DNA from: a virus | Length of the DNA stretch: 64,000 nucleotides | Virus record (IMG/VR): IMGVR_UViG_3300003690_000024 | Coordinates: 1-64,000 of that record | Strand: one strand, 5' to 3' | In this document: piece by piece, positions 1 through 64,000 of the stretch | How positions within the stretch are numbered: position 1 is the stretch's first letter | Layout: the number at the start of each line of letters is the position of its first letter | Made by a program: the position numbers and the translations under genes | Notes under the pieces: model-generated | Told to the model about the DNA's origin: nothing | Database searches by the model: none | The model's input: only the letters and a program-made list of their open reading frames with translations

Positions 1-62
1 TAGACCTGGACAAGCCAGAAACCCCAGAAGTGTTCCAGAGAGTGTTTGGGGGAGCAGAATGA
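1..62 (+). CDS. 3' end of an upstream gene (partial; ...DLDKPETPEVFQRVFGGAE*)
   Basis: Open frame from position 3 to TGA at 60-62, overlapping the next ATG as ATGA, like other gene junctions here. Confidence 0.6.
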   Translation, partial: DLDKPETPEVFQRVFGGAE

Positions 63-286
63 AACTCCTACTTGAAAACTGGCGAGAGTATATGAATGAA
101 GAAAGGATATCTGTAGAAGATATACACAATCGCGCAGATAAGTTAGGAATTCCTTGGGATGATAATACCGAGTTTATGAGTTGGACCAAAGATCTTACGG
201 GTAAATCTCATTTGGATAAAATGACCAATGAGGAGCTTTCTATTATTTATACAGCTTTAAAAAAGCGGGGTAAAGAAGGTAAATGA
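59..286 (+). CDS. Small hypothetical protein with MKLLLENW leader
   Basis: 75 aa ORF; N-terminus MKLLLENWREYMNEE shared with neighbouring genes; ATGA coupling at both ends. Confidence 0.8.
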   Translation: MKLLLENWREYMNEERISVEDIHNRADKLGIPWDDNTEFMSWTKDLTGKSHLDKMTNEELSIIYTALKKRGKEGK

Positions 287-1173
287 AACTCCTACTTGAA
301 AACTGGCGCAAATATGTCCTTAAAGAGGCATATATTTTGGACGATGACTTCTTCGAAGCTTCAATCGAGCAATTATTCGACAAATTGAAGGATTTTGGCG
401 ATAATACTTGGGTATTCTTCGATACGGAGACCACCGGGTTCAAACCAGAGAGCGCTCAGCTTACAGAAATTGCTGCAGTAGCTGCATACCCCAATAATTG
501 GCAATTTGAAGAGGTCGAGGCCGAAAAAGGCCTCTTTTACGACAAAATTAAGCTAAATCCGGAGACTTTAGCTGGTTTTGAGGCTTCTGATGACCCAAAA
601 GCCAAATATCCGCTTGAATTGACTCGATATGGGATGCCAAGCGACGAATATCGCGAAAAATACCCCAAAGGCATGCCTAATGAGGTCGATGTCATCAAAG
701 AGTTCCTTATATACGTCGAAAATCAGCCAAATCCGGTCCTGGTGGCCCAAAATGCCGAATTTGACATCAATTTCATCCAAACAAGGGCCGATTTTTACGA
801 TTTAAGCGTTAATTTAAGAAATTATCCCATCTTTGATACAATGATGTTGATAAAACTGTGGCATAACTCATTAATCAAGACATTAGCCGACGAAGGAGAC
901 GAAAGGGCACAAATTATATTGCAAGCACTCACTATGACGGGTAAATTTGGTGATTATGTGACTTCTTCGATGGGCCCAGTGTCAAAAGCCTATGAAATTA
1001 GCACAGATGAGTGGCATAATGCCTTAGCGGACGTTAAAATGATGATGGAGATGACAAAAGTGATATTTATGGCCCTTCAAGAGGCTTCTGATGTCGATAT
1101 TTCGAGATATCAAGGTAGAACGGCGTGGGGGCTTCGGAAAAAGAAGCACGGGTACCATAGGAGCGACAAATGA
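283..1173 (+). CDS. DEDDh 3'-5' exonuclease (DnaQ/RNase T-like) with MKLLLENW leader
   Basis: ExoI VFFDTETTG, ExoII AQNAEFD, ExoIII HNALADV. Confidence 0.85.
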   Translation: MKLLLENWRKYVLKEAYILDDDFFEASIEQLFDKLKDFGDNTWVFFDTETTGFKPESAQLTEIAAVAAYPNNWQFEEVEAEKGLFYDKIKLNPETLAGFEASDDPKAKYPLELTRYGMPSDEYREKYPKGMPNEVDVIKEFLIYVENQPNPVLVAQNAEFDINFIQTRADFYDLSVNLRNYPIFDTMMLIKLWHNSLIKTLADEGDERAQIILQALTMTGKFGDYVTSSMGPVSKAYEISTDEWHNALADVKMMMEMTKVIFMALQEASDVDISRYQGRTAWGLRKKKHGYHRSDK

Positions 1174-1201
1174 GAAGAAAACCCTTTGTTGCTACTTTTG
1201 A

Positions 1202-1209
1202 ACTATTTA
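1202..1209 (+). promoter_or_regulatory. Candidate phage late promoter ACTA(T/A)TTA (also at 2840, 4913, 8636, 38663, 44691)
   Basis: Same octamer recurs 3-23 nt upstream of start codons. Confidence 0.5.
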
Positions 1210-1228
1210 ATAAGGTAGGAGAGATATT

Positions 1229-2260
1229 ATGGACCTAATAATGGAAAATTGGAGGAAATTCGTACATGAACAAGAGGAGGAGGAGGCTAATCCCTTTGGC
1301 CCTCGACCCTCTGATGCTCCGACAAGATTCACAACGGCTGACTTATCCCCAGAGCAATTTGTACAAATGATTGATGCCTGGGGCGCGCCAGGCAGTGGTT
1401 CAAGACATACTGCAGAAGAGATTTATGCAAAGCTGGGCGGCAAAGAAGTGCTGGCAAAGAATTATGCAATCTTAAAAAAGAGAATGGAGGCAGAGGGCAA
1501 AGGCAAACTGCCGCGAAAATACATGCCTGTCGTTAAAAAGGGATTCGTAGAGGATTTGTTTAATCGATTGAAGAAGGGTAAGCTAGACTGGACTGAGCCT
1601 TTCGCTAAAGGCTCAAAGAAGGCTCGTGGCGACGGCGGTTACGAAGGCAAACATGGCGCCGGAAGAGGCGGGAGAATTAAAAGCAAAAAAACACGAAAAC
1701 TTGCGGCGCAATCTATAAAAGAATTTGATTATGGGAGGGGAGATTATAGTCCAGAGGAAAAAGAAAAATATGCACAATATATACCATCTAAGAACTTCCC
1801 CAGTTTGCAAGACTTTGAGACAATGCCCGATCCAGAGAAGTCTAAGAGTTACTGGTTGAACAAAGGAAAGCTAGACGGAGACAAAGGAGATGATATTATA
1901 GCACCAGAATTTACTACCATGCCTGTGGCTGACCTTCATCCCTCGCAAGACAGAGTTTATGCTGACAAGATTGGGTGGAAATTATTAGAGTATGGAGCCG
2001 GTGTTCTGGCACCCCTAAAAGACCCGGATCTTGTGGATCCAAATACAGGCGACGAATCCCCGGAGGCCGACTGGAGATATCGTTCTATTGCCATTGAAGG
2101 TGGCCTTCTTTTAGACGGTCACCACAAATGGGCTCTTGCCGCGTTGTCCGGTGCAGACGCAAAGGTACCGGTATTGTTTATACCAAATCTTGACTTAGCC
2201 ACAACAATTAACCTTCTACGCTCCTATGGTGCGGCGCAAGGCTTTGCAGGGCAGGCATAA
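1229..2260 (+). CDS. Protein with C-terminal ParB/sulfiredoxin-like domain and MDLIMENW leader
   Basis: LHPSQDRVY and LLLDGHHKWA motifs typical of the ParB-N/Srx fold; AGGAGA SD upstream. Confidence 0.65.
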   Translation: MDLIMENWRKFVHEQEEEEANPFGPRPSDAPTRFTTADLSPEQFVQMIDAWGAPGSGSRHTAEEIYAKLGGKEVLAKNYAILKKRMEAEGKGKLPRKYMPVVKKGFVEDLFNRLKKGKLDWTEPFAKGSKKARGDGGYEGKHGAGRGGRIKSKKTRKLAAQSIKEFDYGRGDYSPEEKEKYAQYIPSKNFPSLQDFETMPDPEKSKSYWLNKGKLDGDKGDDIIAPEFTTMPVADLHPSQDRVYADKIGWKLLEYGAGVLAPLKDPDLVDPNTGDESPEADWRYRSIAIEGGLLLDGHHKWALAALSGADAKVPVLFIPNLDLATTINLLRSYGAAQGFAGQA

Positions 2261-2262
2261 CA

Positions 2263-2331
2263 ATGAAAATCACCAAATCACAACTCAAACAGATTATTAA
2301 GGAAGAACCCGAAGCCGCCACAGGGCAGTAA
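2263..2331 (+). CDS. 22-aa leader-only peptide MKITKSQLKQIIKEEPEAATGQ
   Basis: Below the ORF-track cutoff; ATG 2263 to TAA 2331 fills the gap between two genes exactly; matches the second leader class. Confidence 0.6.
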   Translation: MKITKSQLKQIIKEEPEAATGQ

Positions 2332-2332
2332 G

Positions 2333-2848
2333 ATGAAACTCCTAATTGAAAACTGGCGAAAATACCTAAAAGAAGCCGATAATTTGGAGCAAAAGGTCTA
2401 TTCGTTCGACTTTGACAACACCCTCATCCGTTATCACACTTTAGAAGACGGAGATGTTGTATATCTTGGACCTCACGAAGAAAACATCCAATTAGTTAAA
2501 GATTTGGCGGCCGAAGGCAACAAAGTTGTTATTGTTACGTCACGCTGTAAATTAAAAGGCGAAAAAAAGCCATGGGACGATACACCAACCCCAGAAGAGG
2601 CTATAATCGAATTTGGATTGCCTATTGAAGAAGTCTATTATACCTTTGGCGATTTTAAGGCAGACAAGCTTGTAGAGTTGGGGGTTGCAAAACATTGGGA
2701 CGATGATGAAGAAGAGGTCGCAGCTGCAGAAGTAGCAGGCATCGAAGCAGTTTTGGTCCCTACAGAGTCGGGCATCACCGATAGATTACGAAATAAATGG
2801 TGTGATTATAACGAAGAAATGAAAAAGGACTGGGAAACAACTAATTAA
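2333..2848 (+). CDS. HAD-superfamily phosphatase with MKLLIENW leader
   Basis: Motif I FDFDNTL, motif II VIVTSR, K in FKADK, motif IV HWDDD. Confidence 0.8.
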   Translation: MKLLIENWRKYLKEADNLEQKVYSFDFDNTLIRYHTLEDGDVVYLGPHEENIQLVKDLAAEGNKVVIVTSRCKLKGEKKPWDDTPTPEEAIIEFGLPIEEVYYTFGDFKADKLVELGVAKHWDDDEEEVAAAEVAGIEAVLVPTESGITDRLRNKWCDYNEEMKKDWETTN

Positions 2849-2870
2849 TTATGCGCCGGAGCTTCGTGTT

Positions 2871-3332
2871 ATGAAAAAGTCAGAAATTTTAAGAATAATT
2901 AGAGAAGAGGTCGAGGTTATCTTGACAAATAATGAAGCAGTTGAAATATTTGATCTCGATCCGGTGTCATTATTAGATAAGATGATGAGTGAAACAGAAT
3001 CTGACTCTGGATCTGATTTTTTGAAGAGCAAGGGTCACGATCCCGAAACAGCCGCACCTTTTAAAGGAACCAAAACGAAGAGAGGAGCAGCAAAACGCCA
3101 ACGTCGCAAAGAAAAACCTGCCGGGGAAGAGATCGAAGATCTTGAAGAAACCGAAGACAAGTCTTTTTCCAAGGCCGGAGAAGAAATCAAAGAAAAGGGC
3201 ACCGAGGGTGTCTTTACGGCCAAGGCAAAGAAAGCCGGCATGGGAGTGCAGGCATGCAAAGCTAGTACCAAGACCAAGCGCCAAGCTGCGTTTGCCAAAG
3301 GCGCTGCAACTGTTGCGCGGGAAAATAAATAA
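2871..3332 (+). CDS. Charged hypothetical protein with MKKSEILRIIREE leader
   Basis: 153 aa, Lys/Glu-rich, second leader class. Confidence 0.7.
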   Translation: MKKSEILRIIREEVEVILTNNEAVEIFDLDPVSLLDKMMSETESDSGSDFLKSKGHDPETAAPFKGTKTKRGAAKRQRRKEKPAGEEIEDLEETEDKSFSKAGEEIKEKGTEGVFTAKAKKAGMGVQACKASTKTKRQAAFAKGAATVARENK

Positions 3333-4057
3333 TGAGCGTAGATTATAAACAATTAAAATCCCTTGTTAGAGAGGCCATGTTTACTGGCGGAGGCATTAAT
3401 GAGCCCTCAGCGCCCGAAGGAATACCTATACGTACGCCGGCGGCAGACATCAGTGGCAAAGAGCAGGATATGGGAGATCCCAAAGCAAACAAGCTTTACG
3501 AGGTGGCGCTAAAGGCTCGCGAGGCTACTGAGGAACTTATAGAAAAATTAGATCAGCCCATATACGATGAGCCATATGAGCATGCTTTTAAAGCGTCTGC
3601 ATCTCTTCGAAGAGTATTGAATAGCCTTATTGAGTCTGGCGCCCATCCGATGCCGTGGCAGCAGGTGGTGCCTCCGCCCAGTAAACAACAAAAATATGGC
3701 AATTATGTTCCCTATCAAGGTGCCCTAGCTTACGGTGCTGATGTTGGTATTCTGGGAAAGGGCCAGCTCGAAGAGGAAGGGCCCGCAGGACAAGAAGTGC
3801 CGGCGGCGGCTGGTAAAACTCAAGGAGGCCGTGCGAAGAAGATAGCCGCGGCCGCAGAAATGGGAGGAGCCCAAAGTCAAGAAGCGATTGAGCAGCAGTT
3901 AGCTGCAGTCTTGACCGGTAAGGGTGTTACTCCTATACGATTGCGCGATGCTTTAATCTCTTTGCTGACAGATTTAGGTTTATCCAATGCAAAGCCCGTG
4001 GCGGTTCTTATTGCCAAAGGGTTGGCCGCCAAACAAAAGGAACAACAAGGAAAATAG
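3332..4057 (+). CDS. Hypothetical protein (leader-like start YKQLKSLVREAM)
   Basis: 241 aa ORF, TAATG-coupled to the upstream gene. Confidence 0.7.
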   Translation: MSVDYKQLKSLVREAMFTGGGINEPSAPEGIPIRTPAADISGKEQDMGDPKANKLYEVALKAREATEELIEKLDQPIYDEPYEHAFKASASLRRVLNSLIESGAHPMPWQQVVPPPSKQQKYGNYVPYQGALAYGADVGILGKGQLEEEGPAGQEVPAAAGKTQGGRAKKIAAAAEMGGAQSQEAIEQQLAAVLTGKGVTPIRLRDALISLLTDLGLSNAKPVAVLIAKGLAAKQKEQQGK

Positions 4058-4059
4058 TC

Positions 4060-4395
4060 ATGAAATTAACAAGAAAATCTTTGCGGGCCCTAATCACCGA
4101 AGAACTTCTTCACCAAAATTCTGTACTTTTAGAAATGCCCGAACGAGAGGAACAACGCGGCACGCACGAAGAAAGAGGCCCCGTGCAGGTTGATCCTGAC
4201 GGCCATGAAGAAGAAATAGCAAAAAGATCTCTCTATCATATGTCTCAGCAATCTCAGCAACTCCATGATATGCTAACGGATGATGAAAGCTTAGAGCCGT
4301 GGGTACAAGATAAGATTACTAAAGCTGCGGATTATTTAGAACAGGCCTTTAAAGCTATCACTTATGATAAAGGGCCTGGGCAAGAGAGAAGTTAA
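4060..4395 (+). CDS. Hypothetical phage protein with MKLTRKSLRALITEE leader
   Basis: 111 aa; helical C-terminal segment LEPWVQDKITKAADYL. Confidence 0.7.
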   Translation: MKLTRKSLRALITEELLHQNSVLLEMPEREEQRGTHEERGPVQVDPDGHEEEIAKRSLYHMSQQSQQLHDMLTDDESLEPWVQDKITKAADYLEQAFKAITYDKGPGQERS

Positions 4396-4397
4396 TT

Positions 4398-4598
4398 ATG
4401 TGGGACTGGGCACACTTTAAAGAAGAAGGGTGGTGGACACATACAAAGCGCTCATGCAGCCTTGCATTTCTTTTGTTGTTGTCTGGAGGAGCTATGATTC
4501 TTCATATATTAGTACCATTTTGGCAACAACCGAAGGCCCTGCAAAGAGCAGAGGTGGCCTGTAAGCTATGCGAAGGGTTGAACGAGCCGCGAGAGTGA
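4398..4598 (+). CDS. Small membrane protein (DUF6356-like)
   Basis: HFKE..W..H followed by hydrophobic segment LLLLSGGAMILHILVPFW. Confidence 0.5.
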   Translation: MWDWAHFKEEGWWTHTKRSCSLAFLLLLSGGAMILHILVPFWQQPKALQRAEVACKLCEGLNEPRE

Positions 4599-4603
4599 TG
4601 TAG

Positions 4604-4921
4604 ATGAGGAAGATCGTCAGGCTAGCTTATGTACTGACGATCTTTATTCTTATAGATCTAACTGCTACAATTTATTGGATTGCTAATGACTTGGGCCATG
4701 AAGCTAATCCAATAATGAACTTTTTTTTAGAGTTTTCGCCGCTTCTTTTTGTAGTTGCTAAATTAGGTTTAAGCGGCGTAGGAATTTGGATTCTTTATTT
4801 TTTTAGAAATCGGTTTAAAGCCGCTATTTTCAAAATCCTTTTAGGTCTAAACCTAGTTTATATCTCTATATTTGTGTATCATTTATGGGGTTTGCTTTTT
4901 CTTCTTTTTTCAACTATTTAA
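4604..4921 (+). CDS. Three-helix membrane protein (DUF5658-like)
   Basis: D..AT.. and EANPIM motif, three hydrophobic helices. Confidence 0.65.
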   Translation: MRKIVRLAYVLTIFILIDLTATIYWIANDLGHEANPIMNFFLEFSPLLFVVAKLGLSGVGIWILYFFRNRFKAAIFKILLGLNLVYISIFVYHLWGLLFLLFSTI

Positions 4922-4927
4922 TAGATA

Positions 4928-6052
4928 ATGTATAAATGTATCAATAATACTATCGGGAATGTTTATCACCTTGAGCAAATAGTAGATAATTTCTTTCCCT
5001 ATTCTCAAAAAAAGCTAGGGTTCGACAAAGACGTTACCATTATTTTTCAAAGCGATGAAGAGAATGCTTCAAAAGTGCTTGGTAAAACAGCACACTATGA
5101 CCCCACCAATCACGAAGTGATGTTATATATAGATAATCGCCACCCCAAAGATATTCTACGGTCACTATCTCATGAATTAGTCCACCATGCGCAGAATTGT
5201 CGAGGCGATTTTACTGGGGACTCAGCTACTTATGATGGATATGCGCAAAAGAATCCCCATCTTCGAAAAATGGAAAGAGAAGCATATACGAAAGGTAATT
5301 TGATCTTTAGAGATTTTGAAGACCTAATTAAGACAGGAAAAATTAACATCGAGATTGATTTCTCGGACTCAGGAGAACCAGAGATGTCGTTAAAAGAGTG
5401 GAAGAATAATGAAATCAACAAGAAGTTGATGAAGAAGTGGGGACTTCTTAAGGAAGAAAGAGGCCCATCTTCAGACCAGCCCGGCAAAAGTCACCGGGGA
5501 GAATCCTGCGCTGAAGCACATCCCGAAGAGACTGCTGAAGCCGGCGGCGATATCGCCGAGGGCCACCGGGCATGGATGGATCGCGGCGGCAACGGCGAAG
5601 ATGAATTAGAAGAAAGCGGCCTGTATCGCGACGACGACGAGGGCGCGTGGGGTCCTACCCGTCGTCATGATGATCCTATTCCTGTAGTGGGCGACGACGA
5701 CCCCGATATTGGCGCGTGGTCGCGAGAAAAAGACCCGGCGGAGGATCCGGAGCATCTGGATCCGTCGGGGCGCATGCGCTTAGATTACGAGCGGGATCCG
5801 GTCCATTTTAAGGGATGGGGCGGCGCGAGTCGAGGTATGAAGGGCCCGGAAGTTCCCGGCTTCGATGAACCTGAGCCCAAGACCTGGGATCGGCGCCCCG
5901 ATCGCGCTGCTAGCGAAGAAGAGCACGGTGACTGGAAAGAACGAAAGCGTGCAGCTTTCGCCAAGCAGTTCAAAGAGGGCAAAATCTCTGTAAAAGAAGT
6001 AAAAGAAATTACTCGACGTATTATCGAGCGTATTAAAAAGGAAGGTAAATAA
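4928..6052 (+). CDS. Zn-metallopeptidase-like protein (HExxH) with long acidic, GC-rich C-terminal region
   Basis: ILRSLSHELVHHAQ and downstream EREAY (gluzincin-like third ligand). Confidence 0.7.
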   Translation: MYKCINNTIGNVYHLEQIVDNFFPYSQKKLGFDKDVTIIFQSDEENASKVLGKTAHYDPTNHEVMLYIDNRHPKDILRSLSHELVHHAQNCRGDFTGDSATYDGYAQKNPHLRKMEREAYTKGNLIFRDFEDLIKTGKINIEIDFSDSGEPEMSLKEWKNNEINKKLMKKWGLLKEERGPSSDQPGKSHRGESCAEAHPEETAEAGGDIAEGHRAWMDRGGNGEDELEESGLYRDDDEGAWGPTRRHDDPIPVVGDDDPDIGAWSREKDPAEDPEHLDPSGRMRLDYERDPVHFKGWGGASRGMKGPEVPGFDEPEPKTWDRRPDRAASEEEHGDWKERKRAAFAKQFKEGKISVKEVKEITRRIIERIKKEGK

Positions 6053-6053
6053 A

Positions 6054-6260
6054 ATGGTTGCACCATGGATTAAAAAGAAGAGAGCAGCTGCGGCTGTAGT
6101 AACAGATGCGCCGGCTGTGGTCGAGGCTCCAAAGACTTCCCCGTCGGGACCAGTCGTCGCGACGGTTGTTGAAGAGGTTGCCCCTGTGGCCGAAGCATTA
6201 AAGGCCAAGAAGCTCCGTGCTCGACGCAGCACAAAGACTACAGCTACTTCTGGAGATTAG
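6054..6260 (+). CDS. Small Ala/Val/Lys-rich hypothetical protein
   Basis: 68 aa ORF in operon register. Confidence 0.55.
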   Translation: MVAPWIKKKRAAAAVVTDAPAVVEAPKTSPSGPVVATVVEEVAPVAEALKAKKLRARRSTKTTATSGD

Positions 6261-6263
6261 AGG

Positions 6264-6509
6264 GTGGACTTTCGCCGCATGACTCGCGAGTTCTTGCTAG
6301 GCGAGAGCCAAGCTCCCAGTTTGGCCAGCTATATTCAATCAATCTCGGAAGTTTTAAGCTCAGTCACCCCTAGGTCTCGCACTGATGAGCGCCGTATTGA
6401 GATGGCAAAGAATAGTTTAAAAGAAGTACGTCGGCATGCGCGTCGACTCCAAGAAAGAGTTAATCTTCTAGAAGAGCAAGTTAAAATTTTAGAAGAAAGT
6501 AAGGGGTAA
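6264..6509 (+). CDS. Small coiled-coil hypothetical protein
   Basis: GTG start after GAGG; heptad-like C-terminus LQERVNLLEEQVKILEE. Confidence 0.65.
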   Translation: MDFRRMTREFLLGESQAPSLASYIQSISEVLSSVTPRSRTDERRIEMAKNSLKEVRRHARRLQERVNLLEEQVKILEESKG

Positions 6510-6513
6510 ACTA

Positions 6514-8664
6514 ATGGGCGGCGTCTTTGGACACATGTCTCACATTTATGATAATCCAAGTATGACCTTTGGTCAAATTAAGGATATTATGACGAAGGCT
6601 GCTGACGGTAAACTGGAGAACGTTACAGAAAAAACAGATGGTCAGAATCTGTTTGTTTCTTATAATGTAGGCGATGGAACTCAAAGGTGGGTAGAAGAAG
6701 CACAAGTTCGTGCTGCTCGGAACAAAGGCGATATCAAGAACGGCGGAATGACGCCGGAACAATTGGCCACAAAGTATGCCGGGCGAGGAGCGCTAGAGGA
6801 AGCTTTTGTTAATGCTTTCCGCGCTTTTGCTCGAACTATGGATAAGCTTTCTGATGAACAGAAGCTAACCCTTTTCGGACCCGACACAAACATATACTAT
6901 AATGCCGAAGTGATGGACCCAGCAAATCCTAATGTCATTAACTATGATACAAAAACATTTTTGATTCATCGCGCGGGACATGCAGAATACGATAAAGAAA
7001 CAGGAAAACCTATCAAGGGAGAAAAAGGTTTTTCGGAACGACAAGCCCAAAGGCTCCAGGATATTCTTGAACAATCGCAAGAAGAATTAGCTGACGATCA
7101 GTTTAGGGTTCAAGTTAATGCTATTCGTAAGGACTTGGAGCCCCTATCTGATGGGATAATTTTAGAAACAGCGATCGCTGGTATTGATAGGGCTATGAGC
7201 GCATCTGGGATGAATGACGACGATACCATTGCAGACTATATTTTTGCTCAATGGAAAGAGTTGGTTGGAGCCACACTACCCGAACTAACAGGCAAACAAG
7301 AAAAGCTCATCATCGATCGTGTTATGACTGATTACTATGGCGCCCTAGAAGGAGAAGGACCTCTAAAATCTAAAGGGCTTGAAACTCGACAAATTAAAAA
7401 AGCTATTGGCCGGCCAGACTTGGATGAAGCAATTATTTCTTTAATCAAAGACTATCCTAGACACTTTAAAGAATTTATTTTCCCCATTGAAAGCGTTATC
7501 CATCGATTTGCCGTTGAGATTCTCCGTGCTGTAAAAAGTGCATATATTATAGCTGCTGGAGGTAATGAAGCGGAGGTAGCAAGACTTCAAGCCCTGGTAG
7601 GCAACGCCATCGATACAATTCAAGCGTCCGGTAACGAAGAAGCTATGGAAATTATTAAAGATCAAGTAGAAAAACTTAGTAGAATTGAGGACGATGGTTC
7701 TATCGGGGACGTTGATCTAAGTATGATTTCGTCTGCGGCAGAAGGTATCGTTTTTGATTACGATGGACATACCTATAAATTTACCGGTGGTTTTGCGCCG
7801 GCCAACCAAATCCTAGGTTTATTCAAGTATGGGCGCAAGGGCATTCCAGCTTTTGCGGCTGAACTTGATGAGGGACTCATTCTTGAACAGAATAATAAAC
7901 AATTAATTGCCATATTTCCCGGGCGGTTCCAACCTATGGGGCCGCATCATGCCGAAACTTATAAAAAGTTGGCTCACAAATTTGGTCCGGACAACACTTT
8001 TATCGCTACTTCCAATATTGTGAAGCTTCCAAAATCCCCCTTAGATTTTGAACAAAAAAAGCGTATAATGATTAAACACGGAATTCCCGAAAGTCAAATT
8101 GTGCAAACTAAGAATCCTTATCAAGCAACCGAAATTACTAGTCGTTTTGACCCCGCGGGAGCAGCTGTTATCTTTGCTGTGGGCAAAAAAGATATGGATG
8201 AGGATCCTCGATTTGCAAATCTTGGGGGCCTTACAAAAAAAGGGGAGCCGGCATATTATAAAAAGTTTGATCCTAGCTTAGAGTTAGATAGTTTAGATAC
8301 GCATGGGTATATTACTGTTGCTCCTCACGTTTCTCGTAAAGTATCTAGCGGAAGAGAAATGAGCGGCACCACCTTGCGAGAATTTCTAAAAACAGCCGAT
8401 CGTCAAGAATTCGAAGAAGTGATGGGGTTTTTTGATGAAGAGATTTTCGAAATGCTCCAAGGGGCTCTACAAGAAATGAGTTCAATGGCTGGAGGGAACG
8501 TCCAAGGGGGATACTCAAAGAGTCCGTGGAAAGGCTTTGATGCAGTCTCTTTTAACAAAAAACAGAAAAATAATGCAAAGCTCCGCGGAGCGAAAGAATT
8601 CCTAGGAGAAGAAGAGCTGGTTAATGAAGTAGTTGACTATTTACTAGGTATAACGGTGGGCTAA
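6514..8664 (+). CDS. Fusion of ligase-like nucleotidyltransferase and HIGH-superfamily (NMNAT/cytidylyltransferase-like) domains
   Basis: N-terminal TEKTDGQN (KxDG), YNAEVM, EGIVF, YKFTG; C-terminal FPGRFQPMGPHH and MSGTTLR. Confidence 0.7.
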   Translation: MGGVFGHMSHIYDNPSMTFGQIKDIMTKAADGKLENVTEKTDGQNLFVSYNVGDGTQRWVEEAQVRAARNKGDIKNGGMTPEQLATKYAGRGALEEAFVNAFRAFARTMDKLSDEQKLTLFGPDTNIYYNAEVMDPANPNVINYDTKTFLIHRAGHAEYDKETGKPIKGEKGFSERQAQRLQDILEQSQEELADDQFRVQVNAIRKDLEPLSDGIILETAIAGIDRAMSASGMNDDDTIADYIFAQWKELVGATLPELTGKQEKLIIDRVMTDYYGALEGEGPLKSKGLETRQIKKAIGRPDLDEAIISLIKDYPRHFKEFIFPIESVIHRFAVEILRAVKSAYIIAAGGNEAEVARLQALVGNAIDTIQASGNEEAMEIIKDQVEKLSRIEDDGSIGDVDLSMISSAAEGIVFDYDGHTYKFTGGFAPANQILGLFKYGRKGIPAFAAELDEGLILEQNNKQLIAIFPGRFQPMGPHHAETYKKLAHKFGPDNTFIATSNIVKLPKSPLDFEQKKRIMIKHGIPESQIVQTKNPYQATEITSRFDPAGAAVIFAVGKKDMDEDPRFANLGGLTKKGEPAYYKKFDPSLELDSLDTHGYITVAPHVSRKVSSGREMSGTTLREFLKTADRQEFEEVMGFFDEEIFEMLQGALQEMSSMAGGNVQGGYSKSPWKGFDAVSFNKKQKNNAKLRGAKEFLGEEELVNEVVDYLLGITVG

Positions 8665-8666
8665 AT

Positions 8667-9530
8667 ATGATCGATCGACACGAATTTGCGCAAGAAATGA
8701 TGCTTCGCGAACAGGTGCGCAAGGCCATTAATATTGTTAAAACTAAACGACAAGGACGGCGTCTTAAGTCGTTACAAGAAGAGACAATCCTTCGAGTATT
8801 TGTGCGTACTCTTCTAGGGGAAGGCCAAAGTGGAGTTGCAGATGCGGCTAGACATGATAGTACCGGGATTAATGCGCTTGAAGATCTCTTAAAAAACTCT
8901 AATATTCTCTCTGTTTTAGAAAAGGGGTATAAGTCTCTCACAACAGACGATAAACAAAGAGCTTCGTATCGTAACCACATCTTGGTGGCTGTAGAAAAAT
9001 CATTAGCTCCAGAAGATTCTCGTAAGAATGCTGGTGAGGATGTTGAGTTGGGTTCTCTAGAAGAGGATATTAATATTGATATCGATCGTCCACAAGATGA
9101 TCCAGATTTTATCGACGTTGAAGAAAAAGAAGAGGTGGTTGAAGAACCAGATGAAAGAGACTCTTTTGGCATAAATGGCGAAGATAAAACAGGAAGAAAC
9201 ATGGCATATACTGATTTCCAGTCGATTGAAAAGGTCATTTTGAGCGCTTTTGATGATTTGGATAATGCCGAAGATTCAACCATGTTTGAAGAATACCTTA
9301 TTAAGAATTTAGCTCTGTATTTTGACAAATTTGAAGCAGAATTAGATCCTACCGCAACAGAGCCAGAAGAGGCCGTCGACGCAGAGGTAGATGCAGACGT
9401 CGAAGGGGAAGAGGCGGGATTAGAAGGGACCGATGATTTAGGCTTAGAAGCTGAAGAAGTCGCAAACATCGAACTCCAAGAAATCGCTAAATTCCTCGAT
9501 ATTGATGATATTATTAAAAATATACTATAA
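8667..9530 (+). CDS. Highly acidic hypothetical protein (possible prohead core/scaffold-like)
   Basis: 287 aa, very Asp/Glu-rich, leader-like helices MLREQVRKAI and ILRVFVRTLLGE. Confidence 0.7.
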   Translation: MIDRHEFAQEMMLREQVRKAINIVKTKRQGRRLKSLQEETILRVFVRTLLGEGQSGVADAARHDSTGINALEDLLKNSNILSVLEKGYKSLTTDDKQRASYRNHILVAVEKSLAPEDSRKNAGEDVELGSLEEDINIDIDRPQDDPDFIDVEEKEEVVEEPDERDSFGINGEDKTGRNMAYTDFQSIEKVILSAFDDLDNAEDSTMFEEYLIKNLALYFDKFEAELDPTATEPEEAVDAEVDADVEGEEAGLEGTDDLGLEAEEVANIELQEIAKFLDIDDIIKNIL

Positions 9531-9890
9531 ATGAAACCACGGAAGTCAGAATCCCAGGGTTTTTGCAACGATTTATCATTCTCACAAAAGCTGAGAGATT
9601 TAGGAAAATCTAACGAAGCATTCGAAGTGATGCTTTCTGCACTAACTCTTGAGGAAATTATAGGTCTTAAACTAGAGTGTTCTAGTCGACTGACTAATGG
9701 AAAGCTATATGGTTTTAATTTGTGGTCAAATATAATTAATATTGTTAAGGAAGCGCTGTATAATGCAGTTATTACTGTGGCACATACCAACAAAGAGGCA
9801 GCCAGGATACTAGGTATTAATGACCAGACCTTTAAAACACTTAAGAGAAAATATAAGATAAGAGAAGAATACGACATTGACTTAGAATAG
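9531..9890 (+). CDS. Fis-family helix-turn-helix protein
   Basis: C-terminal EALYNAVITVAHTNKEAARILGINDQTFKTLKRKYKI matches the Fis/NtrC HTH pattern (N...AA..LGI...T...K.K). Confidence 0.7.
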   Translation: MKPRKSESQGFCNDLSFSQKLRDLGKSNEAFEVMLSALTLEEIIGLKLECSSRLTNGKLYGFNLWSNIINIVKEALYNAVITVAHTNKEAARILGINDQTFKTLKRKYKIREEYDIDLE

Positions 9891-9921
9891 CTTATTTTGA
9901 GATCTATGTCAAGCACTAAAT

Positions 9922-10003
9922 GGGGGTGGTTTGGGTTTCGACGGGGATTAAAGCCTGCAAGGGCAATCTTCGGACCGCGGTTCGATTCCGCGCACCTCCA
10001 CCA
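9922..10003 (+). ncRNA. ssrA: Minimal tmRNA-like RNA (tRNA-like domain only, 82 nt, no mRNA-like domain)
   Basis: Acceptor stem GGGGGTG/CACCTCC with G3.U70, discriminator A and encoded CCA; stemless D-loop GTTTGGGTTTCGA; helix CGGGGATT/AATCTTCG; GAC linker; T-arm CGCGG-TTCGATT-CCGCG. Confidence 0.85.
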
Positions 10004-10017
10004 ATTAAATTTTTTAG

Positions 10018-10049
10018 TTGACATATACAACTATATGTTATATTATAAT
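10018..10049 (+). promoter_or_regulatory. Sigma70-type promoter
   Basis: TTGACA (10018-10023), 17 nt, TATTAT (10041-10046, overlapping TATAAT 10044-10049), upstream of ATG 10060. Confidence 0.6.
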
Positions 10050-10059
10050 TATTATAGAG

Positions 10060-10575
10060 ATGTCAAAATTATTAATAGTATTATTACTACTATATTCTTG
10101 TAACAATCAACTGACAGAAGAGGATGTACGTCAAGAGGAATACGGCGAATTATATGCCACCATGAATTGCTGGTGGAGTAGTCAGCCCAATCTATCACCA
10201 GCCCTCTTTTGGTGTACCGAAACTCTTGATACCGAACTAATTTCCGGATATGTTAGCTTAGCTATTCTAGAAGACCTAGATGGGGAAGAAATGTTTTCCA
10301 TTTGTGGTAAAAATGTAACGCTTAATTCAGGAGTTAGCATATACGACAATATTATCGCATTAATGACTGAAGATACTTATGACTGCCTTCAATCTTATGA
10401 AAGAAATCTTGGAAACGAGTTTGACTGGATCTGGGATAACCCAACGAACACGCTGCAGCTTATATGGCGCCCTACAAACGACGTCGACAAGGTTCTTACG
10501 TTATTTATACCCGAAAAGGTAGATTCTCCACGTGTTTTGGGCTCTGTTTATTACAAAACTGGATATTTTGACTAA
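10060..10575 (+). CDS. Putative lipoprotein
   Basis: Start at ATG 10060 gives MSKLLIVLLLLYSC (signal peptide with lipobox-like Cys). Confidence 0.6.
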   Translation: MSKLLIVLLLLYSCNNQLTEEDVRQEEYGELYATMNCWWSSQPNLSPALFWCTETLDTELISGYVSLAILEDLDGEEMFSICGKNVTLNSGVSIYDNIIALMTEDTYDCLQSYERNLGNEFDWIWDNPTNTLQLIWRPTNDVDKVLTLFIPEKVDSPRVLGSVYYKTGYFD

Positions 10576-10582
10576 ATATTAT

Positions 10583-11167
10583 ATGAGCAATATTACAAAG
10601 ATAGTACTATCCTTCATAGGATATGTATTTTTATTTAGTTGGACGCTCTGCGTTCTAGTACAGCCAGCAGCTGCCGGCGATTATGTGGGCAACTTTGAGC
10701 GCATACCATTGGTAGAAAATCGTCCACCTCAGGTTGGCACGTGGAAATCAACTCCAACAATTATTGTATGCGAATATGCTCCGATTAGTCAAGTTCAGAT
10801 TAACAGCGCCGCTAGCTATTGGAAAAGACTAGGTTATAAGTTTTATAATATCCAATATAAATATGATCCCTTAAATAAATGTCTTAGCGAGAACCCAAAA
10901 GGTTATATTGTTATACATTTGATTACAGCCGGCGTTAGATTGGACGATAGTTCGCTGGCTCAGACTCATTTTTATGTTGATAATGAAACAAGCAACATTG
11001 AATGGGCTATAATTTATATGCGCGCAGATATTCGTCCAACTATTTTGGAACACGAGCTTGGTCATGCACTAGGTTTTTTACACTTTAATCAAATTAATCA
11101 TTTAATGAATGAAAAGTGGACGATGAGCGGTTGGGACAACGACGGCTTAGAAAACAGGTATCGGTAG
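10583..11167 (+). CDS. Secreted or membrane-anchored matrixin-like (metzincin) metalloprotease
   Basis: HELGHALGFLH (HExxHxxGxxH) plus Met-turn HLM; N-terminal hydrophobic signal; start reassigned to ATG 10583. Confidence 0.8.
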   Translation: MSNITKIVLSFIGYVFLFSWTLCVLVQPAAAGDYVGNFERIPLVENRPPQVGTWKSTPTIIVCEYAPISQVQINSAASYWKRLGYKFYNIQYKYDPLNKCLSENPKGYIVIHLITAGVRLDDSSLAQTHFYVDNETSNIEWAIIYMRADIRPTILEHELGHALGFLHFNQINHLMNEKWTMSGWDNDGLENRYR

Positions 11168-11571
11168 GCGATTTAGTAGTCTGTGTGGACATGGCAAAAA
11201 AAGATGCCAAGGGACATACTTGCAGATTTATTGGATTAGTACTTGACAAATCTATCACAGTCTATAAAATACAAGTAGTAGATACTGGTAGAGAGCTCTA
11301 TTGGCCTATGACAGCAACTTATCTATGGGAAATAGATGTTGGTCACCAAGAAGGACCACCATGGAAAATAGTTGGAAGATTTCCAACTTTTGAGAAAGCA
11401 AATTTGAAAAGAGAGAAGCTCCTCGAAGGAGCAGAGCTGCAGGTAAAGATACATTATCAGGGATCTCCCAATAATCGTTATTTTGCAGTTAAAGCTCGAC
11501 TCGATCCCGCAATTGCATTAGCGGAGGTCCTAGCAGCAAAGCGCGACGAGAAGAAGCGCCGAAAGAAGTGA
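11116..11571 (+). CDS. Hypothetical protein (SH3-like N-half, basic C-terminus); start uncertain
   Basis: VGDLV...GLVL...YKIQ pattern; GTG start overlaps the upstream gene. Confidence 0.5.
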   Translation: MDDERLGQRRLRKQVSVGDLVVCVDMAKKDAKGHTCRFIGLVLDKSITVYKIQVVDTGRELYWPMTATYLWEIDVGHQEGPPWKIVGRFPTFEKANLKREKLLEGAELQVKIHYQGSPNNRYFAVKARLDPAIALAEVLAAKRDEKKRRKK

Positions 11572-12092
11572 GGGAGGAGACGCGGCGCCGACGTTATGAT
11601 AGCAAGATCAAAACTGCTAAGAAATATCCGATTAGCCTTTGTGCTATCAATTTTCGTATTGATAGCAACCTTGGCTATCTTATTCGAAGTATTGCTTGCT
11701 TTGGTGCTGCACGGCTTTATGTGGTGGGCCACCTTCCTGATCGGAGCCAACTAAAAGCACCATCCGGGAGTTTGGTAGATTATGTGGAAATTATACAATT
11801 TGCGACACCACGAGATTTCGTGGACTATGCAAAAAGTAAAGACATTCAAATCGTCTCTGCAGAGTTGGTGGAAGGCGCTAGATCCGTGGCTTCTTATACT
11901 TTCAATTTCGCTAGCGATCTTTGCTTGGTGGTGGGTAACGAAGAATCCGGAGTTCCCTCTGAAATAATTTCCAATTCTGATGTAGTATATATAGAAATGC
12001 CGGGAGTTGGCTATTGTTTAAATACCGCACAAACAGCGAATATTTTATTATACGAAGCCGTCAACCAATATAATGGCAGCCAGTGTAGATAA
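11568..12092 (+). CDS. SpoU/TrmH-family (SPOUT) RNA 2'-O-methyltransferase
   Basis: NLGYLIRSIACFG, LVVGNEESGV, IEMPGVGYCLNTAQT motifs. Confidence 0.9.
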   Translation: MREETRRRRYDSKIKTAKKYPISLCAINFRIDSNLGYLIRSIACFGAARLYVVGHLPDRSQLKAPSGSLVDYVEIIQFATPRDFVDYAKSKDIQIVSAELVEGARSVASYTFNFASDLCLVVGNEESGVPSEIISNSDVVYIEMPGVGYCLNTAQTANILLYEAVNQYNGSQCR

Positions 12093-12134
12093 CGGGAGGT
12101 GCCAACTAGTTATAAATATAAGAGGCTTAAGAGA

Positions 12135-12323
12135 ATGCCAGACGAAAAAGAAAAAAAGTTACCTTCGTTTTTAAAAACGGTTTATCTCTCAAACAGAGAA
12201 ATCAGGTTAATATTGGCCGGCCTGTATTCACTTAAGATGCCCAAAGAAGAAGTTGAGAGTACTTTATGGAAAAAACTCCTTTTTGAGAAATTACATAAAA
12301 AAACACGTAGAAAGAAATATTAG
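12135..12323 (+). CDS. Small basic hypothetical protein
   Basis: ATG 12135 after GAGG; preceded by ACTAGTTATAAATA. Confidence 0.55.
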   Translation: MPDEKEKKLPSFLKTVYLSNREIRLILAGLYSLKMPKEEVESTLWKKLLFEKLHKKTRRKKY

Positions 12324-12565
12324 TGACATTGATAGAGAGAGACGATCTAATGATCGAAGCTGCTTTGGAGTTCGGGCCCGACTATATCTATAATATTAGA
12401 AACGGCACTATAGGCATTACTTTATATATTCAAGCCCCAAATAAGGCTGAAGCTTCTCATATACGCCAAAAGGCCCCAGTTAACTGGAAAAAATTATATG
12501 TGGTAGTGTTGTATTATAATGATCGAGAGTTTACAGATAGCAAACTAGATGATTCAAAGTCTTAA
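12323..12565 (+). CDS. Hypothetical protein
   Basis: 80 aa ORF coupled to the upstream stop. Confidence 0.55.
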   Translation: MTLIERDDLMIEAALEFGPDYIYNIRNGTIGITLYIQAPNKAEASHIRQKAPVNWKKLYVVVLYYNDREFTDSKLDDSKS

Positions 12566-12569
12566 TTTA

Positions 12570-12645
12570 GCCGGTATAGCTCAGCTGGCAGAGCAGTTGT
12601 CTTGTAAACAACAGGTCCGCGGTTCGAATCCGTGTGCCGGCACCA
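12570..12645 (+). tRNA. tRNA-Thr (anticodon UGU)
   Basis: Full cloverleaf GCCGGTA/TGCCGGC, D-arm GCTC/GAGC, anticodon arm GTTGT-CT TGT AA-ACAAC, T-loop TTCGAAT, encoded CCA. Confidence 0.97.
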
Positions 12646-12669
12646 TTGAGAATAATTAAAGGAACAAAT

Positions 12670-13179
12670 ATGAGTAAAAAAATAATCTGTGTATCTGGAG
12701 GGTTTGATCCCGTACATATTGGTCATTTAAGAATGATGCAGGCCGCAACCCAATTTGCTGACGAAGTTATTGTTATTGTTAACTCCGATAAGTGGCTTAT
12801 GAGAAAAAAGGGATATATTTTTATGCCTTTTAGAGAACGTTGCGAAATTATTGAAGGATTTAAAGGAGTTGCAGGAACCTCCTATGTTAACGACAAAGAT
12901 AATACAGTATGCGAGGCACTGAGACGACTTAAGCCTGATTATTTCGCAAATGGGGGAGATAGAAAAACTGACAACACTCCAGAAATGGATGTTTGTAATG
13001 AGCTTGGTATTGAAATGCTATGGAATGTAGGAGGAGACAAAATTCAAAGCTCTTCTACATTAGTTGAAATATCGGGGATAATAACTGAGACAGAGACAGA
13101 AATAGATGGCGTCGATATTACGCCCTCCCGCGTAGAGATTCTCACATGTGGGGATATAGCAAAGAAGGGAGATTATTAG
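12670..13179 (+). CDS. Cytidylyltransferase-like protein (TagD/RfaE-II/FAD-synthase family)
   Basis: VSGGFDPVHIGHL (HxGH), NGGDR, QSSS; start reassigned to ATG 12670 because the GTG start lies in the tRNA. Confidence 0.85.
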   Translation: MSKKIICVSGGFDPVHIGHLRMMQAATQFADEVIVIVNSDKWLMRKKGYIFMPFRERCEIIEGFKGVAGTSYVNDKDNTVCEALRRLKPDYFANGGDRKTDNTPEMDVCNELGIEMLWNVGGDKIQSSSTLVEISGIITETETEIDGVDITPSRVEILTCGDIAKKGDY

Positions 13180-13214
13180 AATTCTCTGTCTATTTATTTT
13201 AGTAAAGGGTTTAT

Positions 13215-14531
13215 ATGCCTCGTAAAACAACTTATGTGTTAGATACCAGCGTTTATCTTACCAATGCAGAATGTATTTATGCTTTCAAAACTCACGATAT
13301 TCACGTACCTCTGAAAGTTTTTGAAGAAATTGATAAACACAAGAAACGTCAAGATGCCGTCGGAGCCCAAGCGCGAAAGATTATTCGTATTTGGGACGAC
13401 CTCCGCTGCACAGGTTCCCTCGATAAGGGTGTGCGGATCCGCAAAGGATTGGGTGTAGTTAAATCTATTAGTGCCTCCGGAATTCTTGATGATGACCTCC
13501 CTAGGGACTTAGATATCAAAATTCCAGATCATTTAATTATTGCAACAGCGCTAAAAGCTCAACGTGAAAGTACACGCAAAGTGGTTCTGGTCTCGCGGGA
13601 TATTAATATGCGAGTCATTGCTGATGCGGTAGGTCTCGAATCTCAAGATTTCCAGAATAATCAAGTTGTCGACAACAGCGAAAGTATATATGAAGGGAGT
13701 GCAACTGTTTTAGTAGATGATCAAATAATTGATCGATTTTATGAAAAACAAAGCGTATATCTAGAAAACAAAGGCCTTCATCCTAACCAATATATTATGA
13801 TGGTTTCTAATGCCAACGAAAAAAAAACAGCTTTAGGCCGCTATACAAGTGATGTGATGCCTATTCGTCAATTACTGAAAAGCCAACAGATTTGGGGGGT
13901 CAAACCGCGGAATAAAGAACAGCAATTTTTGATGGATGCTCTGATGGATCCTACTATGCAAATTGTGACTGCCATTGGTAAAGCAGGAAGCGGTAAGACG
14001 ATCTGTGCGATCGCTGCAGGCCTTGAACAGACCATAGATGAGACCACACAGGAATACACCCGCGTAATCGTTTCACGGCCCGTACAACCCCTTGGAAAGG
14101 ATATTGGTTTTCTTCCCGGGAGCCTAGAAGAAAAAATGACCCCGTGGCTGATGCCGATCCAAGACAACCTTCAATTTTTAATGGGAAATGATAAACTAAC
14201 TCTTGACATTTATATGCAAAAGGGTATAATAGAGTTAGAAGCATTGACTTATATTCGTGGGCGTTCGATCTCAAATGCTTTTATTATAATTGATGAAGCA
14301 CAGAACTTGACAACTCACGAATTGAAGACTATAATAACAAGAGTAGGTGAAGGAACAAAAATCGTGTTAACTGGAGATGTAGAACAGATTGATAATGTTT
14401 ATATTGATGCGACATCTAATGGATTAACACATGCTGTTGAAAAGTTCAAGAGATTTGAGCTTGCCTCGCACGTAACTTTACATAAGGGCGAGCGCTCAAA
14501 AGTTGCAACCTTCGCCGCTGAAAATTTGTGA
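13215..14531 (+). CDS. phoH: PIN-domain + PhoH-like ATPase (PhoH2/YlaK type)
   Basis: N-terminal YVLDTSV...D..II..A...LVSRDINMR (PIN); Walker A GKAGSGKT, IGFLPG, YIRGRS, IIDEAQN, GDVEQID. Confidence 0.92.
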   Translation: MPRKTTYVLDTSVYLTNAECIYAFKTHDIHVPLKVFEEIDKHKKRQDAVGAQARKIIRIWDDLRCTGSLDKGVRIRKGLGVVKSISASGILDDDLPRDLDIKIPDHLIIATALKAQRESTRKVVLVSRDINMRVIADAVGLESQDFQNNQVVDNSESIYEGSATVLVDDQIIDRFYEKQSVYLENKGLHPNQYIMMVSNANEKKTALGRYTSDVMPIRQLLKSQQIWGVKPRNKEQQFLMDALMDPTMQIVTAIGKAGSGKTICAIAAGLEQTIDETTQEYTRVIVSRPVQPLGKDIGFLPGSLEEKMTPWLMPIQDNLQFLMGNDKLTLDIYMQKGIIELEALTYIRGRSISNAFIIIDEAQNLTTHELKTIITRVGEGTKIVLTGDVEQIDNVYIDATSNGLTHAVEKFKRFELASHVTLHKGERSKVATFAAENL

Positions 14532-14538
14532 GATTAAA

Positions 14539-14793
14539 ATGGAACAAGAAAATCCGGACTTAGATAGTCCCGTAGAAACCACCACTGGCTTAAAGGAGTT
14601 GGTAGTCAATTACATTGGCAATCGATTGAATGCTGAAGAAACTATCACGGTCGATATGGCTGTAGAAGTATTCGCAGCCGAATTCCCTGAGTTTTTAATG
14701 GCTATTGCTGAAGAAAACTTTTTAAGAGGATACGAACAAGCGTTGGTGGATGTGGAAAGTACTACCTCCTCTAAGACTAACACTAAATCATAA
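14539..14793 (+). CDS. Small acidic hypothetical protein
   Basis: ATG 14539; EFPEFLMAIAEENFLRGYEQAL. Confidence 0.65.
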   Translation: MEQENPDLDSPVETTTGLKELVVNYIGNRLNAEETITVDMAVEVFAAEFPEFLMAIAEENFLRGYEQALVDVESTTSSKTNTKS

Positions 14794-15413
14794 TGGAGTA
14801 TTACATACACAATATTCCTTTATTTGTGATAGATAAACTAAGTCCCGAGATTGACTTACCTTCTTTTTGCAAAGAAGTAGAAGAAATAATTCCCCGAGGC
14901 CTTTTATCACCCCTGGATGTTGTATATGTTGGAAAATTTAGAGAATTAGGCGGCCGTAACGCAACGTATATGGACGGCGCAGTTTATATAACTTCAGATG
15001 AGCCTACCAATTATGATATGCTTGAAGATTTTATTCACGAGGTTGCACACGGGCTTGATAAAATATATGGCATGCAAATTTATACTGGTGATCTCATACA
15101 AGAATTTAAAGGGAAAAGAAAACGGTTATATCATATATTAAAGGCGGAAGGTTATGATGTGAGTACTTTGTTGTTTGACTTTACAGAATACAATAAAAAA
15201 TTTGATAAGTTTTTAGCTGATGATGTGGGTTATGCTAGTCTAGTGCCGCTGACAATGGGGTTGTTTGTCTCCCCTTACGGGGCTACCTCTATTCAAGAAT
15301 ATTTTGCCAACGGATTTGAGAAGTATTTTCTCGATAATCCACGAACGGTGAGAATGATCTCACCGATTCTGTATAGAAAGATTGAAGAAATAATTAATGA
15401 TGTCAAAGCGTGA
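14793..15413 (+). CDS. Zn-metallopeptidase-like protein (HExxH)
   Basis: FIHEVAHGL and distal SPYGATSIQEYFANGFE. Confidence 0.65.
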   Translation: MEYYIHNIPLFVIDKLSPEIDLPSFCKEVEEIIPRGLLSPLDVVYVGKFRELGGRNATYMDGAVYITSDEPTNYDMLEDFIHEVAHGLDKIYGMQIYTGDLIQEFKGKRKRLYHILKAEGYDVSTLLFDFTEYNKKFDKFLADDVGYASLVPLTMGLFVSPYGATSIQEYFANGFEKYFLDNPRTVRMISPILYRKIEEIINDVKA

Positions 15414-16179
15414 ACATATATCATATTCTGAATTAAAAGATTGGGCTCACTGTCCGCATTATCATAAGAAAGTATGGATTGAAAAGGTTGACTCGTTTGA
15501 GGGTAACGAATATACGGCCTTCGGAAGCACTATACATGATGTGTGCGAGAAGAAACTTCTCAAAGAAGATATCGATGAGACAGAAACATTCCAGATAGGC
15601 TTTGCAAAGAGACTTCAAGAATTGCTGGAAAAGAATATCGAAGTTAACCCCGACAATGTGGAACAGATGAAGACATCTGGTCCCGCGATTCTCGCTGAGG
15701 TTGATGAGGCTTTAGAGAAATATTTCGGCGATTATGAAGTATTTTCTTCTGAGGAAATGCTTTATGTGCCTATCGAGAATTTCAATATTAACTTTAAAGG
15801 TTTTGTAGATGCTGTCGTTAAGGTAGGAGATATCTATCACCTCTTTGATTGGAAGACTTGCTCATGGGGCTGGGACTCGCGTAAAAAAGCGGAGAAACTG
15901 GTTACGTATCAACTGACGTTATATAAACATTTCTTCTGTCAAAAACACAAAATTGATCCACAAAAGGTGGAAACGCACTTTGCACTATTAAAAAGAACGG
16001 CCAAAAAAGACCGTGTAGAAATATTTAAAGTGACGAGCGGCCCAAAGAAAACACAAAATGCTCTTAAACTTCTCTATCAAGCAATTTATAATATAACTAA
16101 AAGATTTAGTATCAAGAATAGGCTGCATTGTCACAAGCCCTATCCCTGTAAATTGCTACATACCGAACATTGCCCATAG
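15397..16179 (+). CDS. PD-(D/E)XK nuclease, Cas4/AddB-like
   Basis: ISYSEL..W..CP, G..IH, GFVDAV, LFDWKT, YQL..Y, C-terminal Cys cluster. Confidence 0.85.
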   Translation: MMSKREHISYSELKDWAHCPHYHKKVWIEKVDSFEGNEYTAFGSTIHDVCEKKLLKEDIDETETFQIGFAKRLQELLEKNIEVNPDNVEQMKTSGPAILAEVDEALEKYFGDYEVFSSEEMLYVPIENFNINFKGFVDAVVKVGDIYHLFDWKTCSWGWDSRKKAEKLVTYQLTLYKHFFCQKHKIDPQKVETHFALLKRTAKKDRVEIFKVTSGPKKTQNALKLLYQAIYNITKRFSIKNRLHCHKPYPCKLLHTEHCP

Positions 16180-16187
16180 GAACTAAT

Positions 16188-17441
16188 ATGTCAGATAAAA
16201 TTAAAATTTTCACCCTTGGTGACCACCCTTTTTCGCCTTCTGGAGTCGGGAACCAAACACGATATATTATGGACGGTCTTCTGAAAACAGGAAAGTATCA
16301 AATTGTATCATTTGGGGGAGCCATTGAACATCCCGATCACGAACCACAAAAAACACAAGAATGGGGTGATGATTGGGTTATCTGGCCAGTCGATGGGTAT
16401 GGAAATCAAGATCAGGTCCGCGCCATGGTGCGTCAGCAGAAACCAGATATTTTATGGTTTATGACAGATCCACGTTTTTATGGATGGTTGTGGCAGATTG
16501 AAAATGAAATTCGAGCACAGGTGCCTATGGTTTATTATCATGTGTGGGATAATTATCCTTACCCAAAGTTTAATAGACCCTATTACGAGTCTAATGATCA
16601 CATCGCTTGTATATCAAAGCTTACATATGATATTGTACAAACTGTGGCCCCTTCCGTAGGCTCGACTTATCTTCCGCACGCAGTAGACGAAGAATATTTT
16701 AAGCCCCTTCCTCCACAACAGATAGCGACTTTCCGAGAAGCCAAAAACCTAGAAGATAAATTTGTATGTTTCTGGAATAATCGAAATGCTCGCAGGAAAC
16801 AGTCCGGAACGTTGATTTGGTGGTTCAAAGAATTTTTAGACCGTGTTGGAAAAGATAAAGGTACCTTGATCATGCACACAGATGTAAAAGATCAACATGG
16901 TCAAGATCTAGAAGCTATTATTCATGAATTGGGTCTCATCGATGGCGAGGTTCTCTTTTCAAGAGATAAAATTGGGCTACAGGATTTGGCCATGTGTTAT
17001 AATATTGCGGACCTTACGATCAACATCGCAGACGCAGAGGGTTTTGGTTTATCTACATTGGAATCTTTATCTTGTGGAACGCCAATCTTGGTTAATATGA
17101 CAGGGGGTCTGCAAGATCAGATTACCGACGAAGAAGGTAATTGGTTTGGTATCGGACTAGAGCCAAGTTCTAAGGCCATTATTGGGTCTCAAGGGGTACC
17201 TTATATATATGAAGATCGTCTCAATAAAAATGAGTTTGTTGATGCGTTAACAAAACTTTATGAGATGGGGCCCGAAGAAAGAGTTAAACTTGGGTCATCC
17301 GGCCGCGAATTTGTACAAAAAAACTTTGGTTTCTCTAACTTCATCCAAAAGTGGGATGATTTATTAACTAATATTCACGAAACATGCGGATCCCATGATG
17401 ATCGCAGGAACTATAAGTCATATGATATGAGGACGTTCTAA
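16188..17441 (+). CDS. GT-B (GT4-like) glycosyltransferase
   Basis: SGVGNQ, NRNARRK, AEGFGLSTLESLSCGTP. Confidence 0.9.
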   Translation: MSDKIKIFTLGDHPFSPSGVGNQTRYIMDGLLKTGKYQIVSFGGAIEHPDHEPQKTQEWGDDWVIWPVDGYGNQDQVRAMVRQQKPDILWFMTDPRFYGWLWQIENEIRAQVPMVYYHVWDNYPYPKFNRPYYESNDHIACISKLTYDIVQTVAPSVGSTYLPHAVDEEYFKPLPPQQIATFREAKNLEDKFVCFWNNRNARRKQSGTLIWWFKEFLDRVGKDKGTLIMHTDVKDQHGQDLEAIIHELGLIDGEVLFSRDKIGLQDLAMCYNIADLTINIADAEGFGLSTLESLSCGTPILVNMTGGLQDQITDEEGNWFGIGLEPSSKAIIGSQGVPYIYEDRLNKNEFVDALTKLYEMGPEERVKLGSSGREFVQKNFGFSNFIQKWDDLLTNIHETCGSHDDRRNYKSYDMRTF

Positions 17442-19532
17442 ATGAGAAAAACCATTTTAGTTAAAGGACCCATGTTGTCGCGCTCTGGATATGGAGAACA
17501 GGCCCGCTTTGCCCTCCGCGCCCTGCGCACCCGTGAAGAGGTGTTTGATATTTATTTAATGAATATTCCATGGGGGCACACTGGCCAAATTATCGGGCAC
17601 AAAGAGGAGCGCGCCTGGATTGAGGAGCGTCTCGCACAAACAGCTCTTTTCGCACAACAGGGGGGACAGTTTGATCTGTCATTACAGATAACAATTCCCA
17701 ATGAGTTCGAAAAGATTGCGCCAATTAATATTGCCTATACCGCAGGAATTGAAACCACCAAGGTTCCGGCCCAGTGGATTGATAAAACTAATACAACTAT
17801 TGATCGAATGATAACTGTTGGCGAGCACGGAAAGAAAGTATTTGAGAATACGGTTTATACGATTAAAAACAACGAAACTGGAGAAGAGATCCCCAATTTT
17901 AAAGTTAATGTTCCCATTACTGCCGTGAATTATGCCGTTATCGAAACGGATGCTGTCCCACTCGAAATTGATTTAGTAACAGATAAAAACTTTTTAGTAG
18001 TAGCTCAGTGGGGCCCCCGTAAAAATTTAGATAATACTATTAAATGGTTTGTTGAAGAATTTAAAGATGATGAGACTGTTGGTCTTGTATTGAAAACAAA
18101 TATGGCCGGTGATTCAGTTATGGATCGAGCCATCACTCAAGCTCGTTTAAGCGCCCTGCTGCGCGATTATGGCAACGATAGAAAATGTAAAGTATATCTT
18201 TTACATGGCGAAATAACTACGGAGCAATTAACGTGGCTTTATCGGCATCCCACCATGAAAGCTTTGATTAATATTGCCCATGGCGAAGGATTTGGGCTTC
18301 CAATGTTCGAGGCTGCCTACAATGGGCTGCCTCTTATTACGGTTACTTGGAGTGGTCAAATGGATTTCATCTGCCGACCCAATAAGAAGGGAAAGACGTT
18401 CCCTCGTGTGCATCGAGTAGACTATGATCTAAAACCGGTCCAGAAAGAAGCCGTTTGGCCAGGAGTTATTGAGGAGGATAGTTTGTGGGCATTCGCTCGC
18501 GAGGCGTCTTATAAGCGCGCTATCCGTGCCGCTATGGAGAAAGAAATTCACTCCCGCGCCGAGGCCGCGGCCCTTCAAAAGTATATTAAAGAAAAATTTA
18601 CTAAGGAAAATCAGTATAAGCAATTTATACAAGCAATGGGAATTACTGATACTTTAGAAAAGGTTGATTATGTTTTCATTAATGATCTTTTTAAAGAACA
18701 ATATATGGGTGGTGCCGAATTAAGTTTACAGGCCTTAATGAATTCGTGCCCAGGAACACATATAAAGTTTAATAGTTCGGTGCTAAGCACCAATATTATA
18801 GATACTTTAAAAGATTCTACGTGGATTTTTGGGAACGTAGCTCAATTTTCGAGTCCCGACATACTTCAGTATATCATTAATTCAGGAATCAAGTATCATT
18901 TTGTTGAGTTTGATTACAAGTTCTGCGAATATCGTAACCCATCTCTTTATCAGATGCTTGAGGATGAAGAATGCGAGTATGATAAAACAGATCGGGGCAA
19001 GCTCATAACTGATTTTGTTAATCACTCGGTTCAAACGCATTTTATGTCAGAAGCTCAGCAAAGCATTTATAAGACAAGTTTGCCTGATCTAGACGAAAGT
19101 AAGACGACGGTTTTATCATCTATCTTTGATGACGAATTCTTTCAACAAATTCAGCAGCTACGGGATAGTCCCCCTCCCAAGAGTAGTGCTCACATAGTTT
19201 TGGGTTCTCGTTCGTGGGTTAAGGGTTTTGCAGAATCGGAAAAATGGTGTAAACAGAACAAGCTGGAGTATGAGGTTATCAATAATTTGCCACATTCTCA
19301 AGTACTAGAGCAACTAGCGCAGGCCAAAGGAATTGTGTTTAAGCCCACTGGTTTAGATACTTGTCCTAGATATGTTATTGAAGCGAAACTCCTAGGATGT
19401 GAATTGGAATTAAATGATAATGTACAACATCTTGATGAAGAGTGGTTCAATACTGATAATCTTGACAGCATTATAACATATCTTAAGTCCCGAAGAACGG
19501 TTTTTTGGGGTAACGTAGTTGGAAATGAATGA
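17442..19532 (+). CDS. Two-module GT-B glycosyltransferase
   Basis: SRSGYG, RKN, GEGFGLPMFEAAYNGLP; second module GGAELS ... DTCPRYVIEAKLLGC. Confidence 0.85.
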   Translation: MRKTILVKGPMLSRSGYGEQARFALRALRTREEVFDIYLMNIPWGHTGQIIGHKEERAWIEERLAQTALFAQQGGQFDLSLQITIPNEFEKIAPINIAYTAGIETTKVPAQWIDKTNTTIDRMITVGEHGKKVFENTVYTIKNNETGEEIPNFKVNVPITAVNYAVIETDAVPLEIDLVTDKNFLVVAQWGPRKNLDNTIKWFVEEFKDDETVGLVLKTNMAGDSVMDRAITQARLSALLRDYGNDRKCKVYLLHGEITTEQLTWLYRHPTMKALINIAHGEGFGLPMFEAAYNGLPLITVTWSGQMDFICRPNKKGKTFPRVHRVDYDLKPVQKEAVWPGVIEEDSLWAFAREASYKRAIRAAMEKEIHSRAEAAALQKYIKEKFTKENQYKQFIQAMGITDTLEKVDYVFINDLFKEQYMGGAELSLQALMNSCPGTHIKFNSSVLSTNIIDTLKDSTWIFGNVAQFSSPDILQYIINSGIKYHFVEFDYKFCEYRNPSLYQMLEDEECEYDKTDRGKLITDFVNHSVQTHFMSEAQQSIYKTSLPDLDESKTTVLSSIFDDEFFQQIQQLRDSPPPKSSAHIVLGSRSWVKGFAESEKWCKQNKLEYEVINNLPHSQVLEQLAQAKGIVFKPTGLDTCPRYVIEAKLLGCELELNDNVQHLDEEWFNTDNLDSIITYLKSRRTVFWGNVVGNE

Positions 19533-20271
19533 ACATTTTACCATTATCATTCCAGCGTATAGTTGTAAAGACTGGATAGGGGTCAATTTAGAGACTACTT
19601 TCGGTCAAAAATACAGCGATTATGATATAATCTATATCGATGATCACTCTCCCGACGGAACTGCTGGAAAAGTTAGGGAGTATATAGGGAAAAATCCCTT
19701 TAGCAACGGCAATATTGAGTTTGTGGAAAACCCTTTTAATAAAGGAAAGATGGAAAATATGTTTCATGCGGTCCAATCTGCCAAAGATGAAAGCATTATA
19801 GTGGTAGTTGATGGCGACGATTGGCTTGCTTCAGACACTGTTTTGTCGACATTGGACAAGGTCTATAAAAAAGGAGATGTTTGGATGACGAATGGTTCTT
19901 ATCGCGCCGAGCCAACCCAAGAAATAGTAACCCCTCAGATAACTGAAAGCTATTGGAAAGATAATATAAGGGCTAAAACGTGGGAATTTTCTCATTTGGG
20001 AACCTTTAAAAAAGAATTGTTTTGTAAAATAAAACGTAAAGACTTAATGAACAAAGCGGGCCAGTTTTGGGGAACCACGAGTGATCAGGCTATGATGTGG
20101 CCAATGGCGGAGATGGCCGGCCCCCTCCATTTTAGGTCAATAACTGATGTTTTGTACGTCTATAATCGCTTAAATCCGCTTTCTGATGACAGGGTTAACC
20201 GCCGAGACCAGTTACTAACAGAGCAAATAATAAGAAATAAGACACCTTATGTTGCTTTGGAGACACTATGA
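19525..20271 (+). CDS. GT2 glycosyltransferase
   Basis: IIIPAY, IDDHSPDGT, VVDGDDWL. Confidence 0.88.
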   Translation: MNEHFTIIIPAYSCKDWIGVNLETTFGQKYSDYDIIYIDDHSPDGTAGKVREYIGKNPFSNGNIEFVENPFNKGKMENMFHAVQSAKDESIIVVVDGDDWLASDTVLSTLDKVYKKGDVWMTNGSYRAEPTQEIVTPQITESYWKDNIRAKTWEFSHLGTFKKELFCKIKRKDLMNKAGQFWGTTSDQAMMWPMAEMAGPLHFRSITDVLYVYNRLNPLSDDRVNRRDQLLTEQIIRNKTPYVALETL

Positions 20272-21197
20272 ACATATTTCTTGAAAATGTAGACGCCGAA
20301 TCGACATCTGGGCCCAACTATTTTGCACAGAAGTTGGTAAAATATCTTGAACTACGCGGGACGACGTTTAATCCTCGCTTTGCGTATGATCTAAAGCTGA
20401 CTTTTATTCAGTCCGTCGGTGCCAGGCCAGACCTTCCAATGATTCAGCGACTGGATGGTATCTATTTCAACGCTAATTTTGATTGCACGCACATGAATTA
20501 CAATATCAAAAAAACGTATGAGAAGGCCGACGCAGTTGTTTTCCAGACCCACTTCAATAAAAACTTAATTTTTAAATGGTTTGGCCCCCACGATATGTGG
20601 TGTGTCATTAATAACGGTGCAGATATGTTATATCTTGATACCTTTATCTGGAATTCGGACATAATAAATCAATTTGACACTTTTGAAAACGTATGGTCAT
20701 GTGCTGCACATTGGCACCCTTTTAAGCGGCTGCAAGATAATGTAGAATATTTCTTAACGTATGGAGGAGAGAAGGACTGTTTGGTCGTCGCCGGCCCCCA
20801 TCCCGACTATCTTATTAATCATCCGCGAGTATTTTACATGGGGAATCTAAACACAGAAGAACTTCTCACACTATTCAAGATATCCAAATATTTTATTCAT
20901 TTGGCATACTTAGATCATTGCCCCAATGTGGTAATCGATGCTCGCGCATGCGGATGCAAGATAATCTGTTCCTCAACGGGGGGAACTAAAGAAATTGCTG
21001 GGATTTCTGCCACTGTTATAAAAGAACCGGAATGGGACTTTAATTTTTTGGACATTAAAAAACCCCCTCAAATGAATTATGATAAAGTGTGTCAAAAGGG
21101 TATAGAATCAAACATCTCCATGGCCGCCGCCGCCAGAAACTACTCAAATTTTTTTACGGAGGTAGAAGTAAATGACAAAAACAAAAAAGAAAACTAG
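20268..21197 (+). CDS. GT-B glycosyltransferase
   Basis: SGP..F, RLDG, INNG, DHCPNVVIDARACGC. Confidence 0.8.
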   Translation: MNIFLENVDAESTSGPNYFAQKLVKYLELRGTTFNPRFAYDLKLTFIQSVGARPDLPMIQRLDGIYFNANFDCTHMNYNIKKTYEKADAVVFQTHFNKNLIFKWFGPHDMWCVINNGADMLYLDTFIWNSDIINQFDTFENVWSCAAHWHPFKRLQDNVEYFLTYGGEKDCLVVAGPHPDYLINHPRVFYMGNLNTEELLTLFKISKYFIHLAYLDHCPNVVIDARACGCKIICSSTGGTKEIAGISATVIKEPEWDFNFLDIKKPPQMNYDKVCQKGIESNISMAAAARNYSNFFTEVEVNDKNKKEN

Positions 21198-22842
21198 GAT
21201 TGTGGGCTTTGCTGATTTGAATAAAGACATTGCATATTGTGTTTTGGAAGACGGACGACCCCTCATACATGCCGAACTTGAAAGGTATTCACGAATTAAA
21301 GAGGGCCCTCGCGACGCCGACCCATATCGTTTCTTTATGGAAACATATCCTGAATGGCGCACATGTGATTATGCGGTATGCACGATTAGTTCCAAGCCAA
21401 CAGCGCCCTATCGAAAATGTAAGAACTCTTATCTAGCTGTTGAAAGAGCAGTTAAAAGAAACGGAGGCGAGGTAGCTGTTCTTAGCCACCATCTTTGTCA
21501 CGCAGCAAATGCTTTTTATTCAAGCAATTTTCATGAAGCAATTATTATTACTTTGGATGGCGGAGGAGAGGAATTTATAGAGACAGAGGGGGATGGTTCT
21601 GAAGTGAATACGGTGCACACTTCTCTGACAGCATATATAGGAAAGGGCACCAAGCTAGAAAATATACGAAGGTATGAAGAGACGCTAAGCGTGGGCACAA
21701 TGTGGAGTGTTATTTGCAAGGACGTCTTTGGGATTTCAGTGGGGCCCCCCTTCGGTCACAAAGCAGGAACTGTTATGGCCATGGCAGCATACGGCAACCC
21801 TGATCGATATCTTTCTTTGTTCATAGAAAAATTAGATAATGAGAGATACCAATCAGTCGCTGAGCAAAACCTAAAAGAATTAAAGGAAGCCATTACGTCG
21901 GATGATAATGCCCCCTTCGATATTGCTGCTACACTCCAGTGGGTGACGGAATTCATTATTTATAGTATTGTGGACGATGTTTTGTCGGATCCGAAAGCTA
22001 CCTCTAAAAATCTTTGTTTAGCCGGAGGGGTTAGTTTAAATTCCGTAATGACCCACAAACTATATAAAAAATATGAGGACAAAATCGAAAATATTTATTG
22101 TGCCCCAGTTCCATACGATTCAGGTCTAGCCATTGGGAACGCGCAGTATTATTGGCACCATGTTCTAGAAAATCCGAGGGTTAAATGGCTAGATAATTTT
22201 ACGCCTTATTTGGGGGAGCTGTATTCTAAAGAGAATATATTGGAAGCTCTAGAGCCAGAAAAGGATGTGTTGCATATTGAGAGCGGCACCGATGCTCGGG
22301 TTTTAAACCTTCTAAATAAACAACAGATTGTGGCTGTCTTCGGTGGCCCTTCTGAATCTGGCCGCCGCGCCTTGGGAAATCGAAGCATTCTAGGGGATCC
22401 CCGTTCTTCAACAATGAAAGATTATATTAACGAAAAGGCAAAACACCGCGAGCCATGGCGTCCCTTTGCACCTTCCATTCTTCGAGAAGAGGTGGTCAAT
22501 TGGTTTGAAATGGATTATGATAGTCCCTATATGTCGTTTGTTAATTTCTTTAAAGAAGGAGTCCGAGATCAGGTACCTGCTGTATTACATGTGGATGGTT
22601 CCGCTAGATTACAAACAGTAACCAAAAAAGATAACCCCTGGTATTATACTTTCCTAAAGAAGTGGCAAAAGAAAACAGGAGTGCCGATTTTACTTAACAC
22701 TAGTTTTAATGATCGAGAGCCTATTGTAGAAAGCCCTCAAGATGCAATTAACTGTTTTGTGACAACTGAGATAGATTATTTGTATTTTTATGAGTATGGG
22801 ATCCTAGTATCACATCGGGAGAAAAAAGATGGGAGCCAGTAA
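21172..22842 (+). CDS. Carbamoyltransferase (NodU/CmcH/TobZ family)
   Basis: ELERYSRIK, HHLCHAA, LDGGGE, LAGGVSLN, SESGRRALGNRSIL, KHREPWRPFAPS, HVDGSARLQTV, LLNTSFN. Confidence 0.93.
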   Translation: MTKTKKKTRIVGFADLNKDIAYCVLEDGRPLIHAELERYSRIKEGPRDADPYRFFMETYPEWRTCDYAVCTISSKPTAPYRKCKNSYLAVERAVKRNGGEVAVLSHHLCHAANAFYSSNFHEAIIITLDGGGEEFIETEGDGSEVNTVHTSLTAYIGKGTKLENIRRYEETLSVGTMWSVICKDVFGISVGPPFGHKAGTVMAMAAYGNPDRYLSLFIEKLDNERYQSVAEQNLKELKEAITSDDNAPFDIAATLQWVTEFIIYSIVDDVLSDPKATSKNLCLAGGVSLNSVMTHKLYKKYEDKIENIYCAPVPYDSGLAIGNAQYYWHHVLENPRVKWLDNFTPYLGELYSKENILEALEPEKDVLHIESGTDARVLNLLNKQQIVAVFGGPSESGRRALGNRSILGDPRSSTMKDYINEKAKHREPWRPFAPSILREEVVNWFEMDYDSPYMSFVNFFKEGVRDQVPAVLHVDGSARLQTVTKKDNPWYYTFLKKWQKKTGVPILLNTSFNDREPIVESPQDAINCFVTTEIDYLYFYEYGILVSHREKKDGSQ

Positions 22843-23674
22843 GGCTGCGCCTACAGAAGAGAGGGGTTTTAAAGAAGAGGATTATTATGGCTGGAGGTGC
22901 GACGACGAGTGGGCCGACTCATATATAAATCATTGTCAAAAAGCTGTTAAGAACGAAGCAGTCTTTGCTAATTTTAGATCATCTGTGAAATATGGGCCAA
23001 TTTTAGAGCATGTTCCGCCATCTTTGGGAGCAGCTTATCTAGAAAATATATTTATCAATAATACATTTTTAGTGAACCACATAGATAAATTTATTTCTAT
23101 TAACGATAGAGTTGGTAGTCCACAAGTATGCGACTTTGAAATTGGTGTTATTAAAAAGAAATTTAAAGCGTCCCCCACAACTTTAAGATATGTTAAAGTG
23201 TTGTCTGATTTAATAAGCTTATATGGAAGCTTATATGGATTAAATATAGTTGAGATTGGCGGTGGCTATGGAGGCCTTGCTGCCGTAATAAAAGCGCAAT
23301 TTTCCTTTAATTCCTATTACGATGTAGATCTTAGGTGGCCCGGAGTTTTAGCGAAGAAATATACCTCTGCGGTAGGGATAGACAATTTTATACCGATAAC
23401 GCCAGAGAAATTGGACGACCTAGAGGATGTAAAAATAGATTTGGTCATTAGCAACTATGCTTTTTCGGAATGTAACCGTGAAACCAGAGACATCTACATT
23501 GATAAAATTTTTTCAAGGGCTGCAACAGGATATATAACTCACAATGGAGATGACGCGAGACGAAACGAGACACAGTCTTCCATTGAAGGGTATAGAAATT
23601 TTAGAATATTTGATCAAGACCTCTCGCGCAGAGAGGTGAAAAGACACCCAATATTTGTCTGGGATGCGCGATAA
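22829..23674 (+). CDS. Putative sugar O-methyltransferase (SAM-dependent)
   Basis: IVEIGGGYGGL, DLVISNYAFSE, SPTTLRY. Confidence 0.75.
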   Translation: MGASKAAPTEERGFKEEDYYGWRCDDEWADSYINHCQKAVKNEAVFANFRSSVKYGPILEHVPPSLGAAYLENIFINNTFLVNHIDKFISINDRVGSPQVCDFEIGVIKKKFKASPTTLRYVKVLSDLISLYGSLYGLNIVEIGGGYGGLAAVIKAQFSFNSYYDVDLRWPGVLAKKYTSAVGIDNFIPITPEKLDDLEDVKIDLVISNYAFSECNRETRDIYIDKIFSRAATGYITHNGDDARRNETQSSIEGYRNFRIFDQDLSRREVKRHPIFVWDAR

Positions 23675-23676
23675 TT

Positions 23677-24768
23677 ATGAAAAACATTTCGGTTATTGGA
23701 ATAGGACGCTTAGGTTTATGCTTTAGCTTAACTCTTGAGGGGGGTGGTTACGAAGTTGTTGGTTGTGACATTAACCAAGATTATGTTAATTCTATAAACA
23801 GCAAGACCTTTGTCTCACACGAGCCGGGAGTTAATGATAAGTTACTTGTTTCTACTAATTTCAAAGCCACCACTGATTTAGAGGAGTGCGTTTCTCACGC
23901 ACGGTTAATATTTGTGACGGTGGCATCTTATTCAGAACCAGATGGTCGGTATGATCTGTCGCAAGTGGATGCTGTAGTAGATGATTTGGTGCGCCTAGGT
24001 GTACAGGAGCAGGAAAAACATTTGGTTATTTGTACGAACGTCAATCCAGGGTATTCGGATACGATTTATGGAAGACTCGAAAATTTGAACTGGCAGGTAT
24101 CATTTAATCCGGAGACAATTGCTCAGGGATCAATTCTAAAAGATCAAGAATATCCCGATTGTGTATATGTAGGCAGCGATACTCCTGAACTGGCAGCCGA
24201 GATTATTAAGACATATCATAATATGTGTATCAATACCCCATCAATTCACATTATGGATCGCCTGAGTGCTGAGTTAACCAAGATATCTCTTAACTGCTAT
24301 CTAACTTGTAAAATTTCATTTGCCAATATGGTCGGCGATTTAGCCACAAAGATAGGAGCAAACGCTGATAAAGTTTTGGCAGCCGTAGGTTCCGACAGCC
24401 GAATTAACAATAAGTTTTTTAGATATGGTTTTGGGTGGGGGGGTCCATGCTTTCCTAGAGATACTAGAGCCTTCATAAAGCTAGCCCAAAATAGCAATGT
24501 GTCCCACGCTATGTGCACCGCGTCTAATGCCATAAACAATCTTCATCTACAATTTCAGGTAGAGGAGTTCTTGTCCACAGGAGCCATCGAATATCATACA
24601 GATTCTGTTACATACAAAAAGGGAACCGTAATTCTAGAGGAATCTCAACAGCTACAATTTGCAGTTCAGCTAGCTAAGAATGGTGTTACAGTTACCATTA
24701 AAGAATCCGAAGAGGTGATAAAACAGCTAGAGCCTCTATATGGAGATTTATTTATTTATGAGCGTTAA
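23677..24768 (+). CDS. ugd: UDP-glucose/GDP-mannose 6-dehydrogenase
   Basis: VIGIGRLG, FNPE, AELTK...N, KISFAN, GFGWGGPCFPRD. Confidence 0.9.
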   Translation: MKNISVIGIGRLGLCFSLTLEGGGYEVVGCDINQDYVNSINSKTFVSHEPGVNDKLLVSTNFKATTDLEECVSHARLIFVTVASYSEPDGRYDLSQVDAVVDDLVRLGVQEQEKHLVICTNVNPGYSDTIYGRLENLNWQVSFNPETIAQGSILKDQEYPDCVYVGSDTPELAAEIIKTYHNMCINTPSIHIMDRLSAELTKISLNCYLTCKISFANMVGDLATKIGANADKVLAAVGSDSRINNKFFRYGFGWGGPCFPRDTRAFIKLAQNSNVSHAMCTASNAINNLHLQFQVEEFLSTGAIEYHTDSVTYKKGTVILEESQQLQFAVQLAKNGVTVTIKESEEVIKQLEPLYGDLFIYER

Positions 24769-25678
24769 AGGAACAGTAGAAGTAGTCTTTACGATAGGTT
24801 TTGGAAACAATCTATTTCAGTATACGTACGCGCGCCTGCTAGCCAAGAAAAACGGTCTAGCACTGGCCCACAGAGCAATACCAGAATTGGGTATTGCTGC
24901 CCAAGCTCGATCCGATAATAATAATTTTCCTACTGTCATAGTTGGTGATTCCAATTATAAGAGAATTTTTTTTATGGAGGATCTCTCTAACCGTAATGTT
25001 TTAATAAATGGTTATTTTGAAGACTATAAAATTTTGGAAAACCACCTACCAGAGGTAAGAAGCTGGTTTGATACTATACCGGTGACAAATTTCACAGACT
25101 TAATCCTGCATCTACGGCTGCAAAATCGCCTGATTCAAGTAAGCCATAATAAAAACCACATCAGTGTGGATTCTTTTAAGGAGGTCATAAGCCAGTTTGA
25201 TTATGACCGACTTCACATTGTTACGGATGCCGAAAAATGGACACCGCATACATTAACAGATATTGAAAAGATCCGTAACGAAATAGCTATCGGACCAAAT
25301 CCGCCAAGTAATTCTCCGTGGGTCGAAGCAGAACAATCGCTGGAATATATGAATCATTTGATTAATGGTTTTTCTGATCTTGATCCGATTGTGCACTGCA
25401 ATGGTGCCGAAACAATACCAGGCGCCGGGGCCCTACGCGGAAGTTTTATAGATGATTTTAATTTGACAAGAAGCTTTAATCAGGTTATAATATTTAATAG
25501 CACTTTTTCTTGGTGGGCAGCAACTTTAAGCGGCGCTGAAAAAGTTGCGATATTTAATCCATGGAAGATTGCAAAGCCCCAGCATCAACGACGAAACCTC
25601 GGCAGGACAGCATTTCCTGGGTGGTTTAATTGGGGGTCAGCAGATGATCTCTACTTTAAACAGTATGGAGTAACATGA
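24758..25678 (+). CDS. GT11-like (alpha-1,2-fucosyltransferase-like) glycosyltransferase
   Basis: GFGNNLFQY, GYFE, HLRL, NSTFSWWAA. Confidence 0.8.
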   Translation: MSVKGTVEVVFTIGFGNNLFQYTYARLLAKKNGLALAHRAIPELGIAAQARSDNNNFPTVIVGDSNYKRIFFMEDLSNRNVLINGYFEDYKILENHLPEVRSWFDTIPVTNFTDLILHLRLQNRLIQVSHNKNHISVDSFKEVISQFDYDRLHIVTDAEKWTPHTLTDIEKIRNEIAIGPNPPSNSPWVEAEQSLEYMNHLINGFSDLDPIVHCNGAETIPGAGALRGSFIDDFNLTRSFNQVIIFNSTFSWWAATLSGAEKVAIFNPWKIAKPQHQRRNLGRTAFPGWFNWGSADDLYFKQYGVT

Positions 25679-26286
25679 TAAAACTTGTAATATTTGATTT
25701 AGATGGTGTGTTGATAGATGCGTGCGAATGGCATCGCGTGGCACTTAATGAAGCCCTCCTAGAAATCTGTGGTTATGAAATTCCTCTAGAGGAACATTCT
25801 TCTATATTCAATGGCCTTCCAACTAAAGAAAAGCTGAAGATTTTGACCAAACAAAAACTTGTTAAAAGAAAGGATTATGAAGCAATTTCTCAAAGAAAAC
25901 AAGAGCTTACCTTAGAATTAATACAAAAAAAAGCCAAGCAAAGTAAAGAAAAAATAGATATGATCAAAACTCTTAAAAAAGAAGGAATACATGTTGCGTG
26001 CTTCACAAACAGTATTCGTGAAACTGCCGAGCTAATGCTTAAAAAAACTGGTGTTTTAGATTTGCTTGAAGAGCTTGTGACCAACGAAGACGTTAAAAAG
26101 CCAAAACCAAGCCCCGAGGGATATCTAAAGGTTATTAGGAAATTTAAGGTTCCTAAAAAAAATGTTGTAATAGTAGAAGATTCTCCCAAGGGCTATGCTG
26201 CAGCCCAGGCTACAGGATGCCGCGTTATTGCTGTGGCAAATGCCAAGGGAGTAAATATTGGTCTTTTTGCTGAGTGGCTTAAATGA
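25675..26286 (+). CDS. HAD phosphatase (beta-PGM-like)
   Basis: IFDLDGVLID, TNS, KPKPSPEGY, VEDSPKG. Confidence 0.9.
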   Translation: MIKLVIFDLDGVLIDACEWHRVALNEALLEICGYEIPLEEHSSIFNGLPTKEKLKILTKQKLVKRKDYEAISQRKQELTLELIQKKAKQSKEKIDMIKTLKKEGIHVACFTNSIRETAELMLKKTGVLDLLEELVTNEDVKKPKPSPEGYLKVIRKFKVPKKNVVIVEDSPKGYAAAQATGCRVIAVANAKGVNIGLFAEWLK

Positions 26287-27002
26287 AGGTTTTAATTCCA
26301 ATGGCTGGAGAGGGCAGCAGATTTGTGAAAGAGGGGTACACCTTTCCTAAGCCTCTAATTGACGTGAATGGAAAGCCCATGATTCAGGTGGTTGTAGAAA
26401 ACCTCGATTTTGATTGTGAATATATCTTTCTCGTTCGTAAGTCTCATGTAGAGAAATACGCTGGCCTAGTTGATACACTCGATAGAATCACAAATGGCAA
26501 ATTTAAATATATCACAGTTGATGGTCTCACTGAAGGCGCCGCCTGCACAGCCCTCTTAGCAGAAGAATTAATAGACACCGATGAAGACCTTCTAATCGCA
26601 AATTCAGACCAGTTTGTTGAGTATGAATCCCAGAACTTTACGATGCTGAGAGATCAGACCGATTGTGATGCAATGGTCTATACATTTAATGCAGTACATC
26701 CCAAGTGGTCTTTTGTTAAAACTAATTCACGGGGTTTTATTACCGAGGTAGCAGAAAAACGCCCGATCTCAAATATTGCAACCTGTGGGATTTATTGGTA
26801 TAGGCATGGCTCCGACTTTGTTAAGTACACAAAGCAAATGATCGAAAAGAATGTTCGAGTCAACAATGAGTTTTACATAGCTCCCGTTTATAATGAATTG
26901 ATTGAGGACGGCAAAACCCTTATTCCGTTTTACGTCCATAAAATGTGGGGAATCGGCACGCCTGAGGACTTGAGATACTATTTGGATAACTACAGAAAAT
27001 GA
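26283..27002 (+). CDS. Sugar-phosphate nucleotidyltransferase-like protein (GT-A fold)
   Basis: IPMAGEGSRF, PKPLIDV, TEGAACT, NSDQ, EFYIAPVYN, GTPEDL. Confidence 0.88.
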   Translation: MKVLIPMAGEGSRFVKEGYTFPKPLIDVNGKPMIQVVVENLDFDCEYIFLVRKSHVEKYAGLVDTLDRITNGKFKYITVDGLTEGAACTALLAEELIDTDEDLLIANSDQFVEYESQNFTMLRDQTDCDAMVYTFNAVHPKWSFVKTNSRGFITEVAEKRPISNIATCGIYWYRHGSDFVKYTKQMIEKNVRVNNEFYIAPVYNELIEDGKTLIPFYVHKMWGIGTPEDLRYYLDNYRK

Positions 27003-27685
27003 AAGTAGCACTCTGTTTACATGGTCTTGTTGGAACTGATGATAAGTACGGCAAAGGCAACAAACTAATAAATCATAAGGTAGGGTATAAGCACTTTAAG
27101 CAGCACGTAATGGACGTTAACGACCAAGTCGACGTTTTTATACATACGTGGAGTGTAAACCAAAAAGATAAGGTGGTCGAGACCTATAATCCCGTGGCCA
27201 TAAAAGCAGAGCAGCAACCTAAAACTGATTATGAGATCCCAGGAGTGCATGCTAACTTTTGTCGATGGACCTCCGTAAAAGAAGTCATCTCTCTCATGAA
27301 TAAAAGTGATGTAGAGTATGATTGGGTCTTATTAACGCGATTTGATATAGCTTTGTTGGTCGACTTTGTTTTTAGCGAGTTCGACAAGACTAAATTTTAT
27401 GCTCAAGGTCCTGCAGGGCCCTCCGAAAATGGACTTCACCTTATGAATGATCTGTGGTTTTGTGCAACGCCCGATGATATGACAGTCTTTGCTACGCTGT
27501 TTGATTCGCTACCTGAGTATAAACAGCATATGATAAGTAATCATCAACTTGCGAGAAAACACTTGCTTCAAACTGGCCTCCATGATAAACTAGAGTATAA
27601 ATTTTTACGAGAATGGACTGGTGCTGCAGGCAAACTTTCAAGCGACACACCTCTCGTAAGATGGCATTATATGAATAAGGTTTAA
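26999..27685 (+). CDS. Hypothetical glycan-pathway protein (possible glycosyltransferase)
   Basis: MKVALCLHG, DVFIHTW, YDWVLLTRFD, ND.WF pattern common in polysaccharide loci. Confidence 0.6.
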   Translation: MKVALCLHGLVGTDDKYGKGNKLINHKVGYKHFKQHVMDVNDQVDVFIHTWSVNQKDKVVETYNPVAIKAEQQPKTDYEIPGVHANFCRWTSVKEVISLMNKSDVEYDWVLLTRFDIALLVDFVFSEFDKTKFYAQGPAGPSENGLHLMNDLWFCATPDDMTVFATLFDSLPEYKQHMISNHQLARKHLLQTGLHDKLEYKFLREWTGAAGKLSSDTPLVRWHYMNKV

Positions 27686-27686
27686 A

Positions 27687-28118
27687 TTGTATTTAATTGC
27701 ACATAGAGGAAACGTAGCGGGCAAAAACCCAGACTTTGAAAACACCCCTCCTTATCTTGATGTTGCTCTTGTGCGGGGTTATGATGTGGAAGTCGATGTT
27801 TGGTATGTTGATGGTAAATATTATTTAGGTCACAACGACCCCGAAATAGAAACTACCCTCGAATATTTGAGTAACGACAGATTTTGGTGTCACTGTAAAA
27901 ATGTAGAGGCGCTGCAGCAGCTAATAAGACACGGTGTGCATTGTTTCTTCCACCAAACTGATGATGTCACCTTGACATCCAAGGGGATATTGTGGACATT
28001 TCCTAAAAAGAAATTGGTTGATGGGTCTGTTTGCGTGATGCCCGAGTTGGGATACGATGGAGATTTGTTTATGTGCGGTGGTATTTGTAGCGATTTTATA
28101 GAGGATTATAAAGTATGA
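27687..28118 (+). CDS. Glycerophosphodiester phosphodiesterase-like (PLC-like) short protein
   Basis: IAHRGN, EN, GYDVEVDVW, LGHND, HCKN, GICSD. Confidence 0.8.
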   Translation: MYLIAHRGNVAGKNPDFENTPPYLDVALVRGYDVEVDVWYVDGKYYLGHNDPEIETTLEYLSNDRFWCHCKNVEALQQLIRHGVHCFFHQTDDVTLTSKGILWTFPKKKLVDGSVCVMPELGYDGDLFMCGGICSDFIEDYKV

Positions 28119-28936
28119 AGACTGTCTATATTCTTGGCCGCGGCCAATCATTGAGGGGCCTAGAAAACGCAGAAATTGAGAGCGACACTGATGTTATATT
28201 AGTGAACAATCATACCAATACAATTGAAAACCCTCAAATGTCAGAAAAACTAGCTGATACAAATATTTATGTGATGTGCAACATAAACCAAGCAGGATTT
28301 GTTCCCGCGGTTCTAGAGAGAGCCAATATTACAAGCTGCTTAACTAACCGATTCAAACCAGACTGGCCCCTATGGCGCAAACAAAAAGCGGCACAGCGCA
28401 AACATGATGAGGGGGGTGCTCTGAATAACCTTGGACGATTGCCATATTTAGCCGAAGATGAGCCCTATCTCTATGCTTGGCGAGGGCCAGAAGATCGTAA
28501 TCACGAGGTGATGAAAACCTATGACAATCGCGTGATTGAACATATGCCCGAAGAGGCCGAACAGTATTTAATGGAGGTTTACGAGAATAAGCTCGTTTGT
28601 AATTGCGCCTACTATGGCACACTTTATGCGTTAGTAAAACTTAAGGCAGCCAGAGTGGTATATTATGGTCTGGATTTTTACGAGAATATAGATATTAAAA
28701 AGGAGTGGTATTTACAGCCTCCCGCGTATCTCTCGCCAGATTGGTATCAACTTAGAATGCGCTATGAGGGGGAACATATGCGCCTTTTGTGGGATGAGTA
28801 CTTAGCGCGATATTTTCCAGAAGTAATATTCGAATTTAATACGATTGCTTCTTTGGATTTGAAGAGTGCGAATATAATTTATAATCTTATTTCGTTCGAA
28901 AGCCTAGGAAAGATGTCCTCTACATATTATTCATAA
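28115..28936 (+). CDS. Putative sialyltransferase-like/MAF-like glycosyltransferase
   Basis: VYILGRGQSL...VN and YYGLDFY, resembling GT29/GT42/Maf motifs. Confidence 0.5.
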   Translation: MKTVYILGRGQSLRGLENAEIESDTDVILVNNHTNTIENPQMSEKLADTNIYVMCNINQAGFVPAVLERANITSCLTNRFKPDWPLWRKQKAAQRKHDEGGALNNLGRLPYLAEDEPYLYAWRGPEDRNHEVMKTYDNRVIEHMPEEAEQYLMEVYENKLVCNCAYYGTLYALVKLKAARVVYYGLDFYENIDIKKEWYLQPPAYLSPDWYQLRMRYEGEHMRLLWDEYLARYFPEVIFEFNTIASLDLKSANIIYNLISFESLGKMSSTYYS

Positions 28937-28987
28937 AGATTAGTCTATTTACATGGTAGAATAAATTTGTAACAAAGGTGGGTTAAA

Positions 28988-30700
28988 ATGACAAAATTAA
29001 GTATAATATCTTCGACTGCTCCGGCTCATCCTTCTGAGATTACTAAAGAATTTAATGTGGGAAGCTTTAAGGGGATAAAAATTATGTTTATTAATATGCC
29101 CCTACGTGAATCTGCCGCCCCAAACGTGCCCCCCGAGGGTCCTGGAATACTTTCTGCTATTTGCCGAATGTACGGCGCTAAGCCATCTATACTGGACCTA
29201 AATGCTTATCGTATAAAAGACAACGCGGCCACAGGGATGCCCAACGGCCGCTATCTGACTCTCGGAGAGGCCGAAGATTTAATTGTTCGTCATTTCAATA
29301 TGTGGGACGTCCCTGATATCGTCGCGCTTTCGGGGATTATTACGACGCTTAAATGGCAAGAAGATATAGCCGCCATAGTTAAAAAGCACCTTCCAGAATG
29401 TTTCCTTGTATCAGGGAATGGCCTTGCTACCGAGATTAAAAAAGGCCTTTTTCACTGGATTCCAGAATTGGATGCTATCGCGCGCTCCGAGGGTGATGAT
29501 ATTATTTTAGCAATTCTAAGTGATGCTCAGCAAATTAAAGAGTATGGCATCGAAAAAGCTTATAAAATTGGAAAATTAAGTCCTTATTATATTGGGAACT
29601 ATGCGGGGCGCCCCAGATTTCAATATGAGGGCGATCGCCCAAAAGATTTGGATGCCCTTCCATATGCGGCCATCGACCTATTAGAGACAGATCCAGATGG
29701 CTACAATGTTCTAAATCAATATATAGATATCCCTGTATGGGGGCTAGCGGCCAATAACAGTTCAGCTACTCCTTTTACAATGAACCGAAGCTTAACAACC
29801 GTAAGCAGCCGCGGCTGTCCATATGCGTGTGCTTTTTGTTATCGCGGGGCACAAGGGGAAAGAAATTATGGGATGAGATCCAGCGAACACATAGCAAAAC
29901 AAGTTCGTGGGTACGTCGACGACTATAACCTAGACTTTATTGGATTCGTTGACGACAATTTTGCTGTCGACAAGCGACGCATTAAAAGAATGATTCCTGT
30001 TTTTAAGGAATACGGACTTGACAAAGTGCGATGGGGGACCCATACTAGAATGGACGAAGCTGATGCTCGTCTTGTTGATATGGCGGAATCAGGCTGTGTT
30101 TATATCGGTTTTGGAGCCGAGTCAGCTTCTGAGCATACTCTAATTTTAATGAAGAAGGGTGGCCATATTCTCCGAAATGGACTAGAGGAAATAAAAGTGA
30201 ATGGCACAAACTATAAGTTCCCAAAGACCATGGTTAATGGTATCAAAAACTGTCACGATACTGGGATCCATCCCAACTGTACGTGGATTATGGGATATCC
30301 TGGCGAAACGTTAGAAGATTTAAAAATAAGTGTTGCCTTTATTCTGTGGCAACAAGAATTTTGGTCGAGTTTCTATCCGGTAGGAACTCCCGAACACGCG
30401 AACGCACTAGAAGCAGTCAATCGAAAAATGTTTACAGCCACCGCCTACCCCGGTACCGAAATGTGGAAAACTGTGCAGCCCGATTTAAAGAAACACTTTA
30501 ATATAATGTTTGATGAAACAAATACTCCTATTTGTGATGAAAATTTTCACCAATATGTTTTAGAATTGGATGATGCTACTAAAGTCTTAAATTCTTTAAG
30601 TGGAGAAGAGGTTAATTATGGGGCGATGTCTTCGGACACATTCTTGGAAACTCGTTCTCATATTGATAACAATGAGATAGAAAAGATTTTGGAGATGTAA
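28988..30700 (+). CDS. Cobalamin-binding radical SAM enzyme (class B methyltransferase-like)
   Basis: N-terminal B12-binding-like region; SSRGCPYACAFC, FVDDNF, GFGAESAS, IMGYPGET, YPGT. Confidence 0.9.
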   Translation: MTKLSIISSTAPAHPSEITKEFNVGSFKGIKIMFINMPLRESAAPNVPPEGPGILSAICRMYGAKPSILDLNAYRIKDNAATGMPNGRYLTLGEAEDLIVRHFNMWDVPDIVALSGIITTLKWQEDIAAIVKKHLPECFLVSGNGLATEIKKGLFHWIPELDAIARSEGDDIILAILSDAQQIKEYGIEKAYKIGKLSPYYIGNYAGRPRFQYEGDRPKDLDALPYAAIDLLETDPDGYNVLNQYIDIPVWGLAANNSSATPFTMNRSLTTVSSRGCPYACAFCYRGAQGERNYGMRSSEHIAKQVRGYVDDYNLDFIGFVDDNFAVDKRRIKRMIPVFKEYGLDKVRWGTHTRMDEADARLVDMAESGCVYIGFGAESASEHTLILMKKGGHILRNGLEEIKVNGTNYKFPKTMVNGIKNCHDTGIHPNCTWIMGYPGETLEDLKISVAFILWQQEFWSSFYPVGTPEHANALEAVNRKMFTATAYPGTEMWKTVQPDLKKHFNIMFDETNTPICDENFHQYVLELDDATKVLNSLSGEEVNYGAMSSDTFLETRSHIDNNEIEKILEM

Positions 30701-31336
30701 TTGGAGTATATCTTAATACCAGCGCGCCTCGGCTCCAAAGGATTGCCATTGAAAAATAGGATTTTGGTTCCGGAATTATTGCAAAAATTAAATGATGTGG
30801 GACTATCATCGCGAGTTGTGCTTTCAACAGATGATATGTGGATACAAAATCAGGTAACTCAATTTGAGATAAAAATTAGACAAAGACCTCCCGGAATAGC
30901 AAACGATATGACTCCAATGCGCGCAGTTTTGTTGGATATCATCGAGCACTATAAGATTGAAGAGGATAGCAATATCATGACACTATATCCCACATATCCG
31001 GAAAGAAACTACGACGATATTTGTAAATTTATAGATTTTTATTATGAAAATAATTTAAATTCTGCTTTATGTAAGAAAAATATAAAAACTCATCCGTATA
31101 TGTGTTTGATAGAGAAAGGTATCTACTCAAAAACGTTAATTGATCATAAATTGTATCGACGACAAGATTATCCAAAATGTTTTGAGATATCTCATTTTAT
31201 TTGTGCCTCAAAAGCTTCTGAGGTCGAAAAATTAAATAATCAACTTTTTAATAATTCAACGGGGTTTTACTCTATTTCTGACAAGATTGATGTAGACCAT
31301 AAGGCTGATTTAAATAAATGGAAGAACGAAGTATGA
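30701..31336 (+). CDS. neuA: CMP-nonulosonate (acylneuraminate) cytidylyltransferase
   Basis: IPARLGSKGLPLKN, VLSTDD, RP, RRQD, IDVD. Confidence 0.85.
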   Translation: MEYILIPARLGSKGLPLKNRILVPELLQKLNDVGLSSRVVLSTDDMWIQNQVTQFEIKIRQRPPGIANDMTPMRAVLLDIIEHYKIEEDSNIMTLYPTYPERNYDDICKFIDFYYENNLNSALCKKNIKTHPYMCLIEKGIYSKTLIDHKLYRRQDYPKCFEISHFICASKASEVEKLNNQLFNNSTGFYSISDKIDVDHKADLNKWKNEV

Positions 31337-32160
31337 GCTTTGTTAAAGTAATAGCTGAAATTGGTATCAACCATAATGGGTCGGTAGAGACAGCCAAAAG
31401 ATTGATTGAAGCCTCTATATTAGCTGGGTGTGACTATGTAAAGTTCCAAAAAAGAACTCCTGATTTATGTGTTCCAGAACAACAAAAAAATAAAATAAGA
31501 CAGACTCCGTGGGGAGAATTGCGTTATATTGACTATAAAAAGAAAATTGAATTTGGAAAGGAAGAGTGCGAGGAGCTTTTTGATTATGTTAAGGAGAAAC
31601 CAATTGAGTTGTTTGCATCGGTGTGGGACAAACCTTCCGTTGATTTTATGAAAGAGTATACTAGTATTATGAAGATCGGATCCGCGCTAATTAATGATAT
31701 AGATTTGTGTAAATATGCTCGTACAAACTGCGAACTACTTATTATTTCCACAGGCATGAGCACAGAATCCGAAATAGAAGAGTGCATCAAAAGCTGTAAT
31801 CCGAATGTTGTTATGCACACCAACTCCACTTACCCGTCGCCGGTTTCAGAGCTAAATTTAAACTATATTAACTGGCTTAAGGAAAAGTGGAACGATAAAG
31901 AAATTGGATATAGCGGCCATGAATATGGCTTGACCACAACTTTTGCAACGGTTGCGATGGGGTGCACCTGGATAGAAAGGCACCTAACGCTAGACAGAAC
32001 AATGTGGGGAAGCGATCAGATAGCTTCCGTTGAGCCGCAAGGATTGATAAAATTAGTAAAGGGAATTCGAGATATTGAAGACGCGATGGGAACTGGCGGC
32101 CCACGTAAAGTATTGGATGGTGAAAAAGCAAAAAGAAAAACCCTAAGGAGGAAAAGTTGA
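31333..32160 (+). CDS. neuB: N-acetylneuraminate synthase family protein (no C-terminal SAF domain)
   Basis: IAEIGINHNG, VKFQKR, KIGS, ISTGMS, HTNSTYP, GYSGHE, IERHLTLDR. Confidence 0.92.
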   Translation: MSFVKVIAEIGINHNGSVETAKRLIEASILAGCDYVKFQKRTPDLCVPEQQKNKIRQTPWGELRYIDYKKKIEFGKEECEELFDYVKEKPIELFASVWDKPSVDFMKEYTSIMKIGSALINDIDLCKYARTNCELLIISTGMSTESEIEECIKSCNPNVVMHTNSTYPSPVSELNLNYINWLKEKWNDKEIGYSGHEYGLTTTFATVAMGCTWIERHLTLDRTMWGSDQIASVEPQGLIKLVKGIRDIEDAMGTGGPRKVLDGEKAKRKTLRRKS

Positions 32161-32465
32161 TTTACTACGTCGACATAGATGAAACAATTTGTTACTATGA
32201 GGGCCCTAGAGAATATCCGTTCGCGCTTCCTATTCATGAGAATATCAAAAAGATTAATGATTTATATGATGCGGGACACACCGTTGTTTACTGGACTGCG
32301 CGCGGCTCTTTGAGCGGCATCGATTGGAGAGAGATAACAGAAAAGCAGTTTGAAAAGTGGGGAGTGAAGTTCCATGAATTAAGACTCCAGAAGCCGGCCT
32401 ACGATGTATTTATATGTGATAAGGCCATTAATTCAAATATATTTTTTAAAGGAAAGAAACAATGA
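32157..32465 (+). CDS. Capless HAD phosphatase
   Basis: YVDIDETIC, WTARG, KPAYDVFICDKA. Confidence 0.8.
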   Translation: MIYYVDIDETICYYEGPREYPFALPIHENIKKINDLYDAGHTVVYWTARGSLSGIDWREITEKQFEKWGVKFHELRLQKPAYDVFICDKAINSNIFFKGKKQ

Positions 32466-33469
32466 AGAAAGTACTAGTATGTGGTGGTGGCGGTTTTATC
32501 GGTGGCGCCATGGCCAAGAGGCTAAAACAAGATGGGTACTGGGTACGCGTCGTGGATCTGAAGCTTCATGACTTTTTTGACATAATGGAGGTTGTAGATG
32601 AATTTGTACAGGGCGATCTCCGGGACCCTACAGTGTGTGATCAAGTGGTTACTGAGGACTTGGACGAAATCTATCAGTTTGCGGCCGACATGGGAGGCGC
32701 CGGATTTGTATTTACTGGCGAGAATGATGCGGATATTATGCACAACTCAGCCATGATTAATCTCAATATTGCCGAACAGTGTGTTAAGAAAGGCGTTAAT
32801 CGAATTTTTTACTCGTCATCTGCTTGTATATATCCTGAGCACAATCAGCTCGATCCGGATAATCCCAATTGTGTTGAGCACTCCGCATACCCCTCTCAGC
32901 CTGATTCAGAGTATGGTTGGGAGAAATTATTTAGTGAGCGGCTTTGGCTTGCTTTTGCGCGTAATTATGGATTAACAGTCCGCGTCGCGCGCTATCATAA
33001 CATTTTTGGGCCCTTGGGCACGTGGGACGGCGGCCGCGAGAAAGCCCCTGCCGCGTTCTGTAGAAAGGTCGCTGTAGCCTCTGAGGGCGACGAGATTGAA
33101 GTTTGGGGCGACGGTGCACAGACGAGGTCCTTCCTCTACATTGACGAGTGTATAGAGGCTACTAAGCGCCTTATGGATCATCCTACATTTGTTGGTCCTG
33201 TCAATATCGGATCCGAAGAAATGATCGCGATCAACAAGTTCGCCGAGATGGCTATTGAGATCTCGGGCAAAACGCTAACTATTGATAATATTGATGGTGG
33301 CCGCTTCGAAACTAAGTATGGATTCCCTACTCCGATCGGTGTCCGCGGCCGGAACTCAGATAACGCCCTGATTCGTGAAAAACTAGGGTGGGACTATGAG
33401 CAATCGTTGCGTGTTGGTATGGAAAAAACATATCACTGGATCAATCAGCAGGTGCAAGAAAATGGCTAA
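32462..33469 (+). CDS. NAD-dependent epimerase, GDP-mannose 3,5-epimerase-like
   Basis: GGGGFIG, AADMGGAGF, YSSSACIYPE, YGWEK, GGREKAPAAFCRK, GVRGRNSDN. Confidence 0.88.
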   Translation: MKKVLVCGGGGFIGGAMAKRLKQDGYWVRVVDLKLHDFFDIMEVVDEFVQGDLRDPTVCDQVVTEDLDEIYQFAADMGGAGFVFTGENDADIMHNSAMINLNIAEQCVKKGVNRIFYSSSACIYPEHNQLDPDNPNCVEHSAYPSQPDSEYGWEKLFSERLWLAFARNYGLTVRVARYHNIFGPLGTWDGGREKAPAAFCRKVAVASEGDEIEVWGDGAQTRSFLYIDECIEATKRLMDHPTFVGPVNIGSEEMIAINKFAEMAIEISGKTLTIDNIDGGRFETKYGFPTPIGVRGRNSDNALIREKLGWDYEQSLRVGMEKTYHWINQQVQENG

Positions 33470-34349
33470 ATGTCTCGTGACCGGTCACGTGGGCTATATT
33501 GGATCTAAGCTTTATAAAAAACTTCAGGATCTCGGGCATGAAGTGCTTGGGGTGGATCTAGAAGACGAGATCTCCGGCGATGTTAAAAAAGTTTTAAGTG
33601 AAGATACGGATGGCCACTTTCATCCATATTATTCTTCTTTTGAACCTGAGTATATTTTTCATTTAGCATGTTGGCCACGTGTGGTATACTCAATGGAAGA
33701 GCCAGTCGCTACTATGGAAAATAATGCGTTGGCTGGCTCCGTTCTTTTAAATTTTGCTAAAAAGTGTCCGTCGGTGAAAAGGGTTATATATTCTAGTTCT
33801 TCCTCTATTGTGGGTAATGGCCATGGCCCAACCAACCCCTATGCACTTCAAAAATATGTTACAGAGCTAGAATGTAAAATTTATGCCGAATTATTTGGGC
33901 TTGACACTGTTTCTTTAAGGTATTTTAATGTATACTCTGAAGATCAGAAGGCCACAGGGCCTTATGCTACGGCGGTCGCTAACTGGATGGAACACATTAG
34001 AACCTGTAAAACACCCTTCATAACGGGCGACGGAGAACAAAGACGGGACATGATCCACGTTGACGACGTTGTGTCGGCTAATATATTTGCGATGGATTAC
34101 GCAGAGCGATTTGACGGAGCTATTTTTGATATTGGCACAGGAGATAATATCTCTTTAAATGAAATAAAAGAGATTGCTCAGACGTACCATAATATTGAAT
34201 TTGACTACACGCCTCCACGCGATGGCGATGTTTTAGAAACCCGCGCGAACACACAGAAGTTAAAAAATATTGGCTGGAAACACTCTATATCAATTAAAGA
34301 CGGTATACATAGCTGTTTCAAAAATACACAAACAAAGGAGTTAAAATGA
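33462..34349 (+). CDS. NAD-dependent sugar epimerase/dehydratase
   Basis: VTGHVGYIG, YSSSSS, YALQK, LRYFNVY, GDGEQRRDMIHVDDV. Confidence 0.88.
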   Translation: MAKCLVTGHVGYIGSKLYKKLQDLGHEVLGVDLEDEISGDVKKVLSEDTDGHFHPYYSSFEPEYIFHLACWPRVVYSMEEPVATMENNALAGSVLLNFAKKCPSVKRVIYSSSSSIVGNGHGPTNPYALQKYVTELECKIYAELFGLDTVSLRYFNVYSEDQKATGPYATAVANWMEHIRTCKTPFITGDGEQRRDMIHVDDVVSANIFAMDYAERFDGAIFDIGTGDNISLNEIKEIAQTYHNIEFDYTPPRDGDVLETRANTQKLKNIGWKHSISIKDGIHSCFKNTQTKELK

Positions 34350-34561
34350 AACTAACCAATCAAGCAATTGGTGCCCTTATGATGGCACTTCAAAAATCAT
34401 TAATGGAACAAAGCGATATAGTTCCAACTCTTCAGGAAATGAATTTTGCGATGAATCCTGAAGATAGTAGTCATTCTACATTAGTGATAATAAACCCTCC
34501 AGTGGTCTCATTCGAAAGTGTAGACTTTACTGAGGATATAGAACAAGAAAGGAAAAATTAA
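34346..34561 (+). CDS. Hypothetical protein
   Basis: AAGGAG SD; 71 aa. Confidence 0.7.
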   Translation: MKLTNQAIGALMMALQKSLMEQSDIVPTLQEMNFAMNPEDSSHSTLVIINPPVVSFESVDFTEDIEQERKN

Positions 34562-34562
34562 G

Positions 34563-34745
34563 ATGGCACAAACACGAACAAGCTTAAAAAAAGCAAAGAC
34601 GTCCACTAAGACAGTTTCTGAGGCCCACGTACGCGAAGTTGTTGATGAGATGCTCAGAACAGCGTTTCGTTCTCATTCCCGCGACCTCGAAACGGTTTTG
34701 AACGATATCGATCGTAGATTGCGACTATTAGAAGAAAAGAGATAA
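34563..34745 (+). CDS. Small coiled-coil hypothetical protein
   Basis: 60 aa ORF with AAGGA upstream. Confidence 0.6.
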   Translation: MAQTRTSLKKAKTSTKTVSEAHVREVVDEMLRTAFRSHSRDLETVLNDIDRRLRLLEEKR

Positions 34746-34750
34746 CGAGC

Positions 34751-35002
34751 GTGCCTCGTTATCAATATTGTTGCTCACACTGTCGTCACACTTGTGTGAT
34801 ACAGCACTTATCTGACGATACAGTATCGATCTGTCCTGCGTGCAACAAAGAGGATGCACTTGTGAAGCAGTTAACTTCTTTCACAAGCATCAACATAAAG
34901 GCTATACCAAAGGCAAAAACCGGACAGGTAACGGAGGAGTTTATTCAAACTGCTCGGCAGGACCTTAAACAGCAAAAAAAAGAATTACTTAACAAAGACT
35001 GA
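34751..35002 (+). CDS. FmdB-like zinc-ribbon protein
   Basis: MPRYQYCCSHC...CPAC. Confidence 0.8.
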   Translation: MPRYQYCCSHCRHTCVIQHLSDDTVSICPACNKEDALVKQLTSFTSINIKAIPKAKTGQVTEEFIQTARQDLKQQKKELLNKD

Positions 35003-35004
35003 TA

Positions 35005-35334
35005 ATGCTTATATACATCATACTTGCTGTCTCTATTTTACTTAACATACTGCTTGTTTGGTATGTGATAGGACTACTCAAAAAATTCTTTTTTATATCC
35101 GAAACAATGGCCGATACCTACTTGACCGCCAAAGATTTTAGTGTCTTTGTTGAATCAATGTACAGTATGGACAGTTATCATGGGGAGCCAATGATACAAG
35201 AGTTGATGTTTAGAATCCGCGAAGTTCTACAAGAGATGGAAAAATTTAGAGAAATCTTTGAGTATACGATCGATACTGAAATTGAGGATGCCCTAGATGG
35301 TGTTGATGAAGCCGAAGAAGCAGCAGAAGCGTAA
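35005..35334 (+). CDS. Single-pass membrane protein
   Basis: N-terminal hydrophobic helix, acidic tail. Confidence 0.7.
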   Translation: MLIYIILAVSILLNILLVWYVIGLLKKFFFISETMADTYLTAKDFSVFVESMYSMDSYHGEPMIQELMFRIREVLQEMEKFREIFEYTIDTEIEDALDGVDEAEEAAEA

Positions 35335-36001
35335 AAAGAATTTATATTTTACAAAGGTACATGAAGATGCCATCGTAAAGTATGCGAACACGAATGATCG
35401 TCAGATACGCACGATTCTTTATATTGAATATATTCAGCCTGCGTTCGATCAAATGGTCGATAAAATTGTTTATACTTACAGGTTTACTACCTTACCCAAT
35501 ATAGATTATCTTAAAGATGATTGTAAGATATGGCTAACTACTATTTTAAATAAATACGACCCCTCCAAGGGGTCTAAGGCTTTTTCCTATTTTTCTGTTG
35601 TTACTAAAAATTGGTTTATTCATAAGGTAAAGCAAACACAGAAACGAAATCGAACCGAAATTTTCTTAGAAGATATGCTAGAGAGGAAGGGAGAGGAATT
35701 AGAATCCGAAGAGCCTTCGTATGAAGATGAGAGAGAAGAGGCTGAATTTTGGGTATCCTTAAGCAACGAAATTAGTACGTGGGACTCTTTTATGTTAAAA
35801 GAAAATGAGAAAAAAGTATTAATGGCTGTTCGAATCGTATTAGACTCTGCAGATGAAATAGAAATTTTTAATAAAAAAGCTATTTATTTATATCTACGGG
35901 AGATAACGGGGCTTAATACAAAACAGGTTGTCAACAATTTGAAAAAGCTACGAAAAAGATACAAGGTGTTTAGGGATAAATGGGAAAACGGCGAAATTTA
36001 A
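35306..36001 (+). CDS. Phage sigma-factor-like protein (gp55-like late sigma)
   Basis: Region-2-like LKDDCKIWLTTILNKYDPSKGSKAFSYFSVVTKNWFI; C-terminal HTH-like YLREITGLNTKQVVNNL; lies just upstream of the virion genes. Confidence 0.7.
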   Translation: MKPKKQQKRKKNLYFTKVHEDAIVKYANTNDRQIRTILYIEYIQPAFDQMVDKIVYTYRFTTLPNIDYLKDDCKIWLTTILNKYDPSKGSKAFSYFSVVTKNWFIHKVKQTQKRNRTEIFLEDMLERKGEELESEEPSYEDEREEAEFWVSLSNEISTWDSFMLKENEKKVLMAVRIVLDSADEIEIFNKKAIYLYLREITGLNTKQVVNNLKKLRKRYKVFRDKWENGEI

Positions 36002-36297
36002 ATCTTGATGATTATATCGATGAAGCGACTACCAACATTCGCGAGGATCGCGCTATGGCCAAATCTTTATTAATGGATGCAATTCGTGATATGAAATTGT
36101 CTGACTCTGCACGCAAAGAGTTGGGCCCCATCGCAGCCAAGTATGTTGAGAATCTGCAGCGCTCCAACGAGCAACTGGTACGCGTTTCCGGTCTTCTGCA
36201 AAAACAGAAGGCTCAGCATGTCGGCTTAACGGACGACGATCGAGAACAGCTATTTGATTTATTACATGGCGGAGGAGAGGATAATGGCAAAGGATGA
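35980..36297 (+). CDS. Helical hypothetical protein
   Basis: 105 aa ORF overlapping neighbours in operon register. Confidence 0.7.
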   Translation: MGKRRNLNLDDYIDEATTNIREDRAMAKSLLMDAIRDMKLSDSARKELGPIAAKYVENLQRSNEQLVRVSGLLQKQKAQHVGLTDDDREQLFDLLHGGGEDNGKG

Positions 36298-37636
36298 CGA
36301 AGGACAGAGTGGGGAAGGTGGCCTAGACCTAAGAAGTCTTAGGTTTGGCACCCTTAACTTTTTAAGAGATGATTCGATCAACGATTCGGGCGATCGCCGT
36401 CGCGGAAATCCTCTAACCTTTTTAGTTCAGAGTTTAGGGAAAGCGTATGGCATTGATACGCTGAAGGACGTTATAAATTTTCGTGGAATTGTATTGAAGG
36501 CCGAGAAGGTTAACAAAGACTCAATAGTTCCTATTAACCGTTCTGAAATTTTAAATGCTTATCTTAATGTGTCCTTAGGTGCTAAAATCGTAGCAGCCTT
36601 CACTAGAGATAAGCCCGTATATGTTTATAAGGTTTATATTCCTGAATTAGAGATGAGACCTCCGCCTGTTTCCGCAGACGATCCGATTTTAGATACCTAT
36701 TTTGATGTTTATGACTCGCGCGTCTTCCCAGAAGACGATGCTGAGATCAAGAAAGGAACCGTAGTTACTGTAGTATTTGAGGACTTCAAAAACCTGCTTA
36801 ACCCTCAAATCATTGGTGCCGAAAAGAAGCCACTAATCATCAAAGGACTCCACAAGGGCGGCAGTGTCCTTGAGGCGTTAAGAAACTTTTTTGGTGGCAG
36901 CCCCGGCAAAGGCAAGGTTGGAGATAAGGAAAATGCAAGTGGATCTCCCCGAAATCCCGAAGAAGGCGCCCCAGCGCACTCTACGGGGACCGGTGATGCA
37001 GGATCTCCTGCGCGCACATTTGATGAAAACCCGCCCGACCAGGATCCTGATGCTCCTGTTATTAAGAAGATGTCTGCATCGGAAGTGGAACACATGGCAC
37101 AAAGTGAGGGAATTTTGATGAAGCTCTACAACGACCCTTATGGTTACTGTACTATTGGAGTAGGCCACCTCATACAGGGACGCGTCAACGGAGAGAACTG
37201 GAAGGGCCCCTGCAGTCAAGCAAAGCGACATGGTTTAATCCCATCCAAGTGGCTGAAAGGAGGTCTTCCTCCCGATGGAAACAACACGCGCGCCCCCTCG
37301 GAAACTATGACGAGGTCCGAAGTAATGGCTCTTTTTCAGCAAGACGTCTCCATCCGCGAGAGATGGCTTGTTAGCAAATTGCGACGGATCGGCGATGTTA
37401 GGGTTACCCAAGGCCAATTCGACGCCCTGCTCTCGGTTGTCTATAATTCTGGGGGCGGAAATGTTAGCGAATTCATTATTGACCCCCATCTAGCCAAATC
37501 GCCCCCAGATTTCAGAGGAGCAGCAGAAGCTTTTACAGTGTATAATAGACTGGGCTACCGGAGAGAAGATCATCGCAGGTATCGGGCCGGACTGAATGCC
37601 CGCAGAGAACGAGAGCAGAGCATGTTCTTTACTTAA
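36284..37636 (+). CDS. Baseplate hub (gp5-like) protein with C-terminal GH24 lysozyme
   Basis: Catalytic E-x8-D-x5-T in SEGILMKLYNDPYGYCTIGVGHL; QGQFDALLSVVYNSG; GLNARRERE; GGAGGAG SD. Confidence 0.8.
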   Translation: MAKDDEGQSGEGGLDLRSLRFGTLNFLRDDSINDSGDRRRGNPLTFLVQSLGKAYGIDTLKDVINFRGIVLKAEKVNKDSIVPINRSEILNAYLNVSLGAKIVAAFTRDKPVYVYKVYIPELEMRPPPVSADDPILDTYFDVYDSRVFPEDDAEIKKGTVVTVVFEDFKNLLNPQIIGAEKKPLIIKGLHKGGSVLEALRNFFGGSPGKGKVGDKENASGSPRNPEEGAPAHSTGTGDAGSPARTFDENPPDQDPDAPVIKKMSASEVEHMAQSEGILMKLYNDPYGYCTIGVGHLIQGRVNGENWKGPCSQAKRHGLIPSKWLKGGLPPDGNNTRAPSETMTRSEVMALFQQDVSIRERWLVSKLRRIGDVRVTQGQFDALLSVVYNSGGGNVSEFIIDPHLAKSPPDFRGAAEAFTVYNRLGYRREDHRRYRAGLNARREREQSMFFT

Positions 37637-37657
37637 AAGAACATAAGGAGTTTATTT

Positions 37658-38671
37658 ATGGGTAGCATTAAATTAGGCGGTAAGCCAAAAAAGTTTAAAT
37701 TTTCATTAGACTTATCGAAGCTGGGAAAGACCGAACGAAAACTATTTGATTCGCTGCCGCCAGTACAGCAGGCGGAATTCGTCGGCCTAGGCGAGAGTTC
37801 TAAAATTGATTTCGATACTCCGGTCTATGTTGCATCCGGAGCAGAACATCAGATAGCAAAAGGAAATGCGTCGATTGTACTCGGAGTTGACCGCCCAAGC
37901 AATCTATATTCTGGTTACGGCGGCCTAAGGAACACTCACTGTGCTTCTATTGATATAGTGGCCGGCCGAATGGGCTACCGCGCCCGTTCGACGACGGAAG
38001 ATGGGGAGTCTGTTAATGTGGATCCTAATTTTAAGTTGGATGCCGCTCGAATCTATATTTCACAGAAAGCAGATCCTGATGGATATTTTGGTCTCGCGGC
38101 GGGCAAGTCGGGAAACACCTCAAAAGAATCGCCCCGAAGTACGGTCGCAATAAAGGCCGATACAGTTCGTCTCATTTCGCGCGAGAATATAAAACTTATA
38201 ACGCGCACTGATGCAGAGAATGCCCAAGGTGGTGATTTGGATACAGGCTATACTGCGCCCTTTGGGATCGACCTTATCGCGATGAATGATGACTCCGGCT
38301 TGCAGCCACTTGTTAAGGGAGATAATTTGCTTCAGTTATTAAAGTCTATGATGGAATCAATCCATGATTTACGAGAGCTGTTCACTAATTTTTTAGAATA
38401 CGACAGAACACTAACTATGGCCCTTCTAAATCACACACACCAGTCACCATTTTTTGGAGCCTCTACATCTCCGTCGTTTGTTAAGCTTTTACCTGAAGGG
38501 ATAAAGGTGATAGTGGACAAACTAACAAACGTCGAACTACAGATGAAGCTTCAAATGCAGAAGCTCACAACACTCCAGCAGGAATATTTGGAAACTCCTG
38601 CAGGGGCAGAAACAACAGATAACGACGGGAATGGGCTCTTCATCTTGAGTAAATTTAACCATACTAATTAG
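37658..38671 (+). CDS. Putative baseplate spike/gp5 C-terminal-like protein
   Basis: Follows hub gene; beta-rich SIDIVAGR, DAARIYISQK, AIKADTVRLISRENIKL; LVKGDNL; HxH motif NHTH. Confidence 0.6.
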   Translation: MGSIKLGGKPKKFKFSLDLSKLGKTERKLFDSLPPVQQAEFVGLGESSKIDFDTPVYVASGAEHQIAKGNASIVLGVDRPSNLYSGYGGLRNTHCASIDIVAGRMGYRARSTTEDGESVNVDPNFKLDAARIYISQKADPDGYFGLAAGKSGNTSKESPRSTVAIKADTVRLISRENIKLITRTDAENAQGGDLDTGYTAPFGIDLIAMNDDSGLQPLVKGDNLLQLLKSMMESIHDLRELFTNFLEYDRTLTMALLNHTHQSPFFGASTSPSFVKLLPEGIKVIVDKLTNVELQMKLQMQKLTTLQQEYLETPAGAETTDNDGNGLFILSKFNHTN

Positions 38672-38673
38672 AG

Positions 38674-41600
38674 ATGCCAGCACTTCGAACCCCACGTAAA
38701 TATAAAGGCAAGTCAACGGGAATTCCTTTTTCGGCGGTTGAAAAGGGTTCTACGCGCTATAAGCTTAAGCTTAAAATAGATCAGGCCGTTGCGAATTTTG
38801 ATCAGCCTGCGGCAATAGAAGAGGCTGTCGATCGATATATCATTCATTATTTTCCTGAATTTTATATTGCGCTTTATGATCAACCTGCGTTTATGGCGGC
38901 CAATGAGGATCCAAACGACGCCCAGGCCGCTTTTGTCGTTCTGTGGATGTACGAGACATTGAGGGTCCAGCTTGGGAATAAAATAGAAATAGACGCGCAA
39001 TATCCCACCTCTCCTCCCTCCGATAACGAAATAATGATTTTTAGCTTAAGATACGATGTTTTTAAAGCACGGGAGCAACTAACCAATCAAATGTTTCAGG
39101 GTGAGACAGACCAAAAACAAATGCCTTCCTTTGAGGCGAGTCTGAATTACTTTAATAGTGAAAATGGATTCGGCCCCACTGAAAGTCAGACAGAATTTCC
39201 TATCAAAAAGATGCCAGCAATTTCTCAGAGTTTACAGGGTGCTTTCACAAAATTCAGTAAACAGCAGAAACGATCAAGAGGCCCGAAGGCGCCTATATCA
39301 GTCGACTTTAATTCTGTGGGGACCTCAGTTGGTAAAATAATGGCTACCCTCGTTGGTGAGCTCATGGAGACAGTTAAAGGCGCCGGCAGAACTTATAAAT
39401 TTAGAGAAGGGGATACCTTAACACTTTATTTTGGGGCCTCTACTTCGTCACCGTCGACTGAAAAGGCTGTTGTGGTTCCTGATTCTGTGATCACGGATAT
39501 AAAATATTTAGCTACCGATAAATCAATTGCCGCAGAACAGTTAAAAGTGGGACACTTTTCTCTCGTAAAGTATAGTCCACTTATAAAGGATAAGGTTGTG
39601 TTAGGCGCCTTAAAAAACTACAGTTTAGTCCTGAAGATGGATAAGGAAGCCTCCAAAAGGGGCCCCAATTCGTTTTCGGTTGATGAATTTTTTGGGGAAG
39701 CACTTGGTGTCGACACCGCTGACGGCTTTCCTTTAGAGTGGGACACATCCAATGATTCTGATGTGGAACAGGACGATGAAAATAATGCTTTAATAAATAC
39801 GGCAGTTGACCTAGGAATCATTGATATTGCCGACACCGCCGGTCTTCAAGTGAGCATCGCCGCGTATACCACAGAACAGCTTACCACTCTCAACGCAGCA
39901 GTAACCCAAAATCCCGAGCTTTATACCGAGGTGTTTGCGGGACAAGAAAAGAAAAAAGATGAAGCTTCCCCCGACTTTTTAAACCAGATTGAAAAAGTAT
40001 TAGCGGACGGCCCGATGGGTGCTGTTGCCGACAATAGCCCAGTGGGGGCATTTTTCCGCCACTTTGGTATCGATACACTCGTAAAAGAGGCGCTTTTGTG
40101 CCTTACTTTTGGGATAAATTTTGAAATCGATCGCATTACTGCCCTTATCGGCGAAATTAAGGGCCTAGCTTTCAGTGGCAACATAGTAGTAGAGTTTGGG
40201 GGTTCAGTTAAGGGAGTTACAAAGCCTCAAATATCGCTCCCTTCTCTCGGTGATCTCTCGTTAAGTTTCCCAATGTTTACCATTACAGGCGATATCTGGA
40301 AGATGATTCTAGAGATTATTATTGAAAGTCTTGAAAAAGCCTTAATTCAAGTGATTGCTCAGCTTGTAGAGCTTCTTCGCGAACTGTGTGACTTTAATAA
40401 TCCAAGGTCCCGAGATTATGGCGACACAAATATGCGCGATCTGATGCCCCTCACAGCGCCAGGCACAAAACGGGGCGCTAGGGGACAAGAGGACGACTCT
40501 AATCCTGATATGGGCGCGCAACACGACCCGTTTGATCCCTTTAGGGGCTCCAATGTAGAGGAAGCCTCGGGGATGACACCAGATGAGATCCTCGACTATC
40601 TTGAAGATCTTTCATCTATTTTAAGTTCTATGGAGATATGTGTATTGCTCACTAATCCAGCATCGGCCGAAGAAGATCTCCTTCAAAAAATATTAGATTA
40701 TAATTTAGCGTACGGGGCCAATGCACAAGTTGCACAACAGATGACCACCTTTACAGAAATCATAGGATTTTTTGCTGAGTTGGCCAAAGTGGTGGATGTA
40801 ACAGACTTGTGTAACGAGATCGCAAACGAGGTTGCAGTTCTTAATCAAGACAATCTCTGCCTTACCGAAGATGACATCCAATCTGTTAATATGGATGATG
40901 TGGATAATATTGAGACTCTTTTGGATATTTTGAAAAACGGCTTGCGACCAGGCGTTGCGGGAGTTCCGGAGGTCTTCAGGCCTAATTTCGAATGTCCAGA
41001 TAAACCCAACTATGTAGAAGACCCCACCTTTAGAAAATCAATCTACGAGACACTCAATGTTCTGATAGAAACGGTTGAGCTTCAGTTTAGCTATTCGACA
41101 GAATCTATTAAGAATGTACTGTTGGACTCCCGACTGACTGCAGCCGGCGGAGCGGCGTTTGATGCGATCGGCGCAGCTGAAGTTCCGCCTCTCTCTGAAG
41201 AGTGGGCTCCGGCGCCTAATAAGGCGATGATTGATATATTGAAGGCTATGATACAGGGCTTCGAAAACGTTGAGCAATATTCGGACGACATTGAAGACTG
41301 CATCAACGATAATCAAGATGTTTTTGGTTTAGACGTAAATCTCGACTTCGACGACATCACCAGGATCCTGAATGTCGTAAAAGAAGGAATGGAACTCGGC
41401 TTCGCTACTGGTGGACAACTAGGAGGCCTTGTCGACACGCTTGGAGACTTGTCAAACGCCTCGGAGCAAGGTACCCCTCTCATATCACGAAAAGTTTTCA
41501 ATAAACGCTTTTTGAGAGAATTTGAAGATTATATTCTCATTAGCCAGCCCTCGACCGGTTCCACGGGTGCGCCAACATGGAACCAAAACATTCTCAACTC

Positions 41601-44292
41601 GATGAACCCTGCTTCGTTCATGAACAACACCAACAGACTCTTCAACGTCCCGAGCCAAGGTACCACCGGTGCCGGCGGCGCCTACAATTTTAGGGGATCC
41701 GACCCGGCCTCGATGACGAACCTGCTCGGCTACGGCCGCGAGATTCTTACGTGGTACTTTCGGCCGCTTATGACAAAGTCGGGGGGCACCCAATTCACGA
41801 CGGCCGCCGCCGAGACCGCGGCCCAGGCCGCGGCCCTCAAGAAATTCGCTTCATGGGGGACCGGGACGATCAAGCTGTGGTACCCCCCTTACCAGGACAC
41901 GACCCTCGATGGTCTGTCGAGTTTCGCCCTGCATGCAATAGGCGTTTCAACTACGTCCGAAGCGGGTGCAGACTTTGCGGGTGACATACTGCCGGATACT
42001 GAGATAGCCAACCTTACTATGGATCCGTTTATTGAGAGTGTTAAGAGTACTCTTCGAACTGATAGATATCCCCCGGGTAATTCCATCTTCTATCAACCCG
42101 CGGCGGAGAAGTATGCACAACGCCGCGCCTTCCCGATGGCCAATGCGCTCTTGACCGATTATTTGTTTGATTATTATATTAAGAACGGGGTATTTGATGC
42201 AGCAACCCTTCAGTCACTTAGCTTTTTCCATAATAACGAAAATTGCCAGCCAGGAGATACATCTGATCTTTTAGATGTCGGCGACATCCTTAACAAGATG
42301 CTTCGGATGTTTGAAAAGCTCGCATGCGGTAGCGACCTTCCGGCGCGTAAAAAAGTACGGCTAGCTCTAAAATATGGAATGTATCTTCTGTTTGTGCAAA
42401 TCCATATTGCAGAATTTATTATTAAAAACATATTTGTGTTCGCAGCCACAGAAATAGATGAACTATTTGCTAAGCCATTTATAACCATGTATATGCGCGC
42501 GCAGATCGAGAATTCAATGGCAAACTATCTTGCTGATATTGATGAATCGGTACGAGATATGTTTGTAAACGATCTCACCGAGTTATTCCAACAAGTTAAT
42601 CAGGTTGAGGGTGGTATTACAGATTACGAAGGGAACGTAGTTTTTAATTCTGGGGAAAAGTTACCCCCAGATGAGGCTACCTATAATAAGATTATTAACT
42701 ATTTGATTGGTGAAAGGATTATGGATTCAAAATCTGCAGTGAACAATGCCATTAAGCAGGCCCACCCAAATGCAAATCCAAAGCCGCTAGATGAAATTTT
42801 CTTACATTCCATTCCTGCCTACCAGACCGCCGCGGAGTGGGCCAACGGCGGCCCGTTTCACTTGGACCCGCATTTCCAGGATGAGTTCGGCCAGGACGAT
42901 GGCTTTTTCCTTCCCCGGCCGGCCGGCAACACCCGCCGTGTCACCATCCAACGAGATTTTGGGCTCGACCACGACCGGCCACGCCTATTTATATTAAAGT
43001 CTTATTATCCACGAGTCGATCTTCTGCGTCAGTCTCGTACCCTGGGCCCCGACAGCTTTGTATCCGCGACCCTGATCCCACGGGGCATCTTCAGCGTCGA
43101 CGAGATGGTCGAGCTCGGCCCGCCCACGGCCTTGCCCTTCGACAACAACCTCCGTCTCATGCTCCTCCAAATGGACACCGACATCGAGAACGGGCTCGGA
43201 ATAGAATATATCATACGATATAAATTTTTCCTTTCTTTTCCGGACCCAGACATGTCCGCCCCCGCCGAGCGGGCCCTCGTCACCGAGCATCGACTTTATC
43301 CCCTTCTGCCGGCCGGTGATTCTGGAACTTCAGGCGCCGAGCTGGGGAGTCGTCCGGTATGGGTCGAGAGCGACCATACTTTTGATAGAACCGTCTGGTT
43401 GCCGTCTTCCGGACCAGGTGGCCGAAGAGAGTTCGAGCAAGCGCGCCCCGGGCAGGGCGAGGATTTCAAACCCATCACCCTTACGCAAGACGACGTTGAC
43501 TTCTTGATGGGAATCCCGGAGTATCAAGACTATTTTACAAACGTGTTTGACAAAGGAGTGTTAAGTATGATTCCTATCATACAAAACTTCTACTTAACAA
43601 CCAAATATTTCGATGAAATTACCGGCGCGATGAAGCCTCCGAAAGATGCATGCCTTAATATTGTAAAAAATACTATCGCAAGTGACGACAAATATGACAA
43701 GACCCCAGATATGAGTCGCGACAACGTTGCCAGCTTTACTAATACCTTTAGTGGCGATGACGCTTTTGAGTCTTTTATGCGTGATTTTATTTTGATAATG
43801 CTCATCAAGACGCCTATTGATATTCTTAAGGGGATCCTTGAATTGATTGATCCTCACGTTGCTATCAGCAAGATGATCAAAACTATCACCGGACAAGTGT
43901 TTAACATCTTGAGTCGCGTGTTTGACGAAATCCTTGACTCGGCCCCGGAAGAACTCACCACGGTGATCGATAGTGGCGAAAAACTATTGGCTATTGTCTT
44001 GTGTCTCGTGGATGTGGTAATGAAGAATCCTCCTGGCACCCCTCCCGGCCCCGCGCAGGACATGTTGTTGAAACAAAACATGGAGGCCTTCTTCCCGCGC
44101 ATCACGGCCGAAGGTATTGATTTCTTGGGGTCAATAATGGGAATGTTTATGATACCTCCTTCACCTCTAGGTATCCTTTATTTGCTTCTCTCACTAATTA
44201 ATGTGGAAGTTCCCGAGTTCGGGGTGGACACCGGAGATAATGCAGTAGTGAATTCATCGGATCCATCCGCGCCAACCGCTCCCGATTGTTAG
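38674..44292 (+). CDS. Very large virion-associated protein (1872 aa)
   Basis: Uninterrupted ORF between spike and gp25 genes; function not recognised. Confidence 0.7.
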   Translation: MPALRTPRKYKGKSTGIPFSAVEKGSTRYKLKLKIDQAVANFDQPAAIEEAVDRYIIHYFPEFYIALYDQPAFMAANEDPNDAQAAFVVLWMYETLRVQLGNKIEIDAQYPTSPPSDNEIMIFSLRYDVFKAREQLTNQMFQGETDQKQMPSFEASLNYFNSENGFGPTESQTEFPIKKMPAISQSLQGAFTKFSKQQKRSRGPKAPISVDFNSVGTSVGKIMATLVGELMETVKGAGRTYKFREGDTLTLYFGASTSSPSTEKAVVVPDSVITDIKYLATDKSIAAEQLKVGHFSLVKYSPLIKDKVVLGALKNYSLVLKMDKEASKRGPNSFSVDEFFGEALGVDTADGFPLEWDTSNDSDVEQDDENNALINTAVDLGIIDIADTAGLQVSIAAYTTEQLTTLNAAVTQNPELYTEVFAGQEKKKDEASPDFLNQIEKVLADGPMGAVADNSPVGAFFRHFGIDTLVKEALLCLTFGINFEIDRITALIGEIKGLAFSGNIVVEFGGSVKGVTKPQISLPSLGDLSLSFPMFTITGDIWKMILEIIIESLEKALIQVIAQLVELLRELCDFNNPRSRDYGDTNMRDLMPLTAPGTKRGARGQEDDSNPDMGAQHDPFDPFRGSNVEEASGMTPDEILDYLEDLSSILSSMEICVLLTNPASAEEDLLQKILDYNLAYGANAQVAQQMTTFTEIIGFFAELAKVVDVTDLCNEIANEVAVLNQDNLCLTEDDIQSVNMDDVDNIETLLDILKNGLRPGVAGVPEVFRPNFECPDKPNYVEDPTFRKSIYETLNVLIETVELQFSYSTESIKNVLLDSRLTAAGGAAFDAIGAAEVPPLSEEWAPAPNKAMIDILKAMIQGFENVEQYSDDIEDCINDNQDVFGLDVNLDFDDITRILNVVKEGMELGFATGGQLGGLVDTLGDLSNASEQGTPLISRKVFNKRFLREFEDYILISQPSTGSTGAPTWNQNILNSMNPASFMNNTNRLFNVPSQGTTGAGGAYNFRGSDPASMTNLLGYGREILTWYFRPLMTKSGGTQFTTAAAETAAQAAALKKFASWGTGTIKLWYPPYQDTTLDGLSSFALHAIGVSTTSEAGADFAGDILPDTEIANLTMDPFIESVKSTLRTDRYPPGNSIFYQPAAEKYAQRRAFPMANALLTDYLFDYYIKNGVFDAATLQSLSFFHNNENCQPGDTSDLLDVGDILNKMLRMFEKLACGSDLPARKKVRLALKYGMYLLFVQIHIAEFIIKNIFVFAATEIDELFAKPFITMYMRAQIENSMANYLADIDESVRDMFVNDLTELFQQVNQVEGGITDYEGNVVFNSGEKLPPDEATYNKIINYLIGERIMDSKSAVNNAIKQAHPNANPKPLDEIFLHSIPAYQTAAEWANGGPFHLDPHFQDEFGQDDGFFLPRPAGNTRRVTIQRDFGLDHDRPRLFILKSYYPRVDLLRQSRTLGPDSFVSATLIPRGIFSVDEMVELGPPTALPFDNNLRLMLLQMDTDIENGLGIEYIIRYKFFLSFPDPDMSAPAERALVTEHRLYPLLPAGDSGTSGAELGSRPVWVESDHTFDRTVWLPSSGPGGRREFEQARPGQGEDFKPITLTQDDVDFLMGIPEYQDYFTNVFDKGVLSMIPIIQNFYLTTKYFDEITGAMKPPKDACLNIVKNTIASDDKYDKTPDMSRDNVASFTNTFSGDDAFESFMRDFILIMLIKTPIDILKGILELIDPHVAISKMIKTITGQVFNILSRVFDEILDSAPEELTTVIDSGEKLLAIVLCLVDVVMKNPPGTPPGPAQDMLLKQNMEAFFPRITAEGIDFLGSIMGMFMIPPSPLGILYLLLSLINVEVPEFGVDTGDNAVVNSSDPSAPTAPDC

Positions 44293-44302
44293 AGGTGTCA
44301 TA

Positions 44303-44695
44303 GTGTCGTCAGGACTGTCAGTTAAATTACCATTAACAACGAGCCCTACTTTTGGGGCCTATAATTTAAATACCACTTTCAAAGAAGTCGCCCGGCAGAA
44401 CTTAAAAATGCTAGTTCTTACGGTGCCAGGGGAGCGCATTATGGACCCTAGCTTTGGGGTGGGCCTCAAAAGGTATTTGTTCGAGTTTAATGGTCCCGAA
44501 ACCTATAGTAAGATTAGTTCAAAAATTCACGAACAGGTTGCGAAGTATATGTCATATATTGCTATTACAAATCTTAACTTTCAAATACCCGAAAGCAACC
44601 CAGATTTGTTTCCTCACACGATGTCGCTGAGGATATCTTTTAATATTGTTCCCCTGGCGACAGAAGCTGCTCTTCAAATTGATGTAAAGAACTAA
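44303..44695 (+). CDS. Baseplate wedge protein, gp25/GPW family
   Basis: QNLKMLVLTVPGERIMDPSFGVGLKRYLFE. Confidence 0.9.
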   Translation: MSSGLSVKLPLTTSPTFGAYNLNTTFKEVARQNLKMLVLTVPGERIMDPSFGVGLKRYLFEFNGPETYSKISSKIHEQVAKYMSYIAITNLNFQIPESNPDLFPHTMSLRISFNIVPLATEAALQIDVKN

Positions 44696-44710
44696 TTAAT
44701 GAGATAAAAA

Positions 44711-46504
44711 ATGCCTAAAAAACTACAACCCATTAACTATACAAGCCGTGACTTTGATTCTATTCGCAGAGATTTAGAAGATTACGCAAAAAGATATTAT
44801 CCGAATACCTTTAAAGACTTCAATGAAGCATCATTCGGATCATTGATGCTGGATACTGTATCGTATATTGGCGATATTCTTTCCTTTTATTTAGACTATC
44901 AAACAAACGAGAGTTTTCTAGAAACGGCGGTCGAATATGAGAATGTCGTGCGCCTTGCGCGCCAGATGGGATTTAGATTAAACACAAGCCCCTCTTCATT
45001 CGGGGTCCTCACTTTCTATGTTCAAATCCCATCCCTCACTAGTGGGCCAAACCTTGCGTATGCTCCGGTACTTAAGGCTGGCTCTGTGTTCTCGTCGACT
45101 GGAGGAGGCCTTTACACACTACTGGAAGATGTCGATTTTGCTAAGAGCAATAATCAAATCGTGGCCGGCCAGATAAATTCCGCAACTGGGTCGCCCTCAA
45201 CCTTTGTTATCCGTGCAGTAGGTCGCGGCGTCTCTGGCCGCGTTGTGGTGAAAGAGATCGATATCGGCGAATTTCAAAGATTTACTAGAGTTCAGCTAGA
45301 GACTAGTAACGTGGCAGAAGTTCTTTCTGTTGTGGACTCCGAGGGTCATGAGTATTATGAGGTAGATAATTTATCCCAGAATGTAATTTATAAGTCCATC
45401 CGCAACACAAATACCTCCACCAATGCAACTGTGGGCAATATTCTTAAAGCCACACCGGTAGCTAGAAGATTCACGGTAGAAAGAAACAATGATGAAACTT
45501 ATTTACAGTTCGGATATGGATCAGATTCGGAGCTATTATCCAATTCGGTGGTCGATCCTGCTGATGTTATTATGGATCTCAGCGGCCGCACATATATTAC
45601 TGATCGAGATTTTGATCCCACCAAACTGATTAGTAGCGACAAGTTTGGAATTGCTCCTTCTAATACCACGTTGATTATCAACTATCGTGTAAACACCCTA
45701 GAAGATGTTAATGCCGCAGTAGGCTCAATTACTCGTGTTGATGGTCCAATATTTAGATTCACTGATCAGAGCGCCCTCTCCGTTGGCCTTCGAAACATTT
45801 CAATAACTTCGTTAGAGGTTACTAATGAAGAGCCCTTTGTTGGTGACATTTCGCTTCCCGATTCAGATGAAATAAAACAGCGTGTATTTGGCTATTATGC
45901 TACGCAGCACCGCGCGGTGACAATTCAGGATTACCAATCAATTGCTTATGGAATGCCCACTAAGTTTGGAGCGATAAAAAGAGTCGCAGTCGTTAGGGAC
46001 TTCGATGAATTTAAGAGAAATATAAACCTATATGTGCTTTCTGAGGATACTAGCGGTAAGTTTACAACAGCTAATATAACTCTTAAAAATAATTTAAAGA
46101 CCTGGATCTTACAATATAAAATGATTAACGATACCGTTGATATTCTAGATGCGGTAATTGCTAATTTTGGTATAAATTATGTGGTTACTTTAGATTTAGA
46201 TGCGAACAGATATACGGTGATCAACAAGGCCAATGCTGCGATCGCTGCACATCTTCGTAAGAATATCTATGCCATTGGTGAAGAGATACTCATCACTGAC
46301 TTTTATAAAATTTTACAAAAGATAGAAGGAATCATAGACGTGATAGATCTGGAAGTTGTTGGAAAGTCGGGAGTAAGTTACTCAGATCTAGACTACGATT
46401 TTGAAGGGAGTCTCGCGGCGAACGGCCGCACGATCCTCGCCGCAAAAAATGTTGCATTCGAGCTGAAGTTTCCGAATATAGATATCAAAGGATCTATTCA
46501 ATAA
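44711..46504 (+). CDS. Baseplate wedge protein, T4 gp6-like
   Basis: YTSRDFDSIR, FKDFNEAS.G, SFYLD...NESFLETA, QHRAVTIQDY. Confidence 0.88.
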   Translation: MPKKLQPINYTSRDFDSIRRDLEDYAKRYYPNTFKDFNEASFGSLMLDTVSYIGDILSFYLDYQTNESFLETAVEYENVVRLARQMGFRLNTSPSSFGVLTFYVQIPSLTSGPNLAYAPVLKAGSVFSSTGGGLYTLLEDVDFAKSNNQIVAGQINSATGSPSTFVIRAVGRGVSGRVVVKEIDIGEFQRFTRVQLETSNVAEVLSVVDSEGHEYYEVDNLSQNVIYKSIRNTNTSTNATVGNILKATPVARRFTVERNNDETYLQFGYGSDSELLSNSVVDPADVIMDLSGRTYITDRDFDPTKLISSDKFGIAPSNTTLIINYRVNTLEDVNAAVGSITRVDGPIFRFTDQSALSVGLRNISITSLEVTNEEPFVGDISLPDSDEIKQRVFGYYATQHRAVTIQDYQSIAYGMPTKFGAIKRVAVVRDFDEFKRNINLYVLSEDTSGKFTTANITLKNNLKTWILQYKMINDTVDILDAVIANFGINYVVTLDLDANRYTVINKANAAIAAHLRKNIYAIGEEILITDFYKILQKIEGIIDVIDLEVVGKSGVSYSDLDYDFEGSLAANGRTILAAKNVAFELKFPNIDIKGSIQ

Positions 46505-48033
46505 TGAGTATTTTCAGATATACAGCTAGCGCCGACAACACTATTACAAATGCATTCACAGCTAATCTGCTTGAAATTAACCGTGGCTCAGGGTCAAACA
46601 TGGGATATGCGGATGCTTTAGAAATTTTTTCCATTTATGGGCAAGCCTCCTCATCCGCGGGCCAAACTCAAGAACTATCACGAGCGCTAATTAACTTTTC
46701 GACAGCATCTATAGCGGCAGACAGAACATCCGGTAAGATTCCGGCTTCTGGCAGCGTATCCTTTTATTTGAGGGTCTTCAACGCGCGAACCCCATTTACT
46801 CTTCCTCAAGATTTTACATTAGTCCTCGCGCCCGTTTCTCGTTCGTGGGTTGAGGGAAGCGGCCTCGATATGGATGAATATAAAGATCTTGGAAAGTCCA
46901 ACTGGATGTCCGCAAGCACTACAACGGCATGGACCAGTGTTGGAGGGGACTATCGCACAGGTTCCAATTATGAGGTAGTCTTCCCGCAGGGATATGAAGA
47001 CGTAGAACTTGACGTCACCGAGTTGATGGAAAGGTGGCTAGCTGATGAATTTGAGAGTTATGGGTTTGGCGTTCGTCTCACAGCGAGTCAAGAAGCATAT
47101 TACTCCGGCTCTTCGGGGGTAGACACGGGCAGCCTAATTCAGAATACTGATGGTGCAACACAATCATACTATACGAAAAAGTTCTTTTCCAGATCCACTG
47201 AATTCTTTTTTAAGAGACCAGTTATTGAAGCCAGGTGGGACTCTAGAATTAGCGACGATCGAGAGAACTTCTACTATTCTAGTTCTCTAGCTCCTTCTCT
47301 AGAGAATCTTAATACCATCTATCTTTATAATTACGTGCGCGGGAAGCTTGTCAATATCCCCACCATTGGTACGGGCCCAGTATATGTTTCTTTTTATTCT
47401 AGCTCCAATAACGTTCCGACAGCCTCTGCAATTAAGCTGTCTGAGGGCGGAGATGTTGTCGCGGCCCTAGATATAAATGCCACAGGTGGCTATGTGAGCA
47501 CCGGTATTTACTCCTGCTCGGTTGCCTTAACGGCCGCATCTACACCCTTTGCGCTGGTGCACGATGTATGGAGTAATTACAGCGGCACAATTCAATTCTA
47601 CACGGGATCTATCTATCCAGAATTGATGCCAACTTATGATTCGGCACCTAGCTTCAGCCGCATAACGTCTTGTAAGAATCTTAGAAAGAAGTATTCTAAT
47701 CAAGAGACCGCGCGTTTTAGATTTTTTGTGAGAAATAAAAATTGGAGCCCAACGGTGTATACTGTTTCGACTACCAACAATCCAACAGACATTATACCAA
47801 GCGCTTCATATTCAATTTTTAGAGTAACTGACAACTATAATGCAATTCCATATGGCACTGGCTCTGATTTGAGTACATATTTGTCCTATGATAAGGAGGG
47901 GAATTACTTTGACTTAGACCTATCTTTGCTAGAACAAGACTACATGTATGAAATTAGATTAGCATACTACAATGATAGCATCGGCTCATGGCAAGAACAG
48001 CCGCAAACGTTTAAATTTAGGGTTGAAGAATAA
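46504..48033 (+). CDS. Virion structural protein (beta-rich, Ser/Thr/Gly-rich)
   Basis: Follows gp6; DNTITN, SRALINF, WVEGSG, LDVTELMERW, KKFFSR, P.IEARWD. Confidence 0.7.
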   Translation: MSIFRYTASADNTITNAFTANLLEINRGSGSNMGYADALEIFSIYGQASSSAGQTQELSRALINFSTASIAADRTSGKIPASGSVSFYLRVFNARTPFTLPQDFTLVLAPVSRSWVEGSGLDMDEYKDLGKSNWMSASTTTAWTSVGGDYRTGSNYEVVFPQGYEDVELDVTELMERWLADEFESYGFGVRLTASQEAYYSGSSGVDTGSLIQNTDGATQSYYTKKFFSRSTEFFFKRPVIEARWDSRISDDRENFYYSSSLAPSLENLNTIYLYNYVRGKLVNIPTIGTGPVYVSFYSSSNNVPTASAIKLSEGGDVVAALDINATGGYVSTGIYSCSVALTAASTPFALVHDVWSNYSGTIQFYTGSIYPELMPTYDSAPSFSRITSCKNLRKKYSNQETARFRFFVRNKNWSPTVYTVSTTNNPTDIIPSASYSIFRVTDNYNAIPYGTGSDLSTYLSYDKEGNYFDLDLSLLEQDYMYEIRLAYYNDSIGSWQEQPQTFKFRVEE

Positions 48034-48040
48034 TTAAGAT

Positions 48041-51000
48041 ATGAGTATTAAGAAATATTTTGAAAATGTTTCAAATATTAAAGCTCTCTCTGGTAAAACT
48101 TCTCATGATATAGGCGGACAAGTTGAGTCCGCAGAGTACCATGAACAGGATATTATCAATGAGGAGAGGTTTATTCCTCATGTGGACTTCACAAAGCCAG
48201 AGAATTTCGCAAAATATGGTTCAGCCGAGGAGTATTATTTTACTGCGCTACAAAGGATCTATAGTACCTATCCTTATGATGGATCACTGAAAGAACGACT
48301 AGAGTGGCAAAACCAGTCCACATACTTAGATCTCTATATTTATGACAATCGATACCCGCGCACGAACGGTTACATTATTTTTTCATCGGCTTCTTGGGGC
48401 ACACAGCAAAGCACCACCGATGGCTACGGACTATCAGATACTCTTGAATATATTTCTTTCGAGGGCGGCCCAAACAAAAATCCAAACGGTCTAACTCCAT
48501 CGAGAATTGAATTTACAGGTTCAAACTATTATGAAGTAGCGATGAATCGGCAGTCTAATCTGCAGCTGGATATGGCTACGGATGGTGCTTCTGTTGAGTT
48601 CTGGATGAAGAAAGATGCCTTTGATACAACCAAGACTCAAAAAGAAGTTATTTTTGACCTTTGGAACGGTAAAGGTTATGCAGCACCGGACTATGCTCGC
48701 CTTACAGTTGAGCTAACCAGCTCTACTGGTCACGCCATCGCCGGCGCCGATCCGTTCCGGCTCACGATATATTCCGGCGCGCTTGGGTTCCAAACAGCAT
48801 CAGTCTGTTCCTCAAATTTCACTACGGCTTCTGTTACCGATGGAAAGTGGCACCACTACGCGTTCACGCTCAAGTCGGCATCGGCCGGCGTACAGAGTCG
48901 CTTTTATGTTGATGGTGAACTAGAGAACGAGGCTACTATCCAGACAACCGGCAGTGCCCTCGGCGCCGCGGCAGGCATTAATGATATAGACTTTTATGGT
49001 ATGCGTGCCACCATTGGCGCGCTGGCAACAAATCCGTCTGCGTCCACTGCGGCCACCGGCTCTGGTAAGTTATCTGCATCTCTTGATGAGTTCCGATATT
49101 GGAAGACACAGAGAACAGGTGAACAGATTGGTCGGTTCTGGTTTACACAAGTTGGCGGTGGTGTTAATACTGACCCGACTCCATTTATTGAGACGAAAGA
49201 AACAGCTAACGTTAATTTGGGAGTTTATTATAAGTTTAATGAAGGTATTACGGGTGTTACAGCTACCGATCGTACGGTATTAGATTATTCTGGTCGTTTT
49301 TCCAATGGTGTGTGGACCGGATATACTAGTGGCGCGCGTAATACTGGTTCCGCTATTGTCCTTTCTGACGCTGCTATTAAAGAATTTAAAGATCCAATTA
49401 TTTATCCCTTCCATCCCGAGGTACATGATCTCATCCACGCTCTTCGTTCTAGTGGTTCGGCGTACGATGTTAATAATAATGCCTCAATTTATAATTCTAT
49501 TCCAAGCTGGATTATAGACGAGGACCAAGAGGGTTCCGGCGATGTTAAGAAATTAACCCAAATTATTTCGAGTTATTTTGATACACTGCAAATGCAGATT
49601 GAGAATTTAAACAAACTTAAGGATATTGCATACATAAGTGGAAGCAACAAGCCGTTGCCGTTTTCGGAAAAGCTCTTAAGTTCCTACGGATTCGTTGCTC
49701 CCGAACTCTTCCTCGATGCGGATATTCTTGAAAAACTTGCAAATCGAAGTGAAGATAAGGTTTATGAAAAGTCGCTGGAAGATATTAAAAACATTATCTA
49801 CCAAAATATTTATAACAACTTAAGTTACATTTATAAGTCAAAGGGTACGGAAAAAGCATTTAGGAACCTTATTCGATGCTTTGGAATCGATGATGAGCTT
49901 ATTAAAATAAATATGTACGCCGACGGCGTTGAATACAATCTCGATAGTGATCGCAGAAACGTAATTGTTACTGATCGCTATATTAATTTTAACACTGTCA
50001 ACAATAAGGTAGGAACAGTATTCAACTATCAGGATCATACTAATTCGGTGGGCTTCATAACCTCTAGTACGGTACTCTCTGGAGGGCACTCGATTACTTT
50101 AGAAACTGAGTTGCTTATGCCACTTAAGCCTCTAGCTTCCTCAATTACTTATATCGACACCAACACAATCAGCTCTTCCTTGTTTGGCGTGCATGGCGTG
50201 CGCGAAATCATCACCGGCCCTAATGATACACAGTGGCCGTCAGGAAAGCATTCAGATGCCGTTAACTTCCAAGTGTACGCCGTCCGTGACGAGATAGAGT
50301 CGACTAATGCTAGGTTTGTTTTGACCGGAACTGCTGGTGGCTATGTGCCCTCTCTGAAGAGTTCTCTATATGAAAATATCTATGATAATACTAAGTGGAA
50401 TATCTCAGTTAGAGTGCGCCCTCAAAATTATCCCTTAGCTAATTTTGCCAGTGCATCTAATAATGGTAATTTCGTTGTAGAATTACATGGTGTACAGGCC
50501 GAATCCGGCGAAATTCTTCAAGAATTTACCCTTTCTGGCACTGTTACTAACCCGACTGGTTCTTTTATAACTGGTAGCCGCCGCGTTTATATTGGCGCCC
50601 ACCGTACAGATTTTACATCTTCGCTGTTAGAGCCGTCGGATGTAAAAGTGAATGCGTGTCGTTATTGGCTTGATTATCTTGATGACGAGATTCTAAAGGC
50701 TCATATCTTAGATACCGAGAATCATGGTAATCTGCTAACGCACCAGTATGCATATACTTTCAATCCGTCTGCGTCGGATGGTGATATCACAAAATTTGAC
50801 ACTCTAGTTTTTAATTGGGAATTCCTGAACAATACTGGATCTAACGCCAGCGGCCAATTTACTGTTGAAGACGTTAGTTCTGGGTCTGTCAATCTTACTC
50901 GTTTCGGTTCTCTAGGAAAGATTCTCAACCAGCAGTACACTGCTTTGGGTTATGATTTCGCCACATCTTCGGTGACGCCTATTGATAAAGACTTTGTTGT

Positions 51001-54000
51001 TTCCTCCAAACTAAACCTTCCCGAGAATATCCAATCAACAGACATGGTAAAGGTTCTAACAGCGCAGGAACGGGATATATTCACCCGAGATACACGTCCT
51101 ATTAACTACTATTTTGCCTTCGAGAAGAGCATGTATCAGGTGGTGTCTGAGGAAATAATTAATTATTTCGCTAATGTTAACCTATATCGACCCGAATATA
51201 AATCATTAAAATTCTTAAGACAAAAGTTTTTTGAAAAGGTTGCCAACTCTCAATTAGACTTTGATAAGTTCTACGAGTTTTATAAGTGGTTTGATTCATC
51301 GCTATCCATAATGCTCAATCAGTTGGTCCCTGCATCCTCTGATTTCTCGGATAGTGTACGAACGGTTATAGAAGATCATGTTTTGGAGCGTTCAAAGCAA
51401 CGCCGTATTTTCCCATTCTTAGAGAGAAAAGGGGCCACCGATATTACTGGTGCTGTCGAGGGTGGTGGTGATGCTTCTGCGCAGGCTTCCCCCCAAGACT
51501 TCCCGCCTGGTTCTGGGTTCTTTTCTAATACGGCTTTTACAAAGCGTCAGATTGGGTCGTCAAACACAATTCAGATTGATCCATGGAAGCATGTGCATGC
51601 TCCCATAGATCATGTACCGGCTATTCCTGGACATGCAAAATCCTTAGAGTTCTCAAAGGGCGGCATCGCTGATCACTACGTTGATATAGGAACTAGTGCC
51701 ACGTGGGATGCACTCATCGGAGGCTCCGGAACCGACACCAAAGCATTTAGTTTGTCTGCCTGGGTTTATATGACAGACCAGGGCGGATCCTCCCAAGGCA
51801 CTATTATTTCCTTTTCCCAAAATGATCGAGTAATTCATTATCACAGCGTTGGCGGTGGTAGATATAAGTTTTATATGGAGGGCGCCACCAATGGCGACAA
51901 ATGGTCCAACGACGGCTCGGCCGTATTTGACACTTGGACACACATTGTTGCAACCTATGAAGGGGGCACCGCCGGCGATCTGAAGATATATATCAATGGA
52001 TCGGAACAGACCGCCATCGCGCAGACTTCGATTTCCAACCCAGACGCCATCGATGGCAGCGATTGCTACATCGGCGCGCGAGATGACGGCGTCAACGCTG
52101 TAAACGAGTGGGAGGGAAATATCTGCGATGTTGCTGTATGGGGCAAAGAGCTAAACTCTACTGAAATCACTGAGCTTTATGGTTCGGGCAAAAGAGTTTA
52201 TCTTATTGGTCCGAGGCAATATATTCTGCCGCCGCTGCCTTATCTGGATCTTTTGTCCTGGTGGAGGATGGGGTCAGACTCTCGCGATACCTACAACGGC
52301 CTGATGTACGATCAAATCGGCGGCAGGGACGGAACGCCTACTAACTTTTCCGCGGGGGAGATAACCACAATCTCCCCAGAGTTTCGAGATCCTTATGGCT
52401 GGGCTCCTGGAATTCCCGGTCTGCAGGGGGTTAATCCAAATGCAAATATATATTGGCATCGGTATAGAGAAGAAAGGAGTTCATCTGTTAGAGTCGAGCT
52501 GCTTGCTGCTATTAAAAAATCTTATGATAGACGCGTTGGATCTCCTGCAAAATTCTCAGTTGAAGGAGCAGTCACCTTCGGCGGTGTTGCCCGTCATCAA
52601 AGTAATCAGCCCAACTATGTTTTTAGGGAAGTCGCACCCCTTCCGGGCGCCTCGGGCTCGCTCACAAATATTCTAGTTACACAAAAGGCAGATGTTGAGA
52701 AACTGCTCTCATCTTCATCGGATGTTTTCTATCCAAGTCTTAAGCAACGTTTGGGATTCAATATGAATCCAGACATCAATACCGACGAGCCGAATGATCG
52801 AACCCTAGATGGAAATGTGTATGCTCCGTTTAGTATGTATAGCTCCTCGGTAAGCGGCGGATATGCCGCCACTGTGTCTAGTTCTTTTACACCTGGAGTA
52901 GATATTACCAACTTGCATCACGACTATGTGTTCAATCACGATATTCCCATGCAATCACCCTTCACCGAAAAGTTTGTGGGGGGACGTCAATATAGGCATC
53001 TTCCACTTAATAGAAGCTCCTCCTTGCGCCGGCTGGATACGAACAACTCCCGCGGCGAGGCCTTCCGTATTAAGTTTGATGGTGTGGCTTCTAGGGATGG
53101 GGGCAATTTCTCCAACTCGCTCGCCATTATACCGGCTGATTCATCCGGTTCCGCAACCACGCGCGACTTTCCCACTGCTGTTCGATTCCGAGACGAAACT
53201 GCAAAACGCCCCGTAAACATTAAAAATATTTTGATGTCAACCGCGTCGCTAGACATAAATCTGTCCGGTACCATTATGCATAGCAATATTGGAAACTACC
53301 AAAAGAATTATCAAGTTGTTCAAACCTCGGGGCGCACAACTAATGATTTGTACTTCCGCGATCAAACAATGACTTTTTCTACGGCGAGCTGCATTCCTTT
53401 TATTCGCCGTAGGACCACCGACACGGAAGGATTTGAGGGCGTAAGATGGCCTCTTTCACTATTGCGAGATAAGGTAGTTACGACGAAATCCTTTTATAGC
53501 TCCGGATCCAAGGGCGTCGACGAATCTATCTCTGCACTTCGCATCCCCTACAACAAAGCGTTCGATACCGGAGGAGAGGACGTCAATAACGGAAGTACGG
53601 GCTTTACTTTTTCCTGTTGGTATTCAGCCTCGGCCGACATGTCGAGCATCGGCGTGAACCGACCTTTCTTTTCACATGGTGTGGGCACATTTCACAGTCA
53701 AAACGTAAATGGGTATACCCCCATTAGTGTGCTTGATTGGGTCGAGTGGACGCCCAAACTAAGGTATACTCGCCTGGCTACGACGGAGACTGGCGCCGAC
53801 GCCGAAGTCACGAATATGTATGAGGTGTATACAACCTTAGAGTTGATGACAGGATCTCACATTGAGGGATGGAACCATCTTGCTTTAACTTTTCAACACT
53901 CGGGTGCGGTGGATGTAGGTGCCGCCAATTGGACTACCTATGTGTATCTTAATGGCTCTAGATACACGTTTAGTTATGGAAATTCTCCTGGCAACGCCAG

Positions 54001-57000
54001 AGCCTATCCTATAGTCAGCGGGTCAGTCTATACTACTACTACCGCCTCCTATGGACAAGATCTTACTATTAAATCCTATTTTAATGCAGATGCCTATCAG
54101 GTCCCCGCGGGAGACCATGCGGCCTATCGAAATGGTGTCAATGGCAACTTGGACGAAGTATCGTATTTCAATTCGGTGCTGACTCCGCTTCAAATTGTAC
54201 AGCTTTATAATCTTGGATGCCCAGGAGATGTCAATCTTCTTGGCGCCACGGGATGGTGGGGGATGGGCGAAAGCACCAGCGGCTCTTCTGCCGACCTTAC
54301 AACGGCCGCGGCAAACGGCGGCTTTTATATACCAGATCGTACAGACAACGGATACATCGGTTTAATGACCGGATCGTTCTCAAACACAAAGACGGACGAC
54401 GAATACGACTCAGGCAGCATCCGAGCACAAATTCCGTGCCTCATCACGCTGCCCGATACTCGCTACTTAGACTTCTTGCTCCCCAACAGAGAGGACAAGC
54501 TAGCACGCTCTAACAAGACGGTCATTGTAAACCGGTTCAGTTCTCCTGGATCATTTGAGGTTTCCTCCCGCGGGTATACAATTCAGCCAGCCGAAGAACT
54601 TTCGCCCTACAATGCAGCACCATATCGCAATAGAATAGTAATCAGTTATGGCATGACTGGATCGGCATCCGCGGATCCTATTACCGTTGTAACAATCTCG
54701 CCGCGCGACCAGATCGATAAGCCTCGTGGTTTAAATCAACTTTCTACATTACATGCAGGACAATTCGGATATGACTATGCTTATGGTTCTATCCCAACCG
54801 ATACTTACATAACTATTCCTTCCTACCAAAAAACAAATAGAAACAGAGTTCTACAGATGGTGTCTGGCTCGGGACACGATGCATACTTTACTGGATCCCA
54901 GTATGACAACCTCTTCATCCAACACGCGATCCCTCGATCAACACGACAATATAGTTGGGTAACTGCATCGTTGCCCCTAAACAGTCAAATATATGGTTTA
55001 GAAGCGGAATCATGTATCAGCGCTTCTGTTCTTCAGACTGTGACCAGCTCTGGTCGTGTTGTGGGGTTCCCCCTAGGGAACGTCCGCCAGAAAGCTATAT
55101 CCAGCCCCCCGCTACCCTACATCCACGGCAGCGCACCCTATGACATAACCTCGGGATATGGGGTGTACACTGCTTTTGTCGACGCCAATCTGCAGGGCCC
55201 CGTCGGTGCTCGACCGATAAATATGGCGGATCATACTCTTTATCGACCACTGGGCGCCTTTAACAGGCGTTCTCTTTATATGTCTGGCACAAATGAGACT
55301 AATTATAATTCGCATATTTTCATTGGCACAGCTGCTAAGTGGGATAACTTAATCGGCGGTAGCGGCGACGATGCAAGACCATTTAGCATTTCATTTTGGA
55401 TGAACGCAAGGCCACAAGATAACCTTTTCCCACGAATTGTGGATTTCTCTTCAGATATGATCATTACACTCACTCAATCGACCGGCAATCCGACGACTGC
55501 CTACGAGCTTGGCTTTACAATTTACGGAAATGGAACAAACGGCACAGTTCAAACAGCTGGAAAGCTTAGGTATGGGGACTGGTATCACTTTGTGGCAACT
55601 TTTGACGGGGGAGATCCCGAAGGGGAGGACAGCGTCAAGGCCCAGCGACTCTACGTTAACGGGATAGAACAAACTCTAAAAATCAACACCCTTGATAACC
55701 CGAAAGGTTTTTATGGATATAGTTGTTATGTGGGAAATGGAGTCGGCTGGGCAACTGGAGCGGGCAGAAACTACGTAGGAAATCTAGACGAGGTTCAAAT
55801 TTATACAGCGGCCGTGAATGTAGACCAAGTTGGTATTCTTTATAATCATTCCACGCCGGCCGATCCGTATTTATTGGCAAAAGATAATCCAGAATTTCAG
55901 GACATCGCCGATTCTTTAGTAGCGTGGTGGCGCGCCGGGGACAGAGCAACCGGTGTGTATGGTTATGATGGTTCCATCTCCGAGCATCCCAGCGGGGCTA
56001 TTCTGCATGATCATTCCGGTCACAACAACGATGCAGTGATCGGACTAGGGAGCGCAGCCGTCTCCGGCCACCCTGCATACTTTACTCTCACCTCCTCCGT
56101 TCCTGGCAATTCAGCCGGCTATTCCTTCAACACGATGATGCTGAACCGCAACGGTCCATACGGCTGGCCTACTTGGAAGCAAATTCGCGCCGGGGAACAC
56201 CCTGTTGCGCGACGAATGCGACAGCAGAACTTAATTGGATCTGTATTGCCTCCTCCGTTTATCGCCGGCGACGCCGGTATTGGGGGCGTTCTCGGCCTTA
56301 GCCCGATTACGTTCGCTGACTATTATGAATCACCAGTGAATGATTCAAATCTACCCATTAATTTTATTTTTGAGGACAACACTGACGATGCAGATTCGGC
56401 CAACAACATGCAAGTTACTGTTCCGTATGCCAATCAGTTCGAATATTTTTCTCACAATGGGCTAAACAACCTCCTAAATCTTAAGATAGATACCACACGT
56501 CGTCGAGCTTATAATTCGGTTTTAGATTATGCAGTCCAAAGCAATTTGAGTTTGGTGGCCAATTATGGTCAGCGAGTTTATCCTTCAGAACGAAATGCTT
56601 ATAAGGGCACTATTCGTGGAAGGACCAAATATAACATTACGACCATCTGGTACGACGATCGCTCTACCAGGACAGCCGAAACACTTCAAAGTAAGGCTTC
56701 GTGCTCTATGGGCTATAGGCGCGTGCTATCTCAAAGTATGTGGCCGCTGGACGGACACAACAACTTCAGGACTACATCTTCACTGGCGCGCCCGTCCCAT
56801 AATGATGGGGCGGGAGAGATGCTGGCTAGTTATACCTGCTTCACAGGATCCACCGTCTCCAGCTCGGCCCGATATACAGCGTCTTCTTCAGCGACAGCAA
56901 ATCCAGGCATCCCCGCGTCCCCGAACCAATATGCGGGCCCAACGTACGCGCAGCGAATTTATGGCGGCGCGACTTTGACTGATAATTATCCTATTTTGGC

Positions 57001-57439
57001 AGGAGATGCTGAGTGGTTGGTTGCGGAACAAGCCGGCAAAGCTCCATATCAAGATTACAAGACGTATGAGACCCATATTCGAGAAGTAGGAAAAGACCAC
57101 TCAATAATTCCCGAGTTTAGAATCTCACAACATATGGAAACTTACATTGATGGGGAGGAAAATAACTTTTTAGTAGACATTGATGGTTTATTTGAGCTCA
57201 CGGGCGCCGCCTATAGTAGTAGCGCTCAAGAGCCGTTCTATAGAACTTATTCAAACGGAGATTTTCTCAAGTACTTTAAGGTTATAGATGATGATCTGTT
57301 TGGCAAGAGACCGGCGCCTCTTACTATTGTGAGAGACAAGATTACATTAAGCTGTGATGGTCTGATTAAGTTTTTGCCATATAAGGGGTTCACGCCGGCT
57401 GAGCGTACGCTACTTCCGCCGCGATTCTTCTGGCGTTGA
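48041..57439 (+). CDS. Giant virion protein with multiple LamG/ConA-like lectin domains (3132 aa; probably continues into 57465-59828)
   Basis: LamG-like signatures (SVEFW, FSLSAWV, FTFSCWY, FSISFWM; W.H..T; Y.NG; G.LDEV); baseplate-like YKSKGTEKAFRNLIRCFG. Confidence 0.8.
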   Translation: MSIKKYFENVSNIKALSGKTSHDIGGQVESAEYHEQDIINEERFIPHVDFTKPENFAKYGSAEEYYFTALQRIYSTYPYDGSLKERLEWQNQSTYLDLYIYDNRYPRTNGYIIFSSASWGTQQSTTDGYGLSDTLEYISFEGGPNKNPNGLTPSRIEFTGSNYYEVAMNRQSNLQLDMATDGASVEFWMKKDAFDTTKTQKEVIFDLWNGKGYAAPDYARLTVELTSSTGHAIAGADPFRLTIYSGALGFQTASVCSSNFTTASVTDGKWHHYAFTLKSASAGVQSRFYVDGELENEATIQTTGSALGAAAGINDIDFYGMRATIGALATNPSASTAATGSGKLSASLDEFRYWKTQRTGEQIGRFWFTQVGGGVNTDPTPFIETKETANVNLGVYYKFNEGITGVTATDRTVLDYSGRFSNGVWTGYTSGARNTGSAIVLSDAAIKEFKDPIIYPFHPEVHDLIHALRSSGSAYDVNNNASIYNSIPSWIIDEDQEGSGDVKKLTQIISSYFDTLQMQIENLNKLKDIAYISGSNKPLPFSEKLLSSYGFVAPELFLDADILEKLANRSEDKVYEKSLEDIKNIIYQNIYNNLSYIYKSKGTEKAFRNLIRCFGIDDELIKINMYADGVEYNLDSDRRNVIVTDRYINFNTVNNKVGTVFNYQDHTNSVGFITSSTVLSGGHSITLETELLMPLKPLASSITYIDTNTISSSLFGVHGVREIITGPNDTQWPSGKHSDAVNFQVYAVRDEIESTNARFVLTGTAGGYVPSLKSSLYENIYDNTKWNISVRVRPQNYPLANFASASNNGNFVVELHGVQAESGEILQEFTLSGTVTNPTGSFITGSRRVYIGAHRTDFTSSLLEPSDVKVNACRYWLDYLDDEILKAHILDTENHGNLLTHQYAYTFNPSASDGDITKFDTLVFNWEFLNNTGSNASGQFTVEDVSSGSVNLTRFGSLGKILNQQYTALGYDFATSSVTPIDKDFVVSSKLNLPENIQSTDMVKVLTAQERDIFTRDTRPINYYFAFEKSMYQVVSEEIINYFANVNLYRPEYKSLKFLRQKFFEKVANSQLDFDKFYEFYKWFDSSLSIMLNQLVPASSDFSDSVRTVIEDHVLERSKQRRIFPFLERKGATDITGAVEGGGDASAQASPQDFPPGSGFFSNTAFTKRQIGSSNTIQIDPWKHVHAPIDHVPAIPGHAKSLEFSKGGIADHYVDIGTSATWDALIGGSGTDTKAFSLSAWVYMTDQGGSSQGTIISFSQNDRVIHYHSVGGGRYKFYMEGATNGDKWSNDGSAVFDTWTHIVATYEGGTAGDLKIYINGSEQTAIAQTSISNPDAIDGSDCYIGARDDGVNAVNEWEGNICDVAVWGKELNSTEITELYGSGKRVYLIGPRQYILPPLPYLDLLSWWRMGSDSRDTYNGLMYDQIGGRDGTPTNFSAGEITTISPEFRDPYGWAPGIPGLQGVNPNANIYWHRYREERSSSVRVELLAAIKKSYDRRVGSPAKFSVEGAVTFGGVARHQSNQPNYVFREVAPLPGASGSLTNILVTQKADVEKLLSSSSDVFYPSLKQRLGFNMNPDINTDEPNDRTLDGNVYAPFSMYSSSVSGGYAATVSSSFTPGVDITNLHHDYVFNHDIPMQSPFTEKFVGGRQYRHLPLNRSSSLRRLDTNNSRGEAFRIKFDGVASRDGGNFSNSLAIIPADSSGSATTRDFPTAVRFRDETAKRPVNIKNILMSTASLDINLSGTIMHSNIGNYQKNYQVVQTSGRTTNDLYFRDQTMTFSTASCIPFIRRRTTDTEGFEGVRWPLSLLRDKVVTTKSFYSSGSKGVDESISALRIPYNKAFDTGGEDVNNGSTGFTFSCWYSASADMSSIGVNRPFFSHGVGTFHSQNVNGYTPISVLDWVEWTPKLRYTRLATTETGADAEVTNMYEVYTTLELMTGSHIEGWNHLALTFQHSGAVDVGAANWTTYVYLNGSRYTFSYGNSPGNARAYPIVSGSVYTTTTASYGQDLTIKSYFNADAYQVPAGDHAAYRNGVNGNLDEVSYFNSVLTPLQIVQLYNLGCPGDVNLLGATGWWGMGESTSGSSADLTTAAANGGFYIPDRTDNGYIGLMTGSFSNTKTDDEYDSGSIRAQIPCLITLPDTRYLDFLLPNREDKLARSNKTVIVNRFSSPGSFEVSSRGYTIQPAEELSPYNAAPYRNRIVISYGMTGSASADPITVVTISPRDQIDKPRGLNQLSTLHAGQFGYDYAYGSIPTDTYITIPSYQKTNRNRVLQMVSGSGHDAYFTGSQYDNLFIQHAIPRSTRQYSWVTASLPLNSQIYGLEAESCISASVLQTVTSSGRVVGFPLGNVRQKAISSPPLPYIHGSAPYDITSGYGVYTAFVDANLQGPVGARPINMADHTLYRPLGAFNRRSLYMSGTNETNYNSHIFIGTAAKWDNLIGGSGDDARPFSISFWMNARPQDNLFPRIVDFSSDMIITLTQSTGNPTTAYELGFTIYGNGTNGTVQTAGKLRYGDWYHFVATFDGGDPEGEDSVKAQRLYVNGIEQTLKINTLDNPKGFYGYSCYVGNGVGWATGAGRNYVGNLDEVQIYTAAVNVDQVGILYNHSTPADPYLLAKDNPEFQDIADSLVAWWRAGDRATGVYGYDGSISEHPSGAILHDHSGHNNDAVIGLGSAAVSGHPAYFTLTSSVPGNSAGYSFNTMMLNRNGPYGWPTWKQIRAGEHPVARRMRQQNLIGSVLPPPFIAGDAGIGGVLGLSPITFADYYESPVNDSNLPINFIFEDNTDDADSANNMQVTVPYANQFEYFSHNGLNNLLNLKIDTTRRRAYNSVLDYAVQSNLSLVANYGQRVYPSERNAYKGTIRGRTKYNITTIWYDDRSTRTAETLQSKASCSMGYRRVLSQSMWPLDGHNNFRTTSSLARPSHNDGAGEMLASYTCFTGSTVSSSARYTASSSATANPGIPASPNQYAGPTYAQRIYGGATLTDNYPILAGDAEWLVAEQAGKAPYQDYKTYETHIREVGKDHSIIPEFRISQHMETYIDGEENNFLVDIDGLFELTGAAYSSSAQEPFYRTYSNGDFLKYFKVIDDDLFGKRPAPLTIVRDKITLSCDGLIKFLPYKGFTPAERTLLPPRFFWR

Positions 57440-57464
57440 TGCCAAAAAGAGGTTTAGAATATTA

Positions 57465-59828
57465 ATGGATCCTCTTTTTTCTCCGGGTATTCTTTATAAC
57501 ACCATTAAGTCAGGCATTGCAATGTCTAATTTTGTTATTTGCCATACTGCCTCGGGCGAGAACGACACCGTCGAGCGCTCGATATACTCGATGGAATCTG
57601 GCTCCATGTACGAATGGTACGGCCGCCCGAAGGTAGGCTCCGGGAACCCCGGAGGGCAAAGATTTGAAGAGGGTTACCTTTATATGGATAACGTGATGGC
57701 CGTCGGCCGAAGCATATACGACTCCACCTCGCCGTACTATACGACTGTCTCCGCTAGCTCGCTTGGTTATAACATGCAAAAGGTTCCGTTTGAGGCTCTT
57801 TATAATCCCGAAAGTTTCTTTAACGGCCAAGTGATCGGTGGCCTAAGCCCTGGCTCCGGAACTATTGGACCGCCTCAAGCCATTGCAGCAGCTGCCGCCA
57901 TCGAGACCTCCGGCCAGAGCGGCGGACCATTTATATATGATCGAATGCCTTCTTCTTCTATAGCGTGGGTCCCGTCCTTCCTGACGAGTTCAGACTATTC
58001 GCTGCCGGGTACCGCAGAGTCTTATCTTCCCAAAGGAAACACCTATATCAAACTAACGGAGCTGCACGGAAGCTCTCTGTATAGAATGGCAATGGACAAC
58101 TTTTTATGCGAGACAACAAATATTTTTTCAGATGGATTTGCTAACTTTAAATCCAAGCGCGAGGAAAACTTTGCGTCTGTTGTATCGGGTAATGTTTATA
58201 CGATGGAAGTGAGACTTTATAGAACTCGACAAACAGGGTCCGCGATGTCGAACTATTTCGCGTTTCCAAATCACCGGCCGCGAGCTGGACAGCCTAGGCC
58301 TGACAGAGACAGATTTACGATGTATTCTAGAGAGTCTGCTTTTGGGCCGCCGGCGTGGTCGCCGGCCAACGGCCAGCGAGGCGCCAGCTTTGTGCATTGT
58401 TCTCCCCCCTATTATAATCAGCCCGCATCTGCTTTGATTACCTATAGTAGCTCTGTTGGGGGTATTCCAACGCTTCAGGACATTTATGATAATCTCACAA
58501 TTGAATTTAGCAACCAAGCGAGCGAGATAGGCTGGGTGGAAGCCGACACGGTACCGGGGATGCATATTAATAGTTGCGTCAACCTAACAGAGCGCCTCCT
58601 GTCCGTTCCAGAGGGGACACAAGTACAAAAGAGCAGTTGGGTTATCCAGAGCAAGTATGAGACTCCTGTGATGAATTTTGCGAATGTAAGCGCAAGTTCG
58701 CCGCCTAGTGGTAATGTTGATGCGGGATATGATGCGAGTCTCATCTCAACAAAGGGAATGTGGCATCAGTATGGAACTGTCCCTAGTGCGTCAGATAATG
58801 GAATTTTCATCGAGATACTAGACAAGCCGAGTAGATATCTGAGAGATATTCCCGGCGCCGCAGCATCCCGCCGCGCGCTTAGCGACTCGTTGGCTAAGGT
58901 AGTCGGATTTGAAACAGGCGCCCCAACCCGCGTTGGTCGAGTTCCGAATGAGCATAAATTTGAAGAAGCTATTGTGGCGGTCCCATTCAAGACAGTAGAA
59001 AATCAGAGGCAATTCTTTGCCCTTAATGCGATAACGGAGGCATCGATCACATATGAGAATATTGTGAGAGCAATGAACAAGTATGTCTTCCCGCCCAAGA
59101 TAGACTTTACGCGCCATCCGGATTTTGTTACTCCTATATTAATGTATATTTTTGAATTCGAAGCGAAACTCACGAAAAAAGACCTGACGGACATGTGGCA
59201 GAATCTTATGCCCTCCATCGCCACCAAATTCGAACAAAAGAAGGTTGTGGTAGAAGACAAAGTATTGGTCGACATCCTTGCCAACAATACCGAAAATGTG
59301 AGATGGATAGTATTTAAGGTTAAGAAGCGCGCTATTAAGAACTTCGAGAAGTACAGAAGAAGCCTCATCACAAATGACCTCACAGGCTATGAAAATGATT
59401 CAATTGGTCCGCACTCTTATAACTGGCCTTATGATTATTTCTCTTTAGTGGAGCTAGCAAAGATAGATGAAGCCGTACAGTATAAATCAGCAGATTTGGT
59501 TAACCAGATTGATACAAATGAAGCGGCCGGTGGGAGCTCCGGTACCAGTGCGACTACAGCTGCAAGTGCTGCAACTGGTGCTCCAACAGGAGGAGGAGCC
59601 ATGGGCGTTAACGCGGCGGTCACAACCACTTCTGTCGAAGCAGCTAGCATAGCCCTCGCACCGGCCGTCCGGAGGGGCGCCCCCGACGCCCCTCCAGCCC
59701 CTCCTCGTCGCCCAGTACCGCGCTTTCCGCCCCCGAGGAGGCCCTACAATCCCAACCGGCGGCGCCGGACTGCTGTTGAGGACGTGGCCCGATCGCAGAT
59801 TGAGCTGACGTCCCGACTTATAAGGTGA
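57465..59828 (+). CDS. Virion protein; likely C-terminal part of the preceding giant protein
   Basis: Frame open from 57366, overlapping the upstream ORF end; same composition; GC-rich Pro/Arg tail. Confidence 0.7.
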   Translation: MDPLFSPGILYNTIKSGIAMSNFVICHTASGENDTVERSIYSMESGSMYEWYGRPKVGSGNPGGQRFEEGYLYMDNVMAVGRSIYDSTSPYYTTVSASSLGYNMQKVPFEALYNPESFFNGQVIGGLSPGSGTIGPPQAIAAAAAIETSGQSGGPFIYDRMPSSSIAWVPSFLTSSDYSLPGTAESYLPKGNTYIKLTELHGSSLYRMAMDNFLCETTNIFSDGFANFKSKREENFASVVSGNVYTMEVRLYRTRQTGSAMSNYFAFPNHRPRAGQPRPDRDRFTMYSRESAFGPPAWSPANGQRGASFVHCSPPYYNQPASALITYSSSVGGIPTLQDIYDNLTIEFSNQASEIGWVEADTVPGMHINSCVNLTERLLSVPEGTQVQKSSWVIQSKYETPVMNFANVSASSPPSGNVDAGYDASLISTKGMWHQYGTVPSASDNGIFIEILDKPSRYLRDIPGAAASRRALSDSLAKVVGFETGAPTRVGRVPNEHKFEEAIVAVPFKTVENQRQFFALNAITEASITYENIVRAMNKYVFPPKIDFTRHPDFVTPILMYIFEFEAKLTKKDLTDMWQNLMPSIATKFEQKKVVVEDKVLVDILANNTENVRWIVFKVKKRAIKNFEKYRRSLITNDLTGYENDSIGPHSYNWPYDYFSLVELAKIDEAVQYKSADLVNQIDTNEAAGGSSGTSATTAASAATGAPTGGGAMGVNAAVTTTSVEAASIALAPAVRRGAPDAPPAPPRRPVPRFPPPRRPYNPNRRRRTAVEDVARSQIELTSRLIR

Positions 59829-59835
59829 ATATAGA

Positions 59836-60888
59836 ATGGAATTTTTAAACAAAAAAGAAGAAGTATTTGAGTTTCAACTAACGGAGTATGGAAAGTATCT
59901 CCTATCTATTGGAAAATTAAAGCCTGAATATTACGCATTTTTTGATGATGATATTTTATATGACACAAGCGGCTCGGGGTACACTGAGATTCAGAATATG
60001 TCACGGGTCCGAATTCAGGACGAAACACCAAAATTGAAAGCGACAGTGACACGAACAAGTGCCGAGACTCGCGTCACACAGTTTTTAAATAACTTAGAAG
60101 GACCTATTGGAAGCAGCAATTCCGATCCTGCTCATCGAACTTCCTATTTTAGACAGCCTGTTTTTGAAGATAAAGGGAAAATTAATGCGCACGCTATTGG
60201 CCGTTCGTCGCTCAATACACAGTACAATCCTTCTTGGACCGCGACAGTTCTTTCATCTGCCGAAATAAGCTCATCTCGGGACTATATTGATACATCGGAT
60301 TACATCGAACACATTCCACAAATTAATATTACACTTGACTATTACACTTATTTTAAGAGCGGCGATCTAACAGACAATTCAGTTAGTACCCACCTAGAGT
60401 CTCCGCCCGGCAGCGGCCAGACTACAGATGTGTTTTTAGCGCTAAACGAGGATTATCTTTTAATGGAGATTTTAGAAGAGAACACTGATTTTGAAAAAGA
60501 AAATTTTGATATTGAAATTTACCATTCTTCATCTGCGCCCATTGGAACAGGCTCTTTTGTGCAATTAGCATACACCCCAGAGAATGACAGATTCTTCGAA
60601 TTCCCGCGCGAAATCAATAATAGTCTTAATGCTGCTGGCAATGTGGAGTATTATTTTAATGTTTTGGTAGACAAAGAAATTCCCATCGAAATTATTAAGG
60701 AACTAAATATATCAGAGAAGGCGCTTTCGACGGACGCGTCCAGAATAAAGCTAAACCGCGATTTGTATACAACAGGTGCACCTCCCGCCGGCCTGGGCCA
60801 CGGAGGAGGCCCAGGAAGAATCTCTGCCACAAATACGGTATCTACCCCTACTTACCCTGGTGACTCTGCTGATGAGGAGCCCTGCTAA
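59836..60888 (+). CDS. Virion structural protein (hypothetical)
   Basis: MEFLNKKEEV..FQLTEYGKYLLS.G...P.YYAFFDDDILYD; located in the structural operon. Confidence 0.7.
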   Translation: MEFLNKKEEVFEFQLTEYGKYLLSIGKLKPEYYAFFDDDILYDTSGSGYTEIQNMSRVRIQDETPKLKATVTRTSAETRVTQFLNNLEGPIGSSNSDPAHRTSYFRQPVFEDKGKINAHAIGRSSLNTQYNPSWTATVLSSAEISSSRDYIDTSDYIEHIPQINITLDYYTYFKSGDLTDNSVSTHLESPPGSGQTTDVFLALNEDYLLMEILEENTDFEKENFDIEIYHSSSAPIGTGSFVQLAYTPENDRFFEFPREINNSLNAAGNVEYYFNVLVDKEIPIEIIKELNISEKALSTDASRIKLNRDLYTTGAPPAGLGHGGGPGRISATNTVSTPTYPGDSADEEPC

Positions 60889-63807
60889 ATGTCTGTTTCT
60901 GCTGGCCCATACAAAGGAATTCTTCCATTTCTTAATATAGAGTCCTTCGCCGTGGCCGAGACCGCTGTCGGGCTAATTCTTTCCAACGAAATAGCCATGA
61001 CCTCAACTACTCCGGCAAAAACAATTACTTTTGGCAATTTTATTTTCTTATCGTCAAATAAAGAAATTATTGAAGGTTTAAATGTGGATGATGCCGCGCT
61101 CAAAGACAAGATTCTGAGCGGCACGGCGACGGGACAGAATAATGTTTATTATTTTACTTTGGATACCAAAACTGATTTTAGATATAAGATAAACATTCAG
61201 AGAGACCATGGTATAGATGTAGTGCAGCACAAGCACACGCAAGTCTATCATATGGATTTGAGCCCGTCTTCGACACAAGACCTTTATGTTTTGGTGGCAT
61301 CCTTTGCGAACAATGGTAATAACAACATTACCCTTGGGAACGTCCTAAAGGAAACAATTTTAATAGCTGGAAGGCCTCCTTTAGAGAGCTATTTATATAA
61401 AATGACGACCACACAAGACCATTACGGCGAAAAAGATAGTATTTGGCCCGGCGCCGTCCATCGAATCCTCCAATCGTCGATGGCGGGCCGCTATCATACG
61501 GGGGAGCCGCATCCTATTTTATCTGCTGATAAAGTTATCAACGTAAAGTCGAGAGATACTCGAATAATACATGTCGCAGCACAGGCAACCCCTCAAATTA
61601 TGGACCGTGTAGATATTTCGAATTTAAATCTGCCGGCCGTCACCCTCGGCGGCCTCGCGGCGGGACTCCTCGCCGGATCTATGGGGCACTTTTCTCCGCT
61701 TCATACATCGAGAGATCGCGATGGTGTGGTATATGGGTATTTTGCTTTTGATATACATGATTATTTCAAAGATAATTCATTATTTGGAAAATATATTCAA
61801 AACTCTGCCGCACTCGCAGCATGTGTGGAACTGCTAGATATTCAGATATTTCGTAGCGCAACTAAAAAATTAGACATTCGAAGTAATAAATTAACAGCTG
61901 GGGGCACCCAGACCGGTCTTTGCAAGTTGAAGACACCGGGTGCCCACGAGACCATTATCCAGGTTGCTTCTTTAAACAGCGGTGTTGAAGTAATTAAAAG
62001 GTTTAATGATGGAGAAATAATTGGCATAGCATTTAGAGATGATAATGCCGTACAATATGCGACTACCGGCTTCCAATACCATGTGCGAGTGCTTTTGTCC
62101 GATAAAACAAAAGAGGTGTTTATGTTGATAGCGGAACAGATCGGTCAACTGGTTAGGGAGTGCGGGCCTGACGATGCCCCTATTTCAGCTTGTCAAAATT
62201 TGGTGAACTTTTACATGGCTAGTATTGAGTTTTTGAACGGAATAGACGGATTTGGGCCCTTTACTAGGCGAGAATGGCAAAAAAACTTATTAACAGCAGT
62301 CTCTTCGTTCTCAGGCGAACACGATCTGGCCGCCCAGGCGTATGGCCTCTACGGCGAGAAAGAATATATAGTTAATTCGTTGATCCGGGCGTATGGCCTC
62401 GCGATTAGGAGTATTCTTCAATCCAATAGAGAAGGCACTAAGTCAGCAGTTGCCGATTTTCATTCTTCTATCTACCGCTCCAAGAACTTTCGCCCATTGA
62501 TGGCCATAGCGGATCTAAATGGTGGTATTGAACTCGGCACTTCCAGCGGTACGGGGCTCAATTATATCGATGATTATCTTAGCAATACGGGAGCGGTCAT
62601 CCCCTCGATAACTTACCAAAGAATGCAGCAAAGAGTTTTAGCCGAAGAAACAAAATATCCTGAAGCAACTGAAAATGCACAAACTACAAATTCGTTTGGC
62701 TACCTCACCCCAACATCAGTGGCTCTAGGCAACAATCCTCCTATCGACACTACAAGTCAAAACATTGATCTAGGAGACGACCAGGCTCTATTTGCGAATC
62801 AGGGCGCCCCGGGGCCCTGGGACATGGGGCACTCTTCCTACGAAAATAGTAATGCCGCAGTTATAAATTCTGTGGGTATTTCTATAACTGCGTTGCCGGT
62901 TAGCCTGAATAGACTAGTCGCGGCCTCAGAACTAGTAGAACCTCAGACTACTCCTAGTTCACAAATTTTAGGCGAGAATGCGTCTGCTTTTAATACGGAC
63001 AATTCTACCGAGCAAACAGCCAACAGCGGATCGGACGAGAGCATTATTAATGTGCACCTAACCCAGGAAGGAGCTTTCTCCGGCTATGGGAGTGCCCTCG
63101 CGGCTCAGCTTTTAGGTGATGAGTTTAACAACTGGTCTCAGGCTACGCCGCCGCCTGTTGGTTTAAATTATATGGATAAGGGTTCTCTTGCGGCAAACAC
63201 ACCGGCTGCGAATCAGATTCCCACAGAACCAATTCTGGGTGTACTTAATTTTGGGTCACAAGTAAGGGTGGAATATCTTTCTTCTTATGGGGTTCAAAGT
63301 GGTATTGGGGCAGAAAATTGGTCTATCTTAACCGATGTGATCTTTAGCGATGCTCGAACAAATAGTGAACTGCTTATTTGTCGACTTGTTAAGATCGAGG
63401 AGGTCCGCTACGGTACCTTCTCGAATCCAATTTTTACTCCCTTGACGACTCTTTTTATTATAGGGCCCCTTGGGAGGATAAGAATAGAAGGGAAATATGG
63501 TCCTCTGCTGAGTAGCTATATAGAGCAAAACTCTATATATCTGACTGAATTTCAGGGGTTTGCTAACGCATATAGGAACGAGGTCTTTTATTCCCAAACA
63601 GTTCCAATGCATGTGGAATCGTTGAATGCTGCAGCTGAATTTACCAGTACTCCTTCTGCGCCCGAAATACCACCCGGGGCCCCTAGCTTTACCCCAAGTA
63701 TTCCGTCATTCGACTACGCAGCCGAGTTCGAGGAGAGGCGTCAAGCCGAGGGGGAGCGCCGTCGCCTGGAACGTGAGGCCAGTGGCAAGAGTACAGGCTA
63801 TAAATAA
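60889..63807 (+). CDS. Large hypothetical virion protein (972 aa)
   Basis: Long ORF abutting the upstream stop, in the structural operon. Confidence 0.7.
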   Translation: MSVSAGPYKGILPFLNIESFAVAETAVGLILSNEIAMTSTTPAKTITFGNFIFLSSNKEIIEGLNVDDAALKDKILSGTATGQNNVYYFTLDTKTDFRYKINIQRDHGIDVVQHKHTQVYHMDLSPSSTQDLYVLVASFANNGNNNITLGNVLKETILIAGRPPLESYLYKMTTTQDHYGEKDSIWPGAVHRILQSSMAGRYHTGEPHPILSADKVINVKSRDTRIIHVAAQATPQIMDRVDISNLNLPAVTLGGLAAGLLAGSMGHFSPLHTSRDRDGVVYGYFAFDIHDYFKDNSLFGKYIQNSAALAACVELLDIQIFRSATKKLDIRSNKLTAGGTQTGLCKLKTPGAHETIIQVASLNSGVEVIKRFNDGEIIGIAFRDDNAVQYATTGFQYHVRVLLSDKTKEVFMLIAEQIGQLVRECGPDDAPISACQNLVNFYMASIEFLNGIDGFGPFTRREWQKNLLTAVSSFSGEHDLAAQAYGLYGEKEYIVNSLIRAYGLAIRSILQSNREGTKSAVADFHSSIYRSKNFRPLMAIADLNGGIELGTSSGTGLNYIDDYLSNTGAVIPSITYQRMQQRVLAEETKYPEATENAQTTNSFGYLTPTSVALGNNPPIDTTSQNIDLGDDQALFANQGAPGPWDMGHSSYENSNAAVINSVGISITALPVSLNRLVAASELVEPQTTPSSQILGENASAFNTDNSTEQTANSGSDESIINVHLTQEGAFSGYGSALAAQLLGDEFNNWSQATPPPVGLNYMDKGSLAANTPAANQIPTEPILGVLNFGSQVRVEYLSSYGVQSGIGAENWSILTDVIFSDARTNSELLICRLVKIEEVRYGTFSNPIFTPLTTLFIIGPLGRIRIEGKYGPLLSSYIEQNSIYLTEFQGFANAYRNEVFYSQTVPMHVESLNAAAEFTSTPSAPEIPPGAPSFTPSIPSFDYAAEFEERRQAEGERRRLEREASGKSTGYK

Positions 63808-63810
63808 AAC

Positions 63811-64000
63811 ATGGCTATAATATATAAAAACTACCAAGATCGAATTCAATTGGTGAACTCCAACTTGGTTGGGAAAAAAGAGAGAAAGGATTGCGAAGGC
63901 ACCGCCCAGGTCGCCACCTGCTGGCACCCCGCAGCCAAAAATGATTGGGGAATTGTGGACAGGATTCGTGGTTGTTTGGGCCGCTATCTAACTGTATACA
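63811..64000 (+). CDS. 5' end of next gene (partial; MAIIYKNYQDRIQLVNSN...)
   Basis: ATG 63811, open to the window end; preceded by TATAAATA at 63799-63806. Confidence 0.6.
   Translation, partial: MAIIYKNYQDRIQLVNSNLVGKKERKDCEGTAQVATCWHPAAKNDWGIVDRIRGCLGRYLTVY

Follow-up and report, generated by a model that had tools for sequence, protein, structure and literature searches.

Two interchangeable N-terminal peptides on unrelated proteins of uncultured marine T4-like phages, candidates for capsid-targeting tags

Introduction

In phage T4, the unrelated proteins IPI, IPII and IPIII carry a short N-terminal peptide, the capsid-targeting sequence or CTS (PMC3012670, PMC9026906). The T4 protease gp21 cuts after L/I-X-E, and the CTS is removed in that way (PMC9026906). 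In the giant phages phiKZ, 201phi2-1 and SPN3US, gp21-like proteases cut head and ejection propeptides at S/A-x-E (PMC9026906, PMC5694885).

The two N-terminal tags described here resemble the T4 CTS. They are short, they head unrelated proteins and they end in L/I-x-E; the phages have homologues of gp20, gp21 and gp23, and the cargo genes are hypervariable between relatives. Near-identical tag DNA within one genome is another shared trait, found at the T4 ipII and ipIII starts and in our source genome. On the other hand, the tags have 14-16 residues and the T4 CTS has 10. Two tags replace each other here, on 2-20+ genes per genome, against 3 in T4. Unlike that of the T4 CTS, the cargo extends to enzymes as large as about 700 aa, and part of its genes lie inside the head module. 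The likeness is read from sequence, and packaging and cleavage are predicted.

The giant-phage propeptides are comparable to the putative tags in that a T4-type protease acts after Glu on many of the internal head proteins. Redundant sites are possible in them; compare the second L-x-E near residue 22 in about 40% of class-2 tags. However, the motif before Glu differs, and no shared portable leader has been described in those phages. Encapsulin cargo-loading peptides also address unrelated enzymes into an HK97-fold shell. They are usually C-terminal and not removed, and they serve cellular compartments, not virions. Polymorphic effectors (MuF-fused phage-head toxins, LXG, Rhs) likewise have a conserved N-terminus, swappable C-terminal modules and arrays with orphan stubs. 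Their delivery modules are whole domains, whereas ours are 14-residue peptides, and the cargo here is mostly not toxin-like.

Results

Tagged genes in the window

The window is the whole stretch of DNA that was analysed (64,000 nucleotides), from an uncultured marine T4-like phage (G000). The array and its neighbours consist of the following genes.

59..286, + strand: class-1-tagged gene, 75 aa; tag at 59-100, MKLLLENWREYMNE; class-1 HMM 27 bits
283..1173, + strand: class-1 tag (283-327, MKLLLENWRKYVLKE) and DEDDh 3'-5' exonuclease, 296 aa
1229..2260, + strand: class-1 tag (MDLIMENWRKFVHE) and conserved body, 343 aa; possible ParB-like C-terminal domain
2263..2331, + strand: 22-aa ORF, class-2 tag (MKITKSQLKQIIKEE...) and little else; class-2 HMM 43 bits
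2333..2848, + strand: class-1 tag (MKLLIENWRKYLKE) and HAD-type phosphatase with DxDxT motif, 171 aa
2871..3332, + strand: charged 153-aa protein, weak class-2-type start (MKKSEILRIIREE; 14.1 bits)
3332..4057, + strand: 241-aa gene within the array, no supported tag (2.9 bits, class-2 HMM)
4060..4395, + strand: 111-aa protein, divergent class-2-type start (MKLTRKSLRALITEE; 12.7 bits)
4928..6052, + strand: untagged conserved neighbour, HExxH (zincin-like) N-terminal domain; borders class-1 arrays
6514..8664, + strand: untagged conserved 716-aa neighbour, cytidylyltransferase-like C-terminal domain (phrog_395 E 3e-6)

The class-1 start M-K-L-L-L-E-N-W-R-K-Y-L-x-E heads four genes of the window, at 59, 283, 1229 and 2333. 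The DNA pattern ATG-NNN-YTN-NTN-NTN-GAR-AAY-TGG-MG matches the + strand at all four positions and gave 0 matches in 100 shuffles, which bears out the four class-1 leaders of the first-pass annotation. A fifth copy lies outside the window, at genome position 83644. The class-2 start, M-K-I-T-K-x-x-L-x-x-I-I-K-E-E, has six genome copies. These include a strong match at 2263 and four strong copies at 71.4-72.4 kb, outside the window (71407, 71803, 72123 and 72346). The N-termini at 2871 and 4060 are the next best of the genome, with marginal scores (E 0.04-0.1 over 23,712 N-termini). The class-2 HMM gives no support at 3332, 6264 (-2 bits) or 8667 (1.1 bits). Thus, among the class-2 leaders proposed earlier, 2263 stands, 2871 and 4060 are marginal and 3332 falls; the "related helices" at 6264 and 8667 are not tags. 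Tagged cargo had also been proposed up to 9530, but 4398-9530 holds conserved untagged neighbours.

The exonuclease matches PF00929 (E 8.7e-9) and phrog_192 (E 2e-16), and a tagged orthologue with 72% identity occurs in another locus. The phosphatase is HAD/PNK-phosphatase-like (phrog_1238 and phrog_415, E 1e-8 to 3e-9), with tagged homologues in four loci. These two enzymes confirm part of the unrelated cargo claimed at first pass; the ParB/Srx-like domain is a lead only. For this 1229..2260 protein, Atlas look-alikes carry ParB_N/ParBc_2 at 0.91-0.92, Pfam and PDB profile searches gave nothing, and the AF2 model (13 sequences) was unusable at pLDDT 40. The ORF at 2263..2331, which stops one base ahead of the next gene, is probably what remains of a cargo gene since lost. 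Similar tag-only stubs are present in two other loci.

The body of the 59..286 protein has a weak PHROG match only, and 3332..4057 has no family match in Pfam, PHROG or profile searches. The 2871..3332 protein shares its MKKSE start with the head-module gene p151 at 87007, and a 54-aa stretch of it is 81% identical to a 335-aa protein encoded beside the protease. Homologues of the 4060..4395 body occur in 7 loci. The HExxH protein shows weak DUF6647 and Peptidase_M91 matches, below Pfam cut-offs; in phage immuto it is fused to a nucleotidyltransferase-type protein. The 6514..8664 protein has homologues in 7 loci and, beside the terminase gene, in Microcystis phage Mel-JY01.

Conservation of the tags

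In 81% of 144 class-1 proteins from other contigs, [LI]-x-E ends at residues 13-16, positions that the search pattern had left free; the background measured in protein bodies is 4.3%. The claim that the leaders end in hydrophobic-x-E is upheld by these class-1 values. Position 12 holds L/I/V in 85% of class-1 tags, and 78% have E at position 14. Past position 14 the information content collapses, so that conservation stops at [LI]-x-E. The motif is also kept in degenerate tag variants. The near-invariant polar residues are E6, N7, W8 and R9.

Class 2 has I-K-E at residues 12-14, a position fixed by the search pattern and seen also in HMM-recruited variants. In class 2, Glu invariably follows the putative cut. 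Ala follows the cleavage position in the capsid protein of this clade and at the T4 IPII/IPIII sites. We found no similarity to the T4 CTS, MKTYQEFIAE: the two tag HMMs give -1.3 and -3.4 bits for the N-termini of IPII and IPIII, taken from NC_000866.

Distribution, interchange and selection

Both tags, of 14-16 residues and starting at Met1, head hundreds of unrelated IMG/VR proteins (pattern scans, at least 120 contigs for each class). In 2 Mb of loci there are 257 class-1 and 324 class-2 proteins. These 581 proteins form 388 body clusters of unrelated cargo, with HAD, GNAT, NUDIX, NT5C, M23, zeta-type kinase and RNase_T families. HAD_SAK_1 is the most frequent Pfam family in class-1 cargo.

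Twelve orthologues of the 1229..2260 body (46-94% identity) carry class-1 tags, a W-to-F variant of class 1 or class-2 tags. Either tag is therefore borne by orthologous cargo, and the tags are interchangeable. Likewise, 5 further body clusters mix both classes. This replacement of each by the other supports a functional equivalence of the two classes.

All synonymous codons are used at the conserved tag residues, and the DNA upstream is not conserved. Codons free between genomes and amino acids fixed show that selection acts on the peptide. The data support tags that are modular and selected at the protein level, and a DNA-level regulatory cassette was rejected on the same grounds. The earlier proposal of two address tags on a swappable enzyme set is partly supported, by modular tags on unrelated bodies, their interchange, the gp21 motif and the restriction to T4-like phages; the routing into the head is predicted.

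In 596 Gb of cellular genomes, tag matches occurred at about the number expected by chance. The few real ones are mostly on short MAG contigs, and two are on long contigs (2.8 Mb and 116 kb). The tags are in this sense specific to viruses. Among cultured phages, the nearest relatives are Microcystis phage Mel-JY01 and Flavobacterium phage immuto. A tblastn search of GenBank phages with a 21-aa tag and a tagged HAD protein gave no match. The literature searched contained neither the tag motifs, which the pelagimyophage paper does not mention, nor a virion proteome of immuto or Mel-JY01.

Link to the head module

The nine near-complete tagged genomes are T4-like phages of 175-290 kb, and among such genomes the tags are confined to T4-like phages encoding a gp21-type protease. 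The S77 protease is present in 9/9 tagged records at least 90% complete, and gp23 in 4/4 tested. The source phage has both gp20 (Portal_T4) and gp21 (PF03420 E 5e-35). The N-terminal propeptide of the capsid protein retains L-[RK]-E followed by A in 18 relatives. By our own alignment with T4 gp23, we place this site at the gp23 cleavage position.

The protease gene is flanked by variable ORFs that lie as insertions between p281 and p151. Of 39 such ORFs from 21 large genomes, 14 score as tagged, against a background of 4%; the class-1 gene at 83644 is one of them. Moreover, 15 of the 35 "MKLIMENWR" genes abut p168, the small membrane protein or the protease gene. The N-terminus of p151, a conserved protein encoded just after the protease, reaches 8-13 bits with the class-2 HMM in 9 of the 21 genomes. 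The best internal class-2 match of the source genome is the C-terminus of a protein encoded next to the protease. Gene position and sequence thus support a link of the tags to the head-assembly module.

Taken as a whole, class-1 genes show no enrichment around head genes (11% lie within 6 kb), which speaks against capsid targeting; only the "IM" subclass is enriched.

The T4-type late promoter TATAAATA has 4 coding-strand occurrences against 4.3 expected, and so carries no information on when the array is transcribed. Complex prediction between the scaffold protein and the first 40 residues of class-1 proteins scored 0.00 and counts neither way. There is a visible likeness between the end of the capsid propeptide, M-A-R-L-L-E-N-Q-A-K-E-L-L-R-E, and the class-1 start M-K-L-L-L-E-N-W-R-K-Y-V-L-K-E, each followed by A. 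Class 1 as a mimic of the capsid propeptide was rejected: an HMM of the propeptide segment retrieves one class-1 tag, at a non-significant E of 7.9.

Discussion

Because the tags end in the motif at which the T4-type head protease cuts, the tagged proteins probably enter the phage head and lose the tag there. We lean, by a little, towards reading both peptides as T4-like capsid-targeting sequences that serve more proteins than in T4. With no sequence similarity to the T4 CTS, the argument is one of analogy. The tag, a short N-terminal amphipathic helix, would have affinity for the prohead core and so bring its protein into the head. A gp21-type protease would then remove it after the Glu of [LI]-x-E (residue 14). 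The mature protein would stay beside the DNA and leave with it at infection. Behind the tags, cargo changes freely from phage to phage, and each tag can stand in for the other. Core binding, cleavage, packaging, ejection and a counter-defence role of the cargo are what we infer.

Some observations sit less well with capsid targeting. The identifiable cargo largely belongs to nucleotide and RNA-end metabolism (5'-nucleotidase, HAD/PNK phosphatase, NUDIX, exonuclease), and such enzymes would serve equally as ordinary cytoplasmic proteins. The Glu after the putative class-2 cut departs from the Ala of the capsid and IPII/IPIII sites. The interchange of two dissimilar amphipathic helices also fits less specific roles.

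One such role is that of uncleaved docking peptides for a non-capsid hub, either an intracellular enzyme complex (nucleic-acid repair, nucleotide or replication assembly, for example) or a mutual association of the tagged proteins. The recognisable cargo is mostly nucleic-acid and nucleotide enzymes, class-1 arrays adjoin the conserved HExxH/nucleotidyltransferase module, and near-invariant E6, N7, W8 and R9 would suit a specific protein partner of any kind. Nevertheless, we consider docking unlikely, though with a real chance of being right. It leaves unexplained why conservation stops exactly at [LI]-x-E, why variable tagged genes lie beside the protease gene and why a tag-like start occurs on a conserved head-module protein. 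In G000 and G004, the main nucleotide-synthesis enzymes carry no tag, and M23 peptidase and GNAT cargo are unfit for a nucleotide complex. Generic membrane-binding helices at the inner membrane, for instance where DNA enters or proheads are initiated, are improbable. Both tags are short, amphipathic and rich in K/R, L/I and W/Y, and dissimilar helices replace each other as if only physical properties matter. However, membrane helices usually conserve character only, whereas the tag sequence, polar residues included, is conserved across phages with portal proteins 36-75% identical. It would also go unexplained why the tags end in [LI]-x-E and are linked to the protease gene.

The shared starts might instead have no common protein function and be recombination sites for cassette exchange, or expression aids. 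The first 26 nt of three tags in the source genome are identical or nearly so, as are the starts of T4 ipII and ipIII, and tag-only stubs such as 2263-2331 resemble recombination scars. Between genomes, however, codons vary, amino acids are fixed and upstream DNA is unconserved, which makes this explanation quite improbable. Recombination may use the tags, yet it does not explain them. As for a propeptide cut by another peptidase, such as the HExxH neighbour, to time or activate enzymes in the cytoplasm, we regard it as very improbable. In 25 loci the HExxH gene lies at the edge of a class-1 array, and it is present in all six complete genomes with class-1 tags and in 7/9 complete tagged genomes. 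G021 and G023, with 8 and 20 class-2 tags, lack it, and G025 and phage immuto have it but no class-1 tags; this distribution makes a dedicated tag peptidase unlikely. In several genomes the domain is part of proteins of 839-2287 aa, and with family matches so weak its activity is putative.

Returning to capsid targeting, a broader picture is possible, though we hold it less likely than not. An abundant uncultured marine T4-like clade may load 2-20+ hypervariable proteins per genome into its head by two interchangeable tags readable from sequence. These proteins, which would include RNA-end-repair, nucleotide-hydrolysing and peptidoglycan-cutting enzymes, may be injected together with the DNA and act at once in counter-defence and takeover. 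Should the tags indeed load proteins, sequence alone would suffice to list what hundreds of uncultured ocean phages package and inject. The outcome would be an extensive catalogue of candidate first-minute effectors, mostly of no known family. The principle of capsid targeting, familiar from three small T4 proteins, would become a general and scalable delivery with exchangeable tags. The tags would also be ready-made handles to package foreign proteins in non-model phages.

The phage and its tagged genes

The window covers positions 1 to 64,000 of an IMG/VR virus contig of 95.4 kb (G000), ~58% complete, in which one strand carries all the genes. G000 is a distant T4-like myovirus. It encodes a T4-type portal (PF07230, E 2e-77), a gp6-like baseplate wedge protein, PhoH and a prohead protease:

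Genome 85623-86222: gp21-type S77 prohead protease (PF03420, E 5e-35)

By portal identity, the closest cultured phages are Microcystis phage Mel-JY01 (43%) and Flavobacterium phage immuto (38%). The baseplate/tail region presents two very large ORFs at window 38674-44292 (1872 aa) and 48041-57439 (3132 aa). Repeat-rich proteins of 953 and 967 aa, with internal repeats of 100-178 nt, occupy genome 88177-94005.

The first-pass annotation described an array of unrelated enzymes at 59-9530 with two classes of N-terminal leader (here, tags). The class-1 tags hold at all four proposed starts (59, 283, 1229 and 2333). The pattern M-[KDR]-L-[LI]-[LIM]-E-N-W-R-x-[YF] gives these 4 matches in the window against 0 in 100 shuffles, and G000 has a fifth class-1 start in the gene at genome 83644. 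Class 2 is more mixed. A stub of 22 aa at 2263 begins with its pattern, M-K-I-[TS]-K-x-x-[LI]-x-x-I-I-[KR]-E-E, and four more gene starts carry it at genome 71407-72346. With iterated HMMs, genes 2871 (14.1 bits) and 4060 (12.7 bits) have the next-best class-2 N-termini genome-wide, and both are marginal. The HMMs support neither the proposed leader at 3332 nor the supposed related helices at 6264 and 8667 as tags. The array does not extend to 9530. Genes 4398 to 9530 are untagged, several being conserved in the neighbourhood of such arrays.

The stub ORF (2263-2331) consists of the class-2 tag plus seven residues. Its stop lies one base ahead of the ATG of a class-1 gene. Similar stubs, of 30 and 33 aa, are found in loci L247 and L017, respectively. 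The window ORF resembles a scar left when a cargo gene was deleted or swapped.

Nature and exchange of the tags

All synonymous codons are used at the conserved tag residues, and the DNA upstream shows no more than a generic ribosome-binding signal, so it is the peptide that is under selection. In class 1, whose search pattern left positions 12 to 14 free, 85% of the proteins have L/I/V at position 12 and 78% have Glu at position 14; directly thereafter the information content is at background. The [LI]-x-E motif ends at residues 13-16 in 81% of class-1 proteins, against 4.3% in the bodies, which confirms for this class the proposed leader ending in hydrophobic-x-E.

The key new result is the exchange of tags on one body. 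The window gene 1229-2260 has twelve orthologues with 46-94% body identity. Their tags belong to class 1, to class 2, or to a class-1 variant with F in place of W. Five other body clusters show the same mixing. Hence the tags are modules that do the same job and can replace each other.

Spread of the tags and their cargo

A degenerate DNA pattern for each tag retrieved at least 120 IMG/VR contigs per class, with up to 6 copies per locus. In 2 Mb of fetched loci, HMMs of both leaders, a check of the kind that the first-pass annotation had suggested, recovered 257 different proteins of class 1 and 324 of class 2, in 388 body clusters. Each near-complete genome has 0-10 class-1 and 1-20 class-2 genes, on the coding strand in every case; reversed-pattern controls gave no matches in these genomes. 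A scan of bacterial and archaeal genomes totalling 596 Gb gave 35 matching stretches, where chance would give ~17. Some nine of them look real, mostly on short MAG contigs but in two cases on long ones (L291, 2.8 Mb; L301, 116 kb). L301, from a SAR11 bin labelled Candidatus Pelagibacter sp. TMED166, bears a genuine class-1 tagged gene. Either this contig is phage DNA placed in the wrong bin, or it is a clue to the host. Neither motif was found in the searched literature.

Class-1 cargo is typically ~210 aa and includes HAD_SAK_1, GNAT, NUDIX, NT5C, M23, zeta-type kinase and RNase_T families. Class-2 cargo is typically ~105 aa, mostly without a known family. In the window, the bodies are indeed unrelated: a DEDDh exonuclease, a HAD phosphatase, small charged proteins and possibly a ParB-like protein.

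Among other genes of the region, window 10532-11167 encodes a 211-aa protein with a signal-peptide-like start and the metzincin motif HELGHALGFLH. Its homologue immediately precedes the class-1 array in four other loci (L070, L002, L036 and L026). The 716-aa product of window 6514-8664 has a K-T-D-G motif close to its N-terminus, perhaps motif I of a ligase or nucleotidyltransferase, and its C-terminal domain is cytidylyltransferase-like. The HExxH domain of a neighbouring gene is fused in immuto to a protein similar to this product, and in two compared genomes (G013 and G006) to proteins of 839-2287 aa.

Link to the head-assembly module

The S77 protease is present in 9/9 tagged records at least 90% complete (175-290 kb), and a gp23-type capsid protein in the 4/4 tested. 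In 21 large genomes, picked independently of tag location, the head module keeps a constant backbone of genes for the portal, p281, p168, a small membrane protein, the protease, p151 and an S21-like protein, with three slots for inserted genes flanking that of the protease. Among the variable ORFs in or beside these slots, 14/39 score as tagged against a 4% background; G000 gene 83644 is one of the slot genes. Likewise, 15/35 'MKLIMENWR' genes adjoin the head module, and 43% of class-2 genes are no more than 6 kb from a terminase, portal or protease gene.

Sequence also links the module to the tagged proteins. In 9/21 genomes the class-2 HMM gives 8-13 bits to the N-terminus of p151, whose conserved gene comes directly after that of the protease; p151 begins with MKKSE, as does the product of window gene 2871. 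A 54-aa basic stretch of gene 2871 (window 2988-3149) is 81% identical to genome 85185-85346, in the gene for a 335-aa protein that directly precedes the protease gene. Away from N-termini, the class-2 HMM scores best in G000 at the C-terminus of the protein whose gene directly follows that of the protease. The ribosomal protein S21-like gene (genome 87470-87697) directly follows p151, as it does in relatives (L308-L322) and in Mel-JY01, where it is annotated RpsU.

The capsid propeptide in 18 relatives reads ...L-L-E-N-Q-A-[KA]-[EQ]-L-L-[RK]-E/A (the slash marks the presumed cut). By homology to T4, its L-x-E falls at the place of the maturation site of T4 gp23. The last 15 residues (loci L253-L272) share M, LLEN, K and L-x-E/A with the class-1 tag, a resemblance that is statistically not significant (E 7.9). 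If it is real, the tag would mimic the capsid propeptide.

Interpretation

The known precedent is the capsid targeting sequence (CTS) of phage T4, MKTYQEFIAE/A, which we confirmed on IPII and IPIII in the T4 record. The T4 protease cleaves after L/I-X-E and removes the CTS in this way (PMC9026906). Our tags behave like the CTS in every respect readable from sequence, but have no sequence similarity to it. Because of this dissimilarity, we class them as CTS-like in working and not as members of the CTS sequence family. On balance, this analogy leads us to favour slightly that the tags work as the T4 CTS does.

Other roles explain less. The tag could dock proteins to a different hub, act as a membrane helix, serve recombination or expression, or be a propeptide for the neighbouring HExxH protein. 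Each of these leaves gaps, chiefly why the tag ends at [LI]-x-E or why tagged genes cluster near that of the protease.

Injection of the cargo as counter-defence is a further and more tentative proposal, which we hold to be less likely than not; it is plausible for the RNA-end-repair, nucleotide-hydrolase and M23 cargo. No cultured phage is known to carry the exact tags. Phage immuto (vB_FspM_immuto, locus L252), which grows on Flavobacterium sp. LMO8, is the closest cultured system and has shared starts of its own. MKKS[EQ]L..II.E begins three genes (immuto35A_175, _176 and _190; locus 7358, 7944 and 18252), and a third leader, M-x-N-(x)-F-[DN]-L-[KR]-[KS]-F-L-[VT]-E-N-K-L, begins three genes (locus 8870, 22695 and 23696). 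This phage could be a candidate laboratory system for the idea that tagged proteins are loaded into the head.

Follow-up and report, generated by a model that had tools for sequence, protein, structure and literature searches.

The gene of 82 nt at positions 9922-10003 (+ strand) of the window, the analysed stretch of 64,000 nt that corresponds to positions 1 to 64,000 of the IMG/VR virus record IMGVR_UViG_3300003690_000024, is confirmed by covariance-model and comparative evidence as a phage tmRNA gene consisting of the tRNA-like domain (TLD) only, in which the tag template and all pseudoknots are absent. Judged by synteny, this mini-tmRNA and a full-length tagging tmRNA are, in its lineage, alternative alleles of one locus. 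With a rough probability of 55%, it is a functional gene whose product would act as a chargeable competitor of the host tmRNA for SmpB and stalled ribosomes, a role predicted from the conserved features described below.

In bacteria, ribosome rescue and protein tagging proceed mainly through trans-translation. To our knowledge, the dealings of phages with this pathway are poorly understood, and TLD-only tmRNAs have been mentioned in the literature for a single phage.

Identity and structure of the mini-tmRNA

The record, a virus contig from IMG/VR, is 95,396 b long, and its completeness is estimated at 58%. The sequence-only reading of the window had proposed a tmRNA reduced to its TLD and had suggested searches with Infernal and ARAGORN as well as a covariation analysis of homologues. 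In the Rfam cmscan search, a match to RF00023 (tmRNA) was obtained exactly at 9922-10003 on the + strand, with 73.4 bits and an E value of 1.2e-26 (gathering cut-off 47), and the alignment spanned model positions 1-374, so that both model ends were covered, with 13 nt standing in for 306 consensus positions. The proposed reduction to the TLD was thereby upheld, and all feature coordinates given in that reading agreed with the sequence. The features of the locus are listed here, R1 being the covariance model of the mini-tmRNA family that is described further below.

9531..9890, +, upstream gene, 119 aa; first synteny anchor
9907..9921, +, conserved leader TGTCAA-NN-ACTAAAT, abutting G1; from the comparison of alleles
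9922..10003, +, mini-tmRNA gene, 82 nt, TLD and helix 2 stub without mRNA-like domain; RF00023 73.4 bits, R1 94.6 bits
9922..9928, +, acceptor stem, 5' strand; pairs with 9993-9999, G3 (9924) with U70 (9997)
9929..9941, +, D-loop analogue, stemless (GG...TTCGA); from the RF00023 consensus alignment
9942..9949, +, helix 2a, 5' strand; pairs with 9965-9972
9950..9952, +, AAA bulge on the 5' side; equals the 3-nt bulge (GAa) between helices 2a and 2b in the tmRNA consensus
9953..9964, +, apical hairpin (helix 2b stub), GCCU / GGGC with GCAA loop; 4-bp stem in the window allele
9973-9975, +, GAC linker; from the sequence
9976..9992, +, T-arm, 5 bp, loop UUCGAUU; 100% paired in the family
10000..10003, +, discriminator A and encoded CCA; from the sequence itself
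10018-10046, sigma-70-like promoter of the downstream gene; from the promoter scan
10060..10575, +, downstream gene, 171 aa, lipoprotein-like N-terminus; second synteny anchor, homologues of which follow mini and full alleles
12570-12645, tRNA-Thr(TGT); from ARAGORN

The molecule has the make-up of a TLD, with no anticodon arm, a stemless D-region ending in TTCGAC and a helix 2a opened by non-standard G/A pairs, where G19 and A20 (9940-9941) lie opposite G52 and A53 (9973-9974) in an arrangement that matches the opening of this helix in the Rfam model. In the RF00023 alignment the T-arm of 5 bp carries a loop of the GTTCRANYC type. The alanine identity set, G3.U70 (9924/9997) and A73 (10000), was intact, as the sequence-only reading had stated. 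In the Rfam tmRNA consensus, helix 2a is followed by a 3-nt bulge in the 5' strand (GAa) and then by helix 2b; because the A-rich bulge and the C-rich stem of the mini-tmRNA correspond to this junction, the molecule is read as the TLD together with helix 2a, the bulge at the 2a/2b junction and the initial 3-4 bp of helix 2b.

The mRNA-like domain (resume codon, tag frame and stop) was absent from the window mini, in which ARAGORN found no tag, and the reading frame from GCC at 9953 met no stop before the 3' end of the mini. The pseudoknots PK1-PK4 were also absent, there being no sequence that could form them. ARAGORN made no tmRNA call at 9922-10003, and its sole report was the tRNA-Thr at 12570-12645. 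The folding energy of the window mini by itself was not significant (z -1.73), so the case for its identity rests on the covariance-model score and on the comparative data.

Three other assignments of the site were considered and rejected. For a two-piece (permuted) tmRNA (RF04321, RF01849-51), no permuted-model match was found at the site and the halves stand in standard order, in agreement with the sequence-only reading. For a tRNA (RF00005) or tRNA-Ala, neither ARAGORN nor Rfam gave a tRNA call at 9922-10003, and the apical loop is not a 7-nt anticodon loop. An integration remnant (attP) was dismissed since both TLD halves are present and the record encodes no tyrosine integrase.

Surroundings of the locus

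Phage genes in the window include those for a PIN-PhoH protein, a baseplate wedge protein, an endolysin and a large glycan cluster. The first of these, a PIN-domain/PhoH-like ATPase fusion (Pfam PIN_4 and PhoH; phrog_2765), is located at 13215-14531, 3 kb downstream of the mini and after the tRNA-Thr(TGT) gene. By eye, the C-terminus of the upstream 119-aa protein looks like a helix-turn-helix, and no profile match was obtained for this protein. No second tmRNA was present in the record, and the absence of a tag frame and of smpB, which had been reported for the window, holds in the whole record. Genes for Pth, an RF-1/ArfB-domain protein or a CCA-adding enzyme were not found in the record, which is 58% complete.

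No SmpB (PF01668) was found in 50 viral records that bear a mini, including 17 with a completeness of at least 90%, in 5 large relatives with either allele or in the record of the window. The phage mini would have to use the SmpB of the infected cell.

Conservation of the mini-tmRNA within its lineage

Within its lineage, the window mini has orthologues in many samples, on 51 metagenome contigs and on 4 viral contigs. Among the 30 distinct alleles, G3.U70 was present in all 30, the acceptor stem and T-arm were 100% paired, and 7 pairs showed changes on both sides, including helix 2a pair 24/52 (GC in 17 rows, UA in 13) and a compensatory T-arm pair (AU in 22 rows, GC in 8). Conservation at the locus was highest in the mini: over 39 distinct loci its mean pairwise identity was 89%, compared with 80% at the end of the upstream gene, 73% in the leader and 45% in the downstream spacer. 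On these comparative grounds, the window mini is a real, selected gene, and the view that its structure is selected and not decayed finds support both in these pairing-preserving changes and in the covariation of the wider family.

Two features to which the sequence-only reading had given weight did not keep it. The U35.G40 pair that closes the GNRA tetraloop was missing in 24 of the 30 distinct alleles, where a UGCAAU hexaloop sits on a stem of 3 bp, so the tetraloop is not retained as a meaningful feature. CCUGCAA was nearly invariant in the lineage of the window. The UGC of this loop, which had been pointed out as the alanine anticodon, was not conserved across the wider family, and in other lineages the apical loops vary (CACG, CAUG, GNRA and others).

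A slot shared with full-length tmRNA

The upstream gene (9531-9890) was used as the synteny anchor and as the search query. In viral contigs, the four closest anchor relatives (L316, L317/L318, L319; 74-85% protein identity) carry a mini directly after the anchor, and 13 further viral relatives (41-71%) have a full one-piece tmRNA in the same place, with lengths of 314-434 nt, scores of 105-134 bits and tags that are canonical degrons (ANDADYGLALAA, ANEADYGLALAA, ANNNNHFESVRLAA, ANDNVEFDYAIAA and others). In the closest relatives, the tmRNA or mini starts ~25-55 nt past the anchor stop. Synteny extends on both sides of the slot, in the order orf6514, orf8667, anchor gene, slot, orf10060 and orf10532.

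In metagenomes, the best 80 relatives of the anchor gene (75-88% identity) were sampled, 10 of which were cut before the slot, leaving 70 informative cases. Among these 70, a mini was present in 51 and a full form in 19; 17 of the full forms had ARAGORN tags such as ANDADYGLALAA, ANNADYDLALAA and ANNAEYDLAIAA, and 2 were truncated where the contig stops. The full allele accompanies two of the closest anchor proteins (L339 and L340, 86.6%). In the tree of two upstream proteins, mini carriers and the full carriers L320-L322 fell into one clade (100/100) with an unresolved interior, and every outgroup either had the full form or lacked both.

The full alleles span 311-434 nt and possess pseudoknots and a tag frame ending in LAA or IAA. 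The mini alleles have a T-arm of their own (CRCGG/CCGYG), as against GUGGG/CCCAC in the full alleles, and a D-region that is 2 nt longer, and for this reason the minis are regarded as a distinct allele class and not as fresh deletions of the sampled full alleles. The TLD halves of mini and full forms are too short and too diverged, in T-arm and D-region length, to trace deletion end points; the mini may have originated by in-place deletion, or through allelic replacement by recombination with a mini from elsewhere.

A TGTCAAG motif was observed 8-13 nt upstream of both mini and full alleles (L316, L318, L319, L320-L322, L339 and others), and in the mini alleles TGTCAA(G) is followed by ACTAAAT, which abuts G1. 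This leader may be a processing or promoter element. In the promoter scan, no convincing promoter of its own was found for the mini, and the ACTAAAT box was rejected as a mini promoter since it abuts G1, a spacing too short for an intact 5' end.

The mini was the sole tmRNA-like gene in 33 of 34 records. The remaining one, the L162 record (G012), is a complete phage genome of 123,582 b with a mini at 46486-46567 (65 bits) and a full 392-nt tmRNA at 77588-77979 (94 bits), indicating that both forms can coexist.

A family of phage mini-tmRNAs

With a DNA pattern in which the D-region is joined to the T-arm within 10-40 nt, 12 viral contigs were found, each with an RF00023 match of 80-85 nt at 53-76 bits. 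The covariance model R1 was built from this first set, and two looser patterns gave at least 120 matches each. R1 recovered at least 93 matches (86 distinct rows) in the first alignment and at least 59 in the second. In total, at least 126 distinct minis of 62-98 nt were collected from phage contigs; among the matches listed, the length was 80-83 nt in 93 of the 125 parsable distinct members, which come from unrelated phages.

The covariation analysis of homologues gave a clear result for this collection of at least 126 distinct minis. In the 86 distinct rows, pairing was found in 93.2% of cells compared with 63.5% after shuffling and at most 57% in slid controls, and the covariation score was 0.649 compared with 0.129 in shuffles, a value reached by 0 of 500 shuffles. 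The acceptor stem and T-arm were 99.7-100% paired in the family, with 4 of the 5 T-arm pairs covarying, and helix 2a was 93% paired, with changes on both sides in 7 of its 8 pairs. Among the matches listed, 54 distinct rows came from a pattern without constraint on the acceptor stem; G3.U70 was present in 51 of these 54, the 3 exceptions being the weakest, doubtful hits, A73 was present in all 54, and G1-C72 and G2-C71 were essentially universal. A GGAC linker recurred in most of the family members retrieved with a pattern that left these positions free, and only about a fifth of the family encodes CCA. The A-rich bulge followed by a C-rich stem of 3-4 bp was recurrent across the family, and the bulge is also present in Mycobacterium phage DS6A.

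Some members depart from this form. In a shorter class of 62-68 nt (L184, L237, L141, L204, L248, L138, L218, L140 and L315), the bulge and the helix 2b stub are lacking and a small loop closes helix 2a directly. Two viral contigs (L257 and L269) have 98-nt forms at 48-50 bits, similar to the R1 hits of ~98 nt at 36-40 bits on Planctomycetota and other GC-rich MAG contigs (L087, L025, L056 and L124), and for these MAG hits divergent minis, type II tRNAs and fragments of full tmRNAs are all possible identities. One contig (L272) gave two R1 hits 1.2 kb apart (5-84 and 1317-1395); the T-loop of the first is aberrant, and this hit may be a second copy in degenerate form.

The loose-pattern search of genome contigs returned 118 places, which were weak hits (23-42 bits) in GC-rich MAGs besides one locus, L072. 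This locus is the same as L009 (QCKN01000003.1, 130,604 b), a record filed under a Prochlorococcus single-cell genome and identical to the 130.6-kb record of an IMG/VR viral genome, so a Prochlorococcus host link is possible for this mini carrier. A bacterial MAG locus (L116) was removed as a false positive, being the 3' part of a genuine full tmRNA with the tag ANADYALAA, and besides L116, L111 was left out of the family set. ARAGORN 'tmRNA' calls overlapping the minis in L155 and L149 were judged spurious, since their unidentified tags run through flanking sequence. No match of the locus to cultured phages was obtained by blastn, and the mycobacteriophage matches to the 82 nt alone covered only 32 nt of the 3' end with no annotation under them and were not accepted as mini homologues.

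Roughly a fifth of the minis have a tRNA gene within 500 nt. In small HK97-type contigs, the mini is located in the head-morphogenesis operon between the portal/prohead protease gene and the major capsid gene, and in another group of contigs it directly follows the large terminase gene; operon-embedded minis were seen in L225, L227, L183, L157 and related loci. The proximity to tRNA genes and the positions in late operons suggest that minis are co-transcribed with their neighbours and processed in the manner of tRNAs. A Pistol ribozyme (RF02679, 51-70 bits) was observed 2-3 kb from the mini in three marine phage contigs (L006 13302-13377, L009 1621-1716 and L010 5916-6012).

Comparison with known tmRNA forms

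The novelty implied by the sequence-only reading has to be given up for the kind of molecule as such. Mycobacterium phage DS6A is listed as 'TLD only' (tmRNA Website tmID 11587; Hudson, Lau and Williams 2014, PMC4131195; PMC11915505), and since this form was already published, a TLD-only phage tmRNA is not new as a kind; the passages on DS6A in these two sources also state that a similar molecule inhibits tmRNA. The DS6A copy was located at JN698994 28478-28560, with 43.2 bits in Rfam (below the cut-off) and 50.7 bits with R1. It resembles the window mini in being phage-encoded and ~82-83 nt long, with a complete alanine-type TLD, no tag frame and a match to the same R1 model, and in having helix 2a, an A-rich bulge and a short hairpin (CCG/CGG in DS6A). 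It differs in several respects: DS6A is a temperate siphovirus of Mycobacterium, whereas the phage of the window is a marine T4-like phage of about 150-200 kb; the Rfam score of 43.2 bits falls below the cut-off, compared with 73.4 bits for the window mini; and allelism with a full phage tmRNA was seen for the window mini and is not described for DS6A.

Full one-piece phage tmRNAs are known from mycobacteriophages of the Bxz1 type (PMC4131195) and from huge phages (PMC7162821). The sister full alleles of the present locus (L320-L334, L339 and others) share with the mini the locus, flanking genes, leader motif, TLD architecture and lack of a phage SmpB, and differ from it in having pseudoknots and a tag frame (ANDADYGLALAA, ANNADYDLALAA and others), of which the mini has none.

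Natural forms reduced to the TLD also exist in organelles. For jakobid mitochondrial tmRNAs without mRNA-like domain, the role has been read as only the freeing of stalled ribosomes (PMC3590771), and CDS-less plastid tmRNAs of roughly 65 bp occur in Mallomonadaceae (PMC11915505). Like the phage mini, the organellar forms keep G3.U70 and the discriminator A and are read as acting without a tag, whereas they are mostly two-piece (permuted) and co-occur with the SmpB of the organism itself, and the phage mini is one-piece and would have to use the SmpB of the infected cell. Engineered TLD fragments comprise the same minimal domain, and a peptidyl-transfer assay with a truncated TLD-only tmRNA as acceptor is described in a passage of PMC3895274 that cites Shimizu and Ueda 2006; these are laboratory constructs with helix 2a closed arbitrarily, while the natural family keeps the 2a/2b bulge and the helix 2b stub.

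According to a passage of PMC4131195 that cites Mao et al. 2009, a TLD-only molecule strongly inhibits tmRNA, possibly by titration of SmpB, and the inhibition by a similar TLD-only molecule is repeated in the corresponding passage of the 2025 tmRNA database paper (PMC11915505). As these passages present the experiments of Mao et al. 2009, the inhibition was independent of charging and the outcome for the similar molecule was inhibition, not complementation. The SmpB decoy and the tag-less acceptor, both put forward in the sequence-only reading, are also the two hypotheses of the literature on DS6A-type and organellar CDS-less tmRNAs (PMC4131195, PMC11915505, PMC3590771).

Predicted function and alternative explanations

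For the window mini, competition with the host tmRNA is the preferred explanation. The mini would be cut from a longer transcript in the manner of a tRNA and would then be charged by the host alanyl-tRNA synthetase through G3.U70 and A73, identity elements that are conserved as described above. Host SmpB would bind it, the phage having no smpB, and the resulting Ala-RNA-SmpB-EF-Tu complex would compete with the host tmRNA both for SmpB and for ribosomes that have stalled on broken mRNAs. Stalled ribosomes would receive one alanine and no degradation tag, through which ssrA tagging would be lowered during infection. For the competition step, the support published in the cited passages of PMC4131195 and PMC11915505 concerns a similar engineered molecule and consists of tmRNA inhibition only.

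From the conservation of G1-C72, G2-C71, A73 and G3.U70 in the unconstrained rows, we infer that charging is under selection. The strict conservation of the alanine identity set, although the cited inhibition needed no charging, suggests a role that goes beyond SmpB titration and in which entry into the ribosome would matter. Two observations stand against the competitor model: it is odd that sister phages keep a full tmRNA with a canonical degron tag in the same slot, and there is no convincing promoter belonging to the mini itself.

The main rival to the competitor model is tag-less rescue, by analogy with what has been proposed for jakobid mitochondria, and it is possible, although clearly the less probable of the two. 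Here the charged mini with SmpB would accept the nascent chain (+1 Ala), and the ribosome would be freed by host ArfA/RF2, by ArfB or by peptidyl-tRNA drop-off and Pth; the benefit would be the recycling of ribosomes during infection without destruction of the (phage) protein, that is, rescue and not inhibition. The strict alanine identity set, which SmpB titration alone would not need, is consistent with this explanation, as are the interpretation given to the jakobid tmRNAs without mRNA-like domain (PMC3590771) and the replacement of a rescue-competent full tmRNA by the mini in the same slot of the lineage. However, the mini has no stop codon and cannot itself end translation, ArfA and ArfB could deal with a stalled ribosome in its absence, and Pth, an RF-1/ArfB-domain protein and a CCA-adding enzyme are absent from the record, itself only 58% complete. 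The similar molecule, moreover, inhibited and did not complement in the published passages (PMC4131195, PMC11915505).

A role outside trans-translation is unlikely. The mini could serve as an RNase P processing or punctuation signal, as a stabiliser of transcript ends, or as an alanine donor or decoy for another tRNA-dependent enzyme or a defence nuclease, and the late-operon positions of minis in other lineages (prohead protease/portal to major capsid gene; after the terminase gene), as well as the one in five minis within 500 nt of a tRNA gene, would fit such a role. A processing signal, however, needs no G3.U70, A73, stemless D-region, GGAC linker or helix 2a, all of which are conserved, and the alternative allele in this lineage is a true tmRNA.

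A decaying, functionless remnant of a full phage tmRNA, as the full gene at this position in sister phages might suggest, is very improbable: such a neutral remnant is disfavoured by conservation within the lineage, where the mini is the most conserved segment of the locus and substitutions among the 30 distinct alleles preserve pairing, and also by the length held at 80-83 nt in 93 of 125 members from unrelated phages among the matches listed and by the one phage (L162 record) that keeps both forms. The sequence-only reading had linked the finding of a full-length tmRNA at this site in close relatives with an assembly deletion; full-length alleles are indeed present in close relatives, yet an artefact in which the middle of a normal tmRNA was deleted is excluded by the conservation and the compensatory changes of the 30 distinct alleles, the same 82-83 nt gene recurring in many samples, on 51 independent metagenome contigs and on 4 viral ones, and the T-arm and longer D-region peculiar to the mini alleles indicating that they are not collapsed full copies.

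Significance

TLD-only tmRNAs are common in phage contigs, and standard annotation misses them, ARAGORN making no call. What is new here is the allelism of mini and full tmRNA at one locus, together with the precise anatomy of the mini. The persistence of the full tagging allele in sister phages is not explained by a simple 'blocking is good' model. As a tentative suggestion, mini and full forms might be alleles kept side by side in one marine T4-like population that embody opposite strategies toward host trans-translation, the full form boosting rescue and tagging and the mini capturing SmpB and stalled ribosomes without a tag. Which of the two is favoured would depend on the host or on the RNA-cleaving defence encountered, and unrelated phages would have arrived repeatedly at the same solution of 80-83 nt. 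One possibility within this suggestion is that successive entries of the mini add untemplated alanines.

The locus offers a natural experiment, in which close relatives differ mainly by having a full tagging tmRNA or a mini between the same two genes. Comparison of the two alleles could show which of rescue, tagging or the blocking of tagging matters to the phage, and the locus could also show the minimum size of a working tmRNA head.
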